Origin: a virus
Strand: one strand, 5' to 3'
Length of the DNA: 64,000 bases
IMG/VR virus record: IMGVR_UViG_3300003177_000010
Location: 32,001 to 96,000 of that record
Positions 1 to 64,000 of this stretch are shown here, one piece after another. Below the pieces are notes generated by a model. The model saw only the letters and a program-made list of their open reading frames with translations, ran no database searches and was not told the origin of the DNA. The translations under genes were made by a program, and so were the position numbers. The number at the start of each line of letters is the position of its first letter. Within the stretch, counting starts at the first letter, position 1.

Positions 1-162
1 TTTATGGGAGAGATTTTTCTGACCAAGACGTTCCGCCTTTTGAATTTCTTTACCAAGAAATGCCATATTATCTTCAAGCTTTTTATATTCCATTTTGTTG
101 ATTTTAGTTTTCAACTCAGCGAAATAATCCTTTGGCTCTGTAATATTATCATCTTCTATCAT
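1..162 (-). CDS. Hypothetical protein, truncated by window edge (MIEDDNITEPKDYFAELK...)
   Basis: ATG at 162-160 preceded by an AGGAGAG SD; frame open to the window edge. Confidence 0.6.
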   Translation of the reverse strand, partial: MIEDDNITEPKDYFAELKTKINKMEYKKLEDNMAFLGKEIQKAERLGQKNLSHK

Positions 163-203
163 GTTATCTCTCCTGTTAACTATAGAATAATAATTATAAT
201 AAA

Positions 204-530
204 GTAGACCCGTTTGGTAATACGGTGGAGTCTATACCGCAAAAAGGATTAGGCAACTAGTGCATAATCTTTAGGTGCTATGTTATCGTTTGCATTTACG
301 AGTTTTGAGCCGATGTGGTGTGCTCATCCAGTAATCTCCACTTTATCCCCAATGTCATTCGATCCTATTTCGACCCCATTATAAGTATATCAGTTTCAGG
401 GTTCGAACCCTCTTACGGCCTAAATAAACTGTTATAATCACCAATGGCCACTGTACACTCAGTGTCAATATACTTATGGTGGAGTCGCTGGGTACTGCCC
501 CCAGGTCATGTCCATTTTTGTATTGTTTCA
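204..530 (-). ncRNA. ssrA: Circularly permuted (two-piece) tmRNA; outer ends approximate
   Basis: Acceptor piece GACCTGGGGGCAGTACCCAGCGACTCCACCA (507-477) lies upstream of the coding piece starting GGGGTCGAAATAGGATCG (377). Stem GGGGTCG/CGACTCC has G3:U70. Tag frame 293-249 reads ANDNIAPKDYALVA*. Confidence 0.93.
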
Positions 531-776
531 TCAATTACTAGGTGTCTTTAAGGCGCATCCCATTCCTATTAATTTCGTCTTTATACTAAACCGGAGAACC
601 GGCCTCAGAATAACTAACTCCGAATCTTCACCCTATGAAGGTGATGTAATTTCACATCTCTAACAATGTCAGTCATTAGATTAGTAGGTGGCACTAGTTA
701 GATAGTATAGCTACCTACTAATTAAGTAAGAACAAGTGCAAAGGCACCTTCGTGGGCTAAGCCTAATAATTCTTAC

Positions 777-1250
777 TTAAAAATCTTCATAGTACAATAT
801 AGGTTTATTAAAAGCATCCATATATTGCTTCATAACATCAGATAAATCTTCATCTTCAGTAGCTACTGGCGCTACTGGCTCTTCTGTACAAGCTGTAGGA
901 ATACCTCCTACAGAATATACTTCGTGTATACCTGTTTGATATTCTCCGTCACCTAATGATTTAGTAACACGGCGATAAGACCAAGTAGGCTCATGATGCT
1001 TTACAGTACCTTTACTAATGGTAAATAAAGTTCTACCTTCGTTATTTAAAATTACATAGCCGCCTGTTTTATTATAATGAATTACTCCATCAATATTACA
1101 AGTATTAGCATCAGTACTGGTTATGCCTACTACTTCATTATTAAGTAAAGCACCGAAAGTACATGTAACACTTCGATATTTCTCCTGTATAGTAATAGTG
1201 CAGTCAGTATAATTTACTACTTCTATACATTTACCTAATAGACTTCTCAT
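777..1250 (-). CDS. Hypothetical protein
   Basis: 157-aa ORF, overlaps the stop of the upstream ORF. Confidence 0.6.
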   Translation of the reverse strand: MRSLLGKCIEVVNYTDCTITIQEKYRSVTCTFGALLNNEVVGITSTDANTCNIDGVIHYNKTGGYVILNNEGRTLFTISKGTVKHHEPTWSYRRVTKSLGDGEYQTGIHEVYSVGGIPTACTEEPVAPVATEDEDLSDVMKQYMDAFNKPILYYEDF

Positions 1251-1540
1251 TTTGTTTTCCTGTATTTAGGTTCAATTTTTTCGTAAGTTTTGGGAAAAAA
1301 GCGTGTATAAGACTCTTTTGTAGTTACTTGTAAAAGACCTTGCTCATCGCATAATGTACATGGTTCTTTATAGGTCTCTGTTTGAAAATCATGATAATTA
1401 ATTACCTTTTCTTTTTCAATAAAACCTATACCGCCACAGTTATTACACAACTTATCCTCTACAGTAGTACGTATATATACAGATATATCACCATATAGAC
1501 CTATAATATATTCGTCTGCTGGTAGCTCTTTTACAACCAT
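1247..1540 (-). CDS. Small protein with DnaJ-type zinc-finger motifs
   Basis: CNNCGGIG and CTLCDEQG. Confidence 0.6.
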   Translation of the reverse strand: MVVKELPADEYIIGLYGDISVYIRTTVEDKLCNNCGGIGFIEKEKVINYHDFQTETYKEPCTLCDEQGLLQVTTKESYTRFFPKTYEKIEPKYRKTK

Positions 1541-1616
1541 TATATTCCTTTCTTAAGAGTAATATAGATATTATTCCATTATTGGCACTCTATTTTATTT
1601 TGTTCTACGCACTAAT

Positions 1617-1692
1617 TGGTTGCGGGAGTAGGACTCGAACCTACGACCTCTTGGTTATGAGCCAAGCTAGCTGCCGCTGCTAACATCCCGCA
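1617..1692 (-). tRNA. tRNA-Met(CAT), initiator-like
   Basis: TGCGGGA/TCCCGCA-A-CCA; anticodon arm CTTGG-CTCATAA-CCAAG; T-loop TTCGAGT. Confidence 0.9.
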
Positions 1693-1710
1693 TTAATTTC
1701 TTTATACTCC

Positions 1711-1756
1711 AATGTAATACTAAAATAAGCGTTAGGCAATTTTAAACTTCGTTTAA
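1711..1756 (-). promoter_or_regulatory. Sigma70-like promoter with upstream TTAAACGAAGTTTAA box
   Basis: TTGCCT-17 nt-TACATT directly upstream of tRNA-Met; box at 1742-1756. Confidence 0.65.
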
Positions 1757-1869
1757 TAAGTACTTCAGCTATAAATAAGCCCTACTACAAAGTCATTTTA
1801 GTGACAGCTCACGTCATCCATATATAGCACCTGCAGACACTATGTACATTTTGTAGTAGGACTTAACTT

Positions 1870-1954
1870 TGGTGGAAGAGTGTCGAGTCGAACGACACGC
1901 TATTACACTCCGGTTTTACAGACCTTCTGCGGATACCCTCCGCTGAACTCTTCC
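1870..1954 (-). tRNA. tRNA-Tyr(GTA), atypical D-arm and anticodon stem
   Basis: GGAAGAG/CTCTTCC-A-CCA; loop CTGTAAA; long variable region; T-arm GTGTCG-TTCGACT-CGACAC. Confidence 0.8.
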
Positions 1955-2205
1955 ATTATTTCTTATAGGATAAAGGACGTTACTTCCTTTTGACTCTCCT
2001 TTACGCTATTCAACGAAGTTGAATAATAACACGTCTATAAGCCTGCCACGGAGATCTCTTATAGTTGGCGGTCACTTAACTCTAAGTAAGTAATCCTATA
2101 AAAATAAGCAGTTATCACTCTACTCGTAAATACTACTAAAAAATAATAAATCTTGTAGTAACTGCTCCGATATACTGTAGATTTTTTTGATCGGTTTATG
2201 ACTGT

Positions 2206-2403
2206 CTACGAACCGGAAGTCATTTTTAGTATATCGTTTAATTGTTCTTTACTATGTATAGCTGCTTGAATTGCTATATCAAAATCTTTAGCATTTTTAG
2301 TATTACATAAGCAATAAAAAACTACGTTTTTATGTAACCCGCTGGAAATAGCATTTCCTAAGGCAGAAGCCATAATGTCATAATCAGAAATATCTTTATA
2401 CAT
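2206..2403 (-). CDS. Hypothetical protein
   Basis: ORF coupled to 2396-2671. Confidence 0.5.
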   Translation of the reverse strand: MYKDISDYDIMASALGNAISSGLHKNVVFYCLCNTKNAKDFDIAIQAAIHSKEQLNDILKMTSGS

Positions 2404-2671
2404 ATTGATACTTAATAGTGCTTAGGACTAATATACGTAGAATTATTTGCTGTAATTCTAAAGGAAAGTCAGCTGGTTTACCCTCTAAATAATTAATAAT
2501 CCTTGTTACAGACTTCTCATACCTTAATAATTCTTTTCTCTTTTTTCTATCTTCACATTTCTGAGAGCTACTCGCAAAATACTTTCTTTGCTCTTTGAAA
2601 TACGCAATATCTGTGTAGCTATAGCTACTAGCTAAATCCATTCTTAGTACTTTAGGTATATTATAGCGCAT
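2396..2671 (-). CDS. Hypothetical protein
   Basis: 91-aa ORF in a run of coupled ORFs. Confidence 0.5.
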   Translation of the reverse strand: MRYNIPKVLRMDLASSYSYTDIAYFKEQRKYFASSSQKCEDRKKRKELLRYEKSVTRIINYLEGKPADFPLELQQIILRILVLSTIKYQYV

Positions 2672-2832
2672 TATTTAATAATCTCTGCTGCGATACATAC
2701 ACCTCTAACTTGTGTTGGCTCTAACTGTGTGAGAGCTGCTTGACACGCTTCAAAGCTGTCTAGTTTCACTGTAGTTATTCCGTTATGGGATATAAATAAC
2801 ACCAGAATATAAGCACCTGCAGTATTAATCAT
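2671..2832 (-). CDS. Small hypothetical protein with hydrophobic N-terminus (MINTAGAYILVLFISHNG...)
   Basis: Translated by eye; TAATG coupling to the next ORF. Confidence 0.45.
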   Translation of the reverse strand: MINTAGAYILVLFISHNGITTVKLDSFEACQAALTQLEPTQVRGVCIAAEIIK

Positions 2833-2947
2833 TATGTTTCTTCTAAAAAATTAAATGCCTGAGAACCTCTTCATCTCTCACATTGTTCTGTAATTAAATA
2901 GCTATCAGGTAAGCACTATAAACCACTAAATTTATACTTGTATTATG

Positions 2948-3023
2948 TGGCGAAACTGAAGGGGATTGAACCCTCGACCTCCTACGTGACAGGCAGGCGC
3001 TCTAACCACTGAGCTACAGTTCC
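2948..3023 (-). tRNA. tRNA-Asp(GTC)
   Basis: Canonical cloverleaf, loop CTGTCAC, G73-CCA. Confidence 0.95.
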
Positions 3024-3114
3024 AAAAAATTGCTACAGCAGATGTTAATTAGGGCCACCTTACGAATTTGAACCACGAAACATTCCACTCATTTTGCTCT
3101 ACTCGATAATTAGT

Positions 3115-3192
3115 TGGTCCTGCCGACGAGATTCGAACTCGCATTGGTCTCATTGAAAGTGAGGGTTCCTAGTCCAATTAGAAGACGGCAGG
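3115..3192 (-). tRNA. tRNA-Glu(TTC)
   Basis: CCTGCCG/CGGCAGG-A-CCA, loop CTTTCAA. Confidence 0.9.
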
Positions 3193-3650
3193 ATATACTT
3201 ATGCTAGCTAGACACATATTTAACTAGTAATTTCTTACTGCTACAGGCATTAGGTAGTTGACACGGAGTGTCACGGCGCAACATTTAAGGGTATCCATAT
3301 ACACAAACAGAAGTATTATCGAGAGTGAGAATTGAGCCTAATATCTCTGTACTGTTATTAGGCCAATCCGCACAACGCATTAATTCATAGGCTATTACTT
3401 ATAAAAGCTGCTGTATACAAATTTAAAGCATTGCTGCTACCTAATTTTTACCTTTAAACTATTACTCTCCAATAATAGTGCTAACGTACTTAGTTAAAGT
3501 AGTAATTAGGCGCTGTTATTCCTTATACAGTAGGATTGAGTATTCTTTATCTTTACAGCTTATATCGGTTCAGGGGATACTATCCTAATAGCTACGTATA
3601 ACTAAAAGCATAAAGAAATGAGTATCTTCATTTAATTACGACCTGAATGT

Positions 3651-3727
<77 letters not shown>

Positions 3728-4005
3728 AATGAGTTAGGTTCTACTGCGAGACAGCGACTTAGCCAAACCTACGCGTTTGGTTCCATGAATTCGTATAGCT
3801 ACTATAATTTCTAGAGTTAGTAGCTATTTGAGGTATTGAATAGTTAATCCTGTAGTGTATACCGCACACTTTTATATTTAATTATTAAGGTTCAATAAAC
3901 ATAATAAACAAACCTACGATCACTCCCGCAATAGAGATTATATGATATAGTTCACATAACAAAACTATGTACCGTATTGAGTAACTATCTCAATTTAGTA
4001 TATTT

Positions 4006-4082
4006 TGGTAGTCCCACCTGGACTCGAACCAGGACTCAAAGCGTTATGAGCGCCCTACTTTAACCGATTAAGCTATGGGACC
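4006..4082 (-). tRNA. tRNA(CAT), probably Ile2 (lysidine, reads AUA)
   Basis: GGTCCCA acceptor with C4:G69 and C5:G68 TilS determinants; loop CTCATAA; tilS nearby. Confidence 0.85.
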
Positions 4083-4407
4083 AAAGAATAGGCTAGTAGT
4101 AATGAATATTCCCTACTAAGTTTCCTGCGGTCGGAGATTTGTATAATTTAGACCGCAACCATTAATTTGGAATAGCATGAGATTGATTAATTCTCTTATA
4201 CAGGAACGCTATTAATGCCTAGATAAGTATGTATGGAACACCTAACTTCTCCCTCTGTATACAATGCTCTACAGTTAGCAAATTTATTATCTCAGTTTAT
4301 TCTGCGTCTGGTTCCTACGAGTTAATCATTCTCGCCTCCCAAATCCCTCTTTATAACCCATTATAATATAAAAATAGGCTATAAACAAGAATAAACTTCG
4401 TTTAAAA

Positions 4408-4489
4408 TGGTAGAAGGCATAACCGACCCTATAAGGTTATCCGGTTTTCGTAGAGTTAGTCATACATCACTGAAATGACTTGCCTTCTA
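4408..4489 (-). ncRNA. CCA-terminated tRNA-like RNA without a canonical T-loop
   Basis: TAGAAGGCA/TGCCTTCTA closing stem followed by CCA; internal hairpins AGTCAT/ATGACT and ATAACC/GGTTAT; promoter at 4531-4559. Confidence 0.45.
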
Positions 4490-4530
4490 TTAAAAAATTT
4501 ATTTTGTTAAATAACTTTTCTTTATAATCC

Positions 4531-4830
4531 AATATAACGCAAAAATAAGCGTTAAGCAAGTTTAAATTTCGTTCAAAATATGATCTGTACCAGATTAAAT
4601 TGAACTTTATTAGCGAGAGTAAGATTCGATACTTACATTCTGAGTAGTCTCAGGCTTAACTTAGGGGATCTCGCTAATAACTATCGAAAGTAAGAATCGA
4701 GCTTACATTGCCTATAACAATTCATTCATCTGATTTCGATATAACTAATATAACATTTAAAAAAGCGTTTAGCAATTTTAAACTTCGTTTAAAATATGAA
4801 CTGTACCAGTTTAAATTAAACTTCGTTTAA
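4531..4830 (-). repeat. Imperfect ~76-bp direct repeat of a promoter cassette (4531-4607 and 4748-4823)
   Basis: Both copies carry TTGCT(T/A)-17-TATATT, an AAACGAAGTTT-like box and a CTG-GTA-CAG palindrome. Confidence 0.8.
4607..4741 (-). ncRNA. Two tandem mini tRNA-like RNAs (4607-4680, 4682-4741)
   Basis: 12-bp and 8-bp terminal stems, each with a GTAAG-(TCGA loop)-CTTAC T-arm next to the 3' strand. Confidence 0.45.
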
Positions 4831-5409
4831 AATCTTCTTTCTAACAACTTTATGTAATCCAGGATTTACTAGTAAGGCTCTAGGAAGAATTTCATGTCTA
4901 ATAAAATTACGCATATACTTAGTATCTTGATTAGATTTATCTTCTACCCAATTTACGTCGCGTTTATTGCACCAACGAATAAACTCTTCTTTTTTATTAA
5001 GTCTAAAAGGTCTAATAACATTCCTATTAGCATAAGGAATGATATTCCCTTTTCCGTGTAGGCTGCTAAAAAGCCATTGCTCTACACAATCATCTAAATG
5101 GTGTCCAGTAATTACTGGAGTATCAAAACTATGAAAAATAGAATATCTCTCATTTCTCCAATGCTCCTCTTGGCTTACTCCGATAGGAACTGTAGTATTG
5201 ATGCTAAAGACGTGTAAAGCAAGGTCGTTATTTTCAGCGTAAGTGGTGACAAACGTTTCTGCAATAGAACTTGTTTCGGTCCCATGATTTATAAATACTA
5301 AATTAACAGTATGATTATTCTTAAGAAAATCTACAATAGCTACACTATCTACACCGCCGCTAAATGCGACAGTTACTTCTCTTGGTAATTTCCCTTGAAT
5401 AGCAATCAT
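4816..5409 (-). CDS. tilS: tRNA(Ile)-lysidine synthetase, catalytic domain only
   Basis: SGGVDS PP-loop, TGHHLDD, IRP, EDKSN..Y.RN.IRH motifs. Confidence 0.9.
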   Translation of the reverse strand: MIAIQGKLPREVTVAFSGGVDSVAIVDFLKNNHTVNLVFINHGTETSSIAETFVTTYAENNDLALHVFSINTTVPIGVSQEEHWRNERYSIFHSFDTPVITGHHLDDCVEQWLFSSLHGKGNIIPYANRNVIRPFRLNKKEEFIRWCNKRDVNWVEDKSNQDTKYMRNFIRHEILPRALLVNPGLHKVVRKKILNEV

Positions 5410-5467
5410 TGTTTCTTCCTCTCTATAATTAAATATACATTATAAAAAAGAATTAAGCAACTATATT

Positions 5468-6049
5468 TTAAAAAGCACAGGCATATAAAAGATCTAAAGA
5501 TTCTTTTTCTTTTTGTACTGTTTCTATAGACTTAATGGGTATATTAAACTCATTATAACCAAGTTTAGCTACATCTATATCAAAAAATTTTAAGGCTTTT
5601 ACATAATCATTATATACCATCCCATTTACTAGGTCTACCTCAATGTGCTTAATATTATAGTTAGTATCTAATAAAGCACAAAGAGGTAAGTCATCAATTA
5701 TTAAAAATTTATCATCTTCTTCGGCATTATCCTCTATCCACCACAGTATTTCATGTGATCTTTTTGAGGATTTACTTTTAGGTGTTAATGCTACACGCGC
5801 ATAATCAAAACGTAGTCCACATTTATATAGTAAATCTTTTAGTTTTTTCTCTTCTAAAAACCAAGACCAGTTAGTAGAAAGTACAATTTTAGCATCTGCA
5901 TAATCAGCAATTAGATTATGTAAACGAACTGCAAAAGGGTCAAAAGTAGGTAAACCTTTTTTAGTTTTATGGAATTTATAGTTTTCTTGTAAAAAATTCA
6001 ATTTAGCAGGTAACAGAGGCCCGTCAATATCTACAAATATATAATTCAT
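5468..6049 (-). CDS. HAD-domain protein of the 'Swiss Army Knife' RNA-repair type
   Basis: FVDIDGPL, IVLSTNW, R..EI..W, IIDD motifs. Confidence 0.75.
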   Translation of the reverse strand: MNYIFVDIDGPLLPAKLNFLQENYKFHKTKKGLPTFDPFAVRLHNLIADYADAKIVLSTNWSWFLEEKKLKDLLYKCGLRFDYARVALTPKSKSSKRSHEILWWIEDNAEEDDKFLIIDDLPLCALLDTNYNIKHIEVDLVNGMVYNDYVKALKFFDIDVAKLGYNEFNIPIKSIETVQKEKESLDLLYACAF

Positions 6050-6050
6050 T

Positions 6051-6506
6051 TTAATTCCTCAAAAAAGTTAAAGCTTCAAGATAGTTATTATAAGACAGAC
6101 CGTCTATTAAGTCTGCTTTTATATTTTTAATGTTACTTTGTGGGAAATTCAGTAGTAAATCATCAATTACTAGAATTTTGTCTTCTGAGGTACAGTTAAC
6201 ATCTATCCACTGTTGTATTTCCTTAACTCTATTACCTACTTTATTAGTAACAGAGCTACTAGCGTAAGTAAAATTAAAGCCGCAATTATATAGTATATTT
6301 TTTATCTCATATTCAGAAAAGTAATTAGTCCAATTTGTTGCTAATATTATCTTAGCTTTTTATGCTAGTTTATTATAAGCAAAAACTGCAAAAGGGTCAA
6401 ATGTAGGTAAACCTTTTTTAGTCTTGCGATACTTATAATTGTTACCTAGCCTACTAAATTTAACAGGCAATAACGGGCCATCAATATCTACAAATACATA
6501 GTTCAT
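6051..6506 (-). pseudogene. Tandem paralog of the HAD gene with a single in-frame TAA at codon 49
   Basis: MNYVFVDIDGPLLP...KTKKGLPTFDPFAV...LA*KAKIILATNW...ILVIDDL; stop at 6362-6360, frame otherwise intact. Confidence 0.85.
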
Positions 6507-6796
6507 CTTAAGCTTTTATAAAATTTTGAAGTTTCTTCATAAGCGCTTTCACATTCTGTGCAAGGCTCTCCGTTTATTTCCCCATACCCACCATTACAAG
6601 TATTATTACCACATTTCCAACATATATGCATATAACGGTCACAATGTTTACAAAAGGTTAATTTATGCTTCTTATCTTTTGGTGCTATATGGTTACTAGT
6701 ATTGTAAGAAAAATCTAGAGTAGATATATCATAATCCCTAACTAACCTATAATAAATGCTCGGGACAGTGCTTTTTCCAATGTTATATTTCTGCAT
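6503..6796 (-). CDS. Cys-rich zinc-finger hypothetical protein
   Basis: CKHC, CWKC, CNGG, CTEC. Confidence 0.6.
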   Translation of the reverse strand: MQKYNIGKSTVPSIYYRLVRDYDISTLDFSYNTSNHIAPKDKKHKLTFCKHCDRYMHICWKCGNNTCNGGYGEINGEPCTECESAYEETSKFYKSLR

Positions 6797-6940
6797 ATAC
6801 TATCTCTACAACTTTTTCGTAGTCGTTATAATCTGGCTTATCTAAGTGAAATTCTGGTATATAATTACTCATGTCTGTTCCCCAGTCTATTTTAGGGTAG
6901 CAAAGGTAAGCTTTTTTTTAACATAGTTAAATATCCTTAT

Positions 6941-7015
6941 TGGTGCTCCAGTCAGGAATCAAACCTGCTTCTCCGACTTACAAGATCGGGCATCATTCTT
7001 AAATGTTTCAAGAGC
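6941..7015 (-). tRNA. tRNA-Thr(TGT)
   Basis: CCGAT-CTTGTAA-GTCGG; A-CCA end; T-loop TTTGATT. Confidence 0.85.
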
Positions 7016-7019
7016 GTTG

Positions 7020-7436
7020 TTAGGTATATAGCGCTACAGCATATTCTATTTTATTGAAGGTGTTAAGTTTAGCTAAAGTATCTTCTATAAACCATTTATC
7101 TGCTATTTCGTCAAAAAATACTGCATTAATTTTACCTTTTGGTATTGTATAGCCTCTTTTTTCCCTACCTACCATTACTACTTTATCGTGTAAAATAGGC
7201 GTAAAGTTTTTATTATACTTTGAGTATATAATAGGATATTTCTCAGTACAAGCTAAGGCGTTAATTAGGTAACTTTTTCCTACTTGTCTAGGTGTTTTCA
7301 TTATTAAAGTTTTATACTCTAATAAATAGCTATAACGTGATAGATATTCAGGGTTATCACGTAATTTACTATTTTTCATTTCCTCTATTAAAGCAAACAT
7401 ATATACTTGAAATTTATTATCCATTAAGTACCTCAT
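7020..7436 (-). CDS. Small P-loop NTPase resembling a terminase ATPase subdomain
   Basis: TPRQVGKS Walker A, VFFDE Walker B; start moved to 7436 because the longer ORF overlaps tRNA-Gln. Confidence 0.6.
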   Translation of the reverse strand: MRYLMDNKFQVYMFALIEEMKNSKLRDNPEYLSRYSYLLEYKTLIMKTPRQVGKSYLINALACTEKYPIIYSKYNKNFTPILHDKVVMVGREKRGYTIPKGKINAVFFDEIADKWFIEDTLAKLNTFNKIEYAVALYT

Positions 7437-7438
7437 GC

Positions 7439-7513
7439 TGGTTGGAGAGGCAGGATTCGAACCTACGATCTTCTGAATCAAAGTCAGACGTCCTACCACT
7501 AGACCACTCTCCA
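7439..7513 (-). tRNA. tRNA-Gln(TTG)
   Basis: TGGAGAG/CTCTCCA-A-CCA, loop CTTTGAT. Confidence 0.93.
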
Positions 7514-7821
7514 AAAATTATTGGTAAGGGTACCATTCCACCACACCCTCAATAATTAATTGTTATTACTACCGAATAGAGTAGTCTGTTTAAATTTCTT
7601 CAAACCTACTTTATTAATTGTTTTTAGAAAAGCTTTATATAGTGCTTGTTGCATAATTATATTCCTATAAATAAAAATTGCTATGATTTATTAGATACAT
7701 AGCCTTAGTAACTTACAAACAGCAACCACGCTGTAAAATTACTAATTTGACCGGAGGCATAACTTTTAGCACGAAAGCACTGGTAATACTTTCTATAGTC
7801 AGTGGGCTTTACCGGAAGACC

Positions 7822-7903
7822 TGGCATAAGCGCGAGGAATCGAACCCCTTGCCAATACGTTTGGAAGGTAGCACCTATCCAGTAGATATTAGGCTGCGCT
7901 TAT
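7822..7903 (-). tRNA. tRNA-Gly(TCC)-like, atypical
   Basis: ATAAGCG/CGCTTAT-G-CCA, CTTCCAA loop in a bulged stem, T-loop TTCGATT. Confidence 0.6.
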
Positions 7904-7908
7904 ATAAT

Positions 7909-7983
7909 TGGTGCTTATGGGTAGAATCGAACTACCTACTCGGGGGCCTTCAACTCCCAGCTCTACCAATGAGCTACATAAGC
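7909..7983 (-). tRNA. tRNA-Phe(GAA)
   Basis: Cloverleaf, loop TTGAAGG, A-CCA. Confidence 0.9.
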
Positions 7984-8095
7984 AAAATAACTACAACTGA
8001 TTACAGACTTTTACTGCTTTCTACATACTAACCAGACAGCAGATAGTATAAGTTTTCTAAATAAACAAAAGGTACTAGTTCTTTTGTTTATTTCT

Positions 8096-8170
8096 TGGCT
8101 CCCTAGAAAGGATTCGAACCTTTGATATACTAATTAACAATCAGTTGCCTTACCACTTGGCTACTAGGGA
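8096..8170 (-). tRNA. tRNA-Asn(GTT)
   Basis: TCCCTAG/CTAGGGA-G-CCA, loop TTGTTAA. Confidence 0.93.
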
Positions 8171-8221
8171 ATAATTTTATTGCCGAATTATTTGCACTAC
8201 AAGTTAGAGCAATACCTCTGT

Positions 8222-8310
8222 TTTTTAGCAATAGGATTTGCACCTATAAGTCCTGTCACAGACAACCGGATTTTACTCCAGTCACGTATACTAGTTCCGT
8301 CATACTAAAA
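8222..8310 (-). pseudogene. Degenerate tRNA-Leu-like gene
   Basis: Leu-type D region ATGACGGAACTAGTATACG, long variable arm, 6-nt anticodon loop GTAAAA, no CCA. Confidence 0.55.
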
Positions 8311-8359
8311 AATTCATTGGGTGCCTCAGCTTTACGTACGACACACCTACAACAGTTAC

Positions 8360-8435
8360 TGGCATCGGTGCAGGGATTCGAACCCTGGACTCATGGTTTT
8401 GGAGACCACTGCTCTGACCACTGAGCTACACCGAT
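8360..8435 (-). tRNA. tRNA-Trp(CCA)
   Basis: Canonical, loop CTCCAAA, G-CCA. Confidence 0.95.
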
Positions 8436-8439
8436 AAAT

Positions 8440-8515
8440 TGGTCAGAGTGGTGAGACTCGAACTCACGATCTCCGGAATCCAAGTCCGACGACTTACCAA
8501 CTAGCCTACACTCTG
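8440..8515 (-). tRNA. tRNA-Pro(TGG)
   Basis: CAGAGTG/CACTCTG-A-CCA, loop CTTGGAT. Confidence 0.93.
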
Positions 8516-8566
8516 CTATCAGCCGGAAATTCTTTTTACATGCAGCCGGATCTGCATATTATTTCT

Positions 8567-8643
8567 GTACTCTCGATAGAAATCAAACCTACGGTCTTCA
8601 CCTTATAAGAACAATGAGATGATACCTCGCTACAAAATAGTAC
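8567..8643 (-). pseudogene. Degenerate tRNA remnant related to the neighbouring tRNA-Arg(ACG)
   Basis: gtactctcgatag.aatc.aaccta shared with 8730-8754. Confidence 0.4.
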
Positions 8644-8727
8644 CCTTGCTCCTTACCGTGGTGTACCGACTCTTTGGTGAGCACTCAGTAGCAATCTTTC
8701 GAAGGCGGGCATTTCTACTGATAATTT

Positions 8728-8800
8728 TGGTACTCTCGATAGGAATCGAACCTATACGTCAGCTTTCGTAGAGCCAAGTCCATTATCCATCGGCGAGAGT
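8728..8800 (-). tRNA. tRNA-Arg(ACG), reduced D-arm
   Basis: ACTCTCG/CGAGAGT-A-CCA, loop CTACGAA. Confidence 0.85.
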
Positions 8801-8806
8801 ATAAAT

Positions 8807-8880
8807 TGGAGGTATAGATCAGATTTGAACTGATGTAACTGAGTTTGCAATCCAGCGCGTAGCCTCTCCGCCACTATACC
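8807..8880 (-). tRNA. tRNA-Cys(GCA)
   Basis: GGTATAG/CTATACC-T-CCA (U73), GCA anticodon. Confidence 0.92.
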
Positions 8881-8993
8881 ATTAATAGATTGGTTAGCCG
8901 CTTCCTAACCACAGGCCGGTACTTGATCCTTATGATCTGGCCCCGACTTGGCGCTGCACGGAACTAAACAACTATGTTGTTAGTCAAAAAAAA

Positions 8994-9076
8994 TGGAGCG
9001 GGCGACGAGAATCGAACTCGCCATGGAATTAACCGCTAGCTTGGAAGGCTAGTTCTACACCTTGTAGATCACCCGC
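8994..9076 (-). tRNA. tRNA-Gly(TCC) with 6-bp D-stem and long variable region
   Basis: GCGGGTG/CGCCCGC-T-CCA; CTAGC-CTTCCAA-GCTAG. Confidence 0.88.
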
Positions 9077-9184
9077 AAAAAGTCGATTTTGAAACAGAAC
9101 TATCGTAAACCGCATTTGTATACATTGTAAGCAGTGCATCATCACTGTAGGAACTACATCCCGCAACCTCTCCTGTATACACAT

Positions 9185-9215
9185 AAAAAAACCCTCACTA
9201 ATTTCTTAGGAGGGT
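9185..9215 (-). terminator. Intrinsic terminator (candidate attenuator) upstream of the tRNA array
   Basis: ACCCTCCTAA-GAAA-TTAGTGAGGGT followed by a T run. Confidence 0.85.
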
Positions 9216-9244
9216 GTAGACTAGTTAAAATAAGTATATAATAC

Positions 9245-9319
9245 TTATCCGCCATACCCTTCATAAGCCATAGGAAAATCCCATGCACATATATTTTCTT
9301 GTATATTAAATAGTCTCAT
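9245..9319 (-). CDS. 24-aa leader peptide MRLFNIQENICAWDFPMAYEGYGG
   Basis: AAGAGAG SD-like sequence before ATG; ends 30 nt before the terminator; last codons are complementary to the terminator 5' arm. Confidence 0.7.
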   Translation of the reverse strand: MRLFNIQENICAWDFPMAYEGYGG

Positions 9320-9366
9320 TTTGTATTCTCTCTTTTAATCAGTTTACCTGATTTTCTTTATAATTA

Positions 9367-9395
9367 AATATAGCACAAAATTTAGCAATAGTCAA
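9367..9395 (-). promoter_or_regulatory. Sigma70-like promoter of the leader/tRNA operon
   Basis: TTGACT-17 nt-TATATT with an extended -10 TG. Confidence 0.8.
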
Positions 9396-9440
9396 CAACT
9401 TTTTTAATTTTTTATGTAAGGTGCTGAAGTGTTTCTTATA

Positions 9441-9878
9441 CTACAGCGAATTAAAAAATCTCTCTAAAACTATATTAGATAAATCCTTATATTCTTTATT
9501 TAGCTTTTTAAAGTCTCTGATTAGCACAGCATTACTTACTTTATTAACATCTTCATCTAAAAAGTTAATGTAATAAGTTAAGTCGTCTTTTAGCTTAGGA
9601 TAATATACATTTTGTAGCTTTACGTCTTTAGTCCACCCTAGAAATATCTCAGACTCGCTATCAATATGGTCACTATCAAACTGGTCTACAAGCTGTTCAA
9701 GGCTATCAGTAGCATAGGCATCTGTAACAGTTTCACCTAAATGGTATTGAGAAAACTCTTCTGGAACCTCTCCAACGGTAACATAATCTTTATACGGATT
9801 AGGGTCTGTATCTCCATCTTCCATTTTTACTACATAACGATGGCGAAATGATTGAATTGACGTAATTACTGCGTACAT
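9441..9878 (-). CDS. Hypothetical protein
   Basis: 145-aa ORF with AAGGGA SD. Confidence 0.65.
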   Translation of the reverse strand: MYAVITSIQSFRHRYVVKMEDGDTDPNPYKDYVTVGEVPEEFSQYHLGETVTDAYATDSLEQLVDQFDSDHIDSESEIFLGWTKDVKLQNVYYPKLKDDLTYYINFLDEDVNKVSNAVLIRDFKKLNKEYKDLSNIVLERFFNSL

Positions 9879-9954
9879 TTTATATTCCCTTTATTGATGA
9901 TTATTTTTAACATATAATTTTATCTTTTAGCAAATATAAAATGAAATTTTTTAG

Positions 9955-10044
9955 TGGCGGAAGCAGTGAGATTCGAACTCAATACTACTACAAGTACCTT
10001 TAGGTTAGCAACCCAAGACAGAAACCTTTCTGCTTCTTACTTCC
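9955..10044 (-). tRNA. tRNA-Ser(GCT) with tRNA-Sec-like D-arm
   Basis: GGAAGTA/TGCTTCC, G73-CCA, D-arm GCAGAA-AGGT-TTCTGT, loop TTGCTAA, long variable arm, 4-bp T-stem. Confidence 0.85.
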
Positions 10045-10045
10045 A

Positions 10046-10906
10046 TTACTCTAGTGCATTGTTTTTCGTTTTAGATACTGCGTCCATAACACTGTAATTA
10101 AACACGACTACTAAGATAAGCACTTCTTTAACTTCTGCAATACTAAACCCATCAGTATTAACTACTATTTCTTCAATATCTATAAGTAAATTATCTACTA
10201 TAGCAGATACATATGCACGTCGTGCATCAGCGCTTGGCATACCAATTTTCATTACTACATCAAATCTACTAGGTCTATTAAGAAGTCTAGCAGGTAGCCT
10301 TTCTGGGTAATTAGTAGTAGCTAAAAATAATACTCCGTCTACGTCAGAACTACCATCTAGTAAGTGAGTCATATCTTCGTCACCATGCCTAGCAATAATA
10401 CCATCTATGTCTTCGAATACTACTACAATTTTACGTTCTGGCTCAAGAGTTTTTATAATTTCAATGGAGTCTTCAGCGCTGTCAGCGCTATTAGCAAGGA
10501 TCATAACAGCATCCTCTTTTTCTAGCATACCAGCTAGTCTATATATAGTAGCCGACTTACCACTACCTGGAGGTCCATATAGTAAAATGCCGCGTTTATA
10601 GACAAAATTTAGCTTAGCGTAATCTTTTCTCTTTGTCCAGAAATCTTTTATATGGCTTAGAACAGTGGAGGAGGAATCATCAGGTAGTTTTACAAGACCG
10701 TCAACAGACATAGATAGCCTCTGAAGAAAAGGCTCCACACCCCAAGGAGCGCGGTATTTATATATACCTGCTGGTATCTTACCTTTAGAATAACCACCAA
10801 CTCTCCAAGTCTGCGCTTGAGAATCAGTAGCCCATACAGGGTCTTTTATCTTTAGCGGTTTTTTATATTTGAATGGCTGTACATTTTTAACAACTATATT
10901 TGACAT
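10046..10906 (-). CDS. AAA+ ATPase
   Basis: GPPGSGKS, VFEDID, ATTN, RPSRFD. Confidence 0.9.
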   Translation of the reverse strand: MSNIVVKNVQPFKYKKPLKIKDPVWATDSQAQTWRVGGYSKGKIPAGIYKYRAPWGVEPFLQRLSMSVDGLVKLPDDSSSTVLSHIKDFWTKRKDYAKLNFVYKRGILLYGPPGSGKSATIYRLAGMLEKEDAVMILANSADSAEDSIEIIKTLEPERKIVVVFEDIDGIIARHGDEDMTHLLDGSSDVDGVLFLATTNYPERLPARLLNRPSRFDVVMKIGMPSADARRAYVSAIVDNLLIDIEEIVVNTDGFSIAEVKEVLILVVVFNYSVMDAVSKTKNNALE

Positions 10907-10972
10907 TTTTTAATCCTTATGTTAGCTTATTAATAGTATATAATATAACATAATAATAGTCAAATAATAAAA

Positions 10973-11326
10973 TTAAAATCCGCTATATGGATATGTAATC
11001 CAAGACTTAATATTATAGTAGGATACATCTTTACCGTACTTATTAACCATAGTGTGTATGCGTTTAAGTAAGTATTTATCTGCTAAAGGACTATTGAGGG
11101 CTTTACAATTCTGCTCTACAGTCTTATACTCTTTATTACTTATTATGGCTCTAGCTAAAAAAGTAGCTCTATTTTCCCTACGAACAGTAATTTTTCTATG
11201 GTTAGCTAAATTATTTAACATGCTAACGTCTTTATTATTACTTTGTTTGATCTTTAACTCTTCAAAGCGTATAAGTTTAGCCTCTATACCTAAGTGCTTT
11301 GACTTTATTTTAAGTTCTATACTCAT
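10973..11326 (-). CDS. Basic hypothetical protein
   Basis: 117-aa ORF on the coding strand. Confidence 0.65.
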   Translation of the reverse strand: MSIELKIKSKHLGIEAKLIRFEELKIKQSNNKDVSMLNNLANHRKITVRRENRATFLARAIISNKEYKTVEQNCKALNSPLADKYLLKRIHTMVNKYGKDVSYYNIKSWITYPYSGF

Positions 11327-11626
11327 TATATCATCTTTATATTATTATACTTATAGCTATACAGTAATTTCAATCCATATATCTGAAGGATTAACTATTA
11401 CGTTATATTACCTGTGTGCAAGGTTCTACCTCTGGCCAACATCTTACCTGACTTATCCTTTAAAGACGCTATTCCGCCTTTCTATAATTATTTATAACAT
11501 TAAAATTAACCATTAGGCAAATGTTATTTTGATTTTTTAAGAGTTTACCCGTTATTAAATAGTTTTAACTCTAATACTACATACACTATAGTTATATATA
11601 GCATTAAAATTAGCCGTTAGGCAATA

Positions 11627-12454
11627 TTAAACTTCGTTTAATGGCCAGTAAGGCTGTTCAATATTGAATGTTCTATATATTTTACTACAATCTAGCCTAG
11701 AGTTTTTAGGTCTTTTTATAGAATCGTTACTGCCCTTAGTACTAATTCGATTAATTTTACAAGTATAATTATTACTTTTTACTATGTATTCTGCAAAGTC
11801 AGCCCAACTAACTGCGGGTACTCCTGAATAATTATACACACCAGATACAGTACTATTTCGAAGTAGCTTTTTAGCAATAGTAGGAATTATACTGGCTATA
11901 CTTGACGCAGATGTAGGCCCTCCTATTTGATCGTCTACTACACTTATACTACTCTGATTTGTAGCAAGGTTTTTTATAGTATTTACAAAATTTTTACCTT
12001 TATCAGAAAATACCCAAGAAGTCCTAATTATAGCATAAGTACCCCCAACCCTAGATATACCTATATCAGCTAACTCTTTAGTTATACCATATGAGTTTAT
12101 AGGGTGAGTTCTATTTTTCTCTTTATATGCTTTTTTCTTTTTACCATTATATACATAGTCAGTAGAAATGTGGATAAAAACTTTATTATTGTCTTTTGCT
12201 GCCTGGGCCATAACAATAGGTGTTATACTGTTTACTATGTATGCTTCTTTCATATTATCTGGGCAGTTCTTAACACCTGTATAAGCAGCTAAATTAACAA
12301 TTACATCTGCATCAGACTTTTTTATTATATCAGTACAGGCATCAGTATTTAATAAATTAGCAGTAGATCTATTTATAAATATTGCGTTATCTACTACATC
12401 CTTAAATGCAGTAGCTATCTGTCCTGTGCTACCAAAAACTAAATATTTTATCAT
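11627..12454 (-). CDS. rmlD: dTDP-4-dehydrorhamnose reductase
   Basis: GSTGQIA, AAYT.V, HISTDYVY, YGITK, DQIGGPT, RPKNSRLD. Confidence 0.93.
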   Translation of the reverse strand: MIKYLVFGSTGQIATAFKDVVDNAIFINRSTANLLNTDACTDIIKKSDADVIVNLAAYTGVKNCPDNMKEAYIVNSITPIVMAQAAKDNNKVFIHISTDYVYNGKKKKAYKEKNRTHPINSYGITKELADIGISRVGGTYAIIRTSWVFSDKGKNFVNTIKNLATNQSSISVVDDQIGGPTSASSIASIIPTIAKKLLRNSTVSGVYNYSGVPAVSWADFAEYIVKSNNYTCKINRISTKGSNDSIKRPKNSRLDCSKIYRTFNIEQPYWPLNEV

Positions 12455-12991
12455 CTAAAAGGGACTTTCAAAATCAGTAAAATTAATTGCGGATTTATCT
12501 TTATCTGATAAAATACTTTGTAAAGGTAAAGTTATTAAACCGTTAAAAGATACGGACATGTCACAGGTACTATCATAATAATCAGAACACTTATAAAATA
12601 CTTTAGTGTAAGGCTCTAAGGTAATAAAACCATGTAAAAACCCTTCAGGTATAAATAGTTGCTCTGCGTGCTTATCCGTTATTATCTGTTGAACAGCTTT
12701 TCCATATGTACTACTACTTTTACGAATGTCTATTGCAATATCTAATATGGACCCTTTCATACAAGTTACTAGTTTAGCTTGCGCTTTAGGAGGCTTCTGA
12801 AAATGTAAACCTCTTGCAGTGTGTTTGCTTACAGATACAGAAAAGTTATCTTGTACAAAGACAGGTAATTTAACGCCTTCTCGCAGTAATGTATTATTAT
12901 TATAGCTCTCTACGAAGGCTCCTCTAGTATCTTTATGTATTTTTGGATATATAAGTATAACATCGTTTATACCTGTAGTAACTATACGCAT
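12455..12991 (-). CDS. rmlC: dTDP-4-dehydrorhamnose 3,5-epimerase
   Basis: DTRG.F.E, FVQDN.S, RGLHFQ, QAKLV, IPEGFLHGF. Confidence 0.95.
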   Translation of the reverse strand: MRIVTTGINDVILIYPKIHKDTRGAFVESYNNNTLLREGVKLPVFVQDNFSVSVSKHTARGLHFQKPPKAQAKLVTCMKGSILDIAIDIRKSSSTYGKAVQQIITDKHAEQLFIPEGFLHGFITLEPYTKVFYKCSDYYDSTCDMSVSFNGLITLPLQSILSDKDKSAINFTDFESPF

Positions 12992-13452
12992 TTAATACCT
13001 ATACATTCTAGCATTCTAACTGCTATTAGCAATTCTCCTGTGTACAATGAGTCAATAATTCGCATCTCGTTAAATACTTCATCTTTATATAACCATTTAA
13101 GAGTTTTCATTGTGCCCCATTTGATTTAGTTGTTGTTCAAAAATATTTATCTGCTTTAGTAATTCTTTTTTATGCTTACTTGCTAGTAAGTATATGTCAT
13201 GATCTGACGTATTTTCTAGTACATACTCTACAAAGTCTAATTGTTCAAAAGTATTAATCATTACTTATAACAGTACTAGATACAATATCTTCTTGAATTC
13301 TTATTGATTCATCTGGTGTAACAGCTCCTTCTTCAATAAATTTTTCTATGTCTTGCATAGTTACTTTAGATAAAGAGTCAAATAAATAGGTGTGCCTTAT
13401 ATGCTCGATTGTTACTATTTTTACGTTATTCATGTAGTACCTTTTTAATGTA

Positions 13453-13480
13453 AATATAGCTGCTACGGCAGCTATATTTT
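13453..13480. terminator. Intrinsic terminator
   Basis: aatatagctgc-tacg-gcagctatatt with flanking A/T runs. Confidence 0.7.
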
Positions 13481-13615
13481 TTATACTAGTATACCTTTAC
13501 GGCATAATTCTTTTTGCTTATGTTCTAACTCAGCTAAGCTTTTGGAGGTTGCTAAATAATCTTCAATATAACTATCCCTAGTCTTAAATAATTTAGCTAA
13601 TATATACTTAACCAT
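13481..13615 (-). CDS. Small DUF3563-like protein (…IEDYLATSKSLAELEHKQKEL…)
   Basis: Translated by eye; E.YLA.S..L.ELE pattern; lies downstream of the sHSP. Confidence 0.55.
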   Translation of the reverse strand: MVKYILAKLFKTRDSYIEDYLATSKSLAELEHKQKELCRKGILV

Positions 13616-13756
13616 ACATACGCGAAACTTGAGTAACAGTTTTGCCATGAGTTAGCATATAGTAAGCAGCGTTAGCTTCACTTCCATATTCAACTTGGCA
13701 GTATCTGTATAATCCACTATTATTTTTAAGTACTTTTTTTAACATGTTTAACATGG

Positions 13757-14170
13757 CTACAAACCTTTTACTTTAATTTTATTGGCTTTTGCAGCTTTTG
13801 GAACTTTGATCTCTATATTAATAGATAATATACCGTTAGCTAGATTAGCATTAGTAACTTTAGCATCTTCAGCTAATTTAAATACCTTAGTAAATTTTTT
13901 AGCAGAGATACCTTTATGTATATATTTATCTGCGCTACGATGTTTATCTCTATTACCGGTGATAGTTAGTACATTATTTAGCTCTTCTAGATCTATATCA
14001 TCTATAGTAAAACCAGCAACGGCTATTTCTATAGTATATTTATTATTTGATTCTTTAGCAATATTATACGGTGGATAGTTATCTGTAGATACCGACATTA
14101 AATTATTAAAAGAGTCAAGTAGGGGTTCAAAGCCAATGAAAGCTCTGCGTGATAGGTGTAAGTCAGTCAT
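13757..14170 (-). CDS. Small heat-shock protein (Hsp20/IbpA-like)
   Basis: NYPPYNI, IEIAVAGF, YIHKGIS, LANGILSI. Confidence 0.93.
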   Translation of the reverse strand: MTDLHLSRRAFIGFEPLLDSFNNLMSVSTDNYPPYNIAKESNNKYTIEIAVAGFTIDDIDLEELNNVLTITGNRDKHRSADKYIHKGISAKKFTKVFKLAEDAKVTNANLANGILSINIEIKVPKAAKANKIKVKGL

Positions 14171-14174
14171 TTTA

Positions 14175-14192
14175 TCTCCTTATTAAGCAAGA
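14175..14192 (-). promoter_or_regulatory. ROSE-like RNA thermometer hairpin
   Basis: TCTTGCT-TAATA-AGGAGA: a UUGCU motif pairs with the sHSP SD. Confidence 0.6.
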
Positions 14193-14255
14193 CTAATTAT
14201 AGTAAACCGGAATTCCGCATTTACAATTTGCTATTTCATAGCATAGCTGCTATTA

Positions 14256-15035
14256 TTAATGTTTAGGAAAATCCATTCTATATATATCAGTTTCTATACA
14301 GTCTTCTCCGTATTGTATCTCTATTACTGATATTTCCTTATCTGTATTATTCTCTAAGCAGTGCCAACAATTTACAGGTAATAATACATAGTTATCTTGT
14401 ATATAGTTTATAGTAGTAAGTCTACTGCCTACAAAGCTACTGTGGACTGTAGCAGTACCTTTTCTAATAAACCACAATTCGCTTCTCTTACTATGTTTTT
14501 GCCAAGACAAGCGTTTACCTGGGCTAACTGTTAATTCTTTAATTTTAGTGTGTTTACTATAAGATTTTAATACTCTCCAAGTACCCCAGTCTCTTATAGC
14601 TTCTTCAGAGTAATAGTTATTCAACGTAGTTGAAGATGAATTAACTTTATTAGTGCCGCCTAAGTAACCGTCTATTAGCACTCTATTATTTAAGCAATAA
14701 TCTTTTTCAGGGAAATTACCATTAGCTCTATCACCGCCGTTACCGAATGTTAAAGTACTATGAATATTTCTATCTTTTATTTTTCTAATAAGTTTTATAG
14801 CAGTATCATCAGAATCATCAAATATTACTACTTCATCTATATACTTTATAGAGGTTAATATAGCAAACCTAGTAGCTAAACTCTGAAAATTATTACCCTT
14901 TTTTCTTTTTAGCCAGCTATCCGAATTAATACCTACAATGACTTTATCATATTTAATAGATGCTTCTTCAAACATAGCTATGTGACCCTCATGAATAGGG
15001 TCAAAACCACCAGAAAGTACTACTACATTACCCAA
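14256..15035 (-). CDS. Cytidylyltransferase-like nucleotidyltransferase fused to a cupin (type II PMI-like) domain
   Basis: SGGFDPIHEGH, NGGDR; RDWG, LSWQKH..RSELW, EIQYG..C.E.DI.R. Confidence 0.85.
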   Translation of the reverse strand: MGNVVVLSGGFDPIHEGHIAMFEEASIKYDKVIVGINSDSWLKRKKGNNFQSLATRFAILTSIKYIDEVVIFDDSDDTAIKLIRKIKDRNIHSTLTFGNGGDRANGNFPEKDYCLNNRVLIDGYLGGTNKVNSSSTTLNNYYSEEAIRDWGTWRVLKSYSKHTKIKELTVSPGKRLSWQKHSKRSELWFIRKGTATVHSSFVGSRLTTINYIQDNYVLLPVNCWHCLENNTDKEISVIEIQYGEDCIETDIYRMDFPKH

Positions 15036-15258
15036 TACATAATTGTCCTACTTTTTCAGTAGTATCTCCATATACTTCTCCAAATATACTACCTGCCTTT
15101 TTCCACTTATCTAAGATTTTAATATGTTTACATAGACGAGTAGATGGGCAAGTACATGAATTATGTGATACCTTATACACAGCGGTAGGTAGGCTAGTAT
15201 CTTCAAATTTAGAGATTTCAAAATTATTACTTACTTTTCTAAGTAGATATTCTGCCAT
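15028..15258 (-). CDS. SWIM zinc-finger protein
   Basis: SCTCP....CKH. Confidence 0.7.
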   Translation of the reverse strand: MAEYLLRKVSNNFEISKFEDTSLPTAVYKVSHNSCTCPSTRLCKHIKILDKWKKAGSIFGEVYGDTTEKVGQLCIG

Positions 15259-15781
15259 TATAATCCTTTATTGCATTATTATAGATAGCTTTTAACTGCT
15301 CCTGATTGCTAGGTAAAATATTATTTAACATATTTATTCTAAGTTTTTTATAGTATTCTTTAAATAAATGCCCATGAGGTGTGCCTTTTATACTATAGTG
15401 TTTATATGCAAAATATTGAACAGCATGAGATACCTCATGAGCAATAGTGCCATATAACTTGTGTAAAGGGTCATAAGTGTAAAAATCACCTATTATATCG
15501 TCATTATTATACTTACCATGTTCTGAAAATTTTATAGGTATAGGATTACTCATAGGATTAGAATCATAAATATACCTATAATTATCTCTCATGGCTATAT
15601 TTATACCTGGACCTTTTTTATACATACCTCCTTTTGAGGCAGTACGGCGAGGATCCCAGTCTAGCCTAGTAGTAACAAGTACAAAAGAAGATTCTATGTT
15701 TCTTTGTATATAGTTTTCTAATAAACTAGCGTAATCATACGCTAGATTATTTACTTCAGTTTTTGGCCTAATTCTGCTCAA
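15239..15781 (-). CDS. SprT-like zinc metallopeptidase
   Basis: HEVSH...PHG..F. Confidence 0.7.
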   Translation of the reverse strand: MSRIRPKTEVNNLAYDYASLLENYIQRNIESSFVLVTTRLDWDPRRTASKGGMYKKGPGINIAMRDNYRYIYDSNPMSNPIPIKFSEHGKYNNDDIIGDFYTYDPLHKLYGTIAHEVSHAVQYFAYKHYSIKGTPHGHLFKEYYKKLRINMLNNILPSNQEQLKAIYNNAIKDYNGRIST

Positions 15782-16041
15782 TATTTTGTACTAGGTTTTG
15801 AGGGCAGTTTCCATACCTCGTTAGCATTAACTTTAATAAAGCGCTTATTAGTTTCATTTTTATTAGGGTTTTCTATAGTAAGAACTACATTTTTACCTTC
15901 TAAAAATGCAGTATACTGATTAAGTACCCTCTTTCCTGTAAGTAGATAAGCAGATCGCATAGCATTAGTTAATTTTTTACTAACGCTATGACGTTCCCCT
16001 TTGGATACGTATTTACTATGGGATTTTTTATGCTTAGCCAT
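15778..16041 (-). CDS. Basic conserved phage protein
   Basis: ORF with SD, TIENPNKNETNKRFIKV. Confidence 0.65.
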   Translation of the reverse strand: MAKHKKSHSKYVSKGERHSVSKKLTNAMRSAYLLTGKRVLNQYTAFLEGKNVVLTIENPNKNETNKRFIKVNANEVWKLPSKPSTKY

Positions 16042-16068
16042 TGTATATTCCTTTTATAAGCTTTGCAG

Positions 16069-16692
16069 TTAATATTCAGTTCTATTTTTTACTTTATCTT
16101 TATTAAGTAGCCATCTAATTTTAGGGTCATCATTGTATTGTTTATCCCATATGTACCAAGCGTAACATATAGCATTAGATGCCTTAGTTATTTCTCCATT
16201 TTTATATATAGGCTGTCTATTAGAAAAAATATATACATACTTTAAATTTTTATTACTAGTAAAAAATGAATAACGTCTCTCACTTTCCAAAAAAGTAATT
16301 TTTAAGAACATAGCTACGAATCTACTAGAAACTTTTAAGCTTTTTTCTACAAAGGGCATTAACAATTTAGTAGTATATGGAGGATTCGTTATAACTAAAT
16401 CATAAGTTTTACTATACTCTTTAGCTAAGAAATCTACCCCTACCTCTATGGAATCATCCCCATAATAATGTAAATCTGAAGATTCAATAGTAGCATCAGG
16501 ATAGAATCGTTGTACTGCGTTACTAATATGTTTCATACCACAAGCAGGCTCTAAAACGGTGTCTATGTTGCCGAATAAATTTAATTCTAGTAGACTCTCA
16601 GTACTTAAAGTAGGGGTCGGATAATAGTCCGTCGCACTTCGTGCGTTACCTTTGCCACTAGAGCCGCCTGTTATTACTGCGTAATTCTTCAT
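16069..16692 (-). CDS. DNA amino (N6-adenine) methyltransferase
   Basis: DYYPTP, LEPACG, ITNPPY. Confidence 0.85.
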   Translation of the reverse strand: MKNYAVITGGSSGKGNARSATDYYPTPTLSTESLLELNLFGNIDTVLEPACGMKHISNAVQRFYPDATIESSDLHYYGDDSIEVGVDFLAKEYSKTYDLVITNPPYTTKLLMPFVEKSLKVSSRFVAMFLKITFLESERRYSFFTSNKNLKYVYIFSNRQPIYKNGEITKASNAICYAWYIWDKQYNDDPKIRWLLNKDKVKNRTEY

Positions 16693-16920
16693 CTAATAAT
16701 ATTTTTTCTTATTATGTAGAAGTCCTAACATAAAAGGCCATAATAAAGTAAGTATAATAACTTTAATTTTATTATTTTTATCAGCACCTCTAAATAAATG
16801 TTGTGCCACTACAAAGGACCCTAAACTATATAGTAGGTATACGGTAATTAAAAATATTAACATTTTTTTTTCTTTCTTATTAATTTATAAACTAAAAATA
16901 ACCTTTAGGCAAATAATATA

Positions 16921-17418
16921 TTATATTATTTCATCTATTAAGTTATACTGTTTTGCTTTTTTAGGAGTTAACTGCACGTCATTAGGAGGAAGTAGCTCTG
17001 CCTCTATGATTTTCTTTGGTAATTTAGTATATTTACAGTAGTGTTTTACGAATCTTTTATACTCTGCATTTATGTTATTGCTAAATAACTCATGAGCTTT
17101 ACCAGAGATGCTACCTGAAGGTTGATGCGACACTAATGTAGTATTTTTAGTAACTCTACGGTAATCTCCTGCCATTAGCACGATTAAGGCACAAGAAGCT
17201 ACCATACCTGTACCAACTATTACAATGGGTATTTTAGACCACGCTATAGTATCAATTAAAGCAAAGGCACTAGCAGTCTCCCCACCATAAGAATTTATAA
17301 TTAAAGTTAAAAAGTTATGGATCTTTTGGTCGTTACTATTTACAATCCATTTTATTACTTCTGCAGTGCTTTCATTATCAAAGTCTTTATAGAAGTAAAA
17401 TTTACTACTATCATACAT
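16921..17418 (-). CDS. ClpP-like protease
   Basis: INSYGG, VASC, SHQP, A..Y.LIDEI. Confidence 0.85.
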   Translation of the reverse strand: MYDSSKFYFYKDFDNESTAEVIKWIVNSNDQKIHNFLTLIINSYGGETASAFALIDTIAWSKIPIVIVGTGMVASCALIVLMAGDYRRVTKNTTLVSHQPSGSISGKAHELFSNNINAEYKRFVKHYCKYTKLPKKIIEAELLPPNDVQLTPKKAKQYNLIDEII

Positions 17419-17421
17419 ATA

Positions 17422-17619
17422 TTATAACCCTGTACTTACTGATATAGACACATTCTGTCGTAATTCTAAAAAAGAATGTATAAAGCTACTAGGGTCATAT
17501 ATAGTAGCACAATTAGTACACTCTATAACACTAATAGGCTGTATGGTACTGTTATAGTACCACACTTCTTCTTCTGTATAGCAATTTGGACAAAATGCTC
17601 TAGCTCTATGTATACTCAT
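17422..17619 (-). CDS. Zinc-ribbon protein
   Basis: CPNC, CTNC. Confidence 0.6.
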   Translation of the reverse strand: MSIHRARAFCPNCYTEEEVWYYNSTIQPISVIECTNCATIYDPSSFIHSFLELRQNVSISVSTGL

Positions 17620-17622
17620 GTA

Positions 17623-17946
17623 CTACTTAGGCTTACTCATATAAGCAGTAGCACCAAAGTAAAATCCTATTATAGAGGCAAAAGATAGCATAACTACCCC
17701 ACTCATATCGGAAATAAAGGATAATCTATCTGCAGTTACATAGGGAATTATAGGTAGTACAGAATACAAAATTAAAAATATTAAAGCTACCCATGCCATA
17801 TTTTTCTGTGCTAGTGCTTTCTCTTCTCGTAATTCTAACTCTATAAGGTCTTTAGCTAAAGAAACTTCCTCGGCAGTCATATCACCATTTTTATTTAAGT
17901 CAAAACGACTCCAATCATTCAACATGTTGAATATTCTCTCTTTCAT
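17623..17946 (-). CDS. Two-TM membrane protein, putative holin
   Basis: EF-hand-like DLNKNG, two hydrophobic helices, GFYFG; adjacent to spanins. Confidence 0.6.
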   Translation of the reverse strand: MKERIFNMLNDWSRFDLNKNGDMTAEEVSLAKDLIELELREEKALAQKNMAWVALIFLILYSVLPIIPYVTADRLSFISDMSGVVMLSFASIIGFYFGATAYMSKPK

Positions 17947-17953
17947 TTTTCCC

Positions 17954-18259
17954 TCATTGATTTATTACGTTATCGTAGTAATTTATAATTCCTTTTTGTT
18001 CCTCAATGTACCTTTTTAACTCTAGTAAGTTTTGTGCTAAGATTTGATAATCAGATATAGTCACCGCATAGTAAATTAAGCCATTTACTTCTAGCACCTT
18101 CCAAGTAATGTTATTTAAAGTGACAGGGGCAGGGCTATTAGGTTTAGTAATAGGTACCGCTATAGGAGTACTTACTGTAGAAATACTATTATCTTTAGTG
18201 CAGCTAATTAGAAGTAGTAAGGCTAGTAATATTACTAAATAAGTTTTTAGTACCTTCAT
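17954..18259 (-). CDS. Outer-membrane lipoprotein, o-spanin-like
   Basis: Lipobox LISC, Pro-rich linker, overlaps the i-spanin 3' end. Confidence 0.7.
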   Translation of the reverse strand: MKVLKTYLVILLALLLLISCTKDNSISTVSTPIAVPITKPNSPAPVTLNNITWKVLEVNGLIYYAVTISDYQILAQNLLELKRYIEEQKGIINYYDNVINQ

Positions 18260-18596
18260 TTATTCTTCTCTCTATTAACCCTGGTTTAGCTCTACTAAGA
18301 GCTTCCCAATCATGCCCTAGTATAACGCTATTTAAAGCATTTTTTTCATTTTGCAACTCTTGCCGCAACCTTCCTAATGTTAATAACTGTTCAGACTGCC
18401 TTCTATAAGAACTTTGTAGTACATTTATAGCGTCTGTTTGATTATTAACAGCTATTTTTAGTTTTTCATTATTGTTTTGTAATACTCTAATGGTATTTTG
18501 TGATGTATTATAGTAGTATAAAACCGAAGTAACTATGCTAGCTAGTAGTAAACCGATTACAATATACAACTTTACTTTTCCAAATAATTTAAACAT
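18204..18596 (-). CDS. i-spanin-like protein
   Basis: N-terminal TM followed by coiled coil. Confidence 0.7.
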   Translation of the reverse strand: MFKLFGKVKLYIVIGLLLASIVTSVLYYYNTSQNTIRVLQNNNEKLKIAVNNQTDAINVLQSSYRRQSEQLLTLGRLRQELQNEKNALNSVILGHDWEALSRAKPGLIERRINEGTKNLFSNITSLTTSN

Positions 18597-19003
18597 TATA
18601 TATCCTTACTGTATTTATTGCTTTGCATATATAAAATTCTATTAAATTGTAACTCAGTTAATTGACCACTATTATCCTGACAGCGCAAACAGCCTTTTAT
18701 AAATGATAAATCTTTATCTGATAAATCTAAGCTTAGTAAATGTTTTTTTAACTTTGGTGTTATTCTTTTTTTAATATAAGTAGCTTTAGGTCCTGGTCCA
18801 GGTTTTAGCACTCTATTTCTGGAGTCTTTAGTGTACCCAAGGGCAAGTAAATAGTTACTCCAACTACCGTATAAACGTATAATTAATTTTTTATCACAAA
18901 AGTCACTAGTAGCAGTATAATCCTTCATCTTAGGAGGGCAATTATACTTATCTTTATATATCTTCGCTAACTTCTCTGCTTTTTCTTTTGTTATTAATAG
19001 CAT
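18596..19003 (-). CDS. Protein with homing-endonuclease-associated repeat
   Basis: P...Y...I.RLYGSWSNYL.ALG. Confidence 0.55.
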   Translation of the reverse strand: MLLITKEKAEKLAKIYKDKYNCPPKMKDYTATSDFCDKKLIIRLYGSWSNYLLALGYTKDSRNRVLKPGPGPKATYIKKRITPKLKKHLLSLDLSDKDLSFIKGCLRCQDNSGQLTELQFNRILYMQSNKYSKDI

Positions 19004-19646
19004 AGTAACTCCTAATTCTATTTTTTAGCTCAGGAAGGAACATAGGAGCAGGTTTAATAAAAGTTTTTCCTGGCTTATCATCAATAGTCATATTTATTAC
19101 TATTTGCTTTATACCAGTACCATATCTTTCGTTATGTGCTACACAGTAAGAACATCCTTGTATAAAGTAATCTTTTATCTGCTTTATATTTTTAACCTTT
19201 TTTGACGTTTTAAAATCTATAATAGACGGAACGCCATTCCATAAGCCTACCATATCACATCTACCCGCAAACTTATACTTATTGCTCCATAGTATTTGTT
19301 CCTGTCCCCATACTTCTGGGTTACCAGCTTCCGTAATTTTAATAAGCTCTTTAGTTAAGTGTATAACATCAGCAGCTTCTTGTTCTAACTCTGCAAATAT
19401 AGGTATGCCGTTAAAATGTTTTTCGGCATATTCATGTACCAATGTACCTCTATCAGTAGCTATTTTAGATATTCTAGCAGCCTCAGCTTCTCCTACTCTA
19501 GCGATCCATGCTGCTAACCAAGCTTGGTTAGATGTTTTAGCTAAAATGGTAGTTATAGAAGGGTAAGACCCGTCAGGAGTGTGATAGGTTCTACCAGTAG
19601 GTAAGGTATCTACAGGCATTTCTGTAACATAGTTATACTTAGTCAC
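18954..19646 (-). CDS. PD-(D/E)XK exonuclease
   Basis: YPSITTIL, RGTLVH, AGRCD, IIDFKTS, Q...Y. Confidence 0.85.
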   Translation of the reverse strand: MTKYNYVTEMPVDTLPTGRTYHTPDGSYPSITTILAKTSNQAWLAAWIARVGEAEAARISKIATDRGTLVHEYAEKHFNGIPIFAELEQEAADVIHLTKELIKITEAGNPEVWGQEQILWSNKYKFAGRCDMVGLWNGVPSIIDFKTSKKVKNIKQIKDYFIQGCSYCVAHNERYGTGIKQIVINMTIDDKPGKTFIKPAPMFLPELKNRIRSYYAINNKRKSREVSEDI

Positions 19647-19891
19647 TTACACAACTTTACAATATTTTTTATTTCCTGCCATACTTCATCTTCTTCTGCA
19701 ATATTTTCTTTTCTTACTAAGCTAACAATTTTAGTTATTACAGGGGTAGGTAGATCAAAATTTTCTTTTATATCTTTTTTTAGTGATGATATAGATGCAT
19801 TTATTGCTTCTCGCTGTATTACCAAATCTACTATACGATTAATTTCTTCAGCTAGTTCTGACGCTATAGATGCATCCATTATACTATCCAA
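19643..19891 (-). CDS. Small helical dsDNA-binding protein (T4 DsbA/GapR-like)
   Basis: 82 aa, helical pattern I..LK...KE.F.L....I.KIV. Confidence 0.45.
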   Translation of the reverse strand: MDSIMDASIASELAEEINRIVDLVIQREAINASISSLKKDIKENFDLPTPVITKIVSLVRKENIAEEDEVWQEIKNIVKLCK

Positions 19892-19967
19892 TACTCTTTA
19901 TGTGCTGCTCTATTAAACCAAGATATTGCTATCTCCATATCTTGTACTGCTTTACTATCCGTTTTTG

Positions 19968-20207
19968 TTAAACTATTTTGTAAATCTTTTTTACATGTAT
20001 TGCATTCCAATGAGCACACTTATTAGAAAATGCAGTTTGTGAATTTACATTTCTTTCTGATTCTTGAAGTCTTTGTTTTAGTAGCTTAAACAAAGATTGA
20101 TATGCAATAAACTTATCTTTATCCTTTAACTCTTTAGAACTAGCAATAATTTTTATATTCTTTACTAAGTCTCTGTATGCGTTTTTAGCTGTTAATTTAA
20201 AAAACAT
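19968..20207 (-). CDS. Hypothetical protein
   Basis: ORF with AAGGA SD. Confidence 0.55.
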   Translation of the reverse strand: MFFKLTAKNAYRDLVKNIKIIASSKELKDKDKFIAYQSLFKLLKQRLQESERNVNSQTAFSNKCAHWNAIHVKKIYKIV

Positions 20208-20249
20208 TTTATTCCTTATATATTATAATATTTTTACTTTTATGTCAAT

Positions 20250-20594
20250 TTATTTTTTTAAAGAAAAATTATCTACATTGTCTATAAAGTTAATTGACCC
20301 ATTAGTAGATTGTATATAGGTACAGGTAGTAGGGCGGTCAATAGCTCCCCAAAAATCTTCCTCATTATACCAATTAAAATTCTTTATTGTAGCCCAAAAT
20401 GAATTAATCCTAGCTGCTGCTAAATCAAATTCATTATAATAAGGGTTATCTAAGTCAATACCATTTAATGCTTCAGACATCCATAAATGCGCTAACCAAG
20501 GGTTCCACTTAGACACATTTTCAGCCTCTTTTATAGTTCTTAAAATTGACCAATCAGAATAGTCAGAAACAGGAATAATTTTTCTTTTAGCCAT
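20250..20594 (-). CDS. Hypothetical protein
   Basis: Coupled ORF. Confidence 0.6.
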   Translation of the reverse strand: MAKRKIIPVSDYSDWSILRTIKEAENVSKWNPWLAHLWMSEALNGIDLDNPYYNEFDLAAARINSFWATIKNFNWYNEEDFWGAIDRPTTCTYIQSTNGSINFIDNVDNFSLKK

Positions 20595-20832
20595 TTATAC
20601 TTATACTTTCTGACTTCTTATAAAAATTATTTACAATTTCAACAATTATCCTAGATGCAAGAAATTCATTAGTTTTCTTTAATTCTTTATATTCTATTAA
20701 AGCTTGGGAACAATAACTATTATACATTTTATATTGTTCTAAGATCGCAATAGATTCTTTTAACGTAGGTCTTTTTCTCATTATATCCAAAATATCTTTA
20801 TTTTTTACTAATATCAAGTTTTTTGTTGACAT
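20587..20832 (-). CDS. Hypothetical protein
   Basis: First ORF of the leftward unit. Confidence 0.55.
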   Translation of the reverse strand: MSTKNLILVKNKDILDIMRKRPTLKESIAILEQYKMYNSYCSQALIEYKELKKTNEFLASRIIVEIVNNFYKKSESISING

Positions 20833-20911
20833 TTAAATTATTATAAATTATAATACAAGCAATAGGCAAGAAAAAAATTACCTATTTTCGTGGTAAAAAA
20901 GGAAGTAATAT

Positions 20912-21178
20912 ATGAATTATAAATTAACAGTATTTGTACCTTTATCTGACTTTAATTTAACTGAATATGTTAATAATCAAGCACAACTAATTAAGCAAAA
21001 AATTAACATTCAAGTAGAAGTAGTCGATAATTCTGATTCACGTATGTTACTATATTGTAAAAAACCAGATAGAGTACCTTGTTTTATGATTTTTAAGAAT
21101 AGTAAATTTAAAACATATAAACAAATTAAAGTAAATGATAATGATTTACTTTCTTGGGTTACTGAAAATGTATCTTAG
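20912..21178 (+). CDS. Thioredoxin-fold protein lacking CxxC
   Basis: RVPCFMIFKN cis-Pro motif. Confidence 0.5.
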   Translation: MNYKLTVFVPLSDFNLTEYVNNQAQLIKQKINIQVEVVDNSDSRMLLYCKKPDRVPCFMIFKNSKFKTYKQIKVNDNDLLSWVTENVS

Positions 21179-21274
21179 TTGTTTAATAACTTATACTAGC
21201 ACAGTTCTACCCATTTAGCAAATTTAAAGTTGATTTAAAGTTGCTACTACCAAAATTTAAAATAAAGACATTAA

Positions 21275-21472
21275 ATGAAAATATACGTTAAGAATAACAA
21301 TGTAGACAAAGCTATGCGTGTGCTAAAACGTAAGCTTTTACTAGAGGGGGATACAAATGCACTAAAAGATAAAAGATTTTTTGTATCTAAAAGCGAAAAA
21401 AAGAGACTTATAAAAAAAGCAGGCCGTAAAAGATGGTTGCATAAGCAAAAAGAATCGCATTTGTTTGAGTAG
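21275..21472 (+). CDS. rpsU: Ribosomal protein bS21
   Basis: VKNNNVDKAMRVLKRKL..EG, FF..KSEKKR. Confidence 0.9.
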   Translation: MKIYVKNNNVDKAMRVLKRKLLLEGDTNALKDKRFFVSKSEKKRLIKKAGRKRWLHKQKESHLFE

Positions 21473-21595
21473 TTAGTGGTAAATAAGTAATTTTATAGTT
21501 GCTAATGACTATTTTTACGTGTATATTATATTAATAAGAAACACTAAAAAAGGATTAAGTCTATCCTTAAAGGCTTTTAATTGATCAATTAAAAA

Positions 21596-21961
21596 ATGGA
21601 ATATAAAATGAATAAAATAATAACATTTGCTGCAACATTACTAGCAGCTACTACAGGGACTGCATCAGCTTTTGACCTAGGTAACACTGGAGTTGCTTTA
21701 GACAATAGTTTAGTTGCGGAATATAATATTAATAGTACAAATTATACTATTAATTATAGTGCAAAACTAAATTATAATATTGTGGATAGCGTAAATATGT
21801 ATGTAAAAACATCAGTAGATCTTACTAATATTACTTATTCTGGCGTTACTCTAGGAGCTACATGGGCTGCTAAACCTAATTTAGACATATATACTAATGT
21901 AGGAGTAGATAATAATGGTAATATAGGTAATGCTATTATTGGAGCAAAACTTAACTTTTAA
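21596..21961 (+). CDS. Small outer-membrane beta-barrel protein
   Basis: Signal peptide ending ASA, alternating beta pattern, C-terminal Phe. Confidence 0.7.
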   Translation: MEYKMNKIITFAATLLAATTGTASAFDLGNTGVALDNSLVAEYNINSTNYTINYSAKLNYNIVDSVNMYVKTSVDLTNITYSGVTLGATWAAKPNLDIYTNVGVDNNGNIGNAIIGAKLNF

Positions 21962-22043
21962 TACGTAGTATTATAGGGCTGGTCGCCGTAAATAGACTCG
22001 TGGAAGCCTATGGTTAGCTTCCTTTTATTATATAGGAGATAGT

Positions 22044-22829
22044 ATGAATAGAATAACTAATATGTATAGCCCTGTATGGACAATACCAAAAACTGATAAA
22101 TTTACTAGCGTAAGCTCTAGTAATATAAAAAATAAGGTGTTTAAGCCCAAAAAATCAGGTACTAAAGCTTCACATATAATATTTATACTTGATAGCTCTT
22201 CCTCAATGAATGGTATTAAAGCAGGCACTATAGACGGTTTTAATGAGTTTTTGGATATACATAAAAAGGAATCTAAAGAAGACGGAGTTAAAACCTATAT
22301 TAGCTTATACAGCTTTAATGGATACTCTACTAAAAAAATACTCGATAGAAAAAATGTTAATTCAGTAGAAAATTTAACAGATAGCTCCTATAATCCCAGC
22401 GGCATGACTAACTTATATGATAGTATAGGTAAAGTAATGCGTAAAATAAATAATAAGGTAAGTAAGTATAAAAAGTCTAGCAGAGACTCTTTAATTTTCG
22501 TAGTATTAACTGATGGACAGGATAATACATCTAAGAAATATAATGGAGGCGCTATTAAAGAGATGGTAGAATTAGCTGAACAAGCTAACTGGGGTTTTAC
22601 TTTTTTAGGCACTAATATAGATACTTTCGGTATAGGGACATCAATGGGCTTTAATTTACATAATACAGTAATGTACAAAGGAGCTAATATAAAAGAATCT
22701 ATAGCTGCTGCAGGGGAAATGACTTCTAGACTAAGAACTGTTAGCCTATCTGGAAGCTCTATAATAGACGCTTATAGCTTATCAGGATATACAGAAAAAG
22801 AAAGATTAGAATCAGTAGGGTCAGAATAA
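22044..22829 (+). CDS. vWA domain protein
   Basis: DSSSSM MIDAS, GMTNLYD, LTDGQDN. Confidence 0.88.
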   Translation: MNRITNMYSPVWTIPKTDKFTSVSSSNIKNKVFKPKKSGTKASHIIFILDSSSSMNGIKAGTIDGFNEFLDIHKKESKEDGVKTYISLYSFNGYSTKKILDRKNVNSVENLTDSSYNPSGMTNLYDSIGKVMRKINNKVSKYKKSSRDSLIFVVLTDGQDNTSKKYNGGAIKEMVELAEQANWGFTFLGTNIDTFGIGTSMGFNLHNTVMYKGANIKESIAAAGEMTSRLRTVSLSGSSIIDAYSLSGYTEKERLESVGSE

Positions 22830-22832
22830 TAA

Positions 22833-23477
22833 ATGTCTAATTTATACATTTTAGGTAATGGAGGTTTTGCACATGAGGTACGTGAGCAAATAAAAGAGCA
22901 ATATACTGACTTAGGGTTCGGGGGTTACATCTATAAAGAAGGTGACGCTATAATGGTAGAATCCCCATTCAATACTATTAAGGAGTTTACTTTCCCTAAA
23001 TTTAGCAGTTTTCTTTTAGGTACTGGAAATAAGTTTTGGAGGGCTTATTTTATAGACCTGATAGATGAGTACTATGGAGTAAGTAAAGAAATTTTTCCAA
23101 ATATAATAGCGGATAATTGTTATTTATCATGTTACGCTAAAATAGGTATAGGTAATCTATTATGTACAAATTCTATAGTTCTTGGCAATGCCATTCTAGG
23201 GGATTTTAACTTACTAAATGTGCAAACATTAGTATCTCATGACTGTGTAATAGGGGACCATAACTTATTAAATCCTAAAGTATCTGTATTAGGTACTTGT
23301 AAAATAGGTAGTAATAACTATTTAGCTACTAATGTTACTATAATACCGAAAATCACAATAGGCAATAATAATACTATCAGCGTATCTGAGAATATAGTAA
23401 GAGATATAAATAATAGTATATTTTTTAAAGACAACAAAGAAAGTAGTAAATATGCATATTCTATTCAGAAGTTGTGA
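22833..23477 (+). CDS. NeuD/PglD-family hexapeptide sugar acetyltransferase
   Basis: GNGGFA, SHDCVIG, hexapeptide repeats. Confidence 0.88.
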   Translation: MSNLYILGNGGFAHEVREQIKEQYTDLGFGGYIYKEGDAIMVESPFNTIKEFTFPKFSSFLLGTGNKFWRAYFIDLIDEYYGVSKEIFPNIIADNCYLSCYAKIGIGNLLCTNSIVLGNAILGDFNLLNVQTLVSHDCVIGDHNLLNPKVSVLGTCKIGSNNYLATNVTIIPKITIGNNNTISVSENIVRDINNSIFFKDNKESSKYAYSIQKL

Positions 23478-24213
23478 AGCTAATTTATCTCCAGGGTCTT
23501 TGGGAAAAGGCACAGATGATAAACCCAGATGGAATGGTAAGTATAAATTAGAAATCTTACGTAAATCTTATCTATCAATACAGGAAGGACTAAATAAAGA
23601 AGATAGTATAATTATTGTTAATGATAGAACTACTAAAGAAACTTTAGAATGGATGAAAAATACTACAATAGCTAATTTCTCTGTAGTAGATATTACTTCT
23701 TTAGATGTGCTAAGAAAAGAGCATAAGTATCCAAAGTATCATCCTGTTGTAATTAATGCTTGCCCAGACTTAACTGAATTACTAATACAAACTGCGGAAA
23801 GTAATCCAGAAGAATTAATATATATATGTGAAGATGATTACTTGCACACTCCTATAGCAATTAGCGCTATGAAAAATTTATATAATTCTTCTTTTGATGG
23901 GTTTTATGTACCTTATGACTACCCTGATAGATATACTATAGACAGGGAAATTAATACTAAGATATATTTAACTAACTACGGGCACATTAGGACTGTGCCT
24001 AGTGCTACTTTAACTATTGCAGCATTAGGTAAGACTTGGTTAAAATATAAGTATGAAATATTAAGAGCAGGAGTTTTTGCAGATGATAGCTGGACTTGGA
24101 AAGCTTTCGCACAAATACCAGCATTTTGTCCTATACCTGGTCACGCTACTCACTTGCAAGAAGGATGTATTACTCCAGGAGTAGATTGGGAAACTGTGTA
24201 TGCTAATTACTAA
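23452..24213 (+). CDS. GT-A fold glycosyltransferase-like protein
   Basis: IIIVND, YICEDDYLH, ATH. Confidence 0.7.
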   Translation: MHILFRSCEANLSPGSLGKGTDDKPRWNGKYKLEILRKSYLSIQEGLNKEDSIIIVNDRTTKETLEWMKNTTIANFSVVDITSLDVLRKEHKYPKYHPVVINACPDLTELLIQTAESNPEELIYICEDDYLHTPIAISAMKNLYNSSFDGFYVPYDYPDRYTIDREINTKIYLTNYGHIRTVPSATLTIAALGKTWLKYKYEILRAGVFADDSWTWKAFAQIPAFCPIPGHATHLQEGCITPGVDWETVYANY

Positions 24214-25180
24214 AAAGTTAAAAATTAAGAATTTTAATAAATATATACAAGAGGCTAATAGGTCTAATATATTTACAAATTATGGCTATGCAGTACAATT
24301 ACTAGAAGAACGCGCTAGGTACATGCTAAAAATAGATGAGTCTAAAGCAATTATAGCTACTAGTAGTGGGACTGCTGCTTTACATGCAGCAGTTAATGTG
24401 TATGATTGTGAAAATATAAATGTGCAAGACTTTACTTTCCCTTGTAATATACAGGGGCCTTTAAATAATGCTATTATTGTTGATATGCATGACAGTGCTA
24501 ATATAGCCTTAGATAAAGATGCTGACTTAATAGTAATAACTAACTGTTTTGGACACCTACAAGATGTAGTATTTATAGAAGAGTTTGCAGAAGCGCATGA
24601 CATAGTTACCATATACGATAATGCTGCAACTCCTTTTTCTTTTATTAACAGCACTAACAGTTGCAATATTGGAGACGCGGCTATAATATCGCTACACCAT
24701 ACAAAGCACCTAGGATTTGGGGAAGGTGGTTTACTAATTATAGATAAACAATTTGAAGATTTAGCTAGGGATATAATAAATTTTGCTAAGCATAGTGACC
24801 CTTTTTTAGGTAATAATTATAAGATGAGTGAGATAGCTGCTGCAGGAGTGCTACAGTGGTGGGATAGCTTCTCTATAGAAAGTTTAAAAAATAGCTTATT
24901 AGATAGATATTTTTATCTGTATGAGATGGCTAAAAAGTATGCTGAGCTATTTCCTAATGTTGCGGATGATTATTCTTTCTTACCTGCTAATTTACCTATT
25001 ATAATAGAAGATCAGTATATAAGAAAAGATGCAGAGAAACTAGGGGTTAAATACTATAAACCTTTACTAGGGCTACCAAATTCAAGTAAACTATATGAAA
25101 ATATAGTTTGTTTACCAATAACAGGAAATATAAATGCAAAGAATAGCAATAGTAACTGGCTGCGCAGGATTTTTAGCTAG
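24200..25180 (+). CDS. DegT/DnrJ/EryC1/StrS sugar aminotransferase
   Basis: SSGTAAL, DNAA, SLHHTK, GEGG, NYKMSE. Confidence 0.92.
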   Translation: MLITKKLKIKNFNKYIQEANRSNIFTNYGYAVQLLEERARYMLKIDESKAIIATSSGTAALHAAVNVYDCENINVQDFTFPCNIQGPLNNAIIVDMHDSANIALDKDADLIVITNCFGHLQDVVFIEEFAEAHDIVTIYDNAATPFSFINSTNSCNIGDAAIISLHHTKHLGFGEGGLLIIDKQFEDLARDIINFAKHSDPFLGNNYKMSEIAAAGVLQWWDSFSIESLKNSLLDRYFYLYEMAKKYAELFPNVADDYSFLPANLPIIIEDQYIRKDAEKLGVKYYKPLLGLPNSSKLYENIVCLPITGNINAKNSNSNWLRRIFS

Positions 25181-26093
25181 TACATTTGTGGAACAACTAC
25201 TAAATAGAGGGTGGTTTGTTTATGGTATTGATAAAATAACTAAAGTATCAAATACAAATAGGCTCAAGTACTTACAAAAAGTATTTCCTAACTCTTATAA
25301 GGTAGTAAAAGAGGATATATGTGAGGTAACATGGCTACCTGATGCAGATGTATTATTTAATTTTGCTGCAGAGAGTGATGTAGATAATAGTAATAAAAGT
25401 AGTAAAGAGTTTTTTAAAAGTAACGTCAGTGGTGTAGCTAATTTACTAGAGGTACTTAATAACCAAATTAATATTAAAAATAGTAAAACTATGTTTTTTC
25501 AAATATCTACTGATGAAGTTTATGGAGATTTAATTTCTAATAGTGCTAATGAGGATAGTAAGCTAAATCCTAGTAACCCTTATGCAGCTTCTAAAGCAGC
25601 AGCAGATATGCTAATAATGGCTTGGAATAGAACACACGAACAGCCTTTTACTATAGTAAGACCATCAAATAATTATGGACCACATCAATACCCAGAAAAG
25701 TTAATACCTTTAGCAGTTAAAAATCTTAATAGAGGATTACCTATAAATCTGCATAATAAAGGTACTCCTATAAGAGTATGGACACATGTATATGATACTG
25801 TAGATGCTATATTAACTATATATCATGCTGCAGAATTTAATTGTATATATAACATATCATCAGAATTTTCTCAAACTAACTTGGCTACAGTAGAAAAAAT
25901 ACTTAGCGCCTATGGAGTAGAACAGAGTAAATATAGTTACTATGTAAATATGCAGCATAACAGACCTGGGCAAGATGTTAGATATTCTATAACATGTGAG
26001 CCGTTAAAGAGACTAGGGTGGAAACCTAAAAAACAATTTGATGACTCTATAAATCTATTAGTACAAGAGTATAGAAAGGAATTTAGATGGTAA
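25134..26093 (+). CDS. rmlB: dTDP-glucose 4,6-dehydratase
   Basis: TGCAGFL, AAESDVD, ISTDEVYG, YAASK, NNYGPHQYPEKLIP, RPGQD.RY. Confidence 0.93.
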   Translation: MQRIAIVTGCAGFLASTFVEQLLNRGWFVYGIDKITKVSNTNRLKYLQKVFPNSYKVVKEDICEVTWLPDADVLFNFAAESDVDNSNKSSKEFFKSNVSGVANLLEVLNNQINIKNSKTMFFQISTDEVYGDLISNSANEDSKLNPSNPYAASKAAADMLIMAWNRTHEQPFTIVRPSNNYGPHQYPEKLIPLAVKNLNRGLPINLHNKGTPIRVWTHVYDTVDAILTIYHAAEFNCIYNISSEFSQTNLATVEKILSAYGVEQSKYSYYVNMQHNRPGQDVRYSITCEPLKRLGWKPKKQFDDSINLLVQEYRKEFRW

Positions 26094-26824
26094 AAATAAT
26101 AACCCCATATATCAACCCCAAAGAAATCAAAAAACATAAAGAACACTATTGGGAGTACGACATATACTATGAACAAGATACTGCCGGTATTGGCCCTGAT
26201 TTAATGTTCCAAAAAATGTGGAATAAATTCCCTGATGATGATATATTTATTTTGCATTCAGATATGTTTATGAAAGATACTGATTGGTTATCTAAAGTAT
26301 TAAAATATACTAATAAGTATCCAGAAGCTGGTATGTTCGGTTGCCTGTTACTTTATCCTCTAAAAGACGAAAAAGGTGACTATTTTATTCAATCAGCAGG
26401 AGGTAAATTTACAGACGGTAAGCCTGATCATTATGGTAGTGGTATTGTTGTAGAAAATAAATCCACGTTTAAGGAAGAGTTAGAAACTGATACAGGGGAG
26501 TACGATAGTGTAAGAGAAGTAGCTTGGACTACTTTTGGAGGTTGCTATATTAGAAGAAGTTTTATTAACGCAGTAGGGTCATTTTCTCCAGAATATGAGT
26601 GGGCGTATAATAGAGACGTAGACTTTTGCTTAGCTGCTAGAAGTGTAGGGCAAAAGATATACCAAATACCTGTAAGAATTATGCACTCCGAGTCTAAAGA
26701 TGCTAAAATTATAAAAGCCAACGATCAAAGTAAAGTGCAGATGGAATTAAGAAACTTAAATAAATTAATAGATAAATGGAGCGGCTCTAAGCTGTATAAA
26801 ACTATTGATAATAAGATTATATAA
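26087..26824 (+). CDS. GT2-like glycosyltransferase
   Basis: LHSD, TFGGCYIR, RDVDFC. Confidence 0.8.
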   Translation: MVKIITPYINPKEIKKHKEHYWEYDIYYEQDTAGIGPDLMFQKMWNKFPDDDIFILHSDMFMKDTDWLSKVLKYTNKYPEAGMFGCLLLYPLKDEKGDYFIQSAGGKFTDGKPDHYGSGIVVENKSTFKEELETDTGEYDSVREVAWTTFGGCYIRRSFINAVGSFSPEYEWAYNRDVDFCLAARSVGQKIYQIPVRIMHSESKDAKIIKANDQSKVQMELRNLNKLIDKWSGSKLYKTIDNKII

Positions 26825-27560
26825 CTATATAAAAGGATATAAAATGGCTACTATTACTAGACCACAAGTAACTGCTTCTCTAACGCTAGCAGATGGGGTA
26901 CAATCTAAATTACCAGAATATATGTTAGATCTATATGGACATAGCTCCTATAGGCTAAAGTCGTTTATTAATAATATTTGTAGTAAAAAGAACACAAACT
27001 ATTTAGAAATAGGAGTAGGTAGAGGTTCAACTATATTAAGTGCAGTATATGAGAATGAAACGTGTAAAGCTACAGGTATAGAAAATTATATGTATGACGC
27101 TATAGAGCCTACTAAAGTACCTTTAGAAGGAACCATATGGTACAATATGCAAAGTCAGTTAAAAAGCAATCTAAGTAGATATGGTACTTCGGATAATAAT
27201 AGTAAAAAAGGGTCTATAAATATAATAGAAGAATACTTTGAAAAAGTTATGCCAGAGGATGTGCCTAAAGCAGATGTAGTGTACTTTGATGTGACTCCTG
27301 TTAATGAAAAGGTATATTCTGATTTTTTTGAAAATATAGTTCCTTATATTAGTAGTTCTTCTGTAATTATATTCTCAAATTTTTCGAATACCCTACATGA
27401 AAGGCAAATAAGAAAAGCATTTGAAGAGCGCGAAGATAAAGTAAAAGTACTATGGGAAGAAACTCGAGTTACTAGTAGCTTAAATGATGCTAGTAATTAC
27501 TATTCCGGTATTGGTATATTTGGGGTAGTTAGATCTCATAAAGCAGTAGGTAAAGAATGA
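26805..27560 (+). CDS. Class I SAM-dependent methyltransferase
   Basis: YLEIGVGRGST, VVYFD; start may be the later ATG (MATIT). Confidence 0.8.
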   Translation: MIIRLYNYIKGYKMATITRPQVTASLTLADGVQSKLPEYMLDLYGHSSYRLKSFINNICSKKNTNYLEIGVGRGSTILSAVYENETCKATGIENYMYDAIEPTKVPLEGTIWYNMQSQLKSNLSRYGTSDNNSKKGSINIIEEYFEKVMPEDVPKADVVYFDVTPVNEKVYSDFFENIVPYISSSSVIIFSNFSNTLHERQIRKAFEEREDKVKVLWEETRVTSSLNDASNYYSGIGIFGVVRSHKAVGKE

Positions 27561-28384
27561 AAAAAAGTGTTATAAGTTTAATCAGCTATGATGCACATAT
27601 GCTAATAGAAAGTATAAAATCTTATTATGCATATGTAGACGAAATTATATTAGGGCTTGATGAAGATAGAATTAGCTGGAATAATAATAAATTCTCTTTT
27701 AATGAGGGGGAATTATGGGATTCTTTACTATCTATAGATGTGGATAATAAAATAGAGGTAATTCAAAGTAATTTTCATTCCTCAAAAATAGCTATAGAAA
27801 ATGATAATTATGAACGAAATTTTCTTAAAAGTAAATGCACAAATAGTTGGATTTTTAGCTTTGATGCTGATGAAGTATTATTAAATGCGAAAGATTTTTT
27901 CTATAGCTATTGCCCCATAGTCCATAAGTATAAAGAAGATAAAGATGTATGTATGATTTGGGTTACTCCTTTTAAAACTATAGGAGATACAACATTACTA
28001 ATAGTGAATGAAGACGGGGCACCTTTCTTCGGAGAAAATCAGAGCATAGCTACTTCTGTAAATAACACTTTTACTTACGCTAGATGGAGTAACGTGAGCG
28101 CTTCCGGGAAAAATAGGCTTATGTCCCCATTAATTGGGCTACATTGGAGCTTAGATAGAGATAAACAAGCATTGTATGAAAAAATTAACAATACAGGGCA
28201 TTCTGATATTGTTAATGAGGATCCATTTTTTTCTTTATGGAATAGTGTGACTTTAGATAATTATAAAGAATTTCATAACTTTAGAACATCAGGTATAGGG
28301 CCAGCTCAGTGGCCTAGGTTACGCGCAGTACCTACAAAAGATTTAGTATCTTTTATTATGAGTTATAAGGATAAAGCGTATTAA
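27557..28384 (+). CDS. GT2-like glycosyltransferase
   Basis: YVDEII, ERN, WIFSFDADE. Confidence 0.8.
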   Translation: MKKSVISLISYDAHMLIESIKSYYAYVDEIILGLDEDRISWNNNKFSFNEGELWDSLLSIDVDNKIEVIQSNFHSSKIAIENDNYERNFLKSKCTNSWIFSFDADEVLLNAKDFFYSYCPIVHKYKEDKDVCMIWVTPFKTIGDTTLLIVNEDGAPFFGENQSIATSVNNTFTYARWSNVSASGKNRLMSPLIGLHWSLDRDKQALYEKINNTGHSDIVNEDPFFSLWNSVTLDNYKEFHNFRTSGIGPAQWPRLRAVPTKDLVSFIMSYKDKAY

Positions 28385-29529
28385 TGTTAATTGAAATATT
28401 AGGAAAATTTTTTGATAATCACTCTCTGAGTATTATAAATAGAAACTTAGCAATAGGGCTACATAACGCAGGAGTTGCTGTACAAATTATAGCTATTGAT
28501 TCTTATGACCACGAATTTAAAGTAGACAAAGAATCAGTAAAAATATTACAAAAGTTACGTAAGTCTACCGATAAAGTACCAGATATACAAGTTAGACATA
28601 CTTACCCACCAATATGGCAGTGGCCAGAAAATAAAAAAACTAAAATAGTATTTATTCAGCCATGGGAGTTCCCTAAAGTACCTTTTGAATGGCAGTATAA
28701 ATTTGAGTCATTTGCAGATGCTTTAATAGTACCAAGTTCTACTAATGCTGAAGTATTTATAAAAGGGGGCTTACGCAGTGATAAAGTTTTTGTAGTACCT
28801 AACGGGTATGACGACAAAATTTTTAAAAGTGGTAGATCAACAAGTTCTTATGTTGAGGAATCTAAATTTAATTTTGTATATGTAGGAAATTCACAGTGGA
28901 GAAAAGGGTTAGATATACTGCTGAATGCGTGGCATAAATGTTTTAAGTCTTATGATAATGCAAGACTAATTATAAAAGATAACCCAAGGGTATATGGAGA
29001 TAGTAATATAATTAATGAAATCATCCGTATGCAATATAAAACTTCTTGTGCTCCTATTACTTATATAGATAGTGATTTATCTGTAGAGGATATGGCTGAT
29101 TTATATAGTAGCTGTTCTGTTATTGTGCATCCTTACAGGGCTGAAGGCTTCGGTATGCATATACAAGAAGCAGTAGCTTCTGGGTGTTTTCCTATTATTC
29201 CTAATAAAGGGCCTACTAATGACTTTATACCAGATGACTGTAGTATAAAAATAGATACTACTGCTACACCTATTAATATTGCAGATGCTAATATATTTGC
29301 TATGAAGCCAGGAGACTCAAGTACCTTAATGGGCACTCATACATTTATTGATGAGCCTTCTGAGCAATCTCTAGAAAAAGCACTTATGTATTTATATCAC
29401 AGCCATGAAAGAGATAAGATAGTTAGTAAAGTAAAGGGTATATCTACACTTAATACATGGGACAAAGTTATAAAGCAATACATTGATGTGTTTAACAAAA
29501 TAAGTAACAACCAGGTAAGGAGAACATAA
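28384..29529 (+). CDS. GT4 (GT-B) glycosyltransferase
   Basis: RKGLDILL, PYRAEGFGMHIQEAVASG. Confidence 0.9.
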   Translation: MLIEILGKFFDNHSLSIINRNLAIGLHNAGVAVQIIAIDSYDHEFKVDKESVKILQKLRKSTDKVPDIQVRHTYPPIWQWPENKKTKIVFIQPWEFPKVPFEWQYKFESFADALIVPSSTNAEVFIKGGLRSDKVFVVPNGYDDKIFKSGRSTSSYVEESKFNFVYVGNSQWRKGLDILLNAWHKCFKSYDNARLIIKDNPRVYGDSNIINEIIRMQYKTSCAPITYIDSDLSVEDMADLYSSCSVIVHPYRAEGFGMHIQEAVASGCFPIIPNKGPTNDFIPDDCSIKIDTTATPINIADANIFAMKPGDSSTLMGTHTFIDEPSEQSLEKALMYLYHSHERDKIVSKVKGISTLNTWDKVIKQYIDVFNKISNNQVRRT

Positions 29530-29686
29530 TGAAAGATAGTATTTTACTAAAGTGTAAAAACAAAATTGAAATTATAGAGTTAGCTACAATTCAAGGGTTC
29601 GACCAAGGTGCTATAGATAAGCTTATAGCACGGTGGGTAGAGCTAAAAAAAGTAAAGAATAAAAAGAAAAATAAGTCTATTAATTA

Positions 29687-29956
29687 ATGGACAAGGATTT
29701 TGGCGTTGCATTCCATAAACCTAATGGGAATGCAGTAAAAGTAACAATAAATGAGTTTAGAGATATATTATATCTACACATACGAGAATATATGATGGAT
29801 GGGGATACAGGCACTTGGTTCCCCACTAAAAGTGGTTTTTCTATGCATGCAGATGAGGTAACATCTTTAATACCTTTATTAGAAGAAGCAGGCCATTTAA
29901 TAGCTAAAAGGTACGAGCATTCTACACAACTAACATTGCCTTTGGAGTATAAATGA
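29687..29956 (+). CDS. PC4-like ssDNA-binding protein
   Basis: VTINEFR..YLHIREY...W.PTK.G. Confidence 0.8.
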   Translation: MDKDFGVAFHKPNGNAVKVTINEFRDILYLHIREYMMDGDTGTWFPTKSGFSMHADEVTSLIPLLEEAGHLIAKRYEHSTQLTLPLEYK

Positions 29957-30264
29957 GTTTAAAAGCCTGGGAAGATAAAGACACAGAGAAATTAATAGAC
30001 TTGTACGTAAATAGAAAAGAACAAGATGTACACAAGTTAGCTAAGGTATTTAATAAAGGCTATAGAAGTGTTATAAGTAAATTAGTACAATTAAAGATAT
30101 ACGAAAAGCCTATTAATACTATAGAAAAAGCACCTACAGTTAAAATGATGGTATTAGAAATAGAAGGCATGTTTGGTATTCAACTTAACGGATATAACCT
30201 AAATAATAAGCAAAACCTAACTATATTGTTAAAAGAGTTAAAAAAGCGGTATTGTAGTGATTAA
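29953..30264 (+). CDS. Hypothetical HTH-like protein
   Basis: W...L..LY...LA..F....RSVISKL. Confidence 0.55.
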   Translation: MSLKAWEDKDTEKLIDLYVNRKEQDVHKLAKVFNKGYRSVISKLVQLKIYEKPINTIEKAPTVKMMVLEIEGMFGIQLNGYNLNNKQNLTILLKELKKRYCSD

Positions 30265-30334
30265 ATGTAATTAATTATTGCTAACTACTAATATTAAGTA
30301 TAATATAGGTATATACACATAAGGCTATAAATTT

Positions 30335-32077
30335 ATGAACTATATCACTTTAAAGAAACTAGTACAAAAACACTGCGATTTATACTACGATCAGTCAGTG
30401 CCTAGCATATCAGATGCAGACTTCGATGCTCTATACGATAAGCTGGAAGAGGTAGAAAAAGCACAAGGATGGCAGGCTATTGATTCCCCCACAGTAAAAG
30501 TTGGAGGCATAGCAGGTAAGGTGCAACACCCATTTAAGTTGTACTCTCTACAAAAAGTATACAATGTAGAAGAAGTGCCCTCTAATTTTAGTATAGAAAC
30601 CCCAAAAATAGACGGTACTAATATAACTCTAGTGTATAAGTTGGGGCGCTTATCGGCTGCTCTAACACGAGGCAATGGAGAAATGGGGGATAATGTTTTA
30701 CACCTAGTAAAGCACATAAAAAATATACCTAAAACTATAAAATCTTCGTGGAAAATAGTAGTAATAAATGGCGAGTGTGTTACTAATAAAAAAGTAGATA
30801 ATTTTAGGAACTACGTATCTGGCGCCTTAGGGCTGAAGTCGGAAGAGGAATTTAAAAATAGAGATATTTTATTTATTGCACACGATTTATTAGGCGTAAC
30901 TTTAGATTACACTACTAGAATGAAATTAGTTAGTGCTATGGGTATAACTACAGTTATGGATCCTATTGCAGATAAGTATCCGCAAGATGGTAGAGTATTT
31001 AGAATTGATAGTTATAACAAATCTGTCACTTTAGGGTATACTTCTAAATACCCTAAATTTGCAATAGCATTAAAAGAGAGAGAAGTTACTGTTGCTATAT
31101 CTACCTTGCAGGAAGTAATATGGACAGTAGGGAGAACAGGAACAGTAAACCCTACTGGTATTATCAGCCCAGTGGTTTTAGATGATGCTACAATAACTAG
31201 AGTAACTTTACATAACATCCGTATAATAGAGGATAATAGTCTAGGCATAGGGGATACTATAAAAGTAGAAAGAGCAGGAGGAGTTATACCTAAATTTCTG
31301 GAAGTTATAGAGCATTCGAAACATAACATTAAAATAAGTAAAATTGATGCAGAGAAGCAAGTTAATCTAGAGCTAGTTAGAAAAGGGCCTACACTTGTTG
31401 TTAAGAATTCTAGTGATGTAAATCAAGCTAAAGTAGTAGAGCATTTTGTTAAAACTATGGAAATTAAAGGGTTAGGCCCTGCATCCATAAACAAAATGAA
31501 TATTACTCATATAAGCCAACTATATAGCAGTAACACTAAGTGGGATCAATTAGGAGCAAACGGGCAAAAAATACTTCAAGAAGTATATAAGTCTAGATTA
31601 AAACCATATAGTATTGTGTTAGCTGCTTTAGGTATAAAAGGGGTAGGTAGGGCAGCAGCTAAGGTTATAGTTAATAAAATACCTGCATTTATACATCTAA
31701 AGGATATTGAGTACACAGAAGTTAAAGGAGTAGGCCCCGCTACTATTAATTCTATACTTAGTTTTTTGGAGGATAATGAGGACTGGGTACTGAAGTTACC
31801 TCTACAATTGAGGCAAGAATTATTAATTTCAGATATATTAGATGAACCTACTAAGAAAGTATGCATTACAGGTAAAATGGATATTACTAGAAAAGAGCTA
31901 AGTGATGAATTAGAAATTCTAGGGTACAAAACTACATCTACTGTTACTAAAGATTGCTATGCATTGATAACAGGTGGGGATACTAGCTCTTCTAAGTATA
32001 AAAAAGCTATAGCACAAGGAACTACTATAGTAGATTATTGGTCAAGAAAAAAAGAGGTGCTAACAGGAAAATTTTAG
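30335..32077 (+). CDS. ligA: NAD-dependent DNA ligase
   Basis: KIDG, TRGNG..G, VGRTG, RAGGVIP, C-terminal BRCT. Confidence 0.95.
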   Translation: MNYITLKKLVQKHCDLYYDQSVPSISDADFDALYDKLEEVEKAQGWQAIDSPTVKVGGIAGKVQHPFKLYSLQKVYNVEEVPSNFSIETPKIDGTNITLVYKLGRLSAALTRGNGEMGDNVLHLVKHIKNIPKTIKSSWKIVVINGECVTNKKVDNFRNYVSGALGLKSEEEFKNRDILFIAHDLLGVTLDYTTRMKLVSAMGITTVMDPIADKYPQDGRVFRIDSYNKSVTLGYTSKYPKFAIALKEREVTVAISTLQEVIWTVGRTGTVNPTGIISPVVLDDATITRVTLHNIRIIEDNSLGIGDTIKVERAGGVIPKFLEVIEHSKHNIKISKIDAEKQVNLELVRKGPTLVVKNSSDVNQAKVVEHFVKTMEIKGLGPASINKMNITHISQLYSSNTKWDQLGANGQKILQEVYKSRLKPYSIVLAALGIKGVGRAAAKVIVNKIPAFIHLKDIEYTEVKGVGPATINSILSFLEDNEDWVLKLPLQLRQELLISDILDEPTKKVCITGKMDITRKELSDELEILGYKTTSTVTKDCYALITGGDTSSSKYKKAIAQGTTIVDYWSRKKEVLTGKF

Positions 32078-32215
32078 TAATTAATTGTAGTATAGAACAA
32101 AAAATAATCAAATTTGTATTTGCTAAATAATAAAATTTATTATATGATGTAATCACAGACAAAAAAGTAATAATGCTTTTTTGTAAAAAATAAAAAGTAA
32201 TGACAAAGGAAAAAC

Positions 32216-32899
32216 ATGTCAAAATTTGAATACACAGAAGAAATGGTAGAAGAAATGCACACAGTAAGTGCTAATGGTGTAACAGAGGATATTGTGCAGT
32301 CCCTAATGGAGGATTTTGGATTTCCTCGTAGATCCGTAACAGCTAAGCTTCGTAAGCTAGGGTTTGATGTACCTAAGAAACAAGGAGCAGCCGCAGTATT
32401 TTCTGCTGAAGAAACTGCTGCTCTTACAGATATTCTTGAAAATAATAATCAAGAAAAAACCGCTGAAGAAATTGCTAGTACTTTCGCCGATGGTAAGTTC
32501 TCTGCTCGCCAAATAAATGGTAAAGCTCTTGCCTTAGATATGACTGGTACTATTAAACCGGCAGAGAAAAAAGTAGTTGCTAAAACTTATACTGATGCTG
32601 AGGAGGCAACTGTTCGAGAAATGGCTGAAAGCGGTAAGTTTCTAGAAGAAATTGCAGATGCTCTAGGCAAAACTAAAAACTCTGTGCGCGGTAAATTGCT
32701 ATCTATGAAACTTAAAGCAGAGCAACGTGACAAAGTAGGCGCTAAAGCTGATGCTTATGCGGGTATTGAAGATAATCAAGATAAAACTATCGAAGAACTA
32801 GCAGAAATGTTTGATAAAACTGTACGAGGTGTGAAAACTGTACTTACCCGTAGAGGTCTTGTAGCAGCTGATTATACCCCTAAAGCTTCTAAAGAGTAA
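32216..32899 (+). CDS. T5 D5-like DNA-binding transcription factor
   Basis: Repeated RSV.AKL/SVRGKLLS helices; synteny after ligase. Confidence 0.8.
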   Translation: MSKFEYTEEMVEEMHTVSANGVTEDIVQSLMEDFGFPRRSVTAKLRKLGFDVPKKQGAAAVFSAEETAALTDILENNNQEKTAEEIASTFADGKFSARQINGKALALDMTGTIKPAEKKVVAKTYTDAEEATVREMAESGKFLEEIADALGKTKNSVRGKLLSMKLKAEQRDKVGAKADAYAGIEDNQDKTIEELAEMFDKTVRGVKTVLTRRGLVAADYTPKASKE

Positions 32900-32928
32900 C
32901 TATAAGGTACTTAAGTAGGGGACTACTT

Positions 32929-32960
32929 ATAGGGAACAACTACGGTTGTTCCCTATTTTT
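32929..32960 (+). terminator. Intrinsic terminator
   Basis: atagggaacaac-tacg-gttgttccctat-tttt. Confidence 0.9.
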
Positions 32961-32976
32961 ATTATTTGAGGGTTAT

Positions 32977-33273
32977 ATGAAATTAAGTGAGTTAACAGAT
33001 GCTCAATTAGATTATATACTAGGTATGGGTACAGTCAAAAGGGCAGAGTATTTAAGTACGGTGTTACACCAGCAATTTCCTAATGTACAAGTAGGGTCCA
33101 AGGAATATACAGAATTACTAGAATGTTATATTAGTAGTTTTTTCGTTGAGAAACTATATAGGAGTAATAGATTTTTCAACGAAAAATTTATAGTTACATA
33201 TACAGATACAGGTATGATACATAGTATAACATCAAATATATATTTTGATGAAAAAAGTTTTACAATCCACTAG
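32977..33273 (+). CDS. Hypothetical protein
   Basis: GAGG SD, 98 aa. Confidence 0.6.
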   Translation: MKLSELTDAQLDYILGMGTVKRAEYLSTVLHQQFPNVQVGSKEYTELLECYISSFFVEKLYRSNRFFNEKFIVTYTDTGMIHSITSNIYFDEKSFTIH

Positions 33274-33360
33274 TAAAAAATATATAATTTTATTATTGAC
33301 TGATGGTTATTTTTTATATATACTTATTAGTAACTGATTACATAAAAAATAAGGTTATCT

Positions 33361-34122
33361 ATGACAAGAAAAACTAAAAAGTTAGAAATATCAGAAGCCA
33401 AGATACGTCAAGCTATTTGGTATTTGAAAAAGAAAAAAACTAAGAAATTTGTATGTGAACACCTAGGTATAAAGTATAATACTAAACGTCTAGACAGTAT
33501 TATAAAAGAATTTAATGAAGGATTAGCCAGGGATAAAAGGCTAAAGGCTGCTGCTAAAGTTAAAGTATTTTCTAATGCTGAAATAAATAGTATAATAAAA
33601 GAGTATTTAAATGGAGGTACTCAAACAGGCATTGCCAAGGAATGGTATATTTCTGCGGCCAGAGTAAAGAAAATACTAGTAGAAAATAATGTACCTATTA
33701 GGGCTAGAGGTAAGAATAAAAAAGCCACAGTTGCCCATATCGTTCAAGATTTAGATGTACAGTTTAATAATAATGATAGAGTATTTATAGCTAAGTATAA
33801 TTGTTTTGGAGTAATTAAGCAAATATACGACGAAAAGTATGTTGAGTACTTAGAAAGAGGTACACAAAGGTATGTAGAATTGACAAAGTTTATTAGAGGT
33901 AGAAATAACTATTTGGAGCCTAAAATAGGTATACATTATGAAATTTACTGGGTTCTTGAAGACGGTAAAGAAATGAAAATGAGTGCTGTAAATAGGTTAA
34001 GAAATAATATACTTGCTATTTTAGAAGATACCGGAAGGGAGTACTATTTAGTATGGAGAGATGATGATTATGCAGGTAACTACTACCTTAGCAGAGAGCA
34101 ATTATACCCGGTAGTACAATAG
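33361..34122 (+). CDS. Hypothetical DNA-binding protein
   Basis: Basic, HTH-like segments; promoter TTGACT..TATACT upstream. Confidence 0.65.
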   Translation: MTRKTKKLEISEAKIRQAIWYLKKKKTKKFVCEHLGIKYNTKRLDSIIKEFNEGLARDKRLKAAAKVKVFSNAEINSIIKEYLNGGTQTGIAKEWYISAARVKKILVENNVPIRARGKNKKATVAHIVQDLDVQFNNNDRVFIAKYNCFGVIKQIYDEKYVEYLERGTQRYVELTKFIRGRNNYLEPKIGIHYEIYWVLEDGKEMKMSAVNRLRNNILAILEDTGREYYLVWRDDDYAGNYYLSREQLYPVVQ

Positions 34123-34123
34123 T

Positions 34124-35509
34124 ATGGTAGTAGATTTACAAAAAATTGCAGTTAGAAGACTATTAGATAAACAAAGCCACGATTTATTTTCTAAGATACA
34201 AACCTCTTACTTTACGGGGGCCAATAGTGCTATATTTGATAAGATTCAGTCATTTTATAAGGCTAATACTAAATTACCTTCAGTAAACGAATTTTTAGTA
34301 TTAAGAAAGGATCAGTTACTACAAGATTATCTAGAGAATCAAATATTAGATGATAATAATGTCAATGACCTAATAGGAGATGAGTTTTTAGTAGCCCAGC
34401 TACAAGATTATTTTATAAGAGAGGAAACTATAAGTTTTCTAGACAAATTTGTAGATAATCTTGATAACTTAGAAAAAGTAGAGATAATTGAAGAGTTTAA
34501 TGACCATCTACTAACACTTAATAAAGCTATGCCATATGATGATGAACTATTTGATGTTGCTAAATTAGATTTCTTCTCTGAAGAAGAGACTTATAAACTA
34601 TACCCATCAGGGCTATCTGCAGAGTTTGATTCGGTTAATGGTGGCTTTGGTACACAAGAGTTAGTATTATTAGGAGGTAGAAGAGGGTCCGGTAAGTCTA
34701 TATTAACGGTAAATATGGCTTTAACTAGATTTTTCAGCGGAAATACTGTAGCGTTATTCTCTATAGAAATGAGGTATAAAGAGGTATACGACAGAATAAT
34801 GTCTATTATATCTGGCGTACCGTTTCTAGATATATATAAAAATAAAACTTCTACAGAGCAAAAAATAACTATGGCTAAAGCTAAATTTAAAGCTTTTTAC
34901 AAACCTTCAGCAGAAGTAGATGACTTATTAAAGACCTTAGAGCTAACTGCTAATTTTAAAGACTTCGATAGTAAATTAAAAATTATAGGGCCAGAGTTAC
35001 TAGATAATAGGTTATTTATAATTGATGATGAGAGTTTAACTTTAAATAGAATTGATCATTATTGCAATATGTTTAAAAATAAGTATCCAGACTTTACATT
35101 AGCTGCAGTAGATTATCTTAATATTATTAACCATGAAGACCAAAAAAATTGGCAAACTCAGATTGTAATTGCAGATTCTCTAAAAACATTAGCTAGAAAA
35201 CACGATGTTACAATATTATCACCTTATCAAATTGACGCAAGCGGCGAGGCTAGATTTGCTAAGGGTATCCTAGACTCTGCAGATAGAAGTTTTAACTTTT
35301 TCCCACCACCAGAATCTGAAGATAGGGAATTAGAATCTAAAATAACTGTACATACAACTAAGATTCGTAACGGTAGGCATATGAGTTTCGATGTTAATAT
35401 GAATTGGGAATGTGTAAAAGTAGACCCAAATATGTCTAAAGTAGTTAATGAAAAACCCCATAATGCCACTAAGTTCGGCACAGGCAGAGAGTACGCAGAC
35501 GATATATAA
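34124..35509 (+). CDS. DnaB-like replicative helicase
   Basis: GRRGSGKS, FSIEM, VDYL. Confidence 0.92.
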   Translation: MVVDLQKIAVRRLLDKQSHDLFSKIQTSYFTGANSAIFDKIQSFYKANTKLPSVNEFLVLRKDQLLQDYLENQILDDNNVNDLIGDEFLVAQLQDYFIREETISFLDKFVDNLDNLEKVEIIEEFNDHLLTLNKAMPYDDELFDVAKLDFFSEEETYKLYPSGLSAEFDSVNGGFGTQELVLLGGRRGSGKSILTVNMALTRFFSGNTVALFSIEMRYKEVYDRIMSIISGVPFLDIYKNKTSTEQKITMAKAKFKAFYKPSAEVDDLLKTLELTANFKDFDSKLKIIGPELLDNRLFIIDDESLTLNRIDHYCNMFKNKYPDFTLAAVDYLNIINHEDQKNWQTQIVIADSLKTLARKHDVTILSPYQIDASGEARFAKGILDSADRSFNFFPPPESEDRELESKITVHTTKIRNGRHMSFDVNMNWECVKVDPNMSKVVNEKPHNATKFGTGREYADDI

Positions 35510-36369
35510 TGGATATTAGAGAAGTATTAACAGACAAAGGTATACCTTTTAAAGACACTAATAACCCATACGAAATACTTATACAATGTACTAGTGGAGA
35601 ACATGAAGATAATAATGCTAGCTTATCTTATAACCTAGATAAAGATATATTTAATTGCTGGAGTTGCGGGTTTAAGGGAGGTTCTACTAAATTTCTTGCA
35701 TCTATAGGTGTTACAGAATTACTAGAATCTGATTCAAAACAACCTTTTAGAATAAGAAAACTTAAAAGTAAAATAGAGGATAAGATGCTAAAACATTCAG
35801 TAAAACTGCCATTAGATAAGGTAATGGTTACTGAATGTTTTAAAAATATCCATCCTAGAGTACTGATAGAATTCGGAGCATTCACTACTGATTCTCTAGG
35901 GTTATCGGACTACTTCTGTATTCCTGTATACCAATTCAATAAATTAAGATTTATAGAAGGTAGGCTGCAATATACTAATAGTGATCATAAGTCTAAATAT
36001 AATAGAAGACCTGAAAAAGCAATTACAGCAGATTGTTTATTTCCTTTAGACAAAGTAGGAAATGTTAACTATGTGATTTTAGTAGAAGGTATTTTTGATA
36101 TGCTAAATATGTGGCAACTTGGGTATACTAATACTCTATGTATATTCGGGGCTAGTAATTTTAGTAAAAAGAAAGTAGATTTGCTAGATAGAGTAGGAGT
36201 CACTAGAGTAGATATATTAATGGACCCAGATATACCAGGGCAAAAAGCTGCTAAAAATATAGAAGAATTACTTGAAAAACATGATATTTTTTCTAGAAAT
36301 ATATTACTACCTGAAGGCGTTGACCCAGGAGAATTAACACAAGCGCAAGCTAAAGCCTATTTAAAATAA
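35509..36369 (+). CDS. DNA primase
   Basis: Zn finger (C..H..CWSC), TOPRIM VEGIFD, DPD. Confidence 0.92.
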   Translation: MDIREVLTDKGIPFKDTNNPYEILIQCTSGEHEDNNASLSYNLDKDIFNCWSCGFKGGSTKFLASIGVTELLESDSKQPFRIRKLKSKIEDKMLKHSVKLPLDKVMVTECFKNIHPRVLIEFGAFTTDSLGLSDYFCIPVYQFNKLRFIEGRLQYTNSDHKSKYNRRPEKAITADCLFPLDKVGNVNYVILVEGIFDMLNMWQLGYTNTLCIFGASNFSKKKVDLLDRVGVTRVDILMDPDIPGQKAAKNIEELLEKHDIFSRNILLPEGVDPGELTQAQAKAYLK

Positions 36370-36399
36370 ATACAAACAACCCGAGGAAGGGTATAAAAT

Positions 36400-38682
36400 A
36401 TGACAAATAAATCAGAAGTATGTTTTGTTTTTGCAAGTACTGCAGAAAAAGGAGCTACACAAATAGTCAATAAGTATCTTAGTGGGGTACCTTATGATAT
36501 TAAATTTCTTTGTAGTAGCCCTAAAGATAAGGTTCTTAAAAAAGATGTAAACCTGAATTTAGAAGAATTGGAGGGGTATAAAGTTGTATGTCCTATAGGT
36601 GCCGAATCCCTAAAATATGCAGTAGGTATGACAGGGGTACAAAAATATAATGGAGTGTTTATAGAAAAAAAATATTTACCTATTATGCATCCGAATATCG
36701 CTATTATTAAGCCCCAGCTCGATAAGGAAATACAAAAGGCATTTAATAAAATACCTAGTATTCTAGAAGGTGAGGACTTCAACAAAGCTAGCGAAAAAGA
36801 TTATTGTTTTATTGAAGACGATGAGCAATTTCAAGTATACAAAGACCAATTAACTGAGGCCTCAGAACTAGTAGTAGACATTGAGACTACTTCTGTATCT
36901 CCACATACAGGAAATATACTAGGCATAGCTATATCTACTAAACCTCACCAAGGTCTATATATATCTATAGCTATTGTTAATAAGCATAAAAATTGGTTTT
37001 TTAACTTATTTAAAAGTAAAAAGTGTATATTTCATAATGCTAAATTCGATACGCAATTTATGGAGTACGAACTAGGATTTGAGTTTCCAGATATAGAAGA
37101 TACTATGTTGCTACATTACTGTCTAGAAGAATCTGTAGGTACTCACGGACTTAAACCGTTAGCCTTAAGGTTTACTGATTTAGGGGACTACGAGAGAGAA
37201 TTAGATACATATAAGAAAACGTGGGCTAGACAGAATAAAGTAAAATTAGCTGATTTTAACTACGGTATGCTACCTAGTGAAATACTAGCCCCTTATGCTT
37301 GCAGAGATGCAGACGGAACTGCTCAATTATACTCTAAGTTTAAACCTTTAGTAAGTGCTAGCCCTGAGTTCTCTAAATTATATAAAGAGATTTTAATGCC
37401 TGCAACCCATGCATTAAAAAGACTAGAAGCAAACGGTGGTCCTGTTGATAGGGAGCAAGTTGAATGGCTAGCTGAACAATACAAAATTGACGTCGAAGAA
37501 TGTGTAGCTGAAATATCAATGAATAGCGCTGTTAAAAGATTTGAAAGAATACATGAAAAAACTTTTAACCCTAACTCTACCATGCAACTTAGAGAAGTAT
37601 TTTTTAATATTATGGGAGTTAAACCAGTAAAGAAAACAGCTACTGGTGCGTTTTCTGTGGATAAAGAAGTTCTTTTAGAAATGAATAATCCATTAGCTGA
37701 TGCAGTACTTGAACTTCGTTCAAAAACTAAAATGGCAGGTACTTATATTAATAATATAAGAAAAGGCATTAATAAAGATGATAGGTTAAGGAGTGGATTT
37801 AATATACATGGTACTACTTCTGGTAGACTTAGCTCTAGTGGTACCTTAAATTATCAGAATATTCCTAGAGATAATAAAGACATTAAAAAGCTATTTAAAG
37901 CCCGTCCTGGGTATAAGATAGTACAGTGCGACTTAGGTACTGCTGAAGTATACTATGCAGCTGTACTAAGTAAGGATAAATTCTTACAGCAAGCATTCAT
38001 TGATAAGCTAGATTTCCACTCTTATATTGCCAAGCAAATGTTTAACTTGCCTTGTGAAGTACACGAGGTAAAATCTACATACCCTGCTGAGAGACAATAT
38101 GCAAAAGCTATAACTTTTGGGATTATGTACCAGGCAGGACCAGCTAAAATTGCTGAAACAGTTAACAAAGATGCTAAAGCAGGAGAAGAGATAACTATAC
38201 CTCAAGCAAAGCAATTTATTAATAAGTACTTTAAGGAGGCTAAAAAACTAAAAATATTCATTGATAATTCTAATTTACAAATAGAAAATTATGCTTTTAT
38301 ATATTCTTTCTTCGGCAGAAAAAGAAGACTACCAGAAGCAAGGTCTACTAATAGAGGAGTAGCTACTCATGCTATTAGATCTGGTGTCAACTTTCTAGTT
38401 CAATCTGTAGCTTCCGATATAAATGTGCTAGGAGTTATAGATTTAATTAATTGGCTAGATGACAATAATTTAAATAAGGACATTATACCTTTTACTGTTG
38501 TTCACGACTCTATAGTTAGCGAAGTCAAAGAAGATATGATAGAATTTTATATTAAAAATACCAAAGAATTTATTCAAAAGGACAGAGGGCTGAGCATACC
38601 GGGGTGCCCTATAAAAGTAGACTTTGAAGTTGGGGATAGCTGGGGTGACCTACAAGACGAAGCAGATTATTTCAAAGTATAA
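36400..38682 (+). CDS. Family A DNA polymerase with 3'-5' exonuclease
   Basis: DIET, HNAKFD, SGRLSS, R..AKAITFGIMY, VHDS. Confidence 0.96.
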   Translation: MTNKSEVCFVFASTAEKGATQIVNKYLSGVPYDIKFLCSSPKDKVLKKDVNLNLEELEGYKVVCPIGAESLKYAVGMTGVQKYNGVFIEKKYLPIMHPNIAIIKPQLDKEIQKAFNKIPSILEGEDFNKASEKDYCFIEDDEQFQVYKDQLTEASELVVDIETTSVSPHTGNILGIAISTKPHQGLYISIAIVNKHKNWFFNLFKSKKCIFHNAKFDTQFMEYELGFEFPDIEDTMLLHYCLEESVGTHGLKPLALRFTDLGDYERELDTYKKTWARQNKVKLADFNYGMLPSEILAPYACRDADGTAQLYSKFKPLVSASPEFSKLYKEILMPATHALKRLEANGGPVDREQVEWLAEQYKIDVEECVAEISMNSAVKRFERIHEKTFNPNSTMQLREVFFNIMGVKPVKKTATGAFSVDKEVLLEMNNPLADAVLELRSKTKMAGTYINNIRKGINKDDRLRSGFNIHGTTSGRLSSSGTLNYQNIPRDNKDIKKLFKARPGYKIVQCDLGTAEVYYAAVLSKDKFLQQAFIDKLDFHSYIAKQMFNLPCEVHEVKSTYPAERQYAKAITFGIMYQAGPAKIAETVNKDAKAGEEITIPQAKQFINKYFKEAKKLKIFIDNSNLQIENYAFIYSFFGRKRRLPEARSTNRGVATHAIRSGVNFLVQSVASDINVLGVIDLINWLDDNNLNKDIIPFTVVHDSIVSEVKEDMIEFYIKNTKEFIQKDRGLSIPGCPIKVDFEVGDSWGDLQDEADYFKV

Positions 38683-39163
38683 AGGAATAACTTATCCATT
38701 CTTTTCTATAAATACTAAGCCTTATAGTATTACGTATGATATTAATACTATAAGACTACAAAAGTACGAAGATACACATACTGAAACAGTAGATGATAAA
38801 ACATTATCTGGTAAATATATTAGTAGACTTTTACAACTGAATAATAGAATTACTTTTGATAATACTAGTAACTCCTTACAGGAGTTACTGTTTAGCAAGG
38901 CTAAATGGGGGATGGATAGTAATGCTATACCATTTGACCTAAGTAATAAAGAAAACTACCCAGCAAAGATACATAAAATAAAAAGGGTAATCGGTAACCT
39001 AATATGGCTACGGAATATATCTTACCCATTTACTCTAGCTATGCCTACCGACGTAGACATTGATAGAGAATTATATGCAGTAACTATACTTATACACAAT
39101 GAATGGTACATTAAAGAGTTTGCATATTATCCAACACTATCTAGAAAATGCATAACAGTATGA
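38624..39163 (+). CDS. Conserved hypothetical protein between pol and D10
   Basis: ORF in T5-like synteny; start uncertain. Confidence 0.6.
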   Translation: MKLGIAGVTYKTKQIISKYKGITYPFFSINTKPYSITYDINTIRLQKYEDTHTETVDDKTLSGKYISRLLQLNNRITFDNTSNSLQELLFSKAKWGMDSNAIPFDLSNKENYPAKIHKIKRVIGNLIWLRNISYPFTLAMPTDVDIDRELYAVTILIHNEWYIKEFAYYPTLSRKCITV

Positions 39164-41520
39164 ACAAAGTACACGTAAAAAGTATAGTAATATCTGATAA
39201 AATATATATGAAAAAAGAGGATGTGGAAGATATAGAGTTATTAACTAAACTTTTTTCATATCCAGGGGTAGATGAAGAGCTAACTACATTAGAAGAGAAT
39301 GAAACCCATTATATGGTGCCTTCTAATGGGTACTATAAGCTAACATGGGATAATGTAATAGACAATAGGACTTTTGAAGAGTTAACATACGACTTAAATT
39401 TTACAGGTACTCTTAGACCAGAACAAGAAGAGTCTGTAGCTAAATTCTTAACTAAAGGCAGAGCAATAAGTGGTATTTTTCAGGCAGAGTGTGGTTATGG
39501 TAAAACATTCGCAGGGTGTGCTATAGTAGCAAGAAACAACACAAGAGCTTTAATACTAGTGCATACTAAATTATTATTTAGGCAATGGATAGAAGAACTA
39601 GAAAAATTATTAGATAATACCAAAATTGGTAAAATTGGCGATGGACTTTTTCAACTAGAAGATGTTACTGTAGCTATATACAAGTCTGCTTTCAATAACA
39701 TTGACAAAATTAAGGATGAATTCTCACTAGCGGTTATCGACGAATGCTTAGATTATGAAGCTGCAGTACAAGATGATAAAGGTAATAAAATTAAAATAGG
39801 TAAAGTAGTTAACAATAAGATGCCTATTAATATACTATGCTACAATGAAAATTTACAGTGTTTTGAATATAAAAAAATATATAACTGGTTTAAAAATAAA
39901 CATGATAATATGTTGTATATACAAACACATAATAATGCTACTTTACGTTGTACAAGTAACCATATAGTATATAAATATGAACAAGGAAAAATAGTAAAGG
40001 TTTCTGCTGACACTCTAAAGATCGGAGACTTTTTAATATCAAATAACAAAAATAAAGTTTCAAAGCTATTAAAAAAGGAGGTCCTACCTATATTACTCGG
40101 GCTGATACTAGGTGAGGGATCTTTAGAGAATACTAGAGGTAAGAAAACTACCAGAGTTAAAATTACTCATGGGTATAAACAACAAGAGTACTTAGAATAT
40201 AAGACTAAAATATTAAAAGATTTTTTTGTAGGTAATACTATAAAAGGGACATCAGGGTATAAACCGGAGAATACAGTATACAGTAACCAATCTGTTAGTT
40301 TTATAGATAATTTAGGATTAATTAGTAAGTTATATGGAGATAAACGATCTAAAAGTACTATAGATAATTCCTTATTTAGTTACATAAATGAATTTACTTG
40401 GGCGCTATTGCACCAAGACGATGGGTCTTACGTAAATGGTCAGATAACTTTTAGCGTGTGTGAGTTAGATGAAAAATCTTGTGAATTATTAATTAAATCT
40501 TTAAAGAGTTTATTTAAGCTGAAAGATCCATATTTTTTTACGTGCAATAGAGGTTTTAAGTACATTAGACTAAAAACTAATGATTCCACTATTTTTTTAC
40601 AAAAAATAAATAAATATATACATCCTACAATGGCGTATAAGACTTGCAACTATCGCCCAGAAAACTTTATACCTATAGAAGTAGATAATATATATGAGAA
40701 TTTTACCCTTAAAGAGATAAAAAAAATTAGTAGTAGGCCCGCTACTAATGGTTATAGGTATAATATTAGTGTAGAAGATAATCACAATTATATAGCTGGA
40801 GGCGTATTAGTAGGTAATTGCCATAAGTCGCCAGCTAATATGTTCTCTACCGTAGTTAATAATCTAAGTGCAAAAGTGAAAATAGGGATATCAGCTACCC
40901 CAAAAAGAAAAGATGGAAAACATGTATTTTTGTATGATTATTTTTCGCCTTTTCATGTAGTAGCTAAGGATGCAAGAACGTTACTTAACCCCTCTATAAA
41001 AATAATAGATACAGATTTTAAATTTAATGTTATACAGCCTAAAAGAGACTGGGCTAGGCAGATTAATAAACTAGCTTCTAATAAAAACTATATAAACTTA
41101 ATTGCTAACCACGCAATAGCAGATATTAATAACAATAGATGCATACTTATACTTAGTGATCGACTAGGTATGCTGAAAGATTTAGAAAAGCTAATACCTA
41201 ATAGCATTTTATTAGTAGGAGCTACTAAAAATGAAGTACGAGAAGATATACTTAAAAATGCAGGTAAAACTTACAAAGTTATACTAACTACGAGGATATT
41301 TGATGAAGGTATTAGCTGTCATAGATTAGACACTATGTACACTACTTGTCCTAGTAATAATCCTAATTTACTAGAACAACGAATAGGTAGAATTATAAGA
41401 GAACACCCAGATAAGGAGGCTCCTTTAGTAAAAGACTTCTGGTTAAAAGGGCATATAGTAGCTCGTCAACAAATGAGTAGAAAATTATGGTATGGTAAAC
41501 GTGGCTATAACATACTTTAA
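39148..41520 (+). CDS. D10/UvsW-like SF2 helicase containing an intein
   Basis: CGYGKT, IDE|CH, SATP.R.DG, QRIGRI.R. Confidence 0.92.
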   Translation: MHNSMNKVHVKSIVISDKIYMKKEDVEDIELLTKLFSYPGVDEELTTLEENETHYMVPSNGYYKLTWDNVIDNRTFEELTYDLNFTGTLRPEQEESVAKFLTKGRAISGIFQAECGYGKTFAGCAIVARNNTRALILVHTKLLFRQWIEELEKLLDNTKIGKIGDGLFQLEDVTVAIYKSAFNNIDKIKDEFSLAVIDECLDYEAAVQDDKGNKIKIGKVVNNKMPINILCYNENLQCFEYKKIYNWFKNKHDNMLYIQTHNNATLRCTSNHIVYKYEQGKIVKVSADTLKIGDFLISNNKNKVSKLLKKEVLPILLGLILGEGSLENTRGKKTTRVKITHGYKQQEYLEYKTKILKDFFVGNTIKGTSGYKPENTVYSNQSVSFIDNLGLISKLYGDKRSKSTIDNSLFSYINEFTWALLHQDDGSYVNGQITFSVCELDEKSCELLIKSLKSLFKLKDPYFFTCNRGFKYIRLKTNDSTIFLQKINKYIHPTMAYKTCNYRPENFIPIEVDNIYENFTLKEIKKISSRPATNGYRYNISVEDNHNYIAGGVLVGNCHKSPANMFSTVVNNLSAKVKIGISATPKRKDGKHVFLYDYFSPFHVVAKDARTLLNPSIKIIDTDFKFNVIQPKRDWARQINKLASNKNYINLIANHAIADINNNRCILILSDRLGMLKDLEKLIPNSILLVGATKNEVREDILKNAGKTYKVILTTRIFDEGISCHRLDTMYTTCPSNNPNLLEQRIGRIIREHPDKEAPLVKDFWLKGHIVARQQMSRKLWYGKRGYNIL
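39745..40818 (+). mobile_element. Intein (358 aa) with LAGLIDADG endonuclease in the helicase DECH motif
   Basis: CLDYE start, CTSNH block B, LGLILGEG and HQDDG, end NYIAGGVLVGN|C. Confidence 0.92.
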
Positions 41521-41941
41521 CTATAACGAAATATTATTAAGGGCACGAGGCGACCCTGCAGCAATAATAATTTTGACACATGCCCAAACAAAATATTATA
41601 ATGAGTTAACAACTCGGCAGTTAATGAAAAGTCTATGTATTAATCATATACCGATTTACTTATTTAGAAGTAAAACATTAGTAAAACATAGAAAATTTGT
41701 TAAGTGCATATATAGAACAAAAGAGCCACAAAGTTATATAAAGAACGTAGAGTTCTTAAAGTATAATATTAATGCAAGATACAAAGCTTTGTACATTAGA
41801 GCTTTGTCAATGAGAAAAATATCAGAACATATAGATTATATACCAAGAAGCTATTTTGGCAATATAAGTAAGAATCCTCTTATAACATATGATGATGATA
41901 AGATATACTTTCCTCTAGAAAGTAAACAGTCCTCGCGATGA
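41492..41941 (+). CDS. Hypothetical protein
   Basis: ORF between D10 and D11. Confidence 0.6.
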   Translation: MVNVAITYFNYNEILLRARGDPAAIIILTHAQTKYYNELTTRQLMKSLCINHIPIYLFRSKTLVKHRKFVKCIYRTKEPQSYIKNVEFLKYNINARYKALYIRALSMRKISEHIDYIPRSYFGNISKNPLITYDDDKIYFPLESKQSSR

Positions 41942-41995
41942 GGAAAATTAACTCCTACATGTAGGAACCAACGTTCAGAAAAAGGAACAACAAAT

Positions 41996-42652
41996 ATGGT
42001 AGCTTGGGATAAAGCAAAAGGAAAACAACCGGGTGGTGGTCAAAAACGTGACATAGTTAGGTTACCAATGAAAATGGGGGACAATAAAATTAGACTAGTA
42101 GGTGATTTGTTACCTAGATATGTATACTGGGTAATTACAAAAGAGGGTAGAAAAATACCGGTTGAATGTTTAAAATTTGATAGAGAAACAGAAACTTTTA
42201 ATAATAATGCAGAAGATCCTTTTGACGAAATTGATGAAGCAGTATTTTCTGATAAACCACAATTTGCCTATGTGTGTAACGCAATAGATAGGTCTGATGG
42301 GCAAGTTAAACTATATGATTTACGTAGCACAGTATATGGGCAAATAGTAGACTATGCAAAAGACCCTGAGTATGGGCCCCCTACTGACGAAGTAAATGGT
42401 TATAACTTTAATGTTAAAAAAGAATCTACCGGACCCTTACCTCAAAATGTAAAATATACAGTAGTGGCAGGTAGAGGTAATGCACCTCTTACAGAAGAAG
42501 AAAAAGCTATGGAATTGTATGAGTTAGATAATATTATGAAAAGACCTACATATGATGAACAAAAAGCATGGCTACTTAAAAATACTACGTATTTTATGGC
42601 GGAAGTTACTGACGAATTTAAAGCTACAGAGGAAGTTACCGATTTAGCATGA
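41996..42652 (+). CDS. T5 D11-like ssDNA-binding protein
   Basis: PRYVYW, acidic C-terminus, synteny. Confidence 0.8.
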   Translation: MVAWDKAKGKQPGGGQKRDIVRLPMKMGDNKIRLVGDLLPRYVYWVITKEGRKIPVECLKFDRETETFNNNAEDPFDEIDEAVFSDKPQFAYVCNAIDRSDGQVKLYDLRSTVYGQIVDYAKDPEYGPPTDEVNGYNFNVKKESTGPLPQNVKYTVVAGRGNAPLTEEEKAMELYELDNIMKRPTYDEQKAWLLKNTTYFMAEVTDEFKATEEVTDLA

Positions 42653-43500
42653 GAAAGTCATTAGCAGAGTTAGCTAAAAATTCTGCTACTGATAATAATA
42701 AAGCACCAGAACCTAGTAGTTTTGGTGCTTTTAAATCAGTAGAGGGTGGCCAAGCTACTATAGACCTAGATAAACTAAGAAAACATAATATATTTTTTGC
42801 TACTCCTTGCTATGGGGGTATGTTAACAGACCAATTCTTTTTAAGTATGTTTAAAACTTCTCAATTATTTATGCAGCAAGGTATTAACTTTAGGGTAACT
42901 ACTCTAAGAAACGAGAGTCTAATAACTAGAGCTAGAAATATTTTGGTAGCTATGTTTTTAGAATCTGATTGTTCTCACCTTATGTTTATTGATAGTGATA
43001 TTGAGTTCCAGCCAGAAGATATACTTAGAGCTTTAGCTTATGATAAACCAATAATGGCAGCTGCATATCCTAAAAAAACTATAGATCTAGATGCTGTTAG
43101 ACGAGGAGAATCAGGAGTACAATATGCTATAAACTTTAAATTTCAAGATATAGAAAGTAAAAAGGTACGAGTGGATAAAGGGGCTGTAGAAGTACTGGAT
43201 GCTTCAACAGGGTTCTTCTTAATAAAAAGAGAAGTTATTGAAAAAATGATAGCTGCACATCCAGAGCTACATTACCGAAATGACTCTAATGTTGACCCTA
43301 GGTTAAATAAATATTGCTACGCTCTCTTTGATACAGTAATTGACTCTACAGATTCACGCTATTTATCTGAGGATTACACGTTCTGCCGTCGCTGGCAGGA
43401 TCTAAAAGGGGAAGTCTGGTTAGATACTAATACAAAACTTAATCATGTTGGTAGCTACACTTTTGAAGGTGATGTGTCAAAAATTATAAACCGTGGTTAG
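42649..43500 (+). CDS. GT-A fold glycosyltransferase-like protein
   Basis: ATPCYGG, ITRARN, FIDSDI, TGFFLI, LSEDYTFC. Confidence 0.8.
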   Translation: MRKSLAELAKNSATDNNKAPEPSSFGAFKSVEGGQATIDLDKLRKHNIFFATPCYGGMLTDQFFLSMFKTSQLFMQQGINFRVTTLRNESLITRARNILVAMFLESDCSHLMFIDSDIEFQPEDILRALAYDKPIMAAAYPKKTIDLDAVRRGESGVQYAINFKFQDIESKKVRVDKGAVEVLDASTGFFLIKREVIEKMIAAHPELHYRNDSNVDPRLNKYCYALFDTVIDSTDSRYLSEDYTFCRRWQDLKGEVWLDTNTKLNHVGSYTFEGDVSKIINRG

Positions 43501-43774
43501 CAGTATTGAACTACGTTCAAATAGGCTGGGAATTAACTTTCTTGGCCTATATTAGCAGGCACAGTACTCCCACTTAAAAATGTGAAACTTCGTTTCATCG
43601 CTAATAACGTTGTGAAACGAAGTTTCATAAAAAATAACAACTTTTTAATAGCTGTGCGGCACTTGTTTAACAGCTTATCACCTACGGTGTAATGTTAATC
43701 ACTTTGTTATACATAAATACTAGCACAGTTTAATTAATTGTGCAATATAAAAAATTAAAAAAAAGGATTTAAGC

Positions 43775-44737
43775 ATGAAAATACTTAACTCAGCAGACTG
43801 GCACATAGTCCTAAATAAAAAGAAAGTACCTTATGAATGGCAAGAAGAAAGATTTATTATGCTATTCGAAAAGTTACGAGAGTTAGAAAAAGATGTAGAT
43901 GTTCATATTATTTCAGGAGATATATTTGATAAAGCTCCTAACACTGACGAAACTTGTTTAGTTCTTTCTTACTTAAATAGTGTTACAATACCTACTATAA
44001 TCATTCCAGGTAATCACTCATCTACTAAAAAAGGTCATTCTTTTTGGGAATCTTTTGAGAGGGAAAATGCAATAACTAATTCTAATATTCACTTATTTAC
44101 TAAAAATGGTAGAGTAAAAGTATTAGATCAATGGTTTCAGTGTTTTCCTTACGGTGAAATGCAAGTAGGAAATCTACCTGAATTTATAGAAGATGATATT
44201 TTAGTTACTCATATAAGAGGGGAAGTACCTCCACATATAACTGCTGAATATGACTTTGAAAAAATTCGTCCATGGAAGTTAACATTGATTGGGGACCTTC
44301 ACTTTAACCACCAATACAAAGACTTTAATGTATTTTACCCTGGGTCCCCTGTTAATACCACGTTTGATAGACTAGAAAATAGAGAATATGGGGTAGATAT
44401 GTTCACAGTAGATGGTAGTACTTTTTCGAAGCAATTTATAGACTTGAAATTACCTAAATTATTAAGAAAAACAGTTAAATCAATAGAAGCTATGGTAGAA
44501 GACCCTTATAATCATGTAATATATGAAATTACTGGGTCATTAGACGATTTAGCAAAAATTAAGAATTCTAGTTTATTAGATAAAAAGTTAGTAGATACCC
44601 CTAGCTCTAATAGTAAACTTAACTTAGCTGATAAAAGTATATATGAAGAACTTGCCGTATACCTTAAATACAAAAAGATAAGTAATACTAAAGCAGTACT
44701 AGAAGAGTTTACAAACAGCTATACAGGAGAATTATAA
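43775..44737 (+). CDS. D12/SbcD(Mre11)-like nuclease
   Basis: ADWH, GDIFD, PGNH, GDLH, YPGS. Confidence 0.92.
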   Translation: MKILNSADWHIVLNKKKVPYEWQEERFIMLFEKLRELEKDVDVHIISGDIFDKAPNTDETCLVLSYLNSVTIPTIIIPGNHSSTKKGHSFWESFERENAITNSNIHLFTKNGRVKVLDQWFQCFPYGEMQVGNLPEFIEDDILVTHIRGEVPPHITAEYDFEKIRPWKLTLIGDLHFNHQYKDFNVFYPGSPVNTTFDRLENREYGVDMFTVDGSTFSKQFIDLKLPKLLRKTVKSIEAMVEDPYNHVIYEITGSLDDLAKIKNSSLLDKKLVDTPSSNSKLNLADKSIYEELAVYLKYKKISNTKAVLEEFTNSYTGEL

Positions 44738-46578
44738 TGAGTAACATAGTATTAAAAAATTTAACGTTCTCTAATATGTTTGGGTACGGCAAAGATAATA
44801 GTGTGTGTCTTAATAGTAATAGTATTAGTCAGTTGTATGCTGAAAATGGATTCGGAAAATCGACAATAGCTCTAATAATACAAGAGCTATTGTTTAATAA
44901 AAACGTTAAAGGTATAAAAAAAACTGATATAATAAATCGCTATGTTAATGATAAATACTGGGAGGCATCATTATCCTTTAGTGCAGATGACTTAGATTAT
45001 ATAGTTAAAGTACGTAGACAAGGCGCTACTACTAAAGTTACCTTATTTGAGAATGATGTTGACATATCAGAGCATAAAGTCTTAGATACTTATAAAAAAA
45101 TATCAAATATAATAGGCATGACATTTGAGGTATTTTCTCAGCTTACTTATCAATCTAGTGTTGACTACTTAGAATTTCTAAAAGCTACTGATGCAAACAG
45201 GAAAAAATTTTTAATAAAGTTATTTAATTTAGAGAAGTACATAACTATTGGTGAAGTTATGAAGGCAAAAGCTACAGACATCAGTAAGGAACTCTTGGGC
45301 CTAGAAGGCGAATTAAAATCTGTAGAGGACTTTTTAAATACAACTACAATTCCTGAGTATAAAACCGAAGTATCTATCCCTAAAATAAATAAAGACATAA
45401 TTATAAAAATAGCAGAGATTTCTGAAAAAATAAGTAATATTAATAGCATAACTAAGGCTATAGATGCTAATAACTTAAGAATTAAAGAGCGAGACGCTTT
45501 AGATTTTGATATTAGCTTAGAAAAACCAGAGGACTTTAAGTATAAAAACGAAATGTCAACTTTAAAGTTTGATTTAACTAAGTTACAGTCAGAAATTAGC
45601 CAACTTAAGTTAGATATAGCTAATATAGATACTACAGATATTTGTGAAACTTGTGGGCAGGCTATAAATACCGACCATCTTAAAGAAATTAAGAGTAAAA
45701 AAACTAAGTTACTTAATAGTAAAAAAGATATTCATAACCAAGGAAGTCATAAATTTATAGAGTTTGAAAAAGAAGCTAAAAGGATATATGAAGAAAATAC
45801 TAGATATATTAATAACAAAAGATTAATAGAAAAATTTGAGCAACTAACTCAATTAATAGATACATCTATGGATACGGAGTATCCAGATATAGGGGCTTTA
45901 ACTAAGGAAAAACATGAGCTGGTTGCTACTAACGCAAAAGAGCAACTGGCTAATGAAAAAGCGTATAATATCAATAGCTCAATTAAAGCTCATAACGCTA
46001 AGGTAGATACACTAATTGAGCAAAAAAATGAATTTAAAGTTAGACAAAATACTTTATCTAATGTTATACTAAATAAATCTAGTCAGCACACAAACTTAGA
46101 TATATTAAAAAAAGCTTTCAGCACTACAGGTATAGTAGCTTTTAAACTAGAAAACCTAACCAAAGAGCTGGAGATCAATATAAACTACTATTTAGCGCTG
46201 CTAAGTGATGGTAAATTTCAAATTGAGTTCGTATTAGATAAAGAAAAGCTAAATATATCAGTTATAAGTGATGGTAAGACTGCTCCTATAGAGACTACTT
46301 CTGGAGGTGAATTTAGTAGGATACAAACAGCTATTTTATTTGCTATACGTAATGTTTTAGCAAAACTCGGCGGTAGTAGTGTTAATTTACTATTTTTAGA
46401 CGAGGTAATGTCAGTACTAGATGATGCAGGTAAAGAAGGGCTAATAGATATTCTATTTGAGGAACAAAATATAAATGTATTCTTAATATCTCACGAATAT
46501 ACTAATCCATTAATACCGAAAATAATAATAAATAAAAAAGATAATATAAGTAATATAACTGATCAGTCAGTTAATTAA
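44737..46578 (+). CDS. D13/SbcC(Rad50)-like ATPase
   Basis: NGFGKS, CETC hook, SGGE, LFLDE, ISH. Confidence 0.93.
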   Translation: MSNIVLKNLTFSNMFGYGKDNSVCLNSNSISQLYAENGFGKSTIALIIQELLFNKNVKGIKKTDIINRYVNDKYWEASLSFSADDLDYIVKVRRQGATTKVTLFENDVDISEHKVLDTYKKISNIIGMTFEVFSQLTYQSSVDYLEFLKATDANRKKFLIKLFNLEKYITIGEVMKAKATDISKELLGLEGELKSVEDFLNTTTIPEYKTEVSIPKINKDIIIKIAEISEKISNINSITKAIDANNLRIKERDALDFDISLEKPEDFKYKNEMSTLKFDLTKLQSEISQLKLDIANIDTTDICETCGQAINTDHLKEIKSKKTKLLNSKKDIHNQGSHKFIEFEKEAKRIYEENTRYINNKRLIEKFEQLTQLIDTSMDTEYPDIGALTKEKHELVATNAKEQLANEKAYNINSSIKAHNAKVDTLIEQKNEFKVRQNTLSNVILNKSSQHTNLDILKKAFSTTGIVAFKLENLTKELEININYYLALLSDGKFQIEFVLDKEKLNISVISDGKTAPIETTSGGEFSRIQTAILFAIRNVLAKLGGSSVNLLFLDEVMSVLDDAGKEGLIDILFEEQNINVFLISHEYTNPLIPKIIINKKDNISNITDQSVN

Positions 46579-46602
46579 AGCTAAACGAGTTTAGGAGAAT
46601 AC

Positions 46603-49600
46603 ATGTTAGCAATAGGTAAAAAACCAATTAAATTTACTTTGAAAAAAGCATTTAAAGATAATCTTAATACCTTACCAGTAAAATGGGGATATGAAGGATT
46701 ATCTGAATTTACTTTTTATAGAACGTATTCAAGAAAGAAAGAAGATGGTACTTTAGAAACTTGGGCAGATTGTGTAGCCAGAGTAGTAGAAGGAGTATTT
46801 AGTATATTAAAGACTCATGCAATATCCTCGAATCTGCCATGGAATGAGCAGAGATCACATAAGCTAGCAGAAGAATCGGCAGAAAGGCTTTTTGAATTTA
46901 AGTGGACACCTCCAGGTCGTGGTTTATGGATTATGGGTACTGACTACTTATGGGATAAGGGAGGCATGGCTCTATATAATTGTACTTTTGCATCTACAGA
47001 AAATATAGATGCTGATCTCAGTAAGCCTTTTGCCTTTGTTATGGATACTATGATGCAAGGAGTTGGAGCTGGCTATGATACAGACGGTGCCGGTAAATTA
47101 ATAGTAAATGAGCCTATAGGAGATCCTGAATTAATTGTAGTTGAGGATACAAGAGAGGAATGGGTAGAAGCAATTTCATGCCTAATTGATTCTTATCTAG
47201 AAGATGATAGTAATCCTATTTTAATAGATACACACAAAGTTAGAGCTTATGGAGAACCTATAAAAGGTTTTGGAGGAGTAGCAAGCGGTCCTGAACCTTT
47301 GATACAAGGATTTCATGGTATTAAAGAGATATTAGATAATAGAGTTAATGAATTAATTACTGTATCAGATATTGTGGATATTATGTGTATAATAGGCAAA
47401 ATAGTTGTAGCTGGTAATGTTAGACGAAGTGCTTTAATTACTTTAGGAGACGCTAATAACGAAGAATATATTAACCTAAAAAATTGGGATAGACACGCTA
47501 TTGCAATGGGAGTAGAAGCTCCTTTAGAGCTAAAAGAAATAAGCGAAGAAGATTATAATAACTATAATAATTCTTACGATTCTAGAGAGGCTATAGCTAA
47601 AAAATATGCTACCGAAAAATGGAGTTGGAAGTTTGGAGGTTGGCGTTGGGCATCTAATAATTCAGTGTATGCTAAAGCAGGGATGGATTATGAGAAATAC
47701 GTTGATGCTATTGCTCAGAACGGGGAACCAGGCTTCTTCTGGATAGATACTGCAAAAAATTATGGAAGACTAGCGGACGGAATAGATGTTAGTGATAGAG
47801 AGGTGAAAGGGCTTAATCCGTGTGTCAGTGGAGACACTTGGGTATTAACAGTCGAAGGCAATAAACAGGTTAAAGATTTAGTAGGAAAACCTTTTAAGGC
47901 TATAGTTAATGGTGAGGCCTATCCATCTACTGAAGAAGGTTTTTGGTCTACAGGAGTAAAACCAACTTATGAAGTAACTTTAGATAACGGTAGTAAAGTT
48001 GTAGCAACAGGTAACCATAAATTTTTAAATAATAAGGATGAATGGGTAGAATTATATAATTTGGAAATTGGTAACACGTTACAAATAAATAACCAAAAGC
48101 CTATTTGGGATAATGAAATAGGAAACCATCAAGAAGGCTACTTTATAGGGCAGTTAATAGGCGATGGTACATTCAGTCCAGATAATAAACCTATTATAAC
48201 TCTGTGGGTAGATAAAGATAAATATAGTAGTTTAAATGACTATGGACCTTATATTTATATACAAAAATGGCTTGCAACCTTACCTACTAGGAGCGCTTTT
48301 TTAGGTCTAAGTTTAGCTGTAGATACGGATAAGTATATGCAAGTAAGAGCCTCTTGTAGCGCTCTACAACAGATAGCTAATAAGTACGGAGTATACAAGT
48401 TAGAGAAAAAAGTTCCAGAATTTGGTAGTTTATCTTTTACTAAAGGACTACTTCAGGGTCTTTTTGACGCGGACGGTTCTGTACAAGGAGATCTACAAAA
48501 AGGCGTATCTATTAGACTAACTCAGAATAATTTAAAAAGATTAGAAGCTGTACAAAGGCTTTTACTAAGTTTAGGTATAGCATCTAAAATATATAAAGAT
48601 AGGAAAAAAGAAGACTATTATAAAATGCCAGACGGTAAAGGCGGTAGTAAAGACTACTTATGTAAGGCAGTACATGAGTTAATAATTACTAGAGATAGCA
48701 TAGTAATATTTAATGAACAAATAGGTTTTAGAGATAACGCTAAAAAAGATAAACTTAACACTATTATTAATTCGTATACTAGAAAGCCTTATAAGTCTAA
48801 ATATACTTATAAAATCGTATCTATAGTACCAAAAGGCGAAGAAGAGGTATACGATTGTACAATAAGTGAAGTTCATAGATTTAGCGCTAACGGTTTAATA
48901 GCTCACAACTGTGCTGAAATCGCCCTTGAGAGTTTTGAGACGTGTAATCTTAATGAGAACTACCCAGCCAACCACGAAGACTACTGGGATTTTCAAAGGA
49001 CCTTAAAGTTTTCATATCTATATTCTAAGGCTGTAACTTTAATGGCTACAAACTGGCCAGAAACAAACGCTATTATTAGTAAAAATCGAAGAATAGGTTG
49101 TTCTCTATCAGGAATACAAGAAGCGTTTATTAAATTTGGTAGACATAATTTCCTAGAGTGGGCTAATGATGCCTATGATTATTTAGGATATTTAGATAAG
49201 AAGTATTCTGACTGGTTAGGTATTCCTAAATCTAAAAGAAGAACTACAGTAAAACCTAGTGGAACTGTTTCATTATTAGCAGGAGCTTTACCAGGTATTC
49301 ATCATACAGAATCTACTTCTTACTTTAGGTTAGTAAGAATAGCTACAACGTCACCACTAGTACAGATACTTAAAAATTCTAACTATAAAATAGAACCAGC
49401 AACAAGCGATCCTACTAGAACATTAGTTGTATATTTCCCTGTAATTGTTGATAGTAGTTTACCTACTAAGAAAAATGTTTCTATATGGCAACAATTTAAA
49501 GATTTAGCAGATATGCAGAAGTTGTGGGCAGATAATGCTGTATCTATAACAGTTACATTTTCAAAAGAAGAAAAAAATCAAATTGCTGCATGTCTAAGTG

Positions 49601-49803
49601 CTTTTGATAGTGAAATAAAGTCAGTATCTCTGTTACCATTCTCAGATCATGGATATGAGCAAGCTCCGTATACTGCAGCACCTTTAGAAGAGGTTCAGCA
49701 ATATGCAGATACATTATTACCCTTAGACTTTAGTTTATTAACTTCAGAGGGTGATAATGCAGAATCAAATAAGTTCTGCTCTAACGACTCTTGTGAGATA
49801 TAA
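46603..49803 (+). CDS. nrdJ: Class II (B12-dependent) ribonucleotide reductase with intein
   Basis: RTYSR, PPGRGLW, GNVRRSA, NP|CAE, TVKPSGT, C-terminal CSNDSC. Confidence 0.93.
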   Translation: MLAIGKKPIKFTLKKAFKDNLNTLPVKWGYEGLSEFTFYRTYSRKKEDGTLETWADCVARVVEGVFSILKTHAISSNLPWNEQRSHKLAEESAERLFEFKWTPPGRGLWIMGTDYLWDKGGMALYNCTFASTENIDADLSKPFAFVMDTMMQGVGAGYDTDGAGKLIVNEPIGDPELIVVEDTREEWVEAISCLIDSYLEDDSNPILIDTHKVRAYGEPIKGFGGVASGPEPLIQGFHGIKEILDNRVNELITVSDIVDIMCIIGKIVVAGNVRRSALITLGDANNEEYINLKNWDRHAIAMGVEAPLELKEISEEDYNNYNNSYDSREAIAKKYATEKWSWKFGGWRWASNNSVYAKAGMDYEKYVDAIAQNGEPGFFWIDTAKNYGRLADGIDVSDREVKGLNPCVSGDTWVLTVEGNKQVKDLVGKPFKAIVNGEAYPSTEEGFWSTGVKPTYEVTLDNGSKVVATGNHKFLNNKDEWVELYNLEIGNTLQINNQKPIWDNEIGNHQEGYFIGQLIGDGTFSPDNKPIITLWVDKDKYSSLNDYGPYIYIQKWLATLPTRSAFLGLSLAVDTDKYMQVRASCSALQQIANKYGVYKLEKKVPEFGSLSFTKGLLQGLFDADGSVQGDLQKGVSIRLTQNNLKRLEAVQRLLLSLGIASKIYKDRKKEDYYKMPDGKGGSKDYLCKAVHELIITRDSIVIFNEQIGFRDNAKKDKLNTIINSYTRKPYKSKYTYKIVSIVPKGEEEVYDCTISEVHRFSANGLIAHNCAEIALESFETCNLNENYPANHEDYWDFQRTLKFSYLYSKAVTLMATNWPETNAIISKNRRIGCSLSGIQEAFIKFGRHNFLEWANDAYDYLGYLDKKYSDWLGIPKSKRRTTVKPSGTVSLLAGALPGIHHTESTSYFRLVRIATTSPLVQILKNSNYKIEPATSDPTRTLVVYFPVIVDSSLPTKKNVSIWQQFKDLADMQKLWADNAVSITVTFSKEEKNQIAACLSAFDSEIKSVSLLPFSDHGYEQAPYTAAPLEEVQQYADTLLPLDFSLLTSEGDNAESNKFCSNDSCEI
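47821..48909 (+). mobile_element. Intein (363 aa) with LAGLIDADG endonuclease at the RNR catalytic NPCxE
   Basis: CVSGDT start, ATGNH, IGQLIGDG, LQGLFDADG, end IAHN|C. Confidence 0.95.
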
Positions 49804-50235
49804 ATGACTAAACTGTTTTATAAGAAATTAAGTGATAAAGCTATTACCCCTACAAGGGGTAATAGCACTGATGCAGGATTAGATGTATACGCTACTAGTA
49901 GTGCATTGATAGAGCCTAATAGCAGAGCAATGATATCGACAGACATATGTTTTGGAATACCAGAAGGGTATTATTTACGTGTAGCCCCTAGATCTGGATT
50001 AGCGTATAAAAAAGGTTTAGACATTCTAGCTGGAGTAATAGATTCTAGTTACATAGGTCATTGTAAGATTATAATACAAAACACAGATAAAAATAATAGC
50101 GTAGAAGTTAACATTGGAGATAAAATTGCCCAACTAATCCTTGAAAGAATTGATATACCAGAACTCGTAGAAGTAGAATCTTTGGGAAATACTGAACGAG
50201 GGTCTGCAGGTTTTGGGTCCACTGGGTATAAATAA
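49804..50235 (+). CDS. dut: dUTPase
   Basis: AGLD, PRSGLA, GVIDSSY.G, RGSAGFGSTG. Confidence 0.96.
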   Translation: MTKLFYKKLSDKAITPTRGNSTDAGLDVYATSSALIEPNSRAMISTDICFGIPEGYYLRVAPRSGLAYKKGLDILAGVIDSSYIGHCKIIIQNTDKNNSVEVNIGDKIAQLILERIDIPELVEVESLGNTERGSAGFGSTGYK

Positions 50236-50316
50236 AAAAATATTATTGACAAATTAGCCATTATTTACTAATATAAGTTATAGACTACTTCAGTTTATAT
50301 TTTATGAAAGATTATA

Positions 50317-51039
50317 ATGGCTAAACACAGAGTTAATAAGAATAAAAAGAATACCAATGAAGAATACCCGTGTAAAACTATAAGAATAGACGATTTACCT
50401 GTATTAGAAGCACTTACAGCTAATCAACAAAAAGCCTTTGACGATTTTAGGGTAGATAAGAACATGGTTCTTCATGGCCTAGCAGGTACGGGCAAATCCT
50501 TTATTGGTATATACTTAGCATTAGAGCAAGTACTAGACCCTAGTAATAAATACAAAAAACTAATAATAGTTAGGTCTACAGTCCCAACAAGAGATATGGG
50601 CTTCTTAAAAGGTAATGAAAAAGAAAAAATTGAAGTGTACGAGGCTCCTTATCGCAGTATATGTGAGGAGCTTTTTTCATATAAAGATGCATATAAAGCC
50701 TTAAAGCAACAAAATAATATTGATTTTATTAGTACCTCTTATATTAGGGGAGTAACTTGGAATAACGCTATTATTATAGTAGATGAGTTACAAAATATGA
50801 CTTTCCACGAACTAGATAGCATAATTACTAGACTAGGTAGTAACTCTAAAATAGTGCTATGTGGTGATTACACTCAAACAGATTTATGTAAACATAGTGA
50901 TAAACAAGGATTACATAAATTTCTAGGCATAGTTAAGTCTATGGATTTTTTTACTTATATCGAGTTTAAAATAAAAGATATAGTAAGAAGTAACTTTGTT
51001 AAATCATATATTATAGCAAAGTATGAGATGGAGAAATAA
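50317..51039 (+). CDS. phoH: PhoH-family ATPase
   Basis: GLAGTGKS, MGFLKG, IRGVT, DELQN, GD..Q.D. Confidence 0.93.
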   Translation: MAKHRVNKNKKNTNEEYPCKTIRIDDLPVLEALTANQQKAFDDFRVDKNMVLHGLAGTGKSFIGIYLALEQVLDPSNKYKKLIIVRSTVPTRDMGFLKGNEKEKIEVYEAPYRSICEELFSYKDAYKALKQQNNIDFISTSYIRGVTWNNAIIIVDELQNMTFHELDSIITRLGSNSKIVLCGDYTQTDLCKHSDKQGLHKFLGIVKSMDFFTYIEFKIKDIVRSNFVKSYIIAKYEMEK

Positions 51040-52343
51040 TGGCTTATAATAAGAGTAAAGCTAAAGGATCTGCATTTGAAGCGAAAATAGCTAAGCGACT
51101 AACTAGCGAATTTGGAAAAGAATTTAAAAGGGTACCTCTTAGCGGAGCTATAGAGTACCTTAAAAGTGATATATGGGTACCTTCTGATACTGCTTGGTTC
51201 CCTTATACTATAGAGTGTAAGCATTATAAAGAAGTTAACTGGAATGGTTTATTAACGGCTAAATCATCTGTAATATACAAATTCTGGGATCAGGCTACTA
51301 ATGACTCTATAACAATGGATAAAAAGCCTTTATTAATTTTTAGGTGGGATAGGTCTAAAGACTACGTAGCCTTCTCTGATGATATTAGCCCAGAAGCATA
51401 TATACACGTAAATTCTTTTGGCTACAAGTTTAAAATTGCTTTATTATCTGACTGGTTAATAGCAATAAAATCGCAAACTAATATAAAAGGAAAATACATG
51501 AGTAAATCATGGAATGATTTAGCAGCACTAGAAGTGACAAATGAACCTACAGGAAATAATTTGTTACTAATAGATGGAAACAACTTAGCTTATAGGTTTT
51601 TGCGCCATAGAAACAGCGGTAATTACTCAAGTGACTATGTAAAGCTGGTGCAGTCATTAGCTAAGTCGTATAACGCTAGTAAAGTAATAGTATGTTTCGA
51701 CTTCGGCAAAAGCTATTATAGGCTAAATCTATTAGAAGACTATAAAGGTACCCGGGAAAAACCTAGCGACCCTGATGAAATAAAAAAATTAGATGAATTT
51801 TTTGCTGTTATGAACTTGCTACCAGAGGTACTACCCTATACTGTATTAAAATTTAGAGGAATTGAAGCTGATGACCTTATAGCGTACTTATCCATTAATT
51901 TGTCCGACGACTATGATCATACATGGATAGTCTCTTCAGATAAAGACCTAATACAGTTAATAACAGATGGTGTATCAATTTTTAACTTATTTAGTAGGAA
52001 AGAAAGAACTATAGATTCTATATATGAAGACTTTGAGCTTACCCCTATAGAGTTTATGCACTCTAGGATAATTGAGGGAGATAAATCTGATAATATTATG
52101 GGTATTGAGGGTATAGGGCCTAAAAGAGCACAAACCTTAATAAAAACATATGGAACTGTATATAATGTTATAGACTCTTTACCTATATCAGGAACATCTA
52201 AGTATATAAAAAACTTAAATGAAGGTAAGGATAAGCTAATCAATAATGAATTACTAATTAATTTGGCTGATTATCATGAAGACGCAATACTAGCAGGTAA
52301 AGATGGTGAGCAGGTATTAGACTATTTAGTAGATTTAGAATAA
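51039..52343 (+). CDS. In-frame fusion of a D14-like (resolvase-type) nuclease and a D15 flap endonuclease
   Basis: SKAKG..FE, IECKHY; internal MSKSW at 51498 with AAGGA SD; IDGNN, EADD, SSDKD, GDKSDNI.GI.GIG. Confidence 0.88.
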   Translation: MAYNKSKAKGSAFEAKIAKRLTSEFGKEFKRVPLSGAIEYLKSDIWVPSDTAWFPYTIECKHYKEVNWNGLLTAKSSVIYKFWDQATNDSITMDKKPLLIFRWDRSKDYVAFSDDISPEAYIHVNSFGYKFKIALLSDWLIAIKSQTNIKGKYMSKSWNDLAALEVTNEPTGNNLLLIDGNNLAYRFLRHRNSGNYSSDYVKLVQSLAKSYNASKVIVCFDFGKSYYRLNLLEDYKGTREKPSDPDEIKKLDEFFAVMNLLPEVLPYTVLKFRGIEADDLIAYLSINLSDDYDHTWIVSSDKDLIQLITDGVSIFNLFSRKERTIDSIYEDFELTPIEFMHSRIIEGDKSDNIMGIEGIGPKRAQTLIKTYGTVYNVIDSLPISGTSKYIKNLNEGKDKLINNELLINLADYHEDAILAGKDGEQVLDYLVDLE

Positions 52344-52478
52344 TTTTAGTATAAGGTACATAATAGCTTTGATAAAATTATTTTTATAAATTACATGTAT
52401 AGAGAAAATTTTAACAGTAGTTATTTAGTTAATTTATACAATAATTAGAATAAATTTTTTATAATATTTGGAAATTTA

Positions 52479-52961
52479 ATGACGATAAGAGTGATTGTAG
52501 CGTGCGATAGCACTTATGGTATTGGATACAAGGGTACTATCCCTTGGGGAGCTAATAAAGAAGACTTACGATGGTTTAAAAAGAATACATTAGGAAGTGT
52601 CGTAATAATGGGTAAAAATACCTGGGAAGACCCTAAGATGCCTAAACCCCTAATAGGCAGAACAAATGTAGTAGTATCTAAAAGTAGCATAACAGAAGGA
52701 TTCGACACTAAGTTAACTAACTATAACTTAGAACCATATGTACGTATAATGAAGAGCCGAGGTATAAATATATATTTAATAGGAGGAGCTACGTTAATTA
52801 GGAATAACTTACATATAGTTGATGAAGTACTTATTAATATATTACCTTCTGTATATAACTGCGATACTTTTTTACCTATGGAAGAAATAAATATGGACTT
52901 TTATTTACAACAAGAATTTACTAATACTAAAATACATACACTAAGATATATAAGAAAATGA
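52479..52961 (+). CDS. folA: Dihydrofolate reductase
   Basis: GIG..G.IPW, MGKNTW, PL.GR.N, IGG. Confidence 0.93.
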   Translation: MTIRVIVACDSTYGIGYKGTIPWGANKEDLRWFKKNTLGSVVIMGKNTWEDPKMPKPLIGRTNVVVSKSSITEGFDTKLTNYNLEPYVRIMKSRGINIYLIGGATLIRNNLHIVDEVLINILPSVYNCDTFLPMEEINMDFYLQQEFTNTKIHTLRYIRK

Positions 52962-53812
52962 TTCAATATATAGATGCACTAAAAAATGTATTGCATAATG
53001 GTGAAGAGGTACTTGATAGAACGGGGGTAGGTACTAAAAGTATATTCGGCTATCAAATGAGATTTAATTTACAAAAAGGATTCCCTGCAGTAACTACTAA
53101 GAGGCTAGCATGGAAATCCGTAGTAAGTGAATTATTATGGTTTTTAACTGGAAGTACTGATGAAAGAGAATTAGCTAGGATCTTATATGGGCAGAAAGAG
53201 TATAGTGATAAAAAAACTATATGGACCGCTAATGCTAATAAGCAGGGTAAAGATTTAGGGTATATAAACGACTCTTATAATAAATTTTTAGGCCCAATAT
53301 ATGGTAAGCAATGGCGAGACTTTGGAGGTGTCGACCAGGTTCAGCAGTTAATACGTAATATAAAAACTAATCCTTATAGCAGAAGACATATTATATCTGC
53401 ATGGAATACTCCAGAGATAGCTAGTATGGCCCTACCTCCTTGCCATATACTAGTGCAGTTCGTAGTAAGAGACGGTAAGTTAAGCTGCCATTTTTACCAA
53501 AGAAGCGCAGATATGTTCTTAGGAGTGCCTTTCAATATAGCTAGCTATGCACTATTAACACATATTATAGCAAAATTAACTAAATTAGAGGTAGGTACTT
53601 TAGTACAGTCCATAGGAGATGCTCATATATATAATAACCATCTAGAGCAAGTGTCTACACAGATTAATAGAAAACCCAAAGAGTTACCAAAGCTACTTAT
53701 AGAAGATAACATAAATGATTTAGTTACTATAACTGATAACCCTTGTATAAGTAGCTATAAGTTAATTAACTATAAGCCTATGGGAAATATTAAAGCCGTT
53801 ATGGCAGTATAA
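52958..53812 (+). CDS. thyA: Thymidylate synthase
   Basis: DRTGVGT, SELLWF, MALPPCH, QRSADMFLGVPFN, HIY.NH. Confidence 0.97.
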   Translation: MIQYIDALKNVLHNGEEVLDRTGVGTKSIFGYQMRFNLQKGFPAVTTKRLAWKSVVSELLWFLTGSTDERELARILYGQKEYSDKKTIWTANANKQGKDLGYINDSYNKFLGPIYGKQWRDFGGVDQVQQLIRNIKTNPYSRRHIISAWNTPEIASMALPPCHILVQFVVRDGKLSCHFYQRSADMFLGVPFNIASYALLTHIIAKLTKLEVGTLVQSIGDAHIYNNHLEQVSTQINRKPKELPKLLIEDNINDLVTITDNPCISSYKLINYKPMGNIKAVMAV

Positions 53813-53843
53813 AAAAAGCGGACCGAAAGGCCCGCTTTTTTTT
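53811..53843. terminator. Bidirectional terminator between convergent replication and tail units
   Basis: A7-gcggacc-gaaa-ggcccgc-T8. Confidence 0.9.
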
Positions 53844-53854
53844 ATTTAATAGGG

Positions 53855-54502
53855 TTAAGCTAATAATGCTTTAACTACTTTTAATGTACCTCCAGCATTA
53901 GCACCTCCGGAAGTGGAAGCAGTTACCGTTACTGTAGGAGACCCTACACCTCCAGTGCCTTTCTGGAAGTATGAATTAGCACTAGTATTCAAGGCAGACC
54001 AGCTTACTTCTACATTAGCGTTAGCTACTACACATCTATCAGTATCTCTAGAATCTACTCTATCAAAAATAACTTGTTTATTAGTAGTAGCCATTGTAAG
54101 TTCACTATTGTGAGAAACTGAGAATACTGCATTAGAGAAGGTACATTCCTTAAATAGTAGAGGAGCACTAGCCGCCCCTATTTTTGTAACACAGGCTGTT
54201 CCTGAATTTATAGCAGCATTGGACCCTACAAAACTAATATTAGTAAAGGTAGTAGTATTAGCAGTAGTATTAGCTATAGTCATATCCCCTGCTACTATAG
54301 TCTCTGCACGCTCACCTATACCTATAAAAGCTATATCATCATACACTGCATTAGTTGGAGCTGTATAGACTCCTGGGTACATAAGCACAGTAACATGTTG
54401 CTTAGCTAATATATCACTAGGAATAGCTGTCAATGACTTATAATTAGCTCCATCAGTTAATGTTGGGCTAACCTTAATTGTATATTTACTCATGGTATAC
54501 AT
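53855..54502 (-). CDS. Probable virion protein, beta-helix-like
   Basis: YPGVY pattern, Thr/Ala/Asn-rich, AGGAG SD. Confidence 0.6.
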   Translation of the reverse strand: MYTMSKYTIKVSPTLTDGANYKSLTAIPSDILAKQHVTVLMYPGVYTAPTNAVYDDIAFIGIGERAETIVAGDMTIANTTANTTTFTNISFVGSNAAINSGTACVTKIGAASAPLLFKECTFSNAVFSVSHNSELTMATTNKQVIFDRVDSRDTDRCVVANANVEVSWSALNTSANSYFQKGTGGVGSPTVTVTASTSGGANAGGTLKVVKALLA

Positions 54503-54563
54503 TCTCCTTATTTTTTACGACGTATACTATATATTATACTTTTTTGTGGTATACGTCAAAATT

Positions 54564-55430
54564 TTAATTTTTTAATTTTTGTATTTCTACCTGTAACTCT
54601 TTTATAGCTTCTATTAGTACTCCTACTATATTACCGTAAGCTACTGACTTATACTCTGCTTCTGATACTACTTCAGGTAATATATTTTCTATTTCTTGTG
54701 CAATAACTCCTGTGGACTCTAAGCCATTTTTAATAAAATATACTCCACGCATAGAAGACACTTTTGATAAGGCATTATCAATAGTATGTATATTACTTTT
54801 TAGCCTTATATCGGAAGCACTACTTATATCCCCTGATGCAACTATACTACCTACTATATCTAAGGCTTCAGAAGGGTTATTCTTACCTATGGACACATTA
54901 GATGTAGCTACTAAAATACTAGCAGTAAGACTTTGGCCTGTAGAGATTAAATTACTGTCTGTACTTAGTTCCATACCTGGCGGTATACCTACATCAATAA
55001 AATCAGCCATAGTACGTGTATTGCCAGTAGCTAAATATAATCTAGCATTACTAGATAATAAAGCATTAGAAGACACGGTAGCTACTAGTTCTCCTATCTC
55101 ATATGTAGAAGCATTAATAGCTAATGACGATATACCTTCTTCTAACCTATGACCTATACCTGCACGAGTAAAATTACCCCCAATAGGTGAGGACTTTACC
55201 TGCTCACTATCTTCTACATACAAAGCTTTATTAGATGCATTCCAATGTAGCGTACCGTCTTGAGGGCCTATAGCCACTCCTTCTGCTATTATATTAACAC
55301 TAGTTGGAGCTACTGTAGACCTAAAATTAGTTAATAGAGACCTAAGAGAATCATTATTATACAGTCTAGATATGTTAAAAGATGTGCCAGCTGTGGCCTC
55401 TATATATGTGTTTGAAGGTACTATTGCCAT
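54564..55430 (-). CDS. Tail fibre protein with C-terminal peptidase S74 chaperone
   Basis: SDIRLKSNI, GVIAQE, LIEAIKEL. Confidence 0.88.
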   Translation of the reverse strand: MAIVPSNTYIEATAGTSFNISRLYNNDSLRSLLTNFRSTVAPTSVNIIAEGVAIGPQDGTLHWNASNKALYVEDSEQVKSSPIGGNFTRAGIGHRLEEGISSLAINASTYEIGELVATVSSNALLSSNARLYLATGNTRTMADFIDVGIPPGMELSTDSNLISTGQSLTASILVATSNVSIGKNNPSEALDIVGSIVASGDISSASDIRLKSNIHTIDNALSKVSSMRGVYFIKNGLESTGVIAQEIENILPEVVSEAEYKSVAYGNIVGVLIEAIKELQVEIQKLKN

Positions 55431-55431
55431 A

Positions 55432-58400
55432 TTATACTCCTATAGCTGTTATCATTACGTTTGCAGAACTATTAGCTAAGTATTGCCCAGAGCCATTACT
55501 AGCAAATATATTAAAAGATAATTGGTTATTTGAAGCTGCTGTAGTAACTACTATAGCAGTATTATTTTGTGCATCAACTTGATCTATTATAGTATATGTT
55601 ATTGTAGGTCTATATATAAAATCAGCTGTGCTATAATCTACGTTAGTTGGGCTACTTGTATAAGGAACTGTAGTTGTAAAAATTGTTTGTTCTTTATCTA
55701 CTGTATATCTTAAGGTATCTATAGTATAATCATAGCTACCGGGGTTATTATTAGTAATTTCCTGTTTAAGCTGAAAGTATCTAAACCTGCGAGTACTGGT
55801 AGTAAAAGGTGCCCAACCATTACTAGATGCACTACCTATAAAGGCTAATACATTAACATTACCGTTTGCAAAATATACATTGTTTGTAGCTACTCTTATG
55901 AAGATTTGAGAAGTTACTGCTCCTAGATCACCAACGTAGGTAGCATCTACACCTGTGTCATTATATTGTCTAAAGTTTACCAAAGAGTAAGTACTAGGGG
56001 CAGAAGTAATATTACTAAAGTAATTAGCGCTAGTAGGGGACCCGTTAGCATAAAAAGTAGCTCCTAGCTCTATAGCATTAGCATTTATAACACCTGCTAC
56101 TAGAGCGTAAGAATTAGCATTAGCATAGTCTCCTATATATTGACCATAGTTCCATATGCCCCATACATTACCAGCTACTCCTCCATCCATTATAGTTTGG
56201 TTATTAGCATCAAATCTACTATCTACTACTGCGGAGTTGTTAAATCCTAATACATGGCCGATACCGCCGAAGCTTGTATCTATTAAAACATTTGAAGAAG
56301 TTGATATATCTGATACCGAGGAAAAAATATCTATATGTTGGTCATTCCACTTATTATTTATAACTTGGTAAGCATTATTAGTCAATACTATAGAGGCAGT
56401 AACTTCAGTAAGCATGTCTCTAATAGGAGTTATATAAGTACTAGAAGACTCCGCTAATATATCCGTAGCACTACCTATTATTACGCTAAAGCCAGTAGAA
56501 GACCCATTAGCATTATCAATTGGAGAAGAGTAACTATAAGATAGGCCACCGGTATTAGAATTAGCAAAGGAAGGAAAATAATACTCATTAGTATTATTAT
56601 TATTTATAGATGCAAAACTTACGTAGGGATTATCTTCATTATAAGCTGCAATAGTATTTGTTTTCTTAGGCTTAACAGTAGTTAACGTTATTCCTTCTAC
56701 AGTATCACTATAATTGCCACTAGTATCTTTAGTTCTAACTAGGTAAGTAAATGTACCGTACATGTCAATAGGTATAGATTTTCTAGCTGTACCAGCCGAT
56801 ACGGTAACCAAATCATTAGCTACTATATAGTTAGATAAAGTCGCAGCTTTAGTTCCTGGTATTTTACGAATTATAACTTCTTTTAAGTCTATATCAAATA
56901 AGTCACCGTTTTTACGTACGTATTGCCAGAATAAAGTAATCTGGGTATCTTGTTGTCCTCCAGACAGCCCAATAATATTTAAAGGAGCAGCAGTCTTACC
57001 GATAATAGTAGCTGATTTAGTTGTAGTTACCCCTCTAATACTATTATTAATAGGAGTAATTCTAAATGTTATACTATTAGATCCACTAATAGCCCCTCTA
57101 TTCACTCCTGATACTGTAAAACTAATTCTACCTTCAGAAGTAACACCGCTAGCGGATACCTTAACAGTATTATAGTTAGTTAAACTAACACCAGCATCAT
57201 TTCCATTTATATTTTCTACAGTACTTAACCTATAAGAAATTTCATAATCAGTAACTTCTTGATTTATTATATGGTCAAAAGAGCAGGTGACCCTAACACT
57301 TACCCCGCCTGTTTGTTCTCTATATAATGATTCGTCTATGCTTATATTGGTAACTTTTTGTATCGGTAAAGGTAATACTAGTACATCTTTATGCACGTAG
57401 GAGCTAGTCCTACCTAGAGCACTTTTATTTCTAGCCATTAAAGATGTTACTCCTAGAGGTAGGTCTTTTATTACTAAATCCTTTGATAAGAACACCTTAT
57501 CATAGTTAGAATCTACTTCTAAAGTATATATACTACTATTAGCTAAATGTAAATATGTAGGATACTCTAAATTACTATAATCAAAACTACAAGTATTATT
57601 GTACACGTTATTTATGTAACCTGTAGGATTACTACTAATATTTATAAAGCTAGCTCCTGCTAACTCAATATTAGGAGTTTCTGCCAGTTGTACTTTATAT
57701 ATATTATTAGCAGTAAGAGATGCATTATATATATTACTTTCTTTTATGTAAGATGCTTCTAACACAGAGAACACATTAGAACTAGATACTTGTAGAGAGT
57801 CTCCTAGTTCTATAGAGGGAACAGTATAAAAATCTACTTCATACCTAAATGTAGTATCTGATGTTGCTTTTGTATAAGTGATAAAAGCATTATCAGCATT
57901 GTTATAGTTTAAAGTTACAGAATACTGGCCACTATTTTTAAGAATACCGTCTATATATAGCTGTACATCTTCTATATTTCTAGGCTTAACATTAAGAGGT
58001 ATATACTCTGTAGTACTATTTGTTAAATTGCCAGTAACTACTATATGTTTAGAAGTACCAGTTACATAAAAGGTGTTAGCAGCGTAATTGTTATTAGCTA
58101 ATAATTGAGAAATAGATATATTAAATGGAGTACTAGGTAATAAGTTAGATAAACTAATAGAATTTGTAATAGTATTAGGGATAGTAATACTATTGCTAGT
58201 GTTACTGTTTATTGGTCTAGATACATAAGAAGTATCGGAACTATAACCAATAAAATTTAGTTGATTTATTGTACTACTTTTATCTACTATAGGTATAACA
58301 ATATTGTTTGCACCTTTCAAACTTCCGAACACATTAGCGGAGTTAGTATCTAGTACGTGAGCACTAAAATTATCGTCGTAGCAATCAGATAGCCCATCTA

Positions 58401-61083
58401 TTGACAGTGTTATATAAGAAGCATTACTAGTTACAGCACTACACTGAAGCTTAAGTTCACCTATAGGGGAGGTAAATCCACTCTTACCTACTATAGCAGC
58501 CGGAGCACCATTAGATAATATAGCAGTATTTGAGGTAACTACTGTAAATGCATTTGTTGTATAAGCGTTAGATATTAAAGTAGAGGATAGAGGGTTAGCT
58601 AAATAATACTCTGTCTCAAAGTTTTGCCCAATACCTAATGTATCTGTATAATTGTTTATTATACCGTCTACTGCTACTGTACCATCTAATCTCCTAGTGT
58701 ATTTTGCGTAAAAGTCAATTAAAGGAGCAGGAGGCGGTAACAAAGGACTAGGTATATCAGTATATGCAGTAGGCTCATAATTTATAAAAGTATCTGAATC
58801 CACGTATATATTAGAGATATATTCAATACCTGTAACTTTAACAGATTCCTCTTTAGAATTTCTAGTTATACTAGTTACTTTAAATAGTTTACCCGATTTA
58901 CTAGTATAGTAATTATTTATGTTAGTAAATTCCCCAATACTCCATAAGTCGCCTGTACTAGGAGTACTATTAGCAGAAAAAGAACTAATAGGGACTATAC
59001 TTTTACTTATAGGGTCAAACTTACTTATAGCATGTACTTGTATTGTATCGGCACCAGTAGTAGTAGTACCATTATTATATATATTATAACTACTATTACT
59101 AAGTATGTACAAATCTTGTTTATCACTACTATGACTTATTATACGCATAGCTAAAGGATAAGTATTACTAGTAAATAAAGACGAGGTTATTGCAGGCACA
59201 GTAAAGTGTTCTAAGGTAACATTAGCGTCGGAAGAGGAGCTATTAATAATTTTACCCCCATATCCATAAGCTACTCCAGTACCATTTACTGCTATAGCTA
59301 TAACATCTCCAGGAGCTAAAGATAATGCCTCAGTGCCCGTCTCAAAAGATATATGTCTTCTTAAGTACTTAGAAGATGCAATATGATACTGAGCAGCGCG
59401 TATAGCTTGCCCACGTCTAGTAACTCCTTGTAAATCTAAGGATAGTATGTTATCAATAGTGTTTCTAGTAAGTCCATCATTAAATTCTTGAGAATCTACT
59501 CTAACTACTTCTCTTTTAAAATGATTAGTAGGCTCTATATAGCTAACATCTACTCCTGTAACTATTGATTCTTCTTTACTACCTGAGATAGTTATACTAC
59601 CCTTTTTTATGGACGCTTCATTAAACAACATCACTGGGTACATATCTGGCATATCTACTGCTAAGCTTATCTTACCTCCAGAGTATATTAATATACCTCT
59701 AAAAGTAGCTGTAATACTGTTAAGCACATCAATAGATAGCTGTTGGTCTACTAAACTTAAATCTAGTGTAAACCTGCGTTCAGGTACTATAGTTCCTGAC
59801 GGCAACCCTACTTGGTTTTCTTTTACTTTAGTGTAAGTTCCTTGAGGTTTATACCTATAAGACCCGTCTGCAATACCTTCTACCCCATAAAATACACCAG
59901 TGGTATCATCACAAGCGTCACAATACTGTGCTACTTGATAAAACTTATATTTATCTATATTTTTTTCTGGTATACCCAGTCCATAAGTATTATTAGTAAG
60001 TATATCGTAGACTATCCATACAGGGTTTTGTGTCCATGCATATACAAAAGTACCGTCCCAAGTACCTGTATAAATTTCAGGACTTGTAGAATAATTAACT
60101 GTAGATGTACCACTTTTTTGTAGTCTATAACCATTAGAACTTAAGTAACTAGTAGGTACTTCTAGTTGCCTCCAATCAATGTCACCACTAGGCAATATTG
60201 GTTGGTTATAATTAGAAGGTACTTTAACTAATAGCCCTTTAACCATAGAAGTAAAATTAGGTACTCCACCCGTATGCTCGTTAGTAGCTTTTATAGCATA
60301 ACCTATTAAAGCAGTTCTAGGGTACGCCTGTTTAGAGCTTTCAATTTCGTTCCACCCAGTTATCTTAATATCATCGCCTATTTTAGCATCAGAAGAATCA
60401 TCTGTGGTCTTACTTACGGAAAATTTATATCCATTAGCAGATTTATAAGTTTCAGGTATTATTACTCTTATGGTAAACTTAAAAGATATATCAGTTTTAC
60501 CTTTTATAACCTTAGAAGCAGTAGCTATTATATTGGAACTAGTATCATCGTACACATCAACTTTAACACCTACAGAGTAAGACAGAACCCCTCCAGAACT
60601 TGTACCTTTATATAGTTTACTAACTATAAAGTTAAAGTCTAGTATATCCCACGCACCATTACTAGTATCTTGTAGAGTAATGCTAGAAGCAGGTACCCCA
60701 GCTAAGTTACCCTTTTTTAGAGTAACTGCAGAGGAAAAGTTTTGAGGAGTTACAATAGAATCTCCAAATACAGATAGCGACCCCTGCACAGTAGTACCTG
60801 TTGCAGTTAATGTTTTAAATTTATCAGTATTTTCTGCCCCATTCCCCTCTAAGAATAATAAATCATCAATGGAACTATCTTGTACTTGTATATCCTGAGG
60901 CCCGTTAGGATTAACACGATAAACGGGACCCTCTCCTATAGCATTAACTATAAAAAGTATATCAGTAGAGAATAAAGAGTTAGCATCTATTTTAGGAGTA
61001 CCTTTACTACCCCCACCAGCACCTGCTATAACAGGTAGTGTTTTACCCTTATATGTTAAAAAATTACCCAAAGAAGTTACCAA
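55432..61083 (-). CDS. Tail tip / central fibre protein (gpJ-like)
   Basis: GEGP, YPRTA, W.GTF..AWTQNP.W, YCD; 1883 aa. Confidence 0.92.
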   Translation of the reverse strand: MVTSLGNFLTYKGKTLPVIAGAGGGSKGTPKIDANSLFSTDILFIVNAIGEGPVYRVNPNGPQDIQVQDSSIDDLLFLEGNGAENTDKFKTLTATGTTVQGSLSVFGDSIVTPQNFSSAVTLKKGNLAGVPASSITLQDTSNGAWDILDFNFIVSKLYKGTSSGGVLSYSVGVKVDVYDDTSSNIIATASKVIKGKTDISFKFTIRVIIPETYKSANGYKFSVSKTTDDSSDAKIGDDIKITGWNEIESSKQAYPRTALIGYAIKATNEHTGGVPNFTSMVKGLLVKVPSNYNQPILPSGDIDWRQLEVPTSYLSSNGYRLQKSGTSTVNYSTSPEIYTGTWDGTFVYAWTQNPVWIVYDILTNNTYGLGIPEKNIDKYKFYQVAQYCDACDDTTGVFYGVEGIADGSYRYKPQGTYTKVKENQVGLPSGTIVPERRFTLDLSLVDQQLSIDVLNSITATFRGILIYSGGKISLAVDMPDMYPVMLFNEASIKKGSITISGSKEESIVTGVDVSYIEPTNHFKREVVRVDSQEFNDGLTRNTIDNILSLDLQGVTRRGQAIRAAQYHIASSKYLRRHISFETGTEALSLAPGDVIAIAVNGTGVAYGYGGKIINSSSSDANVTLEHFTVPAITSSLFTSNTYPLAMRIISHSSDKQDLYILSNSSYNIYNNGTTTTGADTIQVHAISKFDPISKSIVPISSFSANSTPSTGDLWSIGEFTNINNYYTSKSGKLFKVTSITRNSKEESVKVTGIEYISNIYVDSDTFINYEPTAYTDIPSPLLPPPAPLIDFYAKYTRRLDGTVAVDGIINNYTDTLGIGQNFETEYYLANPLSSTLISNAYTTNAFTVVTSNTAILSNGAPAAIVGKSGFTSPIGELKLQCSAVTSNASYITLSIDGLSDCYDDNFSAHVLDTNSANVFGSLKGANNIVIPIVDKSSTINQLNFIGYSSDTSYVSRPINSNTSNSITIPNTITNSISLSNLLPSTPFNISISQLLANNNYAANTFYVTGTSKHIVVTGNLTNSTTEYIPLNVKPRNIEDVQLYIDGILKNSGQYSVTLNYNNADNAFITYTKATSDTTFRYEVDFYTVPSIELGDSLQVSSSNVFSVLEASYIKESNIYNASLTANNIYKVQLAETPNIELAGASFINISSNPTGYINNVYNNTCSFDYSNLEYPTYLHLANSSIYTLEVDSNYDKVFLSKDLVIKDLPLGVTSLMARNKSALGRTSSYVHKDVLVLPLPIQKVTNISIDESLYREQTGGVSVRVTCSFDHIINQEVTDYEISYRLSTVENINGNDAGVSLTNYNTVKVSASGVTSEGRISFTVSGVNRGAISGSNSITFRITPINNSIRGVTTTKSATIIGKTAAPLNIIGLSGGQQDTQITLFWQYVRKNGDLFDIDLKEVIIRKIPGTKAATLSNYIVANDLVTVSAGTARKSIPIDMYGTFTYLVRTKDTSGNYSDTVEGITLTTVKPKKTNTIAAYNEDNPYVSFASINNNNTNEYYFPSFANSNTGGLSYSYSSPIDNANGSSTGFSVIIGSATDILAESSSTYITPIRDMLTEVTASIVLTNNAYQVINNKWNDQHIDIFSSVSDISTSSNVLIDTSFGGIGHVLGFNNSAVVDSRFDANNQTIMDGGVAGNVWGIWNYGQYIGDYANANSYALVAGVINANAIELGATFYANGSPTSANYFSNITSAPSTYSLVNFRQYNDTGVDATYVGDLGAVTSQIFIRVATNNVYFANGNVNVLAFIGSASSNGWAPFTTSTRRFRYFQLKQEITNNNPGSYDYTIDTLRYTVDKEQTIFTTTVPYTSSPTNVDYSTADFIYRPTITYTIIDQVDAQNNTAIVVTTAASNNQLSFNIFASNGSGQYLANSSANVMITAIGV

Positions 61084-61738
61084 CCTTTATTACTTCTGAT
61101 TTTCCGTGTTCTATAGCTTGAATATAACCGCTTATAAACTGGCCTGCTACGCGTACCTCTCCATAATGAAGAGCTACAGGAGTATCACTAGTTGTAGAAT
61201 TCGATAAGGAACTAAACATATCATTTCTACTAGCTTTATCTTTATTACCCGATTTCTTAGTGAACATTGCTACAAAACCAGATAAAATTAAATTTATACC
61301 TATATTAGTAATTGTACCTGCAATAGTAGCTTCTAAAGCCCCACCAGCAGCAGCACCCAAAACTCCCCCTATAGCGGGAGCTAAGGTACCCGCAGAAGCA
61401 ACTAACGCTACTCCTAAAAGTACAGTCATTAAGCCGTTATCTCCGCCACCACCTACTATAGTAGGTACTATATATATCTTATCATTTTTTTTAGGTACTC
61501 TAATCATTAACTCTTCTATGCTTATTATATTAAAGTCCTTATCTAAAATAACAAAACAATCCGTCTCTCCGTTAACAAGTTGCTGCTTTATGAAACCAAT
61601 AAAAGATTTGTGCATAGCGTGTAAATAGGTAATTAGTTCACTATAAGTACTTAAGTCTGTGCTAAACGATTTACTAGGGAAAAACCTTTTGAATGCTGAA
61701 TGTACGTGAATATTAACTATCAAGGTGCTTACTCTCAA
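61064..61738 (-). CDS. Tail assembly protein I-like
   Basis: IVPTIVGGG, hydrophobic segment, PVALHYGE..V. Confidence 0.85.
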   Translation of the reverse strand: MRVSTLIVNIHVHSAFKRFFPSKSFSTDLSTYSELITYLHAMHKSFIGFIKQQLVNGETDCFVILDKDFNIISIEELMIRVPKKNDKIYIVPTIVGGGGDNGLMTVLLGVALVASAGTLAPAIGGVLGAAAGGALEATIAGTITNIGINLILSGFVAMFTKKSGNKDKASRNDMFSSLSNSTTSDTPVALHYGEVRVAGQFISGYIQAIEHGKSEVIKVGNFFG

Positions 61739-62084
61739 ATTCTTCGAATTTTAGTGCATGTACATTAGAATCGTACCAATACGTATATATTTTGTTAATG
61801 AACCCAACAAAAAATTTATACTCACTAAACATAGTACTCATTTTATCTTCTTTACTAGGTATAGGGTCTTCTTCTCCTGGGTGGGAATGAAATATACCGA
61901 AGATATTACCATCATTAACTACTAAGGCTTCAGGATCTAAAAAAAATGTAGTTTTTGGGGTACTACTTATATTTTTACAAGGTATATACTGCATATCTTT
62001 AGTAACTAGCCCTACGCATTCTCTAGGAAAATCCTTGAGTGCATGTGCTTTCATTTCTTTTTTTATCCTATTAAAGGTGTCCAT
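61713..62084 (-). CDS. JAB/MPN-domain tail assembly protein (gpK N-terminal-like)
   Basis: PRECVG, FHSHP, PSKED. Confidence 0.88.
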   Translation of the reverse strand: MDTFNRIKKEMKAHALKDFPRECVGLVTKDMQYIPCKNISSTPKTTFFLDPEALVVNDGNIFGIFHSHPGEEDPIPSKEDKMSTMFSEYKFFVGFINKIYTYWYDSNVHALKFEEFESKHLDS

Positions 62085-62506
62085 CTAAATATTCCTGTAG
62101 TATATTGTCTATAGTAGCTACCGTATGGAGCCAGCCAGCTTACATGTCCTGGCATACTATGTAAAATTTTATTTGCACCTATAAATAATGCACAATGATT
62201 AGATATATTAGTGCTGCCAATGCTCATAATCACTATATCTAAAGTGCTGGCAGTATCTACCTGTTTCCAGTAGTGGCTATTAGTAGTAAAGTTAACACCT
62301 TTATACAATAAATCTTCTGTAGTTCTGTTATACCAATCTTCTTCTATTATATTACAAAAGTCAGATGTTTTAATAGGAATACTAACATTACTTTCTTGCT
62401 CAATTACGAACTTACATAAGTTAAAACAGTCAATACCTGTATGTATATTATCACCTAAATGCTTAAAAGGGGCGCCTAAATACTTATTATACCAGAGTGT
62501 ATACAT
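62063..62506 (-). CDS. NlpC/P60 protein
   Basis: GIDC, HCALF, ILH. Confidence 0.85.
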   Translation of the reverse strand: MYTLWYNKYLGAPFKHLGDNIHTGIDCFNLCKFVIEQESNVSIPIKTSDFCNIIEEDWYNRTTEDLLYKGVNFTTNSHYWKQVDTASTLDIVIMSIGSTNISNHCALFIGANKILHSMPGHVSWLAPYGSYYRQYTTGIFRWTPLIG

Positions 62507-62864
62507 TATATAGCCTTTTTAACCATAAGTCATTAATAATATCAATCTTCGCATAGGAACCTTTTAATATGTGGAACATTCTAAAGGTGGGTATATAGAT
62601 TGCAAAATGTATAATTTTATTTTTATTCCTAAATACTAGTAAATCATATTTTTTAACATTTTGCAAGTCAATTTTTATAAAATAGTTTAATAGGTGCTCA
62701 TCTATATAGCCTATAGACATCTCAGTCATCCATTCGTCAGATTTAGGGTACTTTGGTAGTTCTATAAGAATACCTAGTTCTTTTTCATAAAACTGTTTAA
62801 TTAACTCTACACAATCAAAGGTGCCGTATTCATGCTTAATATCCATATATGGTAATATGCTCAT
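62487..62864 (-). CDS. NlpC/P60 protein
   Basis: FDC, HFAIY, MFH. Confidence 0.8.
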   Translation of the reverse strand: MSILPYMDIKHEYGTFDCVELIKQFYEKELGILIELPKYPKSDEWMTEMSIGYIDEHLLNYFIKIDLQNVKKYDLLVFRNKNKIIHFAIYIPTFRMFHILKGSYAKIDIINDLWLKRLYNVYTLV

Positions 62865-64000
62865 TGCTTTGGTATAGTCCTATTAGTACCAGGAAACCCG
62901 CCAAAATGTAATTCATTATTTCGTAATGAGCAAGCTTTAAAAGACTTACTACATATATCTTGTGACCCTATAGCATTATTAGCTTCTATAGAATTACTAT
63001 TGGATACCTTATTAGTGCCTGGAATAGGTAAGCCCCCTGGGCCAGGGTATTGACACTCCTCACCCTTATATAGCCACTGACAGGTATTTTTATAATATTT
63101 TCGTCTAGGGGTAACCATCTTAAAGTATTGTAACCAGGACACTAATCCAAATTTAGCTACGTGGTCCGTTAACCCTTCTAATTGATTAATTTTAAATACA
63201 TCAGAATGAAAACTATCAGGGTCAGCTAAAGGATTAACTATATAAATAGCATCGCTAATGCTTGTAGCACTATTCAGAGATTTAGATAGGTGTAATAACT
63301 CATTATTTTCTATATCAATAATTGTAGCTTCTTCTGGTCCTGCAGAGGACTTTACATTGTCACCTATTCTATAAGCTAACGCGCTAGAGACTTTAATAAG
63401 GTCACTATTTACATTAGATGCAATACTATACTCAGGCCAGTAGTCTAAAAAATTAGCAAAGGTTGTTTTAATTTCTACAATACCTCCTAATAAGTCTCTA
63501 GTATCTAACTTTTGTTCCTGCCAAGTACCGTTCACTGATTTAGTCTGAGCATAAGTGAATGTTGCATTAGTAGTACCGTAAGCATTGACTACTGAATTAG
63601 AGTACAACAACCCGTTTGACCTAGCCCTAGACAAGCTATCATATGCTGTAGAACCAGCTATTCCTACATCAGAAGGATTAGCGTTGACAGTCCTAGGGTC
63701 GATACCATTAACAAATTCATTATTAACATAGGCTACTACAGAATTAGAAATATTATTGCCTACTAAGTAAGGGTCTTCTATAAGAGAAGTTATTATGTTA
63801 TCTACATTAAATAAGGAGATAGACAGATCATTTATTTTGCCATCAGCACCTTGGTCAAAACTGTCTATAGCAACAGGATAAGGCATATAACTAGAAGAGC
63901 CATAAGTTACATTATATTGTAAATCGTTAGCTGTATCTCCTACTATTTCTGCAAATCTAATAGGAAAAGTATTAGGCCAAGCTCTACCTTCTCCGAGTCC
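62861..64000 (-). CDS. Tail tip protein L-like, 5' end probably outside the window
   Basis: C.W.YKG.EC.Y, D.CSK...C..R, FGGFP Fe-S motif. Confidence 0.85.
   Translation of the reverse strand, partial: GLGEGRAWPNTFPIRFAEIVGDTANDLQYNVTYGSSSYMPYPVAIDSFDQGADGKINDLSISLFNVDNIITSLIEDPYLVGNNISNSVVAYVNNEFVNGIDPRTVNANPSDVGIAGSTAYDSLSRARSNGLLYSNSVVNAYGTTNATFTYAQTKSVNGTWQEQKLDTRDLLGGIVEIKTTFANFLDYWPEYSIASNVNSDLIKVSSALAYRIGDNVKSSAGPEEATIIDIENNELLHLSKSLNSATSISDAIYIVNPLADPDSFHSDVFKINQLEGLTDHVAKFGLVSWLQYFKMVTPRRKYYKNTCQWLYKGEECQYPGPGGLPIPGTNKVSNSNSIEANNAIGSQDICSKSFKACSLRNNELHFGGFPGTNRTIPKQ

Follow-up and report, generated by a model that had tools for sequence, protein, structure and literature searches.

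A putative leader-ORF attenuator preceding a block of phage tRNA genes

A 64,000-nucleotide stretch of an uncultured phage, taken from an IMG/VR virus record (IMGVR_UViG_3300003177_000010, positions 32,001 to 96,000; hereafter the window) carries a small transcription unit on its minus strand. We consider it probable, though far from settled, that this unit is a leader-ORF transcription attenuator gating the first block of phage tRNA genes. A preliminary description of the window had already read it as a ribosome-mediated attenuator, and the layout and alternative pairing that we found in related phages lend this reading support, all of it computational. The comparative evidence carries the case; the antiterminator of the window is weak when taken alone. 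The sequence features, the alternative folds, and the retention of layout, spacing, and pairing in the relatives were observed directly.

Leader elements and tRNA block of the window

The unit comprises the following elements.

9400-9414, minus strand: A-rich, UP-element-like tract upstream of the -35 hexamer, also kept in the homologous promoter of the related phage L004
9367-9395, minus strand: sigma70-type promoter TTGACT-17-TATATT (-35 at 9395-9390, 17-nt spacer, -10 at 9372-9367) with an extended -10 TG (9375-9374), the -10 being followed by nnATTATAAAGAAA
9337-9353, minus strand: 5'-proximal leader hairpin AAUCAG-GUAAA-CUGAUU, to which no role was assigned
9327-9334, minus strand: Shine-Dalgarno-like purine-rich tract AAGAGAGA, 7 nt before the ATG
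9245-9319, minus strand: leader ORF of 24 codons plus a TAA stop, MRLFNIQENICAWDFPMAYEGYGG (ATG at 9319, TAA at 9247-9245)
9251-9267, minus strand: antiterminator 5' strand CUUAUGAAGGGUAUGGC, in ORF codons 18-23, a near-copy of the terminator 3' arm
9228-9250, minus strand: AU hairpin GGAUAAGUAU-UAU-AUACUUAUUU at the antiterminator apex, holding the stop codon
9205-9221, minus strand: antiterminator 3' strand GUC..ACCC.UC.UAAG, overlapping the terminator 5' arm
9185-9215, minus strand: intrinsic terminator ACCCTCCTAA-GAAA-TTAGTGAGGG(T), a 10-bp stem with one bulge (9215-9191) and a T7 run (9191-9185)
9077-9184, minus strand: 108-nt spacer separating terminator and first tRNA
7909-9076, minus strand: block of seven tRNAs behind the terminator
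9076-8994, minus strand: tRNA-Gly(UCC), the first tRNA
8880-8807, minus strand: tRNA-Cys
8802-8728, minus strand: tRNA-Arg(ACG)
8515-8440, minus strand: tRNA-Pro
8435-8360, minus strand: tRNA-Trp
8170-8096, minus strand: tRNA-Asn
7983-7909, minus strand: tRNA-Phe

The promoter, the Shine-Dalgarno tract with its 24-codon ORF, the hairpin, the terminator, and the first tRNA were thus all found where the preliminary description had placed them, and its distance of about 110 nt from terminator to first tRNA was measured as 108 nt. The promoter scored 10/12 in a consensus scan and belongs to a family repeated in the genome, in which a second -10-like element (ATTATAA) is conserved just 3' of the -10. 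Ordinary genes of this genome are preceded by the same motif, and the window promoter is homologous to that of the L004 unit. At a position roughly equal to that of the 5'-proximal hairpin, as judged by eye, L004 has another hairpin (CCGC-ACAC-GCGG).

The Shine-Dalgarno tract pairs with the anti-SD at -4.9 kcal/mol, a value close to the median of the phage's genes and reached by only 9% of random ATGs. The ATG is located 47 nt after the -10, and the terminator stem follows the stop codon by 29 nt; dinucleotide shuffles produced an ATG ORF of this kind (20 codons or more, with 25-33 nt between its end and the stem) in 2.2% of cases. The terminator itself (ΔG = -12.2/-12.3 kcal/mol) was missed by a simple scan because of the one-base bulge in its stem. 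The spacer (9184-9077) lacks promoter-like sites scoring at least 9/12 as well as copies of the phage promoter motif, and nothing in it matched Rfam. An Rfam search of window positions 1-12000 (E≤1) returned only tRNAs, a tmRNA, and chance hits, none of them in 9400-9077, and the leader matched neither the T-box nor any other curated cis-regulatory RNA family in Rfam.

In the minimum free energy (MFE) structures of transcripts ending at 9201 or 9195, CUUA.GA.GGGU..GGC (9267-9251) pairs with GUC...ACCC.UC.UAAG (9221-9205) around the AU hairpin (9248-9230), with GGGU at 9259-9256 and ACCC at 9215-9212. The complementarity between the last leader codons and the terminator 5' arm, proposed in the preliminary description, is therefore real and more extensive than described. 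The mutually exclusive antiterminator and terminator folds that it described stand less firmly: the alternative MFE fold exists, but in the window alone it is not significant. Measured locally, the energy gain is -4.3 to -7.1 kcal/mol; set against the whole leader, it is -1.2 kcal/mol. It is matched by 13-87% of shuffles (p = 0.13-0.16 locally and 0.8 against the whole leader). A gain of about -7 kcal/mol, set against a terminator of -12.3 kcal/mol, is weak, and it is the weakest in our set of units. Since the antiterminator surpasses the competing leader fold by only 1.2 kcal/mol, the fold adopted without a loaded ribosome cannot be predicted. The 5' strand does sit where a translating ribosome would mask it, and 13-16% of shuffles equal the native pairing locally. 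In the same test, the clear gene-end terminators of this genome gave p values of 0.55-1.0.

The preliminary description had placed the entire tRNA array under this control. What remains of that proposal is the first block: the unit gates at most the first seven tRNAs, possibly with Gln, and not the whole array, because the later tRNA blocks have their own promoters. The block ends before the next terminator-like hairpin (7557-7516). This hairpin, which abuts tRNA-Gln and follows a 32-codon ORF, was considered as a further unit; the stop codon overlaps the stem (gap -2), no significant antiterminator was found (p = 0.23), and it was not counted as a member.

Related units

The same unit occupies the corresponding position in three diverged phages that have the neighbouring AAA ATPase in common (37-56% identity). 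Its strong sigma70-type promoter lies 3' of the orthologous ATPase and precedes a short ATG ORF, a terminator, and then tRNAs. With a second unit in one of these genomes, the promoter-leader-terminator layout of the preliminary description recurs in four units of three diverged phages; one more unit, in the Caulobacter phage CcrColossus, has its short ORF, terminator, and pairing in the same arrangement. We expressed antiterminator strength as the energy gained when the terminator 5' arm is allowed to pair upstream, compared with dinucleotide shuffles in the context of the last 14 codons (p≤0.003 for each of the four units).

L004/G001 unit: ORF of 21 codons, stop-to-stem gap 31 nt, antiterminator gain -9.8 (shuffles -1.6±1.7)
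L007/G002 unit: ORF of 47 codons, stop-to-stem gap 27 nt, antiterminator gain -12.1 (shuffles -4.2±2.3)
L077/G003 unit: ORF of 45 codons, stop-to-stem gap 29 nt, antiterminator gain -10.6 (shuffles -2.0±1.7)
G001a, the second unit in G001: ORF of 36 codons, stop-to-stem gap 27 nt, antiterminator gain -11.6 (shuffles -3.7±2.4)

The antiterminator 5' strand lies within the last ORF codons in all four of these units; in L007, it is positioned 24-36 nt before the stop, which a terminating ribosome would not cover with its footprint. The T run of the L004 unit lies 3 nt from tRNA-Cys, and because the terminator abuts this gene, the L004 tRNAs need read-through. The stop-to-stem gaps (29 nt in the window; 31, 27, 29, and 27 nt in the relatives; 30 nt in CcrColossus) compare with 2-49 nt at ordinary gene ends in the same regions. 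A short ORF ending this near the stem occurs in 2.2-3.0% of shuffles per locus and was seen at five of nine terminators preceding tRNA blocks. The four ATPase-linked units are probably orthologous and hence do not represent four independent inventions.

L004 (= L084) is the only close relative. It was the only one above 50% identity in profile scans of IMG/VR, JGI metagenomes, and GTDB genomes, and its record was the only true relative in a promoter-motif scan of IMG/VR. ATPase homologues at 54-63% identity were located on long Logan, ENA, or NCBI contigs. Searches of GenBank phages gave no DNA match to the window, and IMG/VR yielded nothing for the 145-aa ORF, the ATPase alone, or the exact terminator sequence. 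Xanthomonas phage phiXF1, the best cultured ATPase match, was rejected as a relative, since synteny is lacking and no tRNAs lie in the vicinity.

CcrColossus (JX100810.1, around 68148-68305) shows the same ORF-terminator design as the window. It differs in belonging to an unrelated, cultured lineage of about 60% GC, with far stronger hairpins and a far clearer correspondence between leader codons and downstream tRNAs. Its 31-codon ORF (MMTYRNNVRQIRVRQFN...) ends 30 nt before the terminator, whose 3' arm has a copy within the ORF. The antiterminator gain reached -23.9, compared with -7.3±3.0 for shuffles, in the last-14-codon context; with the whole ORF as the upstream context, the gain was -6.6 and not significant (p = 0.51). 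The ORF is not annotated as a gene or regulator in JX100810.1, and the genome paper reports tRNAs as the only RNA elements (PMC3556154).

The juxtaposition might be accidental, with the terminator belonging to the upstream ATPase operon, the promoter being fortuitous, and the ORF and its pairing arising by chance in AT-rich sequence. An ATG ORF of about 20 codons is indeed not rare in AT-rich DNA, and in the window the native leader is roughly equalled by shuffled ones in its pairing with the terminator arm. Yet the arrangement and its spacing recur in three diverged relatives and in CcrColossus with significant antiterminators (for CcrColossus, in the last-14-codon context only), and the window and L004 have homologous promoters. 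We regard coincidence as very unlikely, with hardly any weight left to it.

Outside the promoter, the leaders could not be aligned. Homology among the leader peptides was tested and rejected: those of the window and the four relatives' units bear no significant likeness (p = 0.09-0.85; CcrColossus was not part of this comparison). Selection would thus appear to act on the frame and its end point rather than on the product. This bears on an alternative in which promoter and terminator delimit an independent small gene or small RNA, its product being the 24-aa peptide or an RNA of about 170-180 nt; the tRNAs would then be expressed by constitutive read-through of a leaky terminator or by upstream transcription. 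Some observations speak for a small gene. The phage of the window carries a T5-like replication module, and T5 itself has short ORFs among its tRNA genes, annotated as genes behind promoters. The window antiterminator is, moreover, not significant alone. Released attenuator RNAs such as rnTrpL are reported to act as sRNAs in other systems, which makes a product role combined with a leaky terminator conceivable (PMC6614838). However, what is kept among the units is the frame, the length class, and the stop-to-terminator spacing, not the peptide sequence; all relatives show pairing between the ORF 3' end and the terminator arm, which a plain gene with a terminator would not need; and the correspondence between leader codons and tRNAs, with its specificity, would be left unexplained.

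The T5 tRNA region (NC_005859) resembles the window in genome type, its tRNAs being interspersed, on a single strand, with short ORFs and several sigma70 promoters. It differs in that an intrinsic terminator was neither found nor annotated there and that none of its short ORFs stops 25-33 nt ahead of a terminator. T5 was ruled out as a precedent, its tRNA region having no internal terminators, and this difference also tells against the small-gene alternative, which we judge unlikely but short of dismissible.

Proposed switch and known systems

The attenuator that we favour would operate as follows. Transcription would start at the strong sigma70-type promoter (9395-9367) and produce an RNA with the 24-codon ORF and, 29 nt past its stop, the terminator. 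The last ORF codons (9267-9251) are predicted to pair with the terminator 5' arm (9221-9205) around the stop-codon hairpin, which would exclude the terminator hairpin. A ribosome reaching the stop codon would cover 9267-9251, so that the terminator could form and a leader RNA of about 170-180 nt would be released. A ribosome lagging or stalled in codons 2-16 would leave this strand free, the antiterminator would form, and RNA polymerase would read into the genes for tRNA-Gly, Cys, Arg, Pro, Trp, Asn, and Phe. Slow decoding of the Phe, Asn, Cys, Trp, and Pro codons (4-16) may in this way raise the amounts of the cognate tRNAs, constituting a negative feedback loop. Translation of the ORF, control of the switch by the ribosome, and codon sensing are inferences, without experimental or expression evidence; among the data sets listed for this stretch there is no RNA data set, only the probable source metagenome. 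The wiring shared by the relatives suggests that ribosome progress through the tiny ORF may set the amount of tRNA.

The arrangement resembles the leaders of amino-acid operons (trpL, hisL, pheL, and the multivalent thr and ilvGMEDA leaders), which likewise have a promoter-proximal short ORF with a Shine-Dalgarno sequence and an intrinsic terminator before the regulated genes. There, too, the antiterminator 5' strand lies in or beside the ORF end and the position of the ribosome selects the fold; the leader codons match the regulated function, and the multivalent leaders sense several amino acids. In the window, by contrast, the regulated genes are phage tRNA genes rather than biosynthetic enzymes, and the codons are mixed, one or two of each kind, instead of a run of a single codon. 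Unlike the amino-acid operon leaders, the window leader also shows no clear region-1 partner, which would enforce termination without a ribosome.

In the PR'-6S RNA-tR' leader of phage lambda, too, an efficient terminator lies within about 200 nt of a strong promoter and must be overcome for the downstream genes to be expressed. In this late-gene leader, the Q protein acts on RNA polymerase, and neither a translated leader nor an alternative RNA fold is involved. By analogy, the ORF in the window could be irrelevant, and a phage or host protein, a processive antiterminator as at PR'-tR', a small molecule, or uncharged tRNA could stabilize the antiterminator or modify RNA polymerase, timing the tRNA genes during infection. 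The strong terminator within about 180 nt of a strong promoter and the promoter family with its conserved second -10-like element (ATTATAA) are in keeping with such a factor, and the conserved antiterminator/terminator pair would fit a trans-acting effector equally well. Nevertheless, the same promoter motif precedes ordinary genes too, and the leader has no match to a T-box or other Rfam family. A factor would also leave unexplained an open ATG ORF with a Shine-Dalgarno sequence whose distance to the stem stays fixed at 27-31 nt in unalignable sequences, as well as the match of leader codons to downstream tRNAs. We therefore rate control by a factor alone as unlikely.

The preliminary description knew of no attenuator for a phage tRNA array, and our literature searches likewise retrieved no description of one for phage tRNA genes; leader-ORF attenuation was found described only for amino-acid genes. 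Among searchable papers, known control of an accessory tRNA array was limited to the trn operon of Anabaena sp. PCC 7120, which is kept low and induced when translation is impaired (PMC8421152, PMC10272220). Its control is exerted at the promoter, where the repressor TrcR binds direct repeats that cover the -10 box and start site, and the words attenuator, leader, and terminator are absent from the 2021 paper.

Why phages carry tRNA genes is still debated, with codon-usage compensation, late-gene expression, and escape from anticodon nucleases under discussion, and the regulation of these genes has received little attention so far. Whether several unrelated phage lineages regulate their own tRNA genes by multivalent leader-peptide attenuators is, in our assessment, evenly poised between yes and no. 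Each block would then stand behind a test ORF written in its own codons, and the phage would measure decoding shortage codon by codon and top up those tRNAs, the window being a rather weak member. Such a shortage could stem from codon-usage mismatch, starvation, or tRNA-cleaving defences; a link to anticodon nucleases is speculation. If this is correct, phages would supply tRNAs on demand, the classical attenuation principle would reach from amino-acid supply to the tRNA pool itself, the sampler ORF would constitute a compact natural sensor of codon-specific translation speed, and short ORFs before tRNA blocks would deserve annotation as regulatory leaders. CcrColossus on Caulobacter offers a cultured system in which the idea is directly testable.

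Codon content of the leaders

The match between leader codons and downstream tRNAs (codon mirror) is modest in the window. Among leader codons 4-16 are some for Phe, Asn, Cys, Trp, and Pro that tRNAs behind the terminator decode; the leader has no Lys or Ser codons. Overall, the leader samples six of the seven block tRNAs (expected 3.3, p = 0.016), Arg(ACG) being the one without a codon, and the block reads nine of the 23 leader codons (5.2 expected, p = 0.057). Three Gly codons lie within the antiterminator strand, where a stall favours termination, and may therefore reflect base-pairing needs rather than sensing. Relative to the whole tRNA set of the phage, the leader codons were not enriched (15/23, expected 14.8). 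The mirror in the window depends on the delimitation of the block and on wobble rules picked after the data had been seen.

In L007, a weak, non-significant trend was obtained at best (13/14 tRNAs, p = 0.07), and L077 showed no enrichment (p = 0.75), both counted with the tRNAs present in the locus; their full blocks, extending to the next terminator, are too complete for an informative test. The preliminary description did not include the mirroring of downstream tRNAs by leader codons.

Stronger mirrors were observed in G001b, where 14 of 20 codons (p = 0.006) and nine of ten tRNAs (p = 0.004) matched, and in G001a (15/35 codons, p = 0.03; 7/7 tRNAs). The four mismatched pairings involving the G001a leader or block were depleted (2/23, 2/20, 6/35, and 9/35). 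The window leader matched the G001b block at chance level (9/23, p = 0.56), and the G001b leader was partly enriched for the window block (6/7 tRNAs, p = 0.025); these two units are orthologous and have several tRNAs in common. The Val/Ile/Gln/Asn/Arg block that follows the CcrColossus leader reads 14 of its 30 codons (7.0 expected, p = 0.004).

Features at the head of the tRNA region

The source record (IMG/VR, 112,794 bp, 33% GC, rated complete by CheckV), of which the window covers bases 32001-96000, encodes a T5-like replication module, comprising a NAD ligase, a PolA-type polymerase, a DnaB-like helicase, and SbcC. Over 13 kb of its minus strand lie 20 tRNA genes and a permuted tmRNA of the alphaproteobacterial type, which hints at an alphaproteobacterial host. 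The candidate unit forms the extreme 5' head of this region. All features that the preliminary description had listed from the sequence alone were found in place.

Features of the candidate unit and its surroundings (window positions)
10046-10906, minus: stand-alone AAA ATPase (PF00004), neighbour of the unit
9395-9367, minus: promoter TTGACT-17-TATATT, extended -10 TG, consensus score 10/12
9319-9245, minus: leader ORF, 24 codons, peptide MRLFNIQENICAWDFPMAYEGYGG
9267-9251, minus: antiterminator 5' strand CUUA.GA.GGGU..GGC, codons 18-23 (MFE of partial transcripts)
9248-9230, minus: AU hairpin holding the stop codon
9221-9205, minus: antiterminator 3' strand GUC...ACCC.UC.UAAG (MFE of partial transcripts)
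9215-9191, minus: intrinsic terminator, ΔG -12.3 kcal/mol, T7 run to 9185
9076, minus: start of the first tRNA of the block, 108 nt past the terminator
158-569, minus: tmRNA, permuted two-piece alphaproteobacterial type, within the tRNA region (Rfam RF04321, 106.6 bits; tag ANDNIAPKDYALVA)

The promoter is not a chance match; its -10/start region, TATATTnnATTATAAAGAAA, is repeated at several other same-strand sites of the genome, ahead of genes and tRNAs. Several copies of the phage promoter family (window 4522-4560, 4351-4390, and 1702-1740; genome 28638-28680; all minus strand) share a longer consensus, ttaaacgaagtttaaaCTTGCTTAACGCTTATTTTTGCGTTATATTggATTATAAAG, with an inverted repeat, AACGC...GCGTT, in the spacer. 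A phage regulator could use this repeat as its operator; the candidate unit's promoter lacks it. The Shine-Dalgarno pairing of the leader ORF (-4.9 kcal/mol) lies near the median of the phage's genes and is reached by only 9% of random ATGs. An Rfam search of the leader matched no family.

Growing transcripts were folded with successive 3' ends. With the end at 9201 or 9195, where the terminator 3' arm is not yet made, the MFE fold was the antiterminator around the AU hairpin; once the arm was included, the terminator fold prevailed. Refolding thus recovered the mutually exclusive folds proposed earlier, with a longer pairing than first described, but in the window they are weak. With the whole leader as competitor, letting the terminator 5' arm pair upstream gained only -1.2 kcal/mol; in local contexts the gain was -4.3 to -7.1 kcal/mol. 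Between 13% and 87% of dinucleotide shuffles equalled these gains, and the window antiterminator alone could not be told from chance. As a control, 16 terminator-like hairpins of the same genome gave p values of 0.01-1.0 (clear gene-end terminators, 0.55-1.0; candidate, 0.13). A margin of only 1.2 kcal/mol separates the antiterminator from a competing, less stable leader fold, so the ribosome-free outcome is not predicted.

Recurrence of the layout and of the alternative pairing

DNA and single-protein searches found nothing close to the window, and relatives were recovered with a profile of the AAA ATPase (10906-10046) against IMG/VR and metagenomes. In many phages that have otherwise diverged, some of them very large, this ATPase sits next to a tRNA array or within one (loci L004, L007, L035, L038, L077, and L094), an association that suggests a role tied to tRNA or translation. 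The promoter-leader-terminator layout before tRNAs, expected in related phages, was present in three of them, where the stretch following the ATPase is laid out as in the window.

Units in related phages (gap, stop codon to terminator stem; energy gain with the last 14 codons as context, in kcal/mol)
L004 (record G001): ATPase identity 56%; promoter homologous to the window's, upstream A tract included; ORF 21 codons, MTTSCMFKNYENRIKTPWSAM; gap 31 nt; terminator ΔG -16.4, T run 3 nt before tRNA-Cys; pairing GGAG.GCUAUG / UAUAGC.CUCC; gain -9.8, shuffles -1.6±1.7, p ≤0.003
L007 (record G002): ATPase identity 37%; TTGACA-17-TACAAT; ORF 47 codons; gap 27 nt; terminator ΔG -14.6, then tRNA array from 7794; pairing GCCUUCUCAGUA / UACUGAGAAGGC; gain -12.1, shuffles -4.2±2.3, p ≤0.003
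L077 (record G003): ATPase identity 34%; TTGACA-16-TATACT; ORF 45 codons; gap 29 nt; terminator ΔG -11.9, then tRNA array from 7477; pairing CCGCUUUC / GAAAGCGG; gain -10.6, shuffles -2.0±1.7, p ≤0.003
G001a (second unit of G001, found on the whole tRNA region): ORF 36 codons; gap 27 nt; terminator at 42463; pairing GGCUUUUGGUA / UACCAAAAGCC; gain -11.6, shuffles -3.7±2.4, p 0.003

The gap in the window is 29 nt; at ordinary gene ends of the same regions it ranges from 2 to 49 nt. Shuffling each locus produced an ATG ORF of 20 codons or more, with its end 25-33 nt ahead of the stem, in 2.2-3.0% of cases; such an ORF occurs at five of nine terminators preceding tRNA blocks (four records). Recurrence of the arrangement makes a chance origin very unlikely. 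Smith-Waterman scores set against shuffles gave no significant similarity among the five leader peptides (p 0.09-0.85), so conservation lies in an open frame with a fixed distance from its end to the terminator and not in a protein.

The predicted alternative pairing also held in the relatives: in every unit, the terminator 5' arm is partnered by the last ORF codons, far above chance. The topology is constant, running from the ORF end through a small hairpin at or around the stop codon to the terminator 5' arm, while the sequences all differ. These data establish the sequence features and the folds, together with their conservation. Every other member of the family is individually significant; the window helix is the weakest. 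The unit shows the sequence-level hallmarks of an attenuator that could be examined, except that the antiterminator, clear in the relatives, is present in the window without being distinguishable from chance there.

Leader codons and the tRNAs downstream

We compared each leader with its block, taken to comprise every tRNA that precedes the next terminator; null peptides followed the codon usage of the long ORFs in each phage. The window leader has 9/23 codons read by its own block (expected 5.2, p = 0.057) and samples six of the seven tRNAs (Gly, Cys, Pro, Trp, Asn, and Phe, missing Arg-ACG; p = 0.016), a modest mirror that depends on limits of the block and rules of wobble chosen after the data had been seen. 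Its three Gly codons, inside the antiterminator strand, may serve base-pairing. Against the phage's whole tRNA set, this leader showed no codon enrichment.

The mirror is stronger in G001b, the 21-codon unit at L004 (14/20 codons, expected 7.9, p = 0.006; 9/10 tRNAs, p = 0.004). Its unexplained Thr and Arg codons were noted first, and Thr(GGU) and Arg(ACG) tRNAs were later found further downstream. Block codons make up 13/15 before the antiterminator strand and 1/5, the last, inside it. The G001a leader has 15/35 (expected 9.4, p = 0.03) and samples 7/7 tRNAs (p = 0.065; strict wobble, 0.026). Non-orthologous pairs were depleted (2/23, 2/20, 6/35, and 9/35 for all pairs with the G001a leader or block). 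The window and G001b units are orthologous, with several tRNAs in common; the window leader was at chance level against the G001b block (9/23, p = 0.56), and the G001b leader was partially enriched against the window block (6/7 tRNAs, p = 0.025). L007 and L077 gave no significant enrichment with the tRNAs of the loci only (p = 0.07 and 0.75), and the full G002 and G003 arrays cover nearly all amino acids, making the test uninformative there.

An independent lineage provided a further case. In the cultured Caulobacter phage CcrColossus (JX100810.1), an annotated terminator at 68276 precedes a Val, Ile, Ile, Val, Gln, Gln, Asn, Arg, Arg block, and an unannotated 31-codon ORF, MMTYRNNVRQIRVRQFNLAGRSHVGDGGSEG, stops 30 nt short of the stem. 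Its residues 5 to 15 comprise only Arg, Asn, Val, Gln, and Ile, and tRNAs of the block read 14/30 codons (expected 7.0, p = 0.004). Within codons 17-20 lies CUUGGCGGGCC, a copy of the terminator 3' arm; the energy gain was -23.9 against -7.3±3.0 for shuffles in the last-14-codon context, and not significant with the whole ORF as context (-6.6, p = 0.51). The Caulobacter phage genome paper reported tRNAs as the only RNA elements (PMC3556154).

If the unit were a small gene or an sRNA whose terminator leaks, the unconserved peptides, fixed spacing, in-ORF antiterminator, and codon mirror would go unexplained. The conserved alternative folds could equally belong to a factor-dependent switch, lambda-Q-like or effector-binding, for which the conserved frame and codon content would have no explanation. 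The comparative evidence supports an attenuator, with the qualification that the window's own switch is weak and that bench and RNA data are absent for this uncultured phage.

Read-through and the tRNA blocks

The tRNAs behind the L004 and window terminators can only be made by transcripts passing them, because the distance from the T run to tRNA-Cys leaves no room for a promoter in L004, and neither a promoter-like site nor a copy of the phage promoter motif was detected in the window's 108-nt spacer. These terminators are therefore attenuators, at least in the broad sense. The unit could control the first tRNA block at most, since later blocks have separate promoters.

The anatomy fits classical attenuation logic. 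A ribosome at the stop codon would cover the antiterminator 5' strand and apex while the polymerase makes the terminator, which starts 27-31 nt past that codon, and the terminator would form. A ribosome delayed earlier in the ORF would leave the 5' strand free, and the polymerase would read through. Leader codons from the block's own repertoire would place the supply of those tRNAs under negative feedback. Translation of the ORF, the choice of fold by ribosome position, and the codon-specific signal are inferred; the suggested connection with anticodon-nuclease defence is plausible, without evidence here.

In its working, such a unit would resemble leader-peptide attenuation of amino-acid operons, with the closest parallels in the multivalent leaders of thr and ilv. 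For accessory tRNA arrays, we found known control only in the Anabaena trn operon, through a repressor that acts on the promoter (PMC8421152, PMC10272220). In phage T5, units of promoter, short ORF, and tRNA occur without terminators among them. We found no description of attenuation of phage tRNA genes in the open-access papers searched, and absence there is not proof.

The first tRNA (window 8994-9076, minus strand; 83 nt) combines the Gly anticodon UCC with a long variable arm, an unusual class-II-shaped tRNA-Gly. Visual inspection indicated a U73 discriminator and the pairs G1-C72, C2-G71, and G3-C70; Rfam returned only a tRNA-Sec-like match below the cut-off (41.7 bits). A second terminator-like hairpin (7516-7654 region, minus strand; -10.9 kcal/mol, T5) ends 3 nt before tRNA-Gln, which must likewise need read-through. 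A 32-codon ORF (MQQALYKAFLKT...) has a stop codon that overlaps the 5' arm of this hairpin. We rejected the hairpin as an attenuator unit of this kind (different geometry; antiterminator not significant, p = 0.23). Possible tRNA remnants on the minus strand are a stretch containing a GGTTCGATTCC T-loop between tRNA-Phe and the 32-codon ORF (7826-7880) and a weak Rfam tRNA match (22.8 bits) after a 139-aa ORF (6944-7015). On the plus strand, a 790-aa helicase ORF (39148-41520) has a mid-protein LAGLIDADG homing-endonuclease match (residues 310-499, phrog_11023), probably an intein.

G001 carries three tRNA-Trp genes and a tRNA with a UCA anticodon (L256/L257, G001:C1:29952), which ARAGORN assigns to Sec. 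Upstream of the ATPase, L007 and L077 each have an amber-reading tRNA (anticodon CUA). Recoding of stop codons is possible in these large phages.

Follow-up and report, generated by a model that had tools for sequence, protein, structure and literature searches.

The closest described systems include the leader attenuators of enterobacteria, some of which are multivalent, such as the thr leader (Thr, Ile) and the ilvGMEDA and ilvBN leaders (Ile, Leu, Val); trpL, hisL, leuL and pheL are further enterobacterial examples. In these attenuators a ribosome stalled at hungry codons favours read-through, and more than one amino acid can be sensed. The phage locus described here resembles them in combining a short leader ORF, whose translation is predicted, with an intrinsic terminator and, reaching into the last codons of the ORF, a predicted antiterminator. 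It differs from them in that the element is phage-borne and the genes presumed to be regulated are tRNAs rather than biosynthetic enzymes or aminoacyl-tRNA synthetases. Whereas enterobacterial leaders carry runs of one to three amino acids, the phage leaders sample 10-15 amino acids once or twice each. A further difference is that no separate 1:2 'protector' helix was seen in the leader RNA, so that an untranslated leader would probably read through (the ON state).

The pheM leader, which regulates the pheST (phenylalanyl-tRNA synthetase) operon of E. coli, is similar in that leader-peptide attenuation is applied to a component of the decoding apparatus instead of to biosynthesis, but it senses one amino acid only (Phe), is of cellular origin and has a protein gene as its target. 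T-box riboswitches likewise read the state of a specific tRNA through the choice between a terminator and an antiterminator. They bind one uncharged tRNA directly, without ribosomes and by means of a conserved fold, whereas the element described here has an ORF and no Rfam match. We know of no description of trp-operon-style control for tRNA genes, and to our knowledge the regulation of phage tRNA genes is largely unknown, these tRNAs being usually treated as constitutive codon-bias helpers.

The trn operon of Anabaena sp. PCC 7120, a 26-gene tRNA array, is induced under translational stress (PMC8421152, PMC10272220) and parallels the present case in being an accessory tRNA array that is kept off and is switched on when translation is impaired. 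Its control is assigned to the RHH repressor TrcR (PMC10272220), and the 2021 paper on the operon contains none of the words leader, attenuator and terminator (PMC8421152). A full-text literature search found no published account of leader peptides ahead of phage or cellular tRNA arrays. If the mechanism proposed below is correct, it would be the first leader-peptide attenuation known to act on the genes of tRNAs, and the first known to follow an OR logic with many inputs. The principle would then cover the supply of tRNAs as well as that of amino acids, with more than ten inputs in place of one to three.

The leader unit and its tRNA array in the window

The window, i.e. the whole 64,000-nt stretch of DNA that was analysed, comprises bases 32001-96000 of a 112,794-bp virus record in IMG/VR, with a G+C content of ~32%. 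Judged by its replication genes, the phage is T5-like, of about 113 kb, and its DNA polymerase is ~39% identical to those of T5-like phages of Salmonella, Proteus and Pantoea. The tmRNA of the array is of a permuted, alphaproteobacterial type, which hints at an alphaproteobacterial host. The features of the leader unit and of the array behind it are collected in Table 1.

Table 1. Features of the leader unit and the tRNA array. Positions are those of the window unless a contig is named.
Feature	Position	Strand	Description
Leader ORF	9245..9319	-	24 codons + TAA; presumed sensor codons in the body, EGYGG tail encoded by the final five
Leader-unit promoter, sigma-70-like	9367..9395	-	TTGACT, 17-nt spacer, TG-extended TATATT; 10/12 matches, TG present
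Shine-Dalgarno-like GAGAG, weak	9328..9332	-	8 nt upstream of the leader ATG; read from the sequence
Antiterminator 5' strand AGGGU	9256..9260	-	Within codons 20-22, 9-13 nt ahead of the stop; pairs with 9215..9211 in the nascent-RNA fold
AT-rich hairpin	9228..9250	-	Begins at the last sense codon and spans the stop codon; apical part of the predicted antiterminator
Intrinsic terminator	9184..9215	-	10-bp bulged stem, 5' arm ACCCUCCUAA, GAAA loop, seven U; -12.2 kcal/mol
First tRNA cluster behind the switch	6941..9076	-	Gly(tcc), Cys, Arg(acg), Pro, Trp, Asn, Phe, Gln; Thr(tgt) at relaxed threshold
Further tRNAs	1617..4082	-	Met/Ile2(cat), Arg(tct), Glu, Asp, Tyr (relaxed threshold), Met(cat); no terminator between
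Permuted tmRNA, alphaproteobacterial-type	158..569	-	Tag ANDNIAPKDYALVA; boundary used for the proximal sub-array
Leader on the contig of L005	L442/L443, near L442:12200-12460		

At default settings ARAGORN called the permuted tmRNA and 13 tRNAs on the - strand of the window, in agreement with Rfam: an 83-nt Gly(tcc), Cys, Arg(acg), Pro, Trp, Asn, Phe, Gln, two Met(cat), Arg(tct), Glu and Asp. Thr(tgt) (22.8 bits in Rfam), Tyr(gta) and a Ser(gct) that lies upstream of the leader were called at a relaxed threshold only. Most of the downstream tRNAs listed in a preliminary description of this DNA are thereby confirmed by ARAGORN and Rfam, Thr and Tyr at the relaxed threshold only. Two of its entries did not hold up: no second tRNA-Gly was found, and in place of a supposed Leu remnant there is only an uninterpretable ARAGORN call at 8222-8310. 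To the left of the window the array goes on along the same strand with Val, His, Ile(gat), Met, Met, Leu(taa), Lys and Ser(tga). Lys, His and Val, which had been described as having no tRNA, do lack one within the window, but all three are encoded in this continuation, and the argument drawn from their joint absence from the leader and the tRNA set therefore fails. Canonical terminators were found at two places in the 16-kb tRNA region, 9184..9215 and the end of the array, with none interrupting the array, and no second leader was found in the window phage genome ahead of the distal Val-His-Ile-Met-Leu-Lys block. The operon upstream, next to the leader, comprises an ATPase gene, the tRNA-Ser and a 145-aa ORF.

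Several further features of the tRNA region were observed. The first tRNA behind the switch, the 83-nt tRNA-Gly(UCC) at 8994-9076 (-), has a long class II-like variable arm while retaining the bacterial Gly identity set (G1-C72, C2-G71, G3-C70, U73, C35, C36), and its best Rfam model is tRNA-Sec, at 41.7 bits and below threshold. A promoter cassette is repeated in the region (~4360-4830 (-), also 9367-9420), with copies elsewhere in the genome; it consists of an A/T-rich box with TTAAACGAAGTTTAA, a TTG-type -35, TATATT or TATAAT, and then TTATAAAGA. The promoter-like repeats at about 4360-4780 could drive the distal tRNAs independently of the leader. Behind one internal promoter repeat, at ~4412-4492 (-), lies a tRNA-like stretch with a 9-bp terminal helix followed by CCA, which was called by neither ARAGORN nor Rfam.

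The translation of the leader ORF is identical to that of the preliminary description, with 15 amino-acid types in its 24 codons, Cys, Trp and an internal Met among them, and no Lys. Its ATG lies ~40 nt downstream of the promoter-like site, and the terminator follows 29 nt after the leader stop, 110 nt ahead of the first tRNA. In the nascent-RNA fold, i.e. the minimum-energy structure obtained when the 3' arm of the terminator is left out, AGGGU in codons 20-22 is paired with ACCCU in the terminator 5' arm, and the stop-codon hairpin is enclosed between them. This antiterminator is short, at 5 bp, and the folding is no better than that of shuffled sequence (z -0.26). A search of window positions 1-12000 with Rfam at E up to 1 gave only tRNA and tmRNA families above threshold, and at 9180-9400 neither a T-box nor any other Rfam family was found at E up to 1.

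We compared the composition of the leader with the tRNAs behind it using the phage's own amino-acid frequencies as background. The leader covers all 12 of the tRNA amino-acid types encoded between itself and the tmRNA (P ~8e-5), whereas its overlap with the whole downstream array is not significant (P 0.02 to 0.8, by measure), since tRNAs for Val, His, Lys and Ser, which lie further along the terminator-free stretch, have no counterpart in the leader. The better-than-chance overlap predicted from the window was thus borne out for the proximal sub-array and not for the array as a whole, and the outcome of the test changes with the assumed end of the regulated unit. Ala occurs twice in the leader and Leu (CTA) is present, both with no matching downstream tRNA, and Thr is absent. 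Counting Ala as matched through the tmRNA, as had been done, is invalid because tmRNA does not decode GCN codons. The matches between leader codons and encoded anticodons that had been put forward as evidence proved equally uninformative: the leader codons are simply the major codons of the phage (ATA makes up 57% of its Ile codons), so that for the window the codon-anticodon argument adds nothing.

Related leader elements in other phages

The closest relative, L005, is a single IMG/VR contig reached with a profile of the ATPase beside the leader; its AAA ATPase is 56% identical to that of the window. ATPase homologues with 55-63% identity were also matched in Logan and ENA, and the same profile found no relative closer than L005 and L085 in GTDB genomes or JGI metagenomes. 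The order of features in L005 is syntenic with the window: the ATPase, tRNA-Ser(gct), a small gene, a promoter-like site, a 21-codon ORF and a hairpin with a U-run, with a tRNA-Cys 4 nt further on. The promoter block and the terminator align between the two, whereas the ORF bodies do not, and the peptide is unrelated. The antiterminator of L005 is strong, forming a long hairpin (z -5.7); L273 and L416 are further relatives with a strong one. The contig carries two leaders of complementary composition, one per sub-array, whereas the window phage has a single leader. Leader one of the contig is rich in Ser, Leu, Gln, Ala and Asp and precedes tRNAs for Ser, Leu, His, Asp, Val and Gln. Leader two precedes Cys, Met, Lys, Phe, Glu, Asn, Ile, Thr and Arg, and lacks Gly, Leu, His, Asp, Val and Gln.

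Other searches for the immediate surroundings of the leader returned little. A blastn search of 8900-9900 found no match among GenBank phages, and exact-pattern searches of IMG/VR with the flanking 145-aa and 286-aa proteins, as well as with the back-translated pattern of the leader peptide, gave nothing. An exhaustive search with the 145-aa neighbour gave repeat-protein and short matches only, with no usable context. By these comparisons the leader peptide itself is not conserved. Roseophage DSS3_MAL1, a candidate reached via tRNA similarity, showed no element under the criteria used.

The architecture of the unit, in contrast to its peptide, recurs widely. We scanned IMG/VR with the terminator pattern alone (CCCTCC, 10-15 nt, GAGGGTTTTTT), defining an element as a mini-ORF with a GGAGG-like motif in its tail and scoring tRNAs within 1.3 kb downstream. 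Among the distinct sites with enough flanking sequence, 18 had both an element and a tRNA, 1 an element only, 3 a tRNA only and 71 neither (Fisher 3e-15). A second scan of IMG/VR, which also required GGAGG 25-55 nt upstream, returned 83 loci. With the two scans pooled, tRNA arrays follow 51 of 53 elements, as against 5 of 96 terminators that have the same stem and no ORF. A finder that does not use the terminator sequence recovered elements with other stems in L008, L039 and L078, and also upstream in the contig of L005.

The anatomy of the unit is conserved in the 51 distinct leaders obtained, nearly all of them ahead of tRNA arrays. They are 19-55 codons long, and in 49 of the 51 the stop codon lies 24-33 nt ahead of the terminator stem, the 29-nt spacing of the window being the family mode. 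A Shine-Dalgarno-like 4-mer precedes 56% of leader ATGs compared with 16% of random ATGs, and a promoter-like site with at least 10/12 matches is found upstream of 24% of leaders compared with 4% of random places. Base pairing between the ORF tail and at least 5 of 6 nt of the terminator 5' arm is present in the minimum-energy nascent fold for 48 of 51 leaders (median z -3.7); this basal pairing is partly built into the loci of the second scan because that scan demanded the upstream GGAGG. The 5'-most pairing partner lies ~16 nt before the stop codon, inside the footprint of a terminating ribosome.

The alignments place a hairpin of other sequence at the equivalent stop-codon position in other family members, and the inner antiterminator helices are kept while their sequences differ (GAGACU/AGUUUC in some, GGAA/UUCC or AAACC/GGUUU in others). 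Many tails of the family end in EGYGG or variants of it, like that of the window leader, whose exact tail is common to L297, L317, L353 and L423; these tails are shared because the conserved nucleotides GGAGGGUU mimic the 3' arm of the terminator. The GGAGGG conserved in the family is GAAGGG in the window. With 24 codons, the one leader of the window phage is unusually short, and its antiterminator is weak.

A covariance model was built from 44 members with the window and L005 left out. With this model cmsearch returned 9184-9276 (-) as the sole match in the window (38 bits, E 1.3e-4) and matched L005 with 44 bits, and the window has the build of the family in its stop-to-stem distance of 29 nt and a tRNA 110 nt downstream. 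RNAalifold on a MAFFT alignment recovered the terminator only; since the terminator stem is fixed by the search pattern, this result gives no evidence of covariation.

Leader composition co-varies with array content

Each leader was paired with the tRNAs lying between it and the next leader downstream, or between it and the end of the data where no further leader followed, giving 48 distinct pairs. That leader content should co-vary with tRNA content across related phages had been predicted from the window, and it does: no permutation among 200,000 reached the observed match of the 48 pairs. With the leaders grouped into 27 clusters at 50% identity or more, leaders cover 96% of the tRNA amino-acid types of their own arrays, compared with 82% in shuffled pairings, and 66% of leader residues have a downstream tRNA in their own array, compared with 53% in shuffled ones (z 6.5-7.6 across both measures). 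The match rises when the last six residues of the leaders, presumably constrained by RNA structure, are trimmed.

This result is not confined to closely related leaders. Single-linkage clustering of leaders below 35% identity chains all of them together and is uninformative, and super-families defined by motifs were used instead; among 14 representatives of these, 0 of 200,000 pairing permutations reached the observed value by any of the four measures. The effect also survives shuffling that is restricted to arrays of one leader family (z 2.2-3.8). Where only some arrays of a family encode the tRNA for an amino acid, having that tRNA in the array predicts that the leader contains the amino acid, with an odds ratio of 5.6. 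Matching at the level of codons is weak across the family (85% observed vs 82% expected), and usage of the six-fold boxes does not discriminate.

Individual loci illustrate the relationship. The leader of L416 is rich in Ser, Tyr, Gly, Glu and Cys, and of the 19 tRNAs behind it 18 serve one of these five amino acids, while ARAGORN could not assign the remaining one. Fragments of jumbo phages (G001-G009) carry two leaders of complementary composition, each ahead of a matching sub-array. As a separate observation, tRNA-Cys is the first tRNA after the switch in 19 of the 48 distinct leader/array pairs (loci L263-L423), often 4-40 nt past the U-run.

A proposed attenuator and its alternatives

We consider it likely that the segment 9395..9184 (-) is a ribosome-mediated transcription attenuator ahead of the phage tRNA array, and that the phage probably makes these tRNAs only when ribosomes read the leader codons slowly. 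In the mechanism we propose, the promoter at 9395..9367 would start a short transcript carrying the 24-codon leader ORF. An antiterminator made up of the last codons of the ORF, the stop-codon hairpin and the sequence up to ACCCU would compete with the intrinsic terminator for the same ACCCUCC arm. A ribosome that reaches the stop codon would cover the 5' strand of the antiterminator, allowing the terminator to fold and to stop transcription 110 nt short of the first tRNA. If the scarcity of any one tRNA instead held the ribosome at its codon, at least six codons ahead of the stop, the antiterminator would persist and the polymerase would read on into the tRNA genes. With the body of the leader spelled in the amino acids of the downstream tRNAs, the element would act as an OR gate over many tRNAs, and the tRNAs produced would feed back negatively on read-through, making their synthesis demand-driven and self-limiting.

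That the leader is a multi-input one which senses the tRNAs downstream of it was already proposed in the preliminary description, and this interpretation is supported by the co-variation across the family together with the conserved attenuator anatomy. Translation of the leader ORF, the polarity of the switch and the downstream reach of its control in the window phage are inferences.

Some of the evidence could also be read as the mark of a real class of element of which the window holds a decayed copy, or one with a leaky terminator, in which the 5-bp antiterminator no longer switches and internal promoters mainly drive the tRNAs. The fold of the window, scoring far from the family median (z -0.26 vs -3.7), the GAAGGG that stands in the place of the conserved GGAGGG and the promoter-like repeats within the array would all fit such decay. 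Weaker helices are, however, to be expected at 32% G+C, and in the window the minimum-energy fold retains the pairing between 5' arm and ORF tail, the stop-to-terminator spacing of 29 nt is still the family mode, and the leader still covers 12/12 proximal tRNA amino-acid types; on balance we regard decay as unlikely. A switch that senses general translation status (ribosome availability, antibiotics, stress) instead of particular tRNAs, and in which any slowing of the lead ribosome opens the array, seems to us quite improbable. Its geometry would indeed answer any stall, and the Anabaena trn operon is an example of a tRNA array inducible by general translational stress, but neither the array-specific composition of the leaders nor the partition between two leaders within one genome would be explained.

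The two remaining alternatives give the leader peptide no part in sensing tRNAs. T5-like phages have many small ORFs among their tRNAs, and the leader could be an ordinary small early gene, or a chance ORF, with a promoter of its own, the terminator just ending the upstream operon and the match in composition being a coincidence, as the non-significant overlap with the whole downstream array in the window might suggest. We find this very improbable given a build that recurs in 51 distinct leaders, almost only ahead of tRNA arrays, with the stop codon at a fixed distance from the terminator and with peptide bodies that diverge freely yet track their own arrays. Scarcely credible, finally, is direct binding of uncharged tRNAs by the leader RNA, in the manner of a T-box, which would sense them without ribosomes and make the ORF incidental. 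The regulated products would here be tRNAs, and T-box leaders do sense tRNAs via a codon-like specifier; against this stand the Rfam search over 1-12000, which at E up to 1 gave no match to a T-box or other such family, the ATG, enriched Shine-Dalgarno-like sequence and in-frame stop at a fixed terminator distance of the leaders, and a leader length and sequence that vary freely, unlike those of a folded aptamer.

Taking the element, then, to be a ribosome-mediated attenuator, we lean towards the wider view that phages from T5-like to jumbo carry a general, programmable gauge of the tRNA pool, in which each block of tRNAs would lie behind a codon-sampling leader and any stall would open the block. 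If leaders do list the tRNAs behind them, phages would be gauging decoding speed codon by codon and making tRNAs on demand. Leaders of this kind would also allow co-regulated tRNAs to be predicted from sequence only and would provide a compact natural part for sensing tRNA availability. Such a switch bears on the arms race around the cleavage and depletion of host tRNAs, and the gauge may serve as a direct counter to host tRNA depletion or to anticodon-nuclease defences, an idea with which the tRNA-repair genes interleaved with the array (a TilS-type gene and an HAD RNA-repair domain) fit.

The first of these, at 4816-5409 (-), is a PP-loop, TilS-type gene (PF01171, 105 bits) that lies among the tRNA genes and makes the Ile2 (ATA) reading of one CAT tRNA plausible. 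The other, at 5468-6049 (-), carries the HAD domain of 'Swiss Army Knife' RNA-repair proteins (PF18143) and is likewise interleaved with tRNA genes; the array region as a whole looks like a tRNA supply-and-repair island. Elsewhere in the window, a 790-aa helicase (39148-41520 (+)) contains a LAGLIDADG homing-endonuclease segment, and a 1066-aa ribonucleotide reductase (46603-49803 (+)) matches phage ribonucleotide reductases in two pieces, ~65% covered, which suggests an intein-like insertion.
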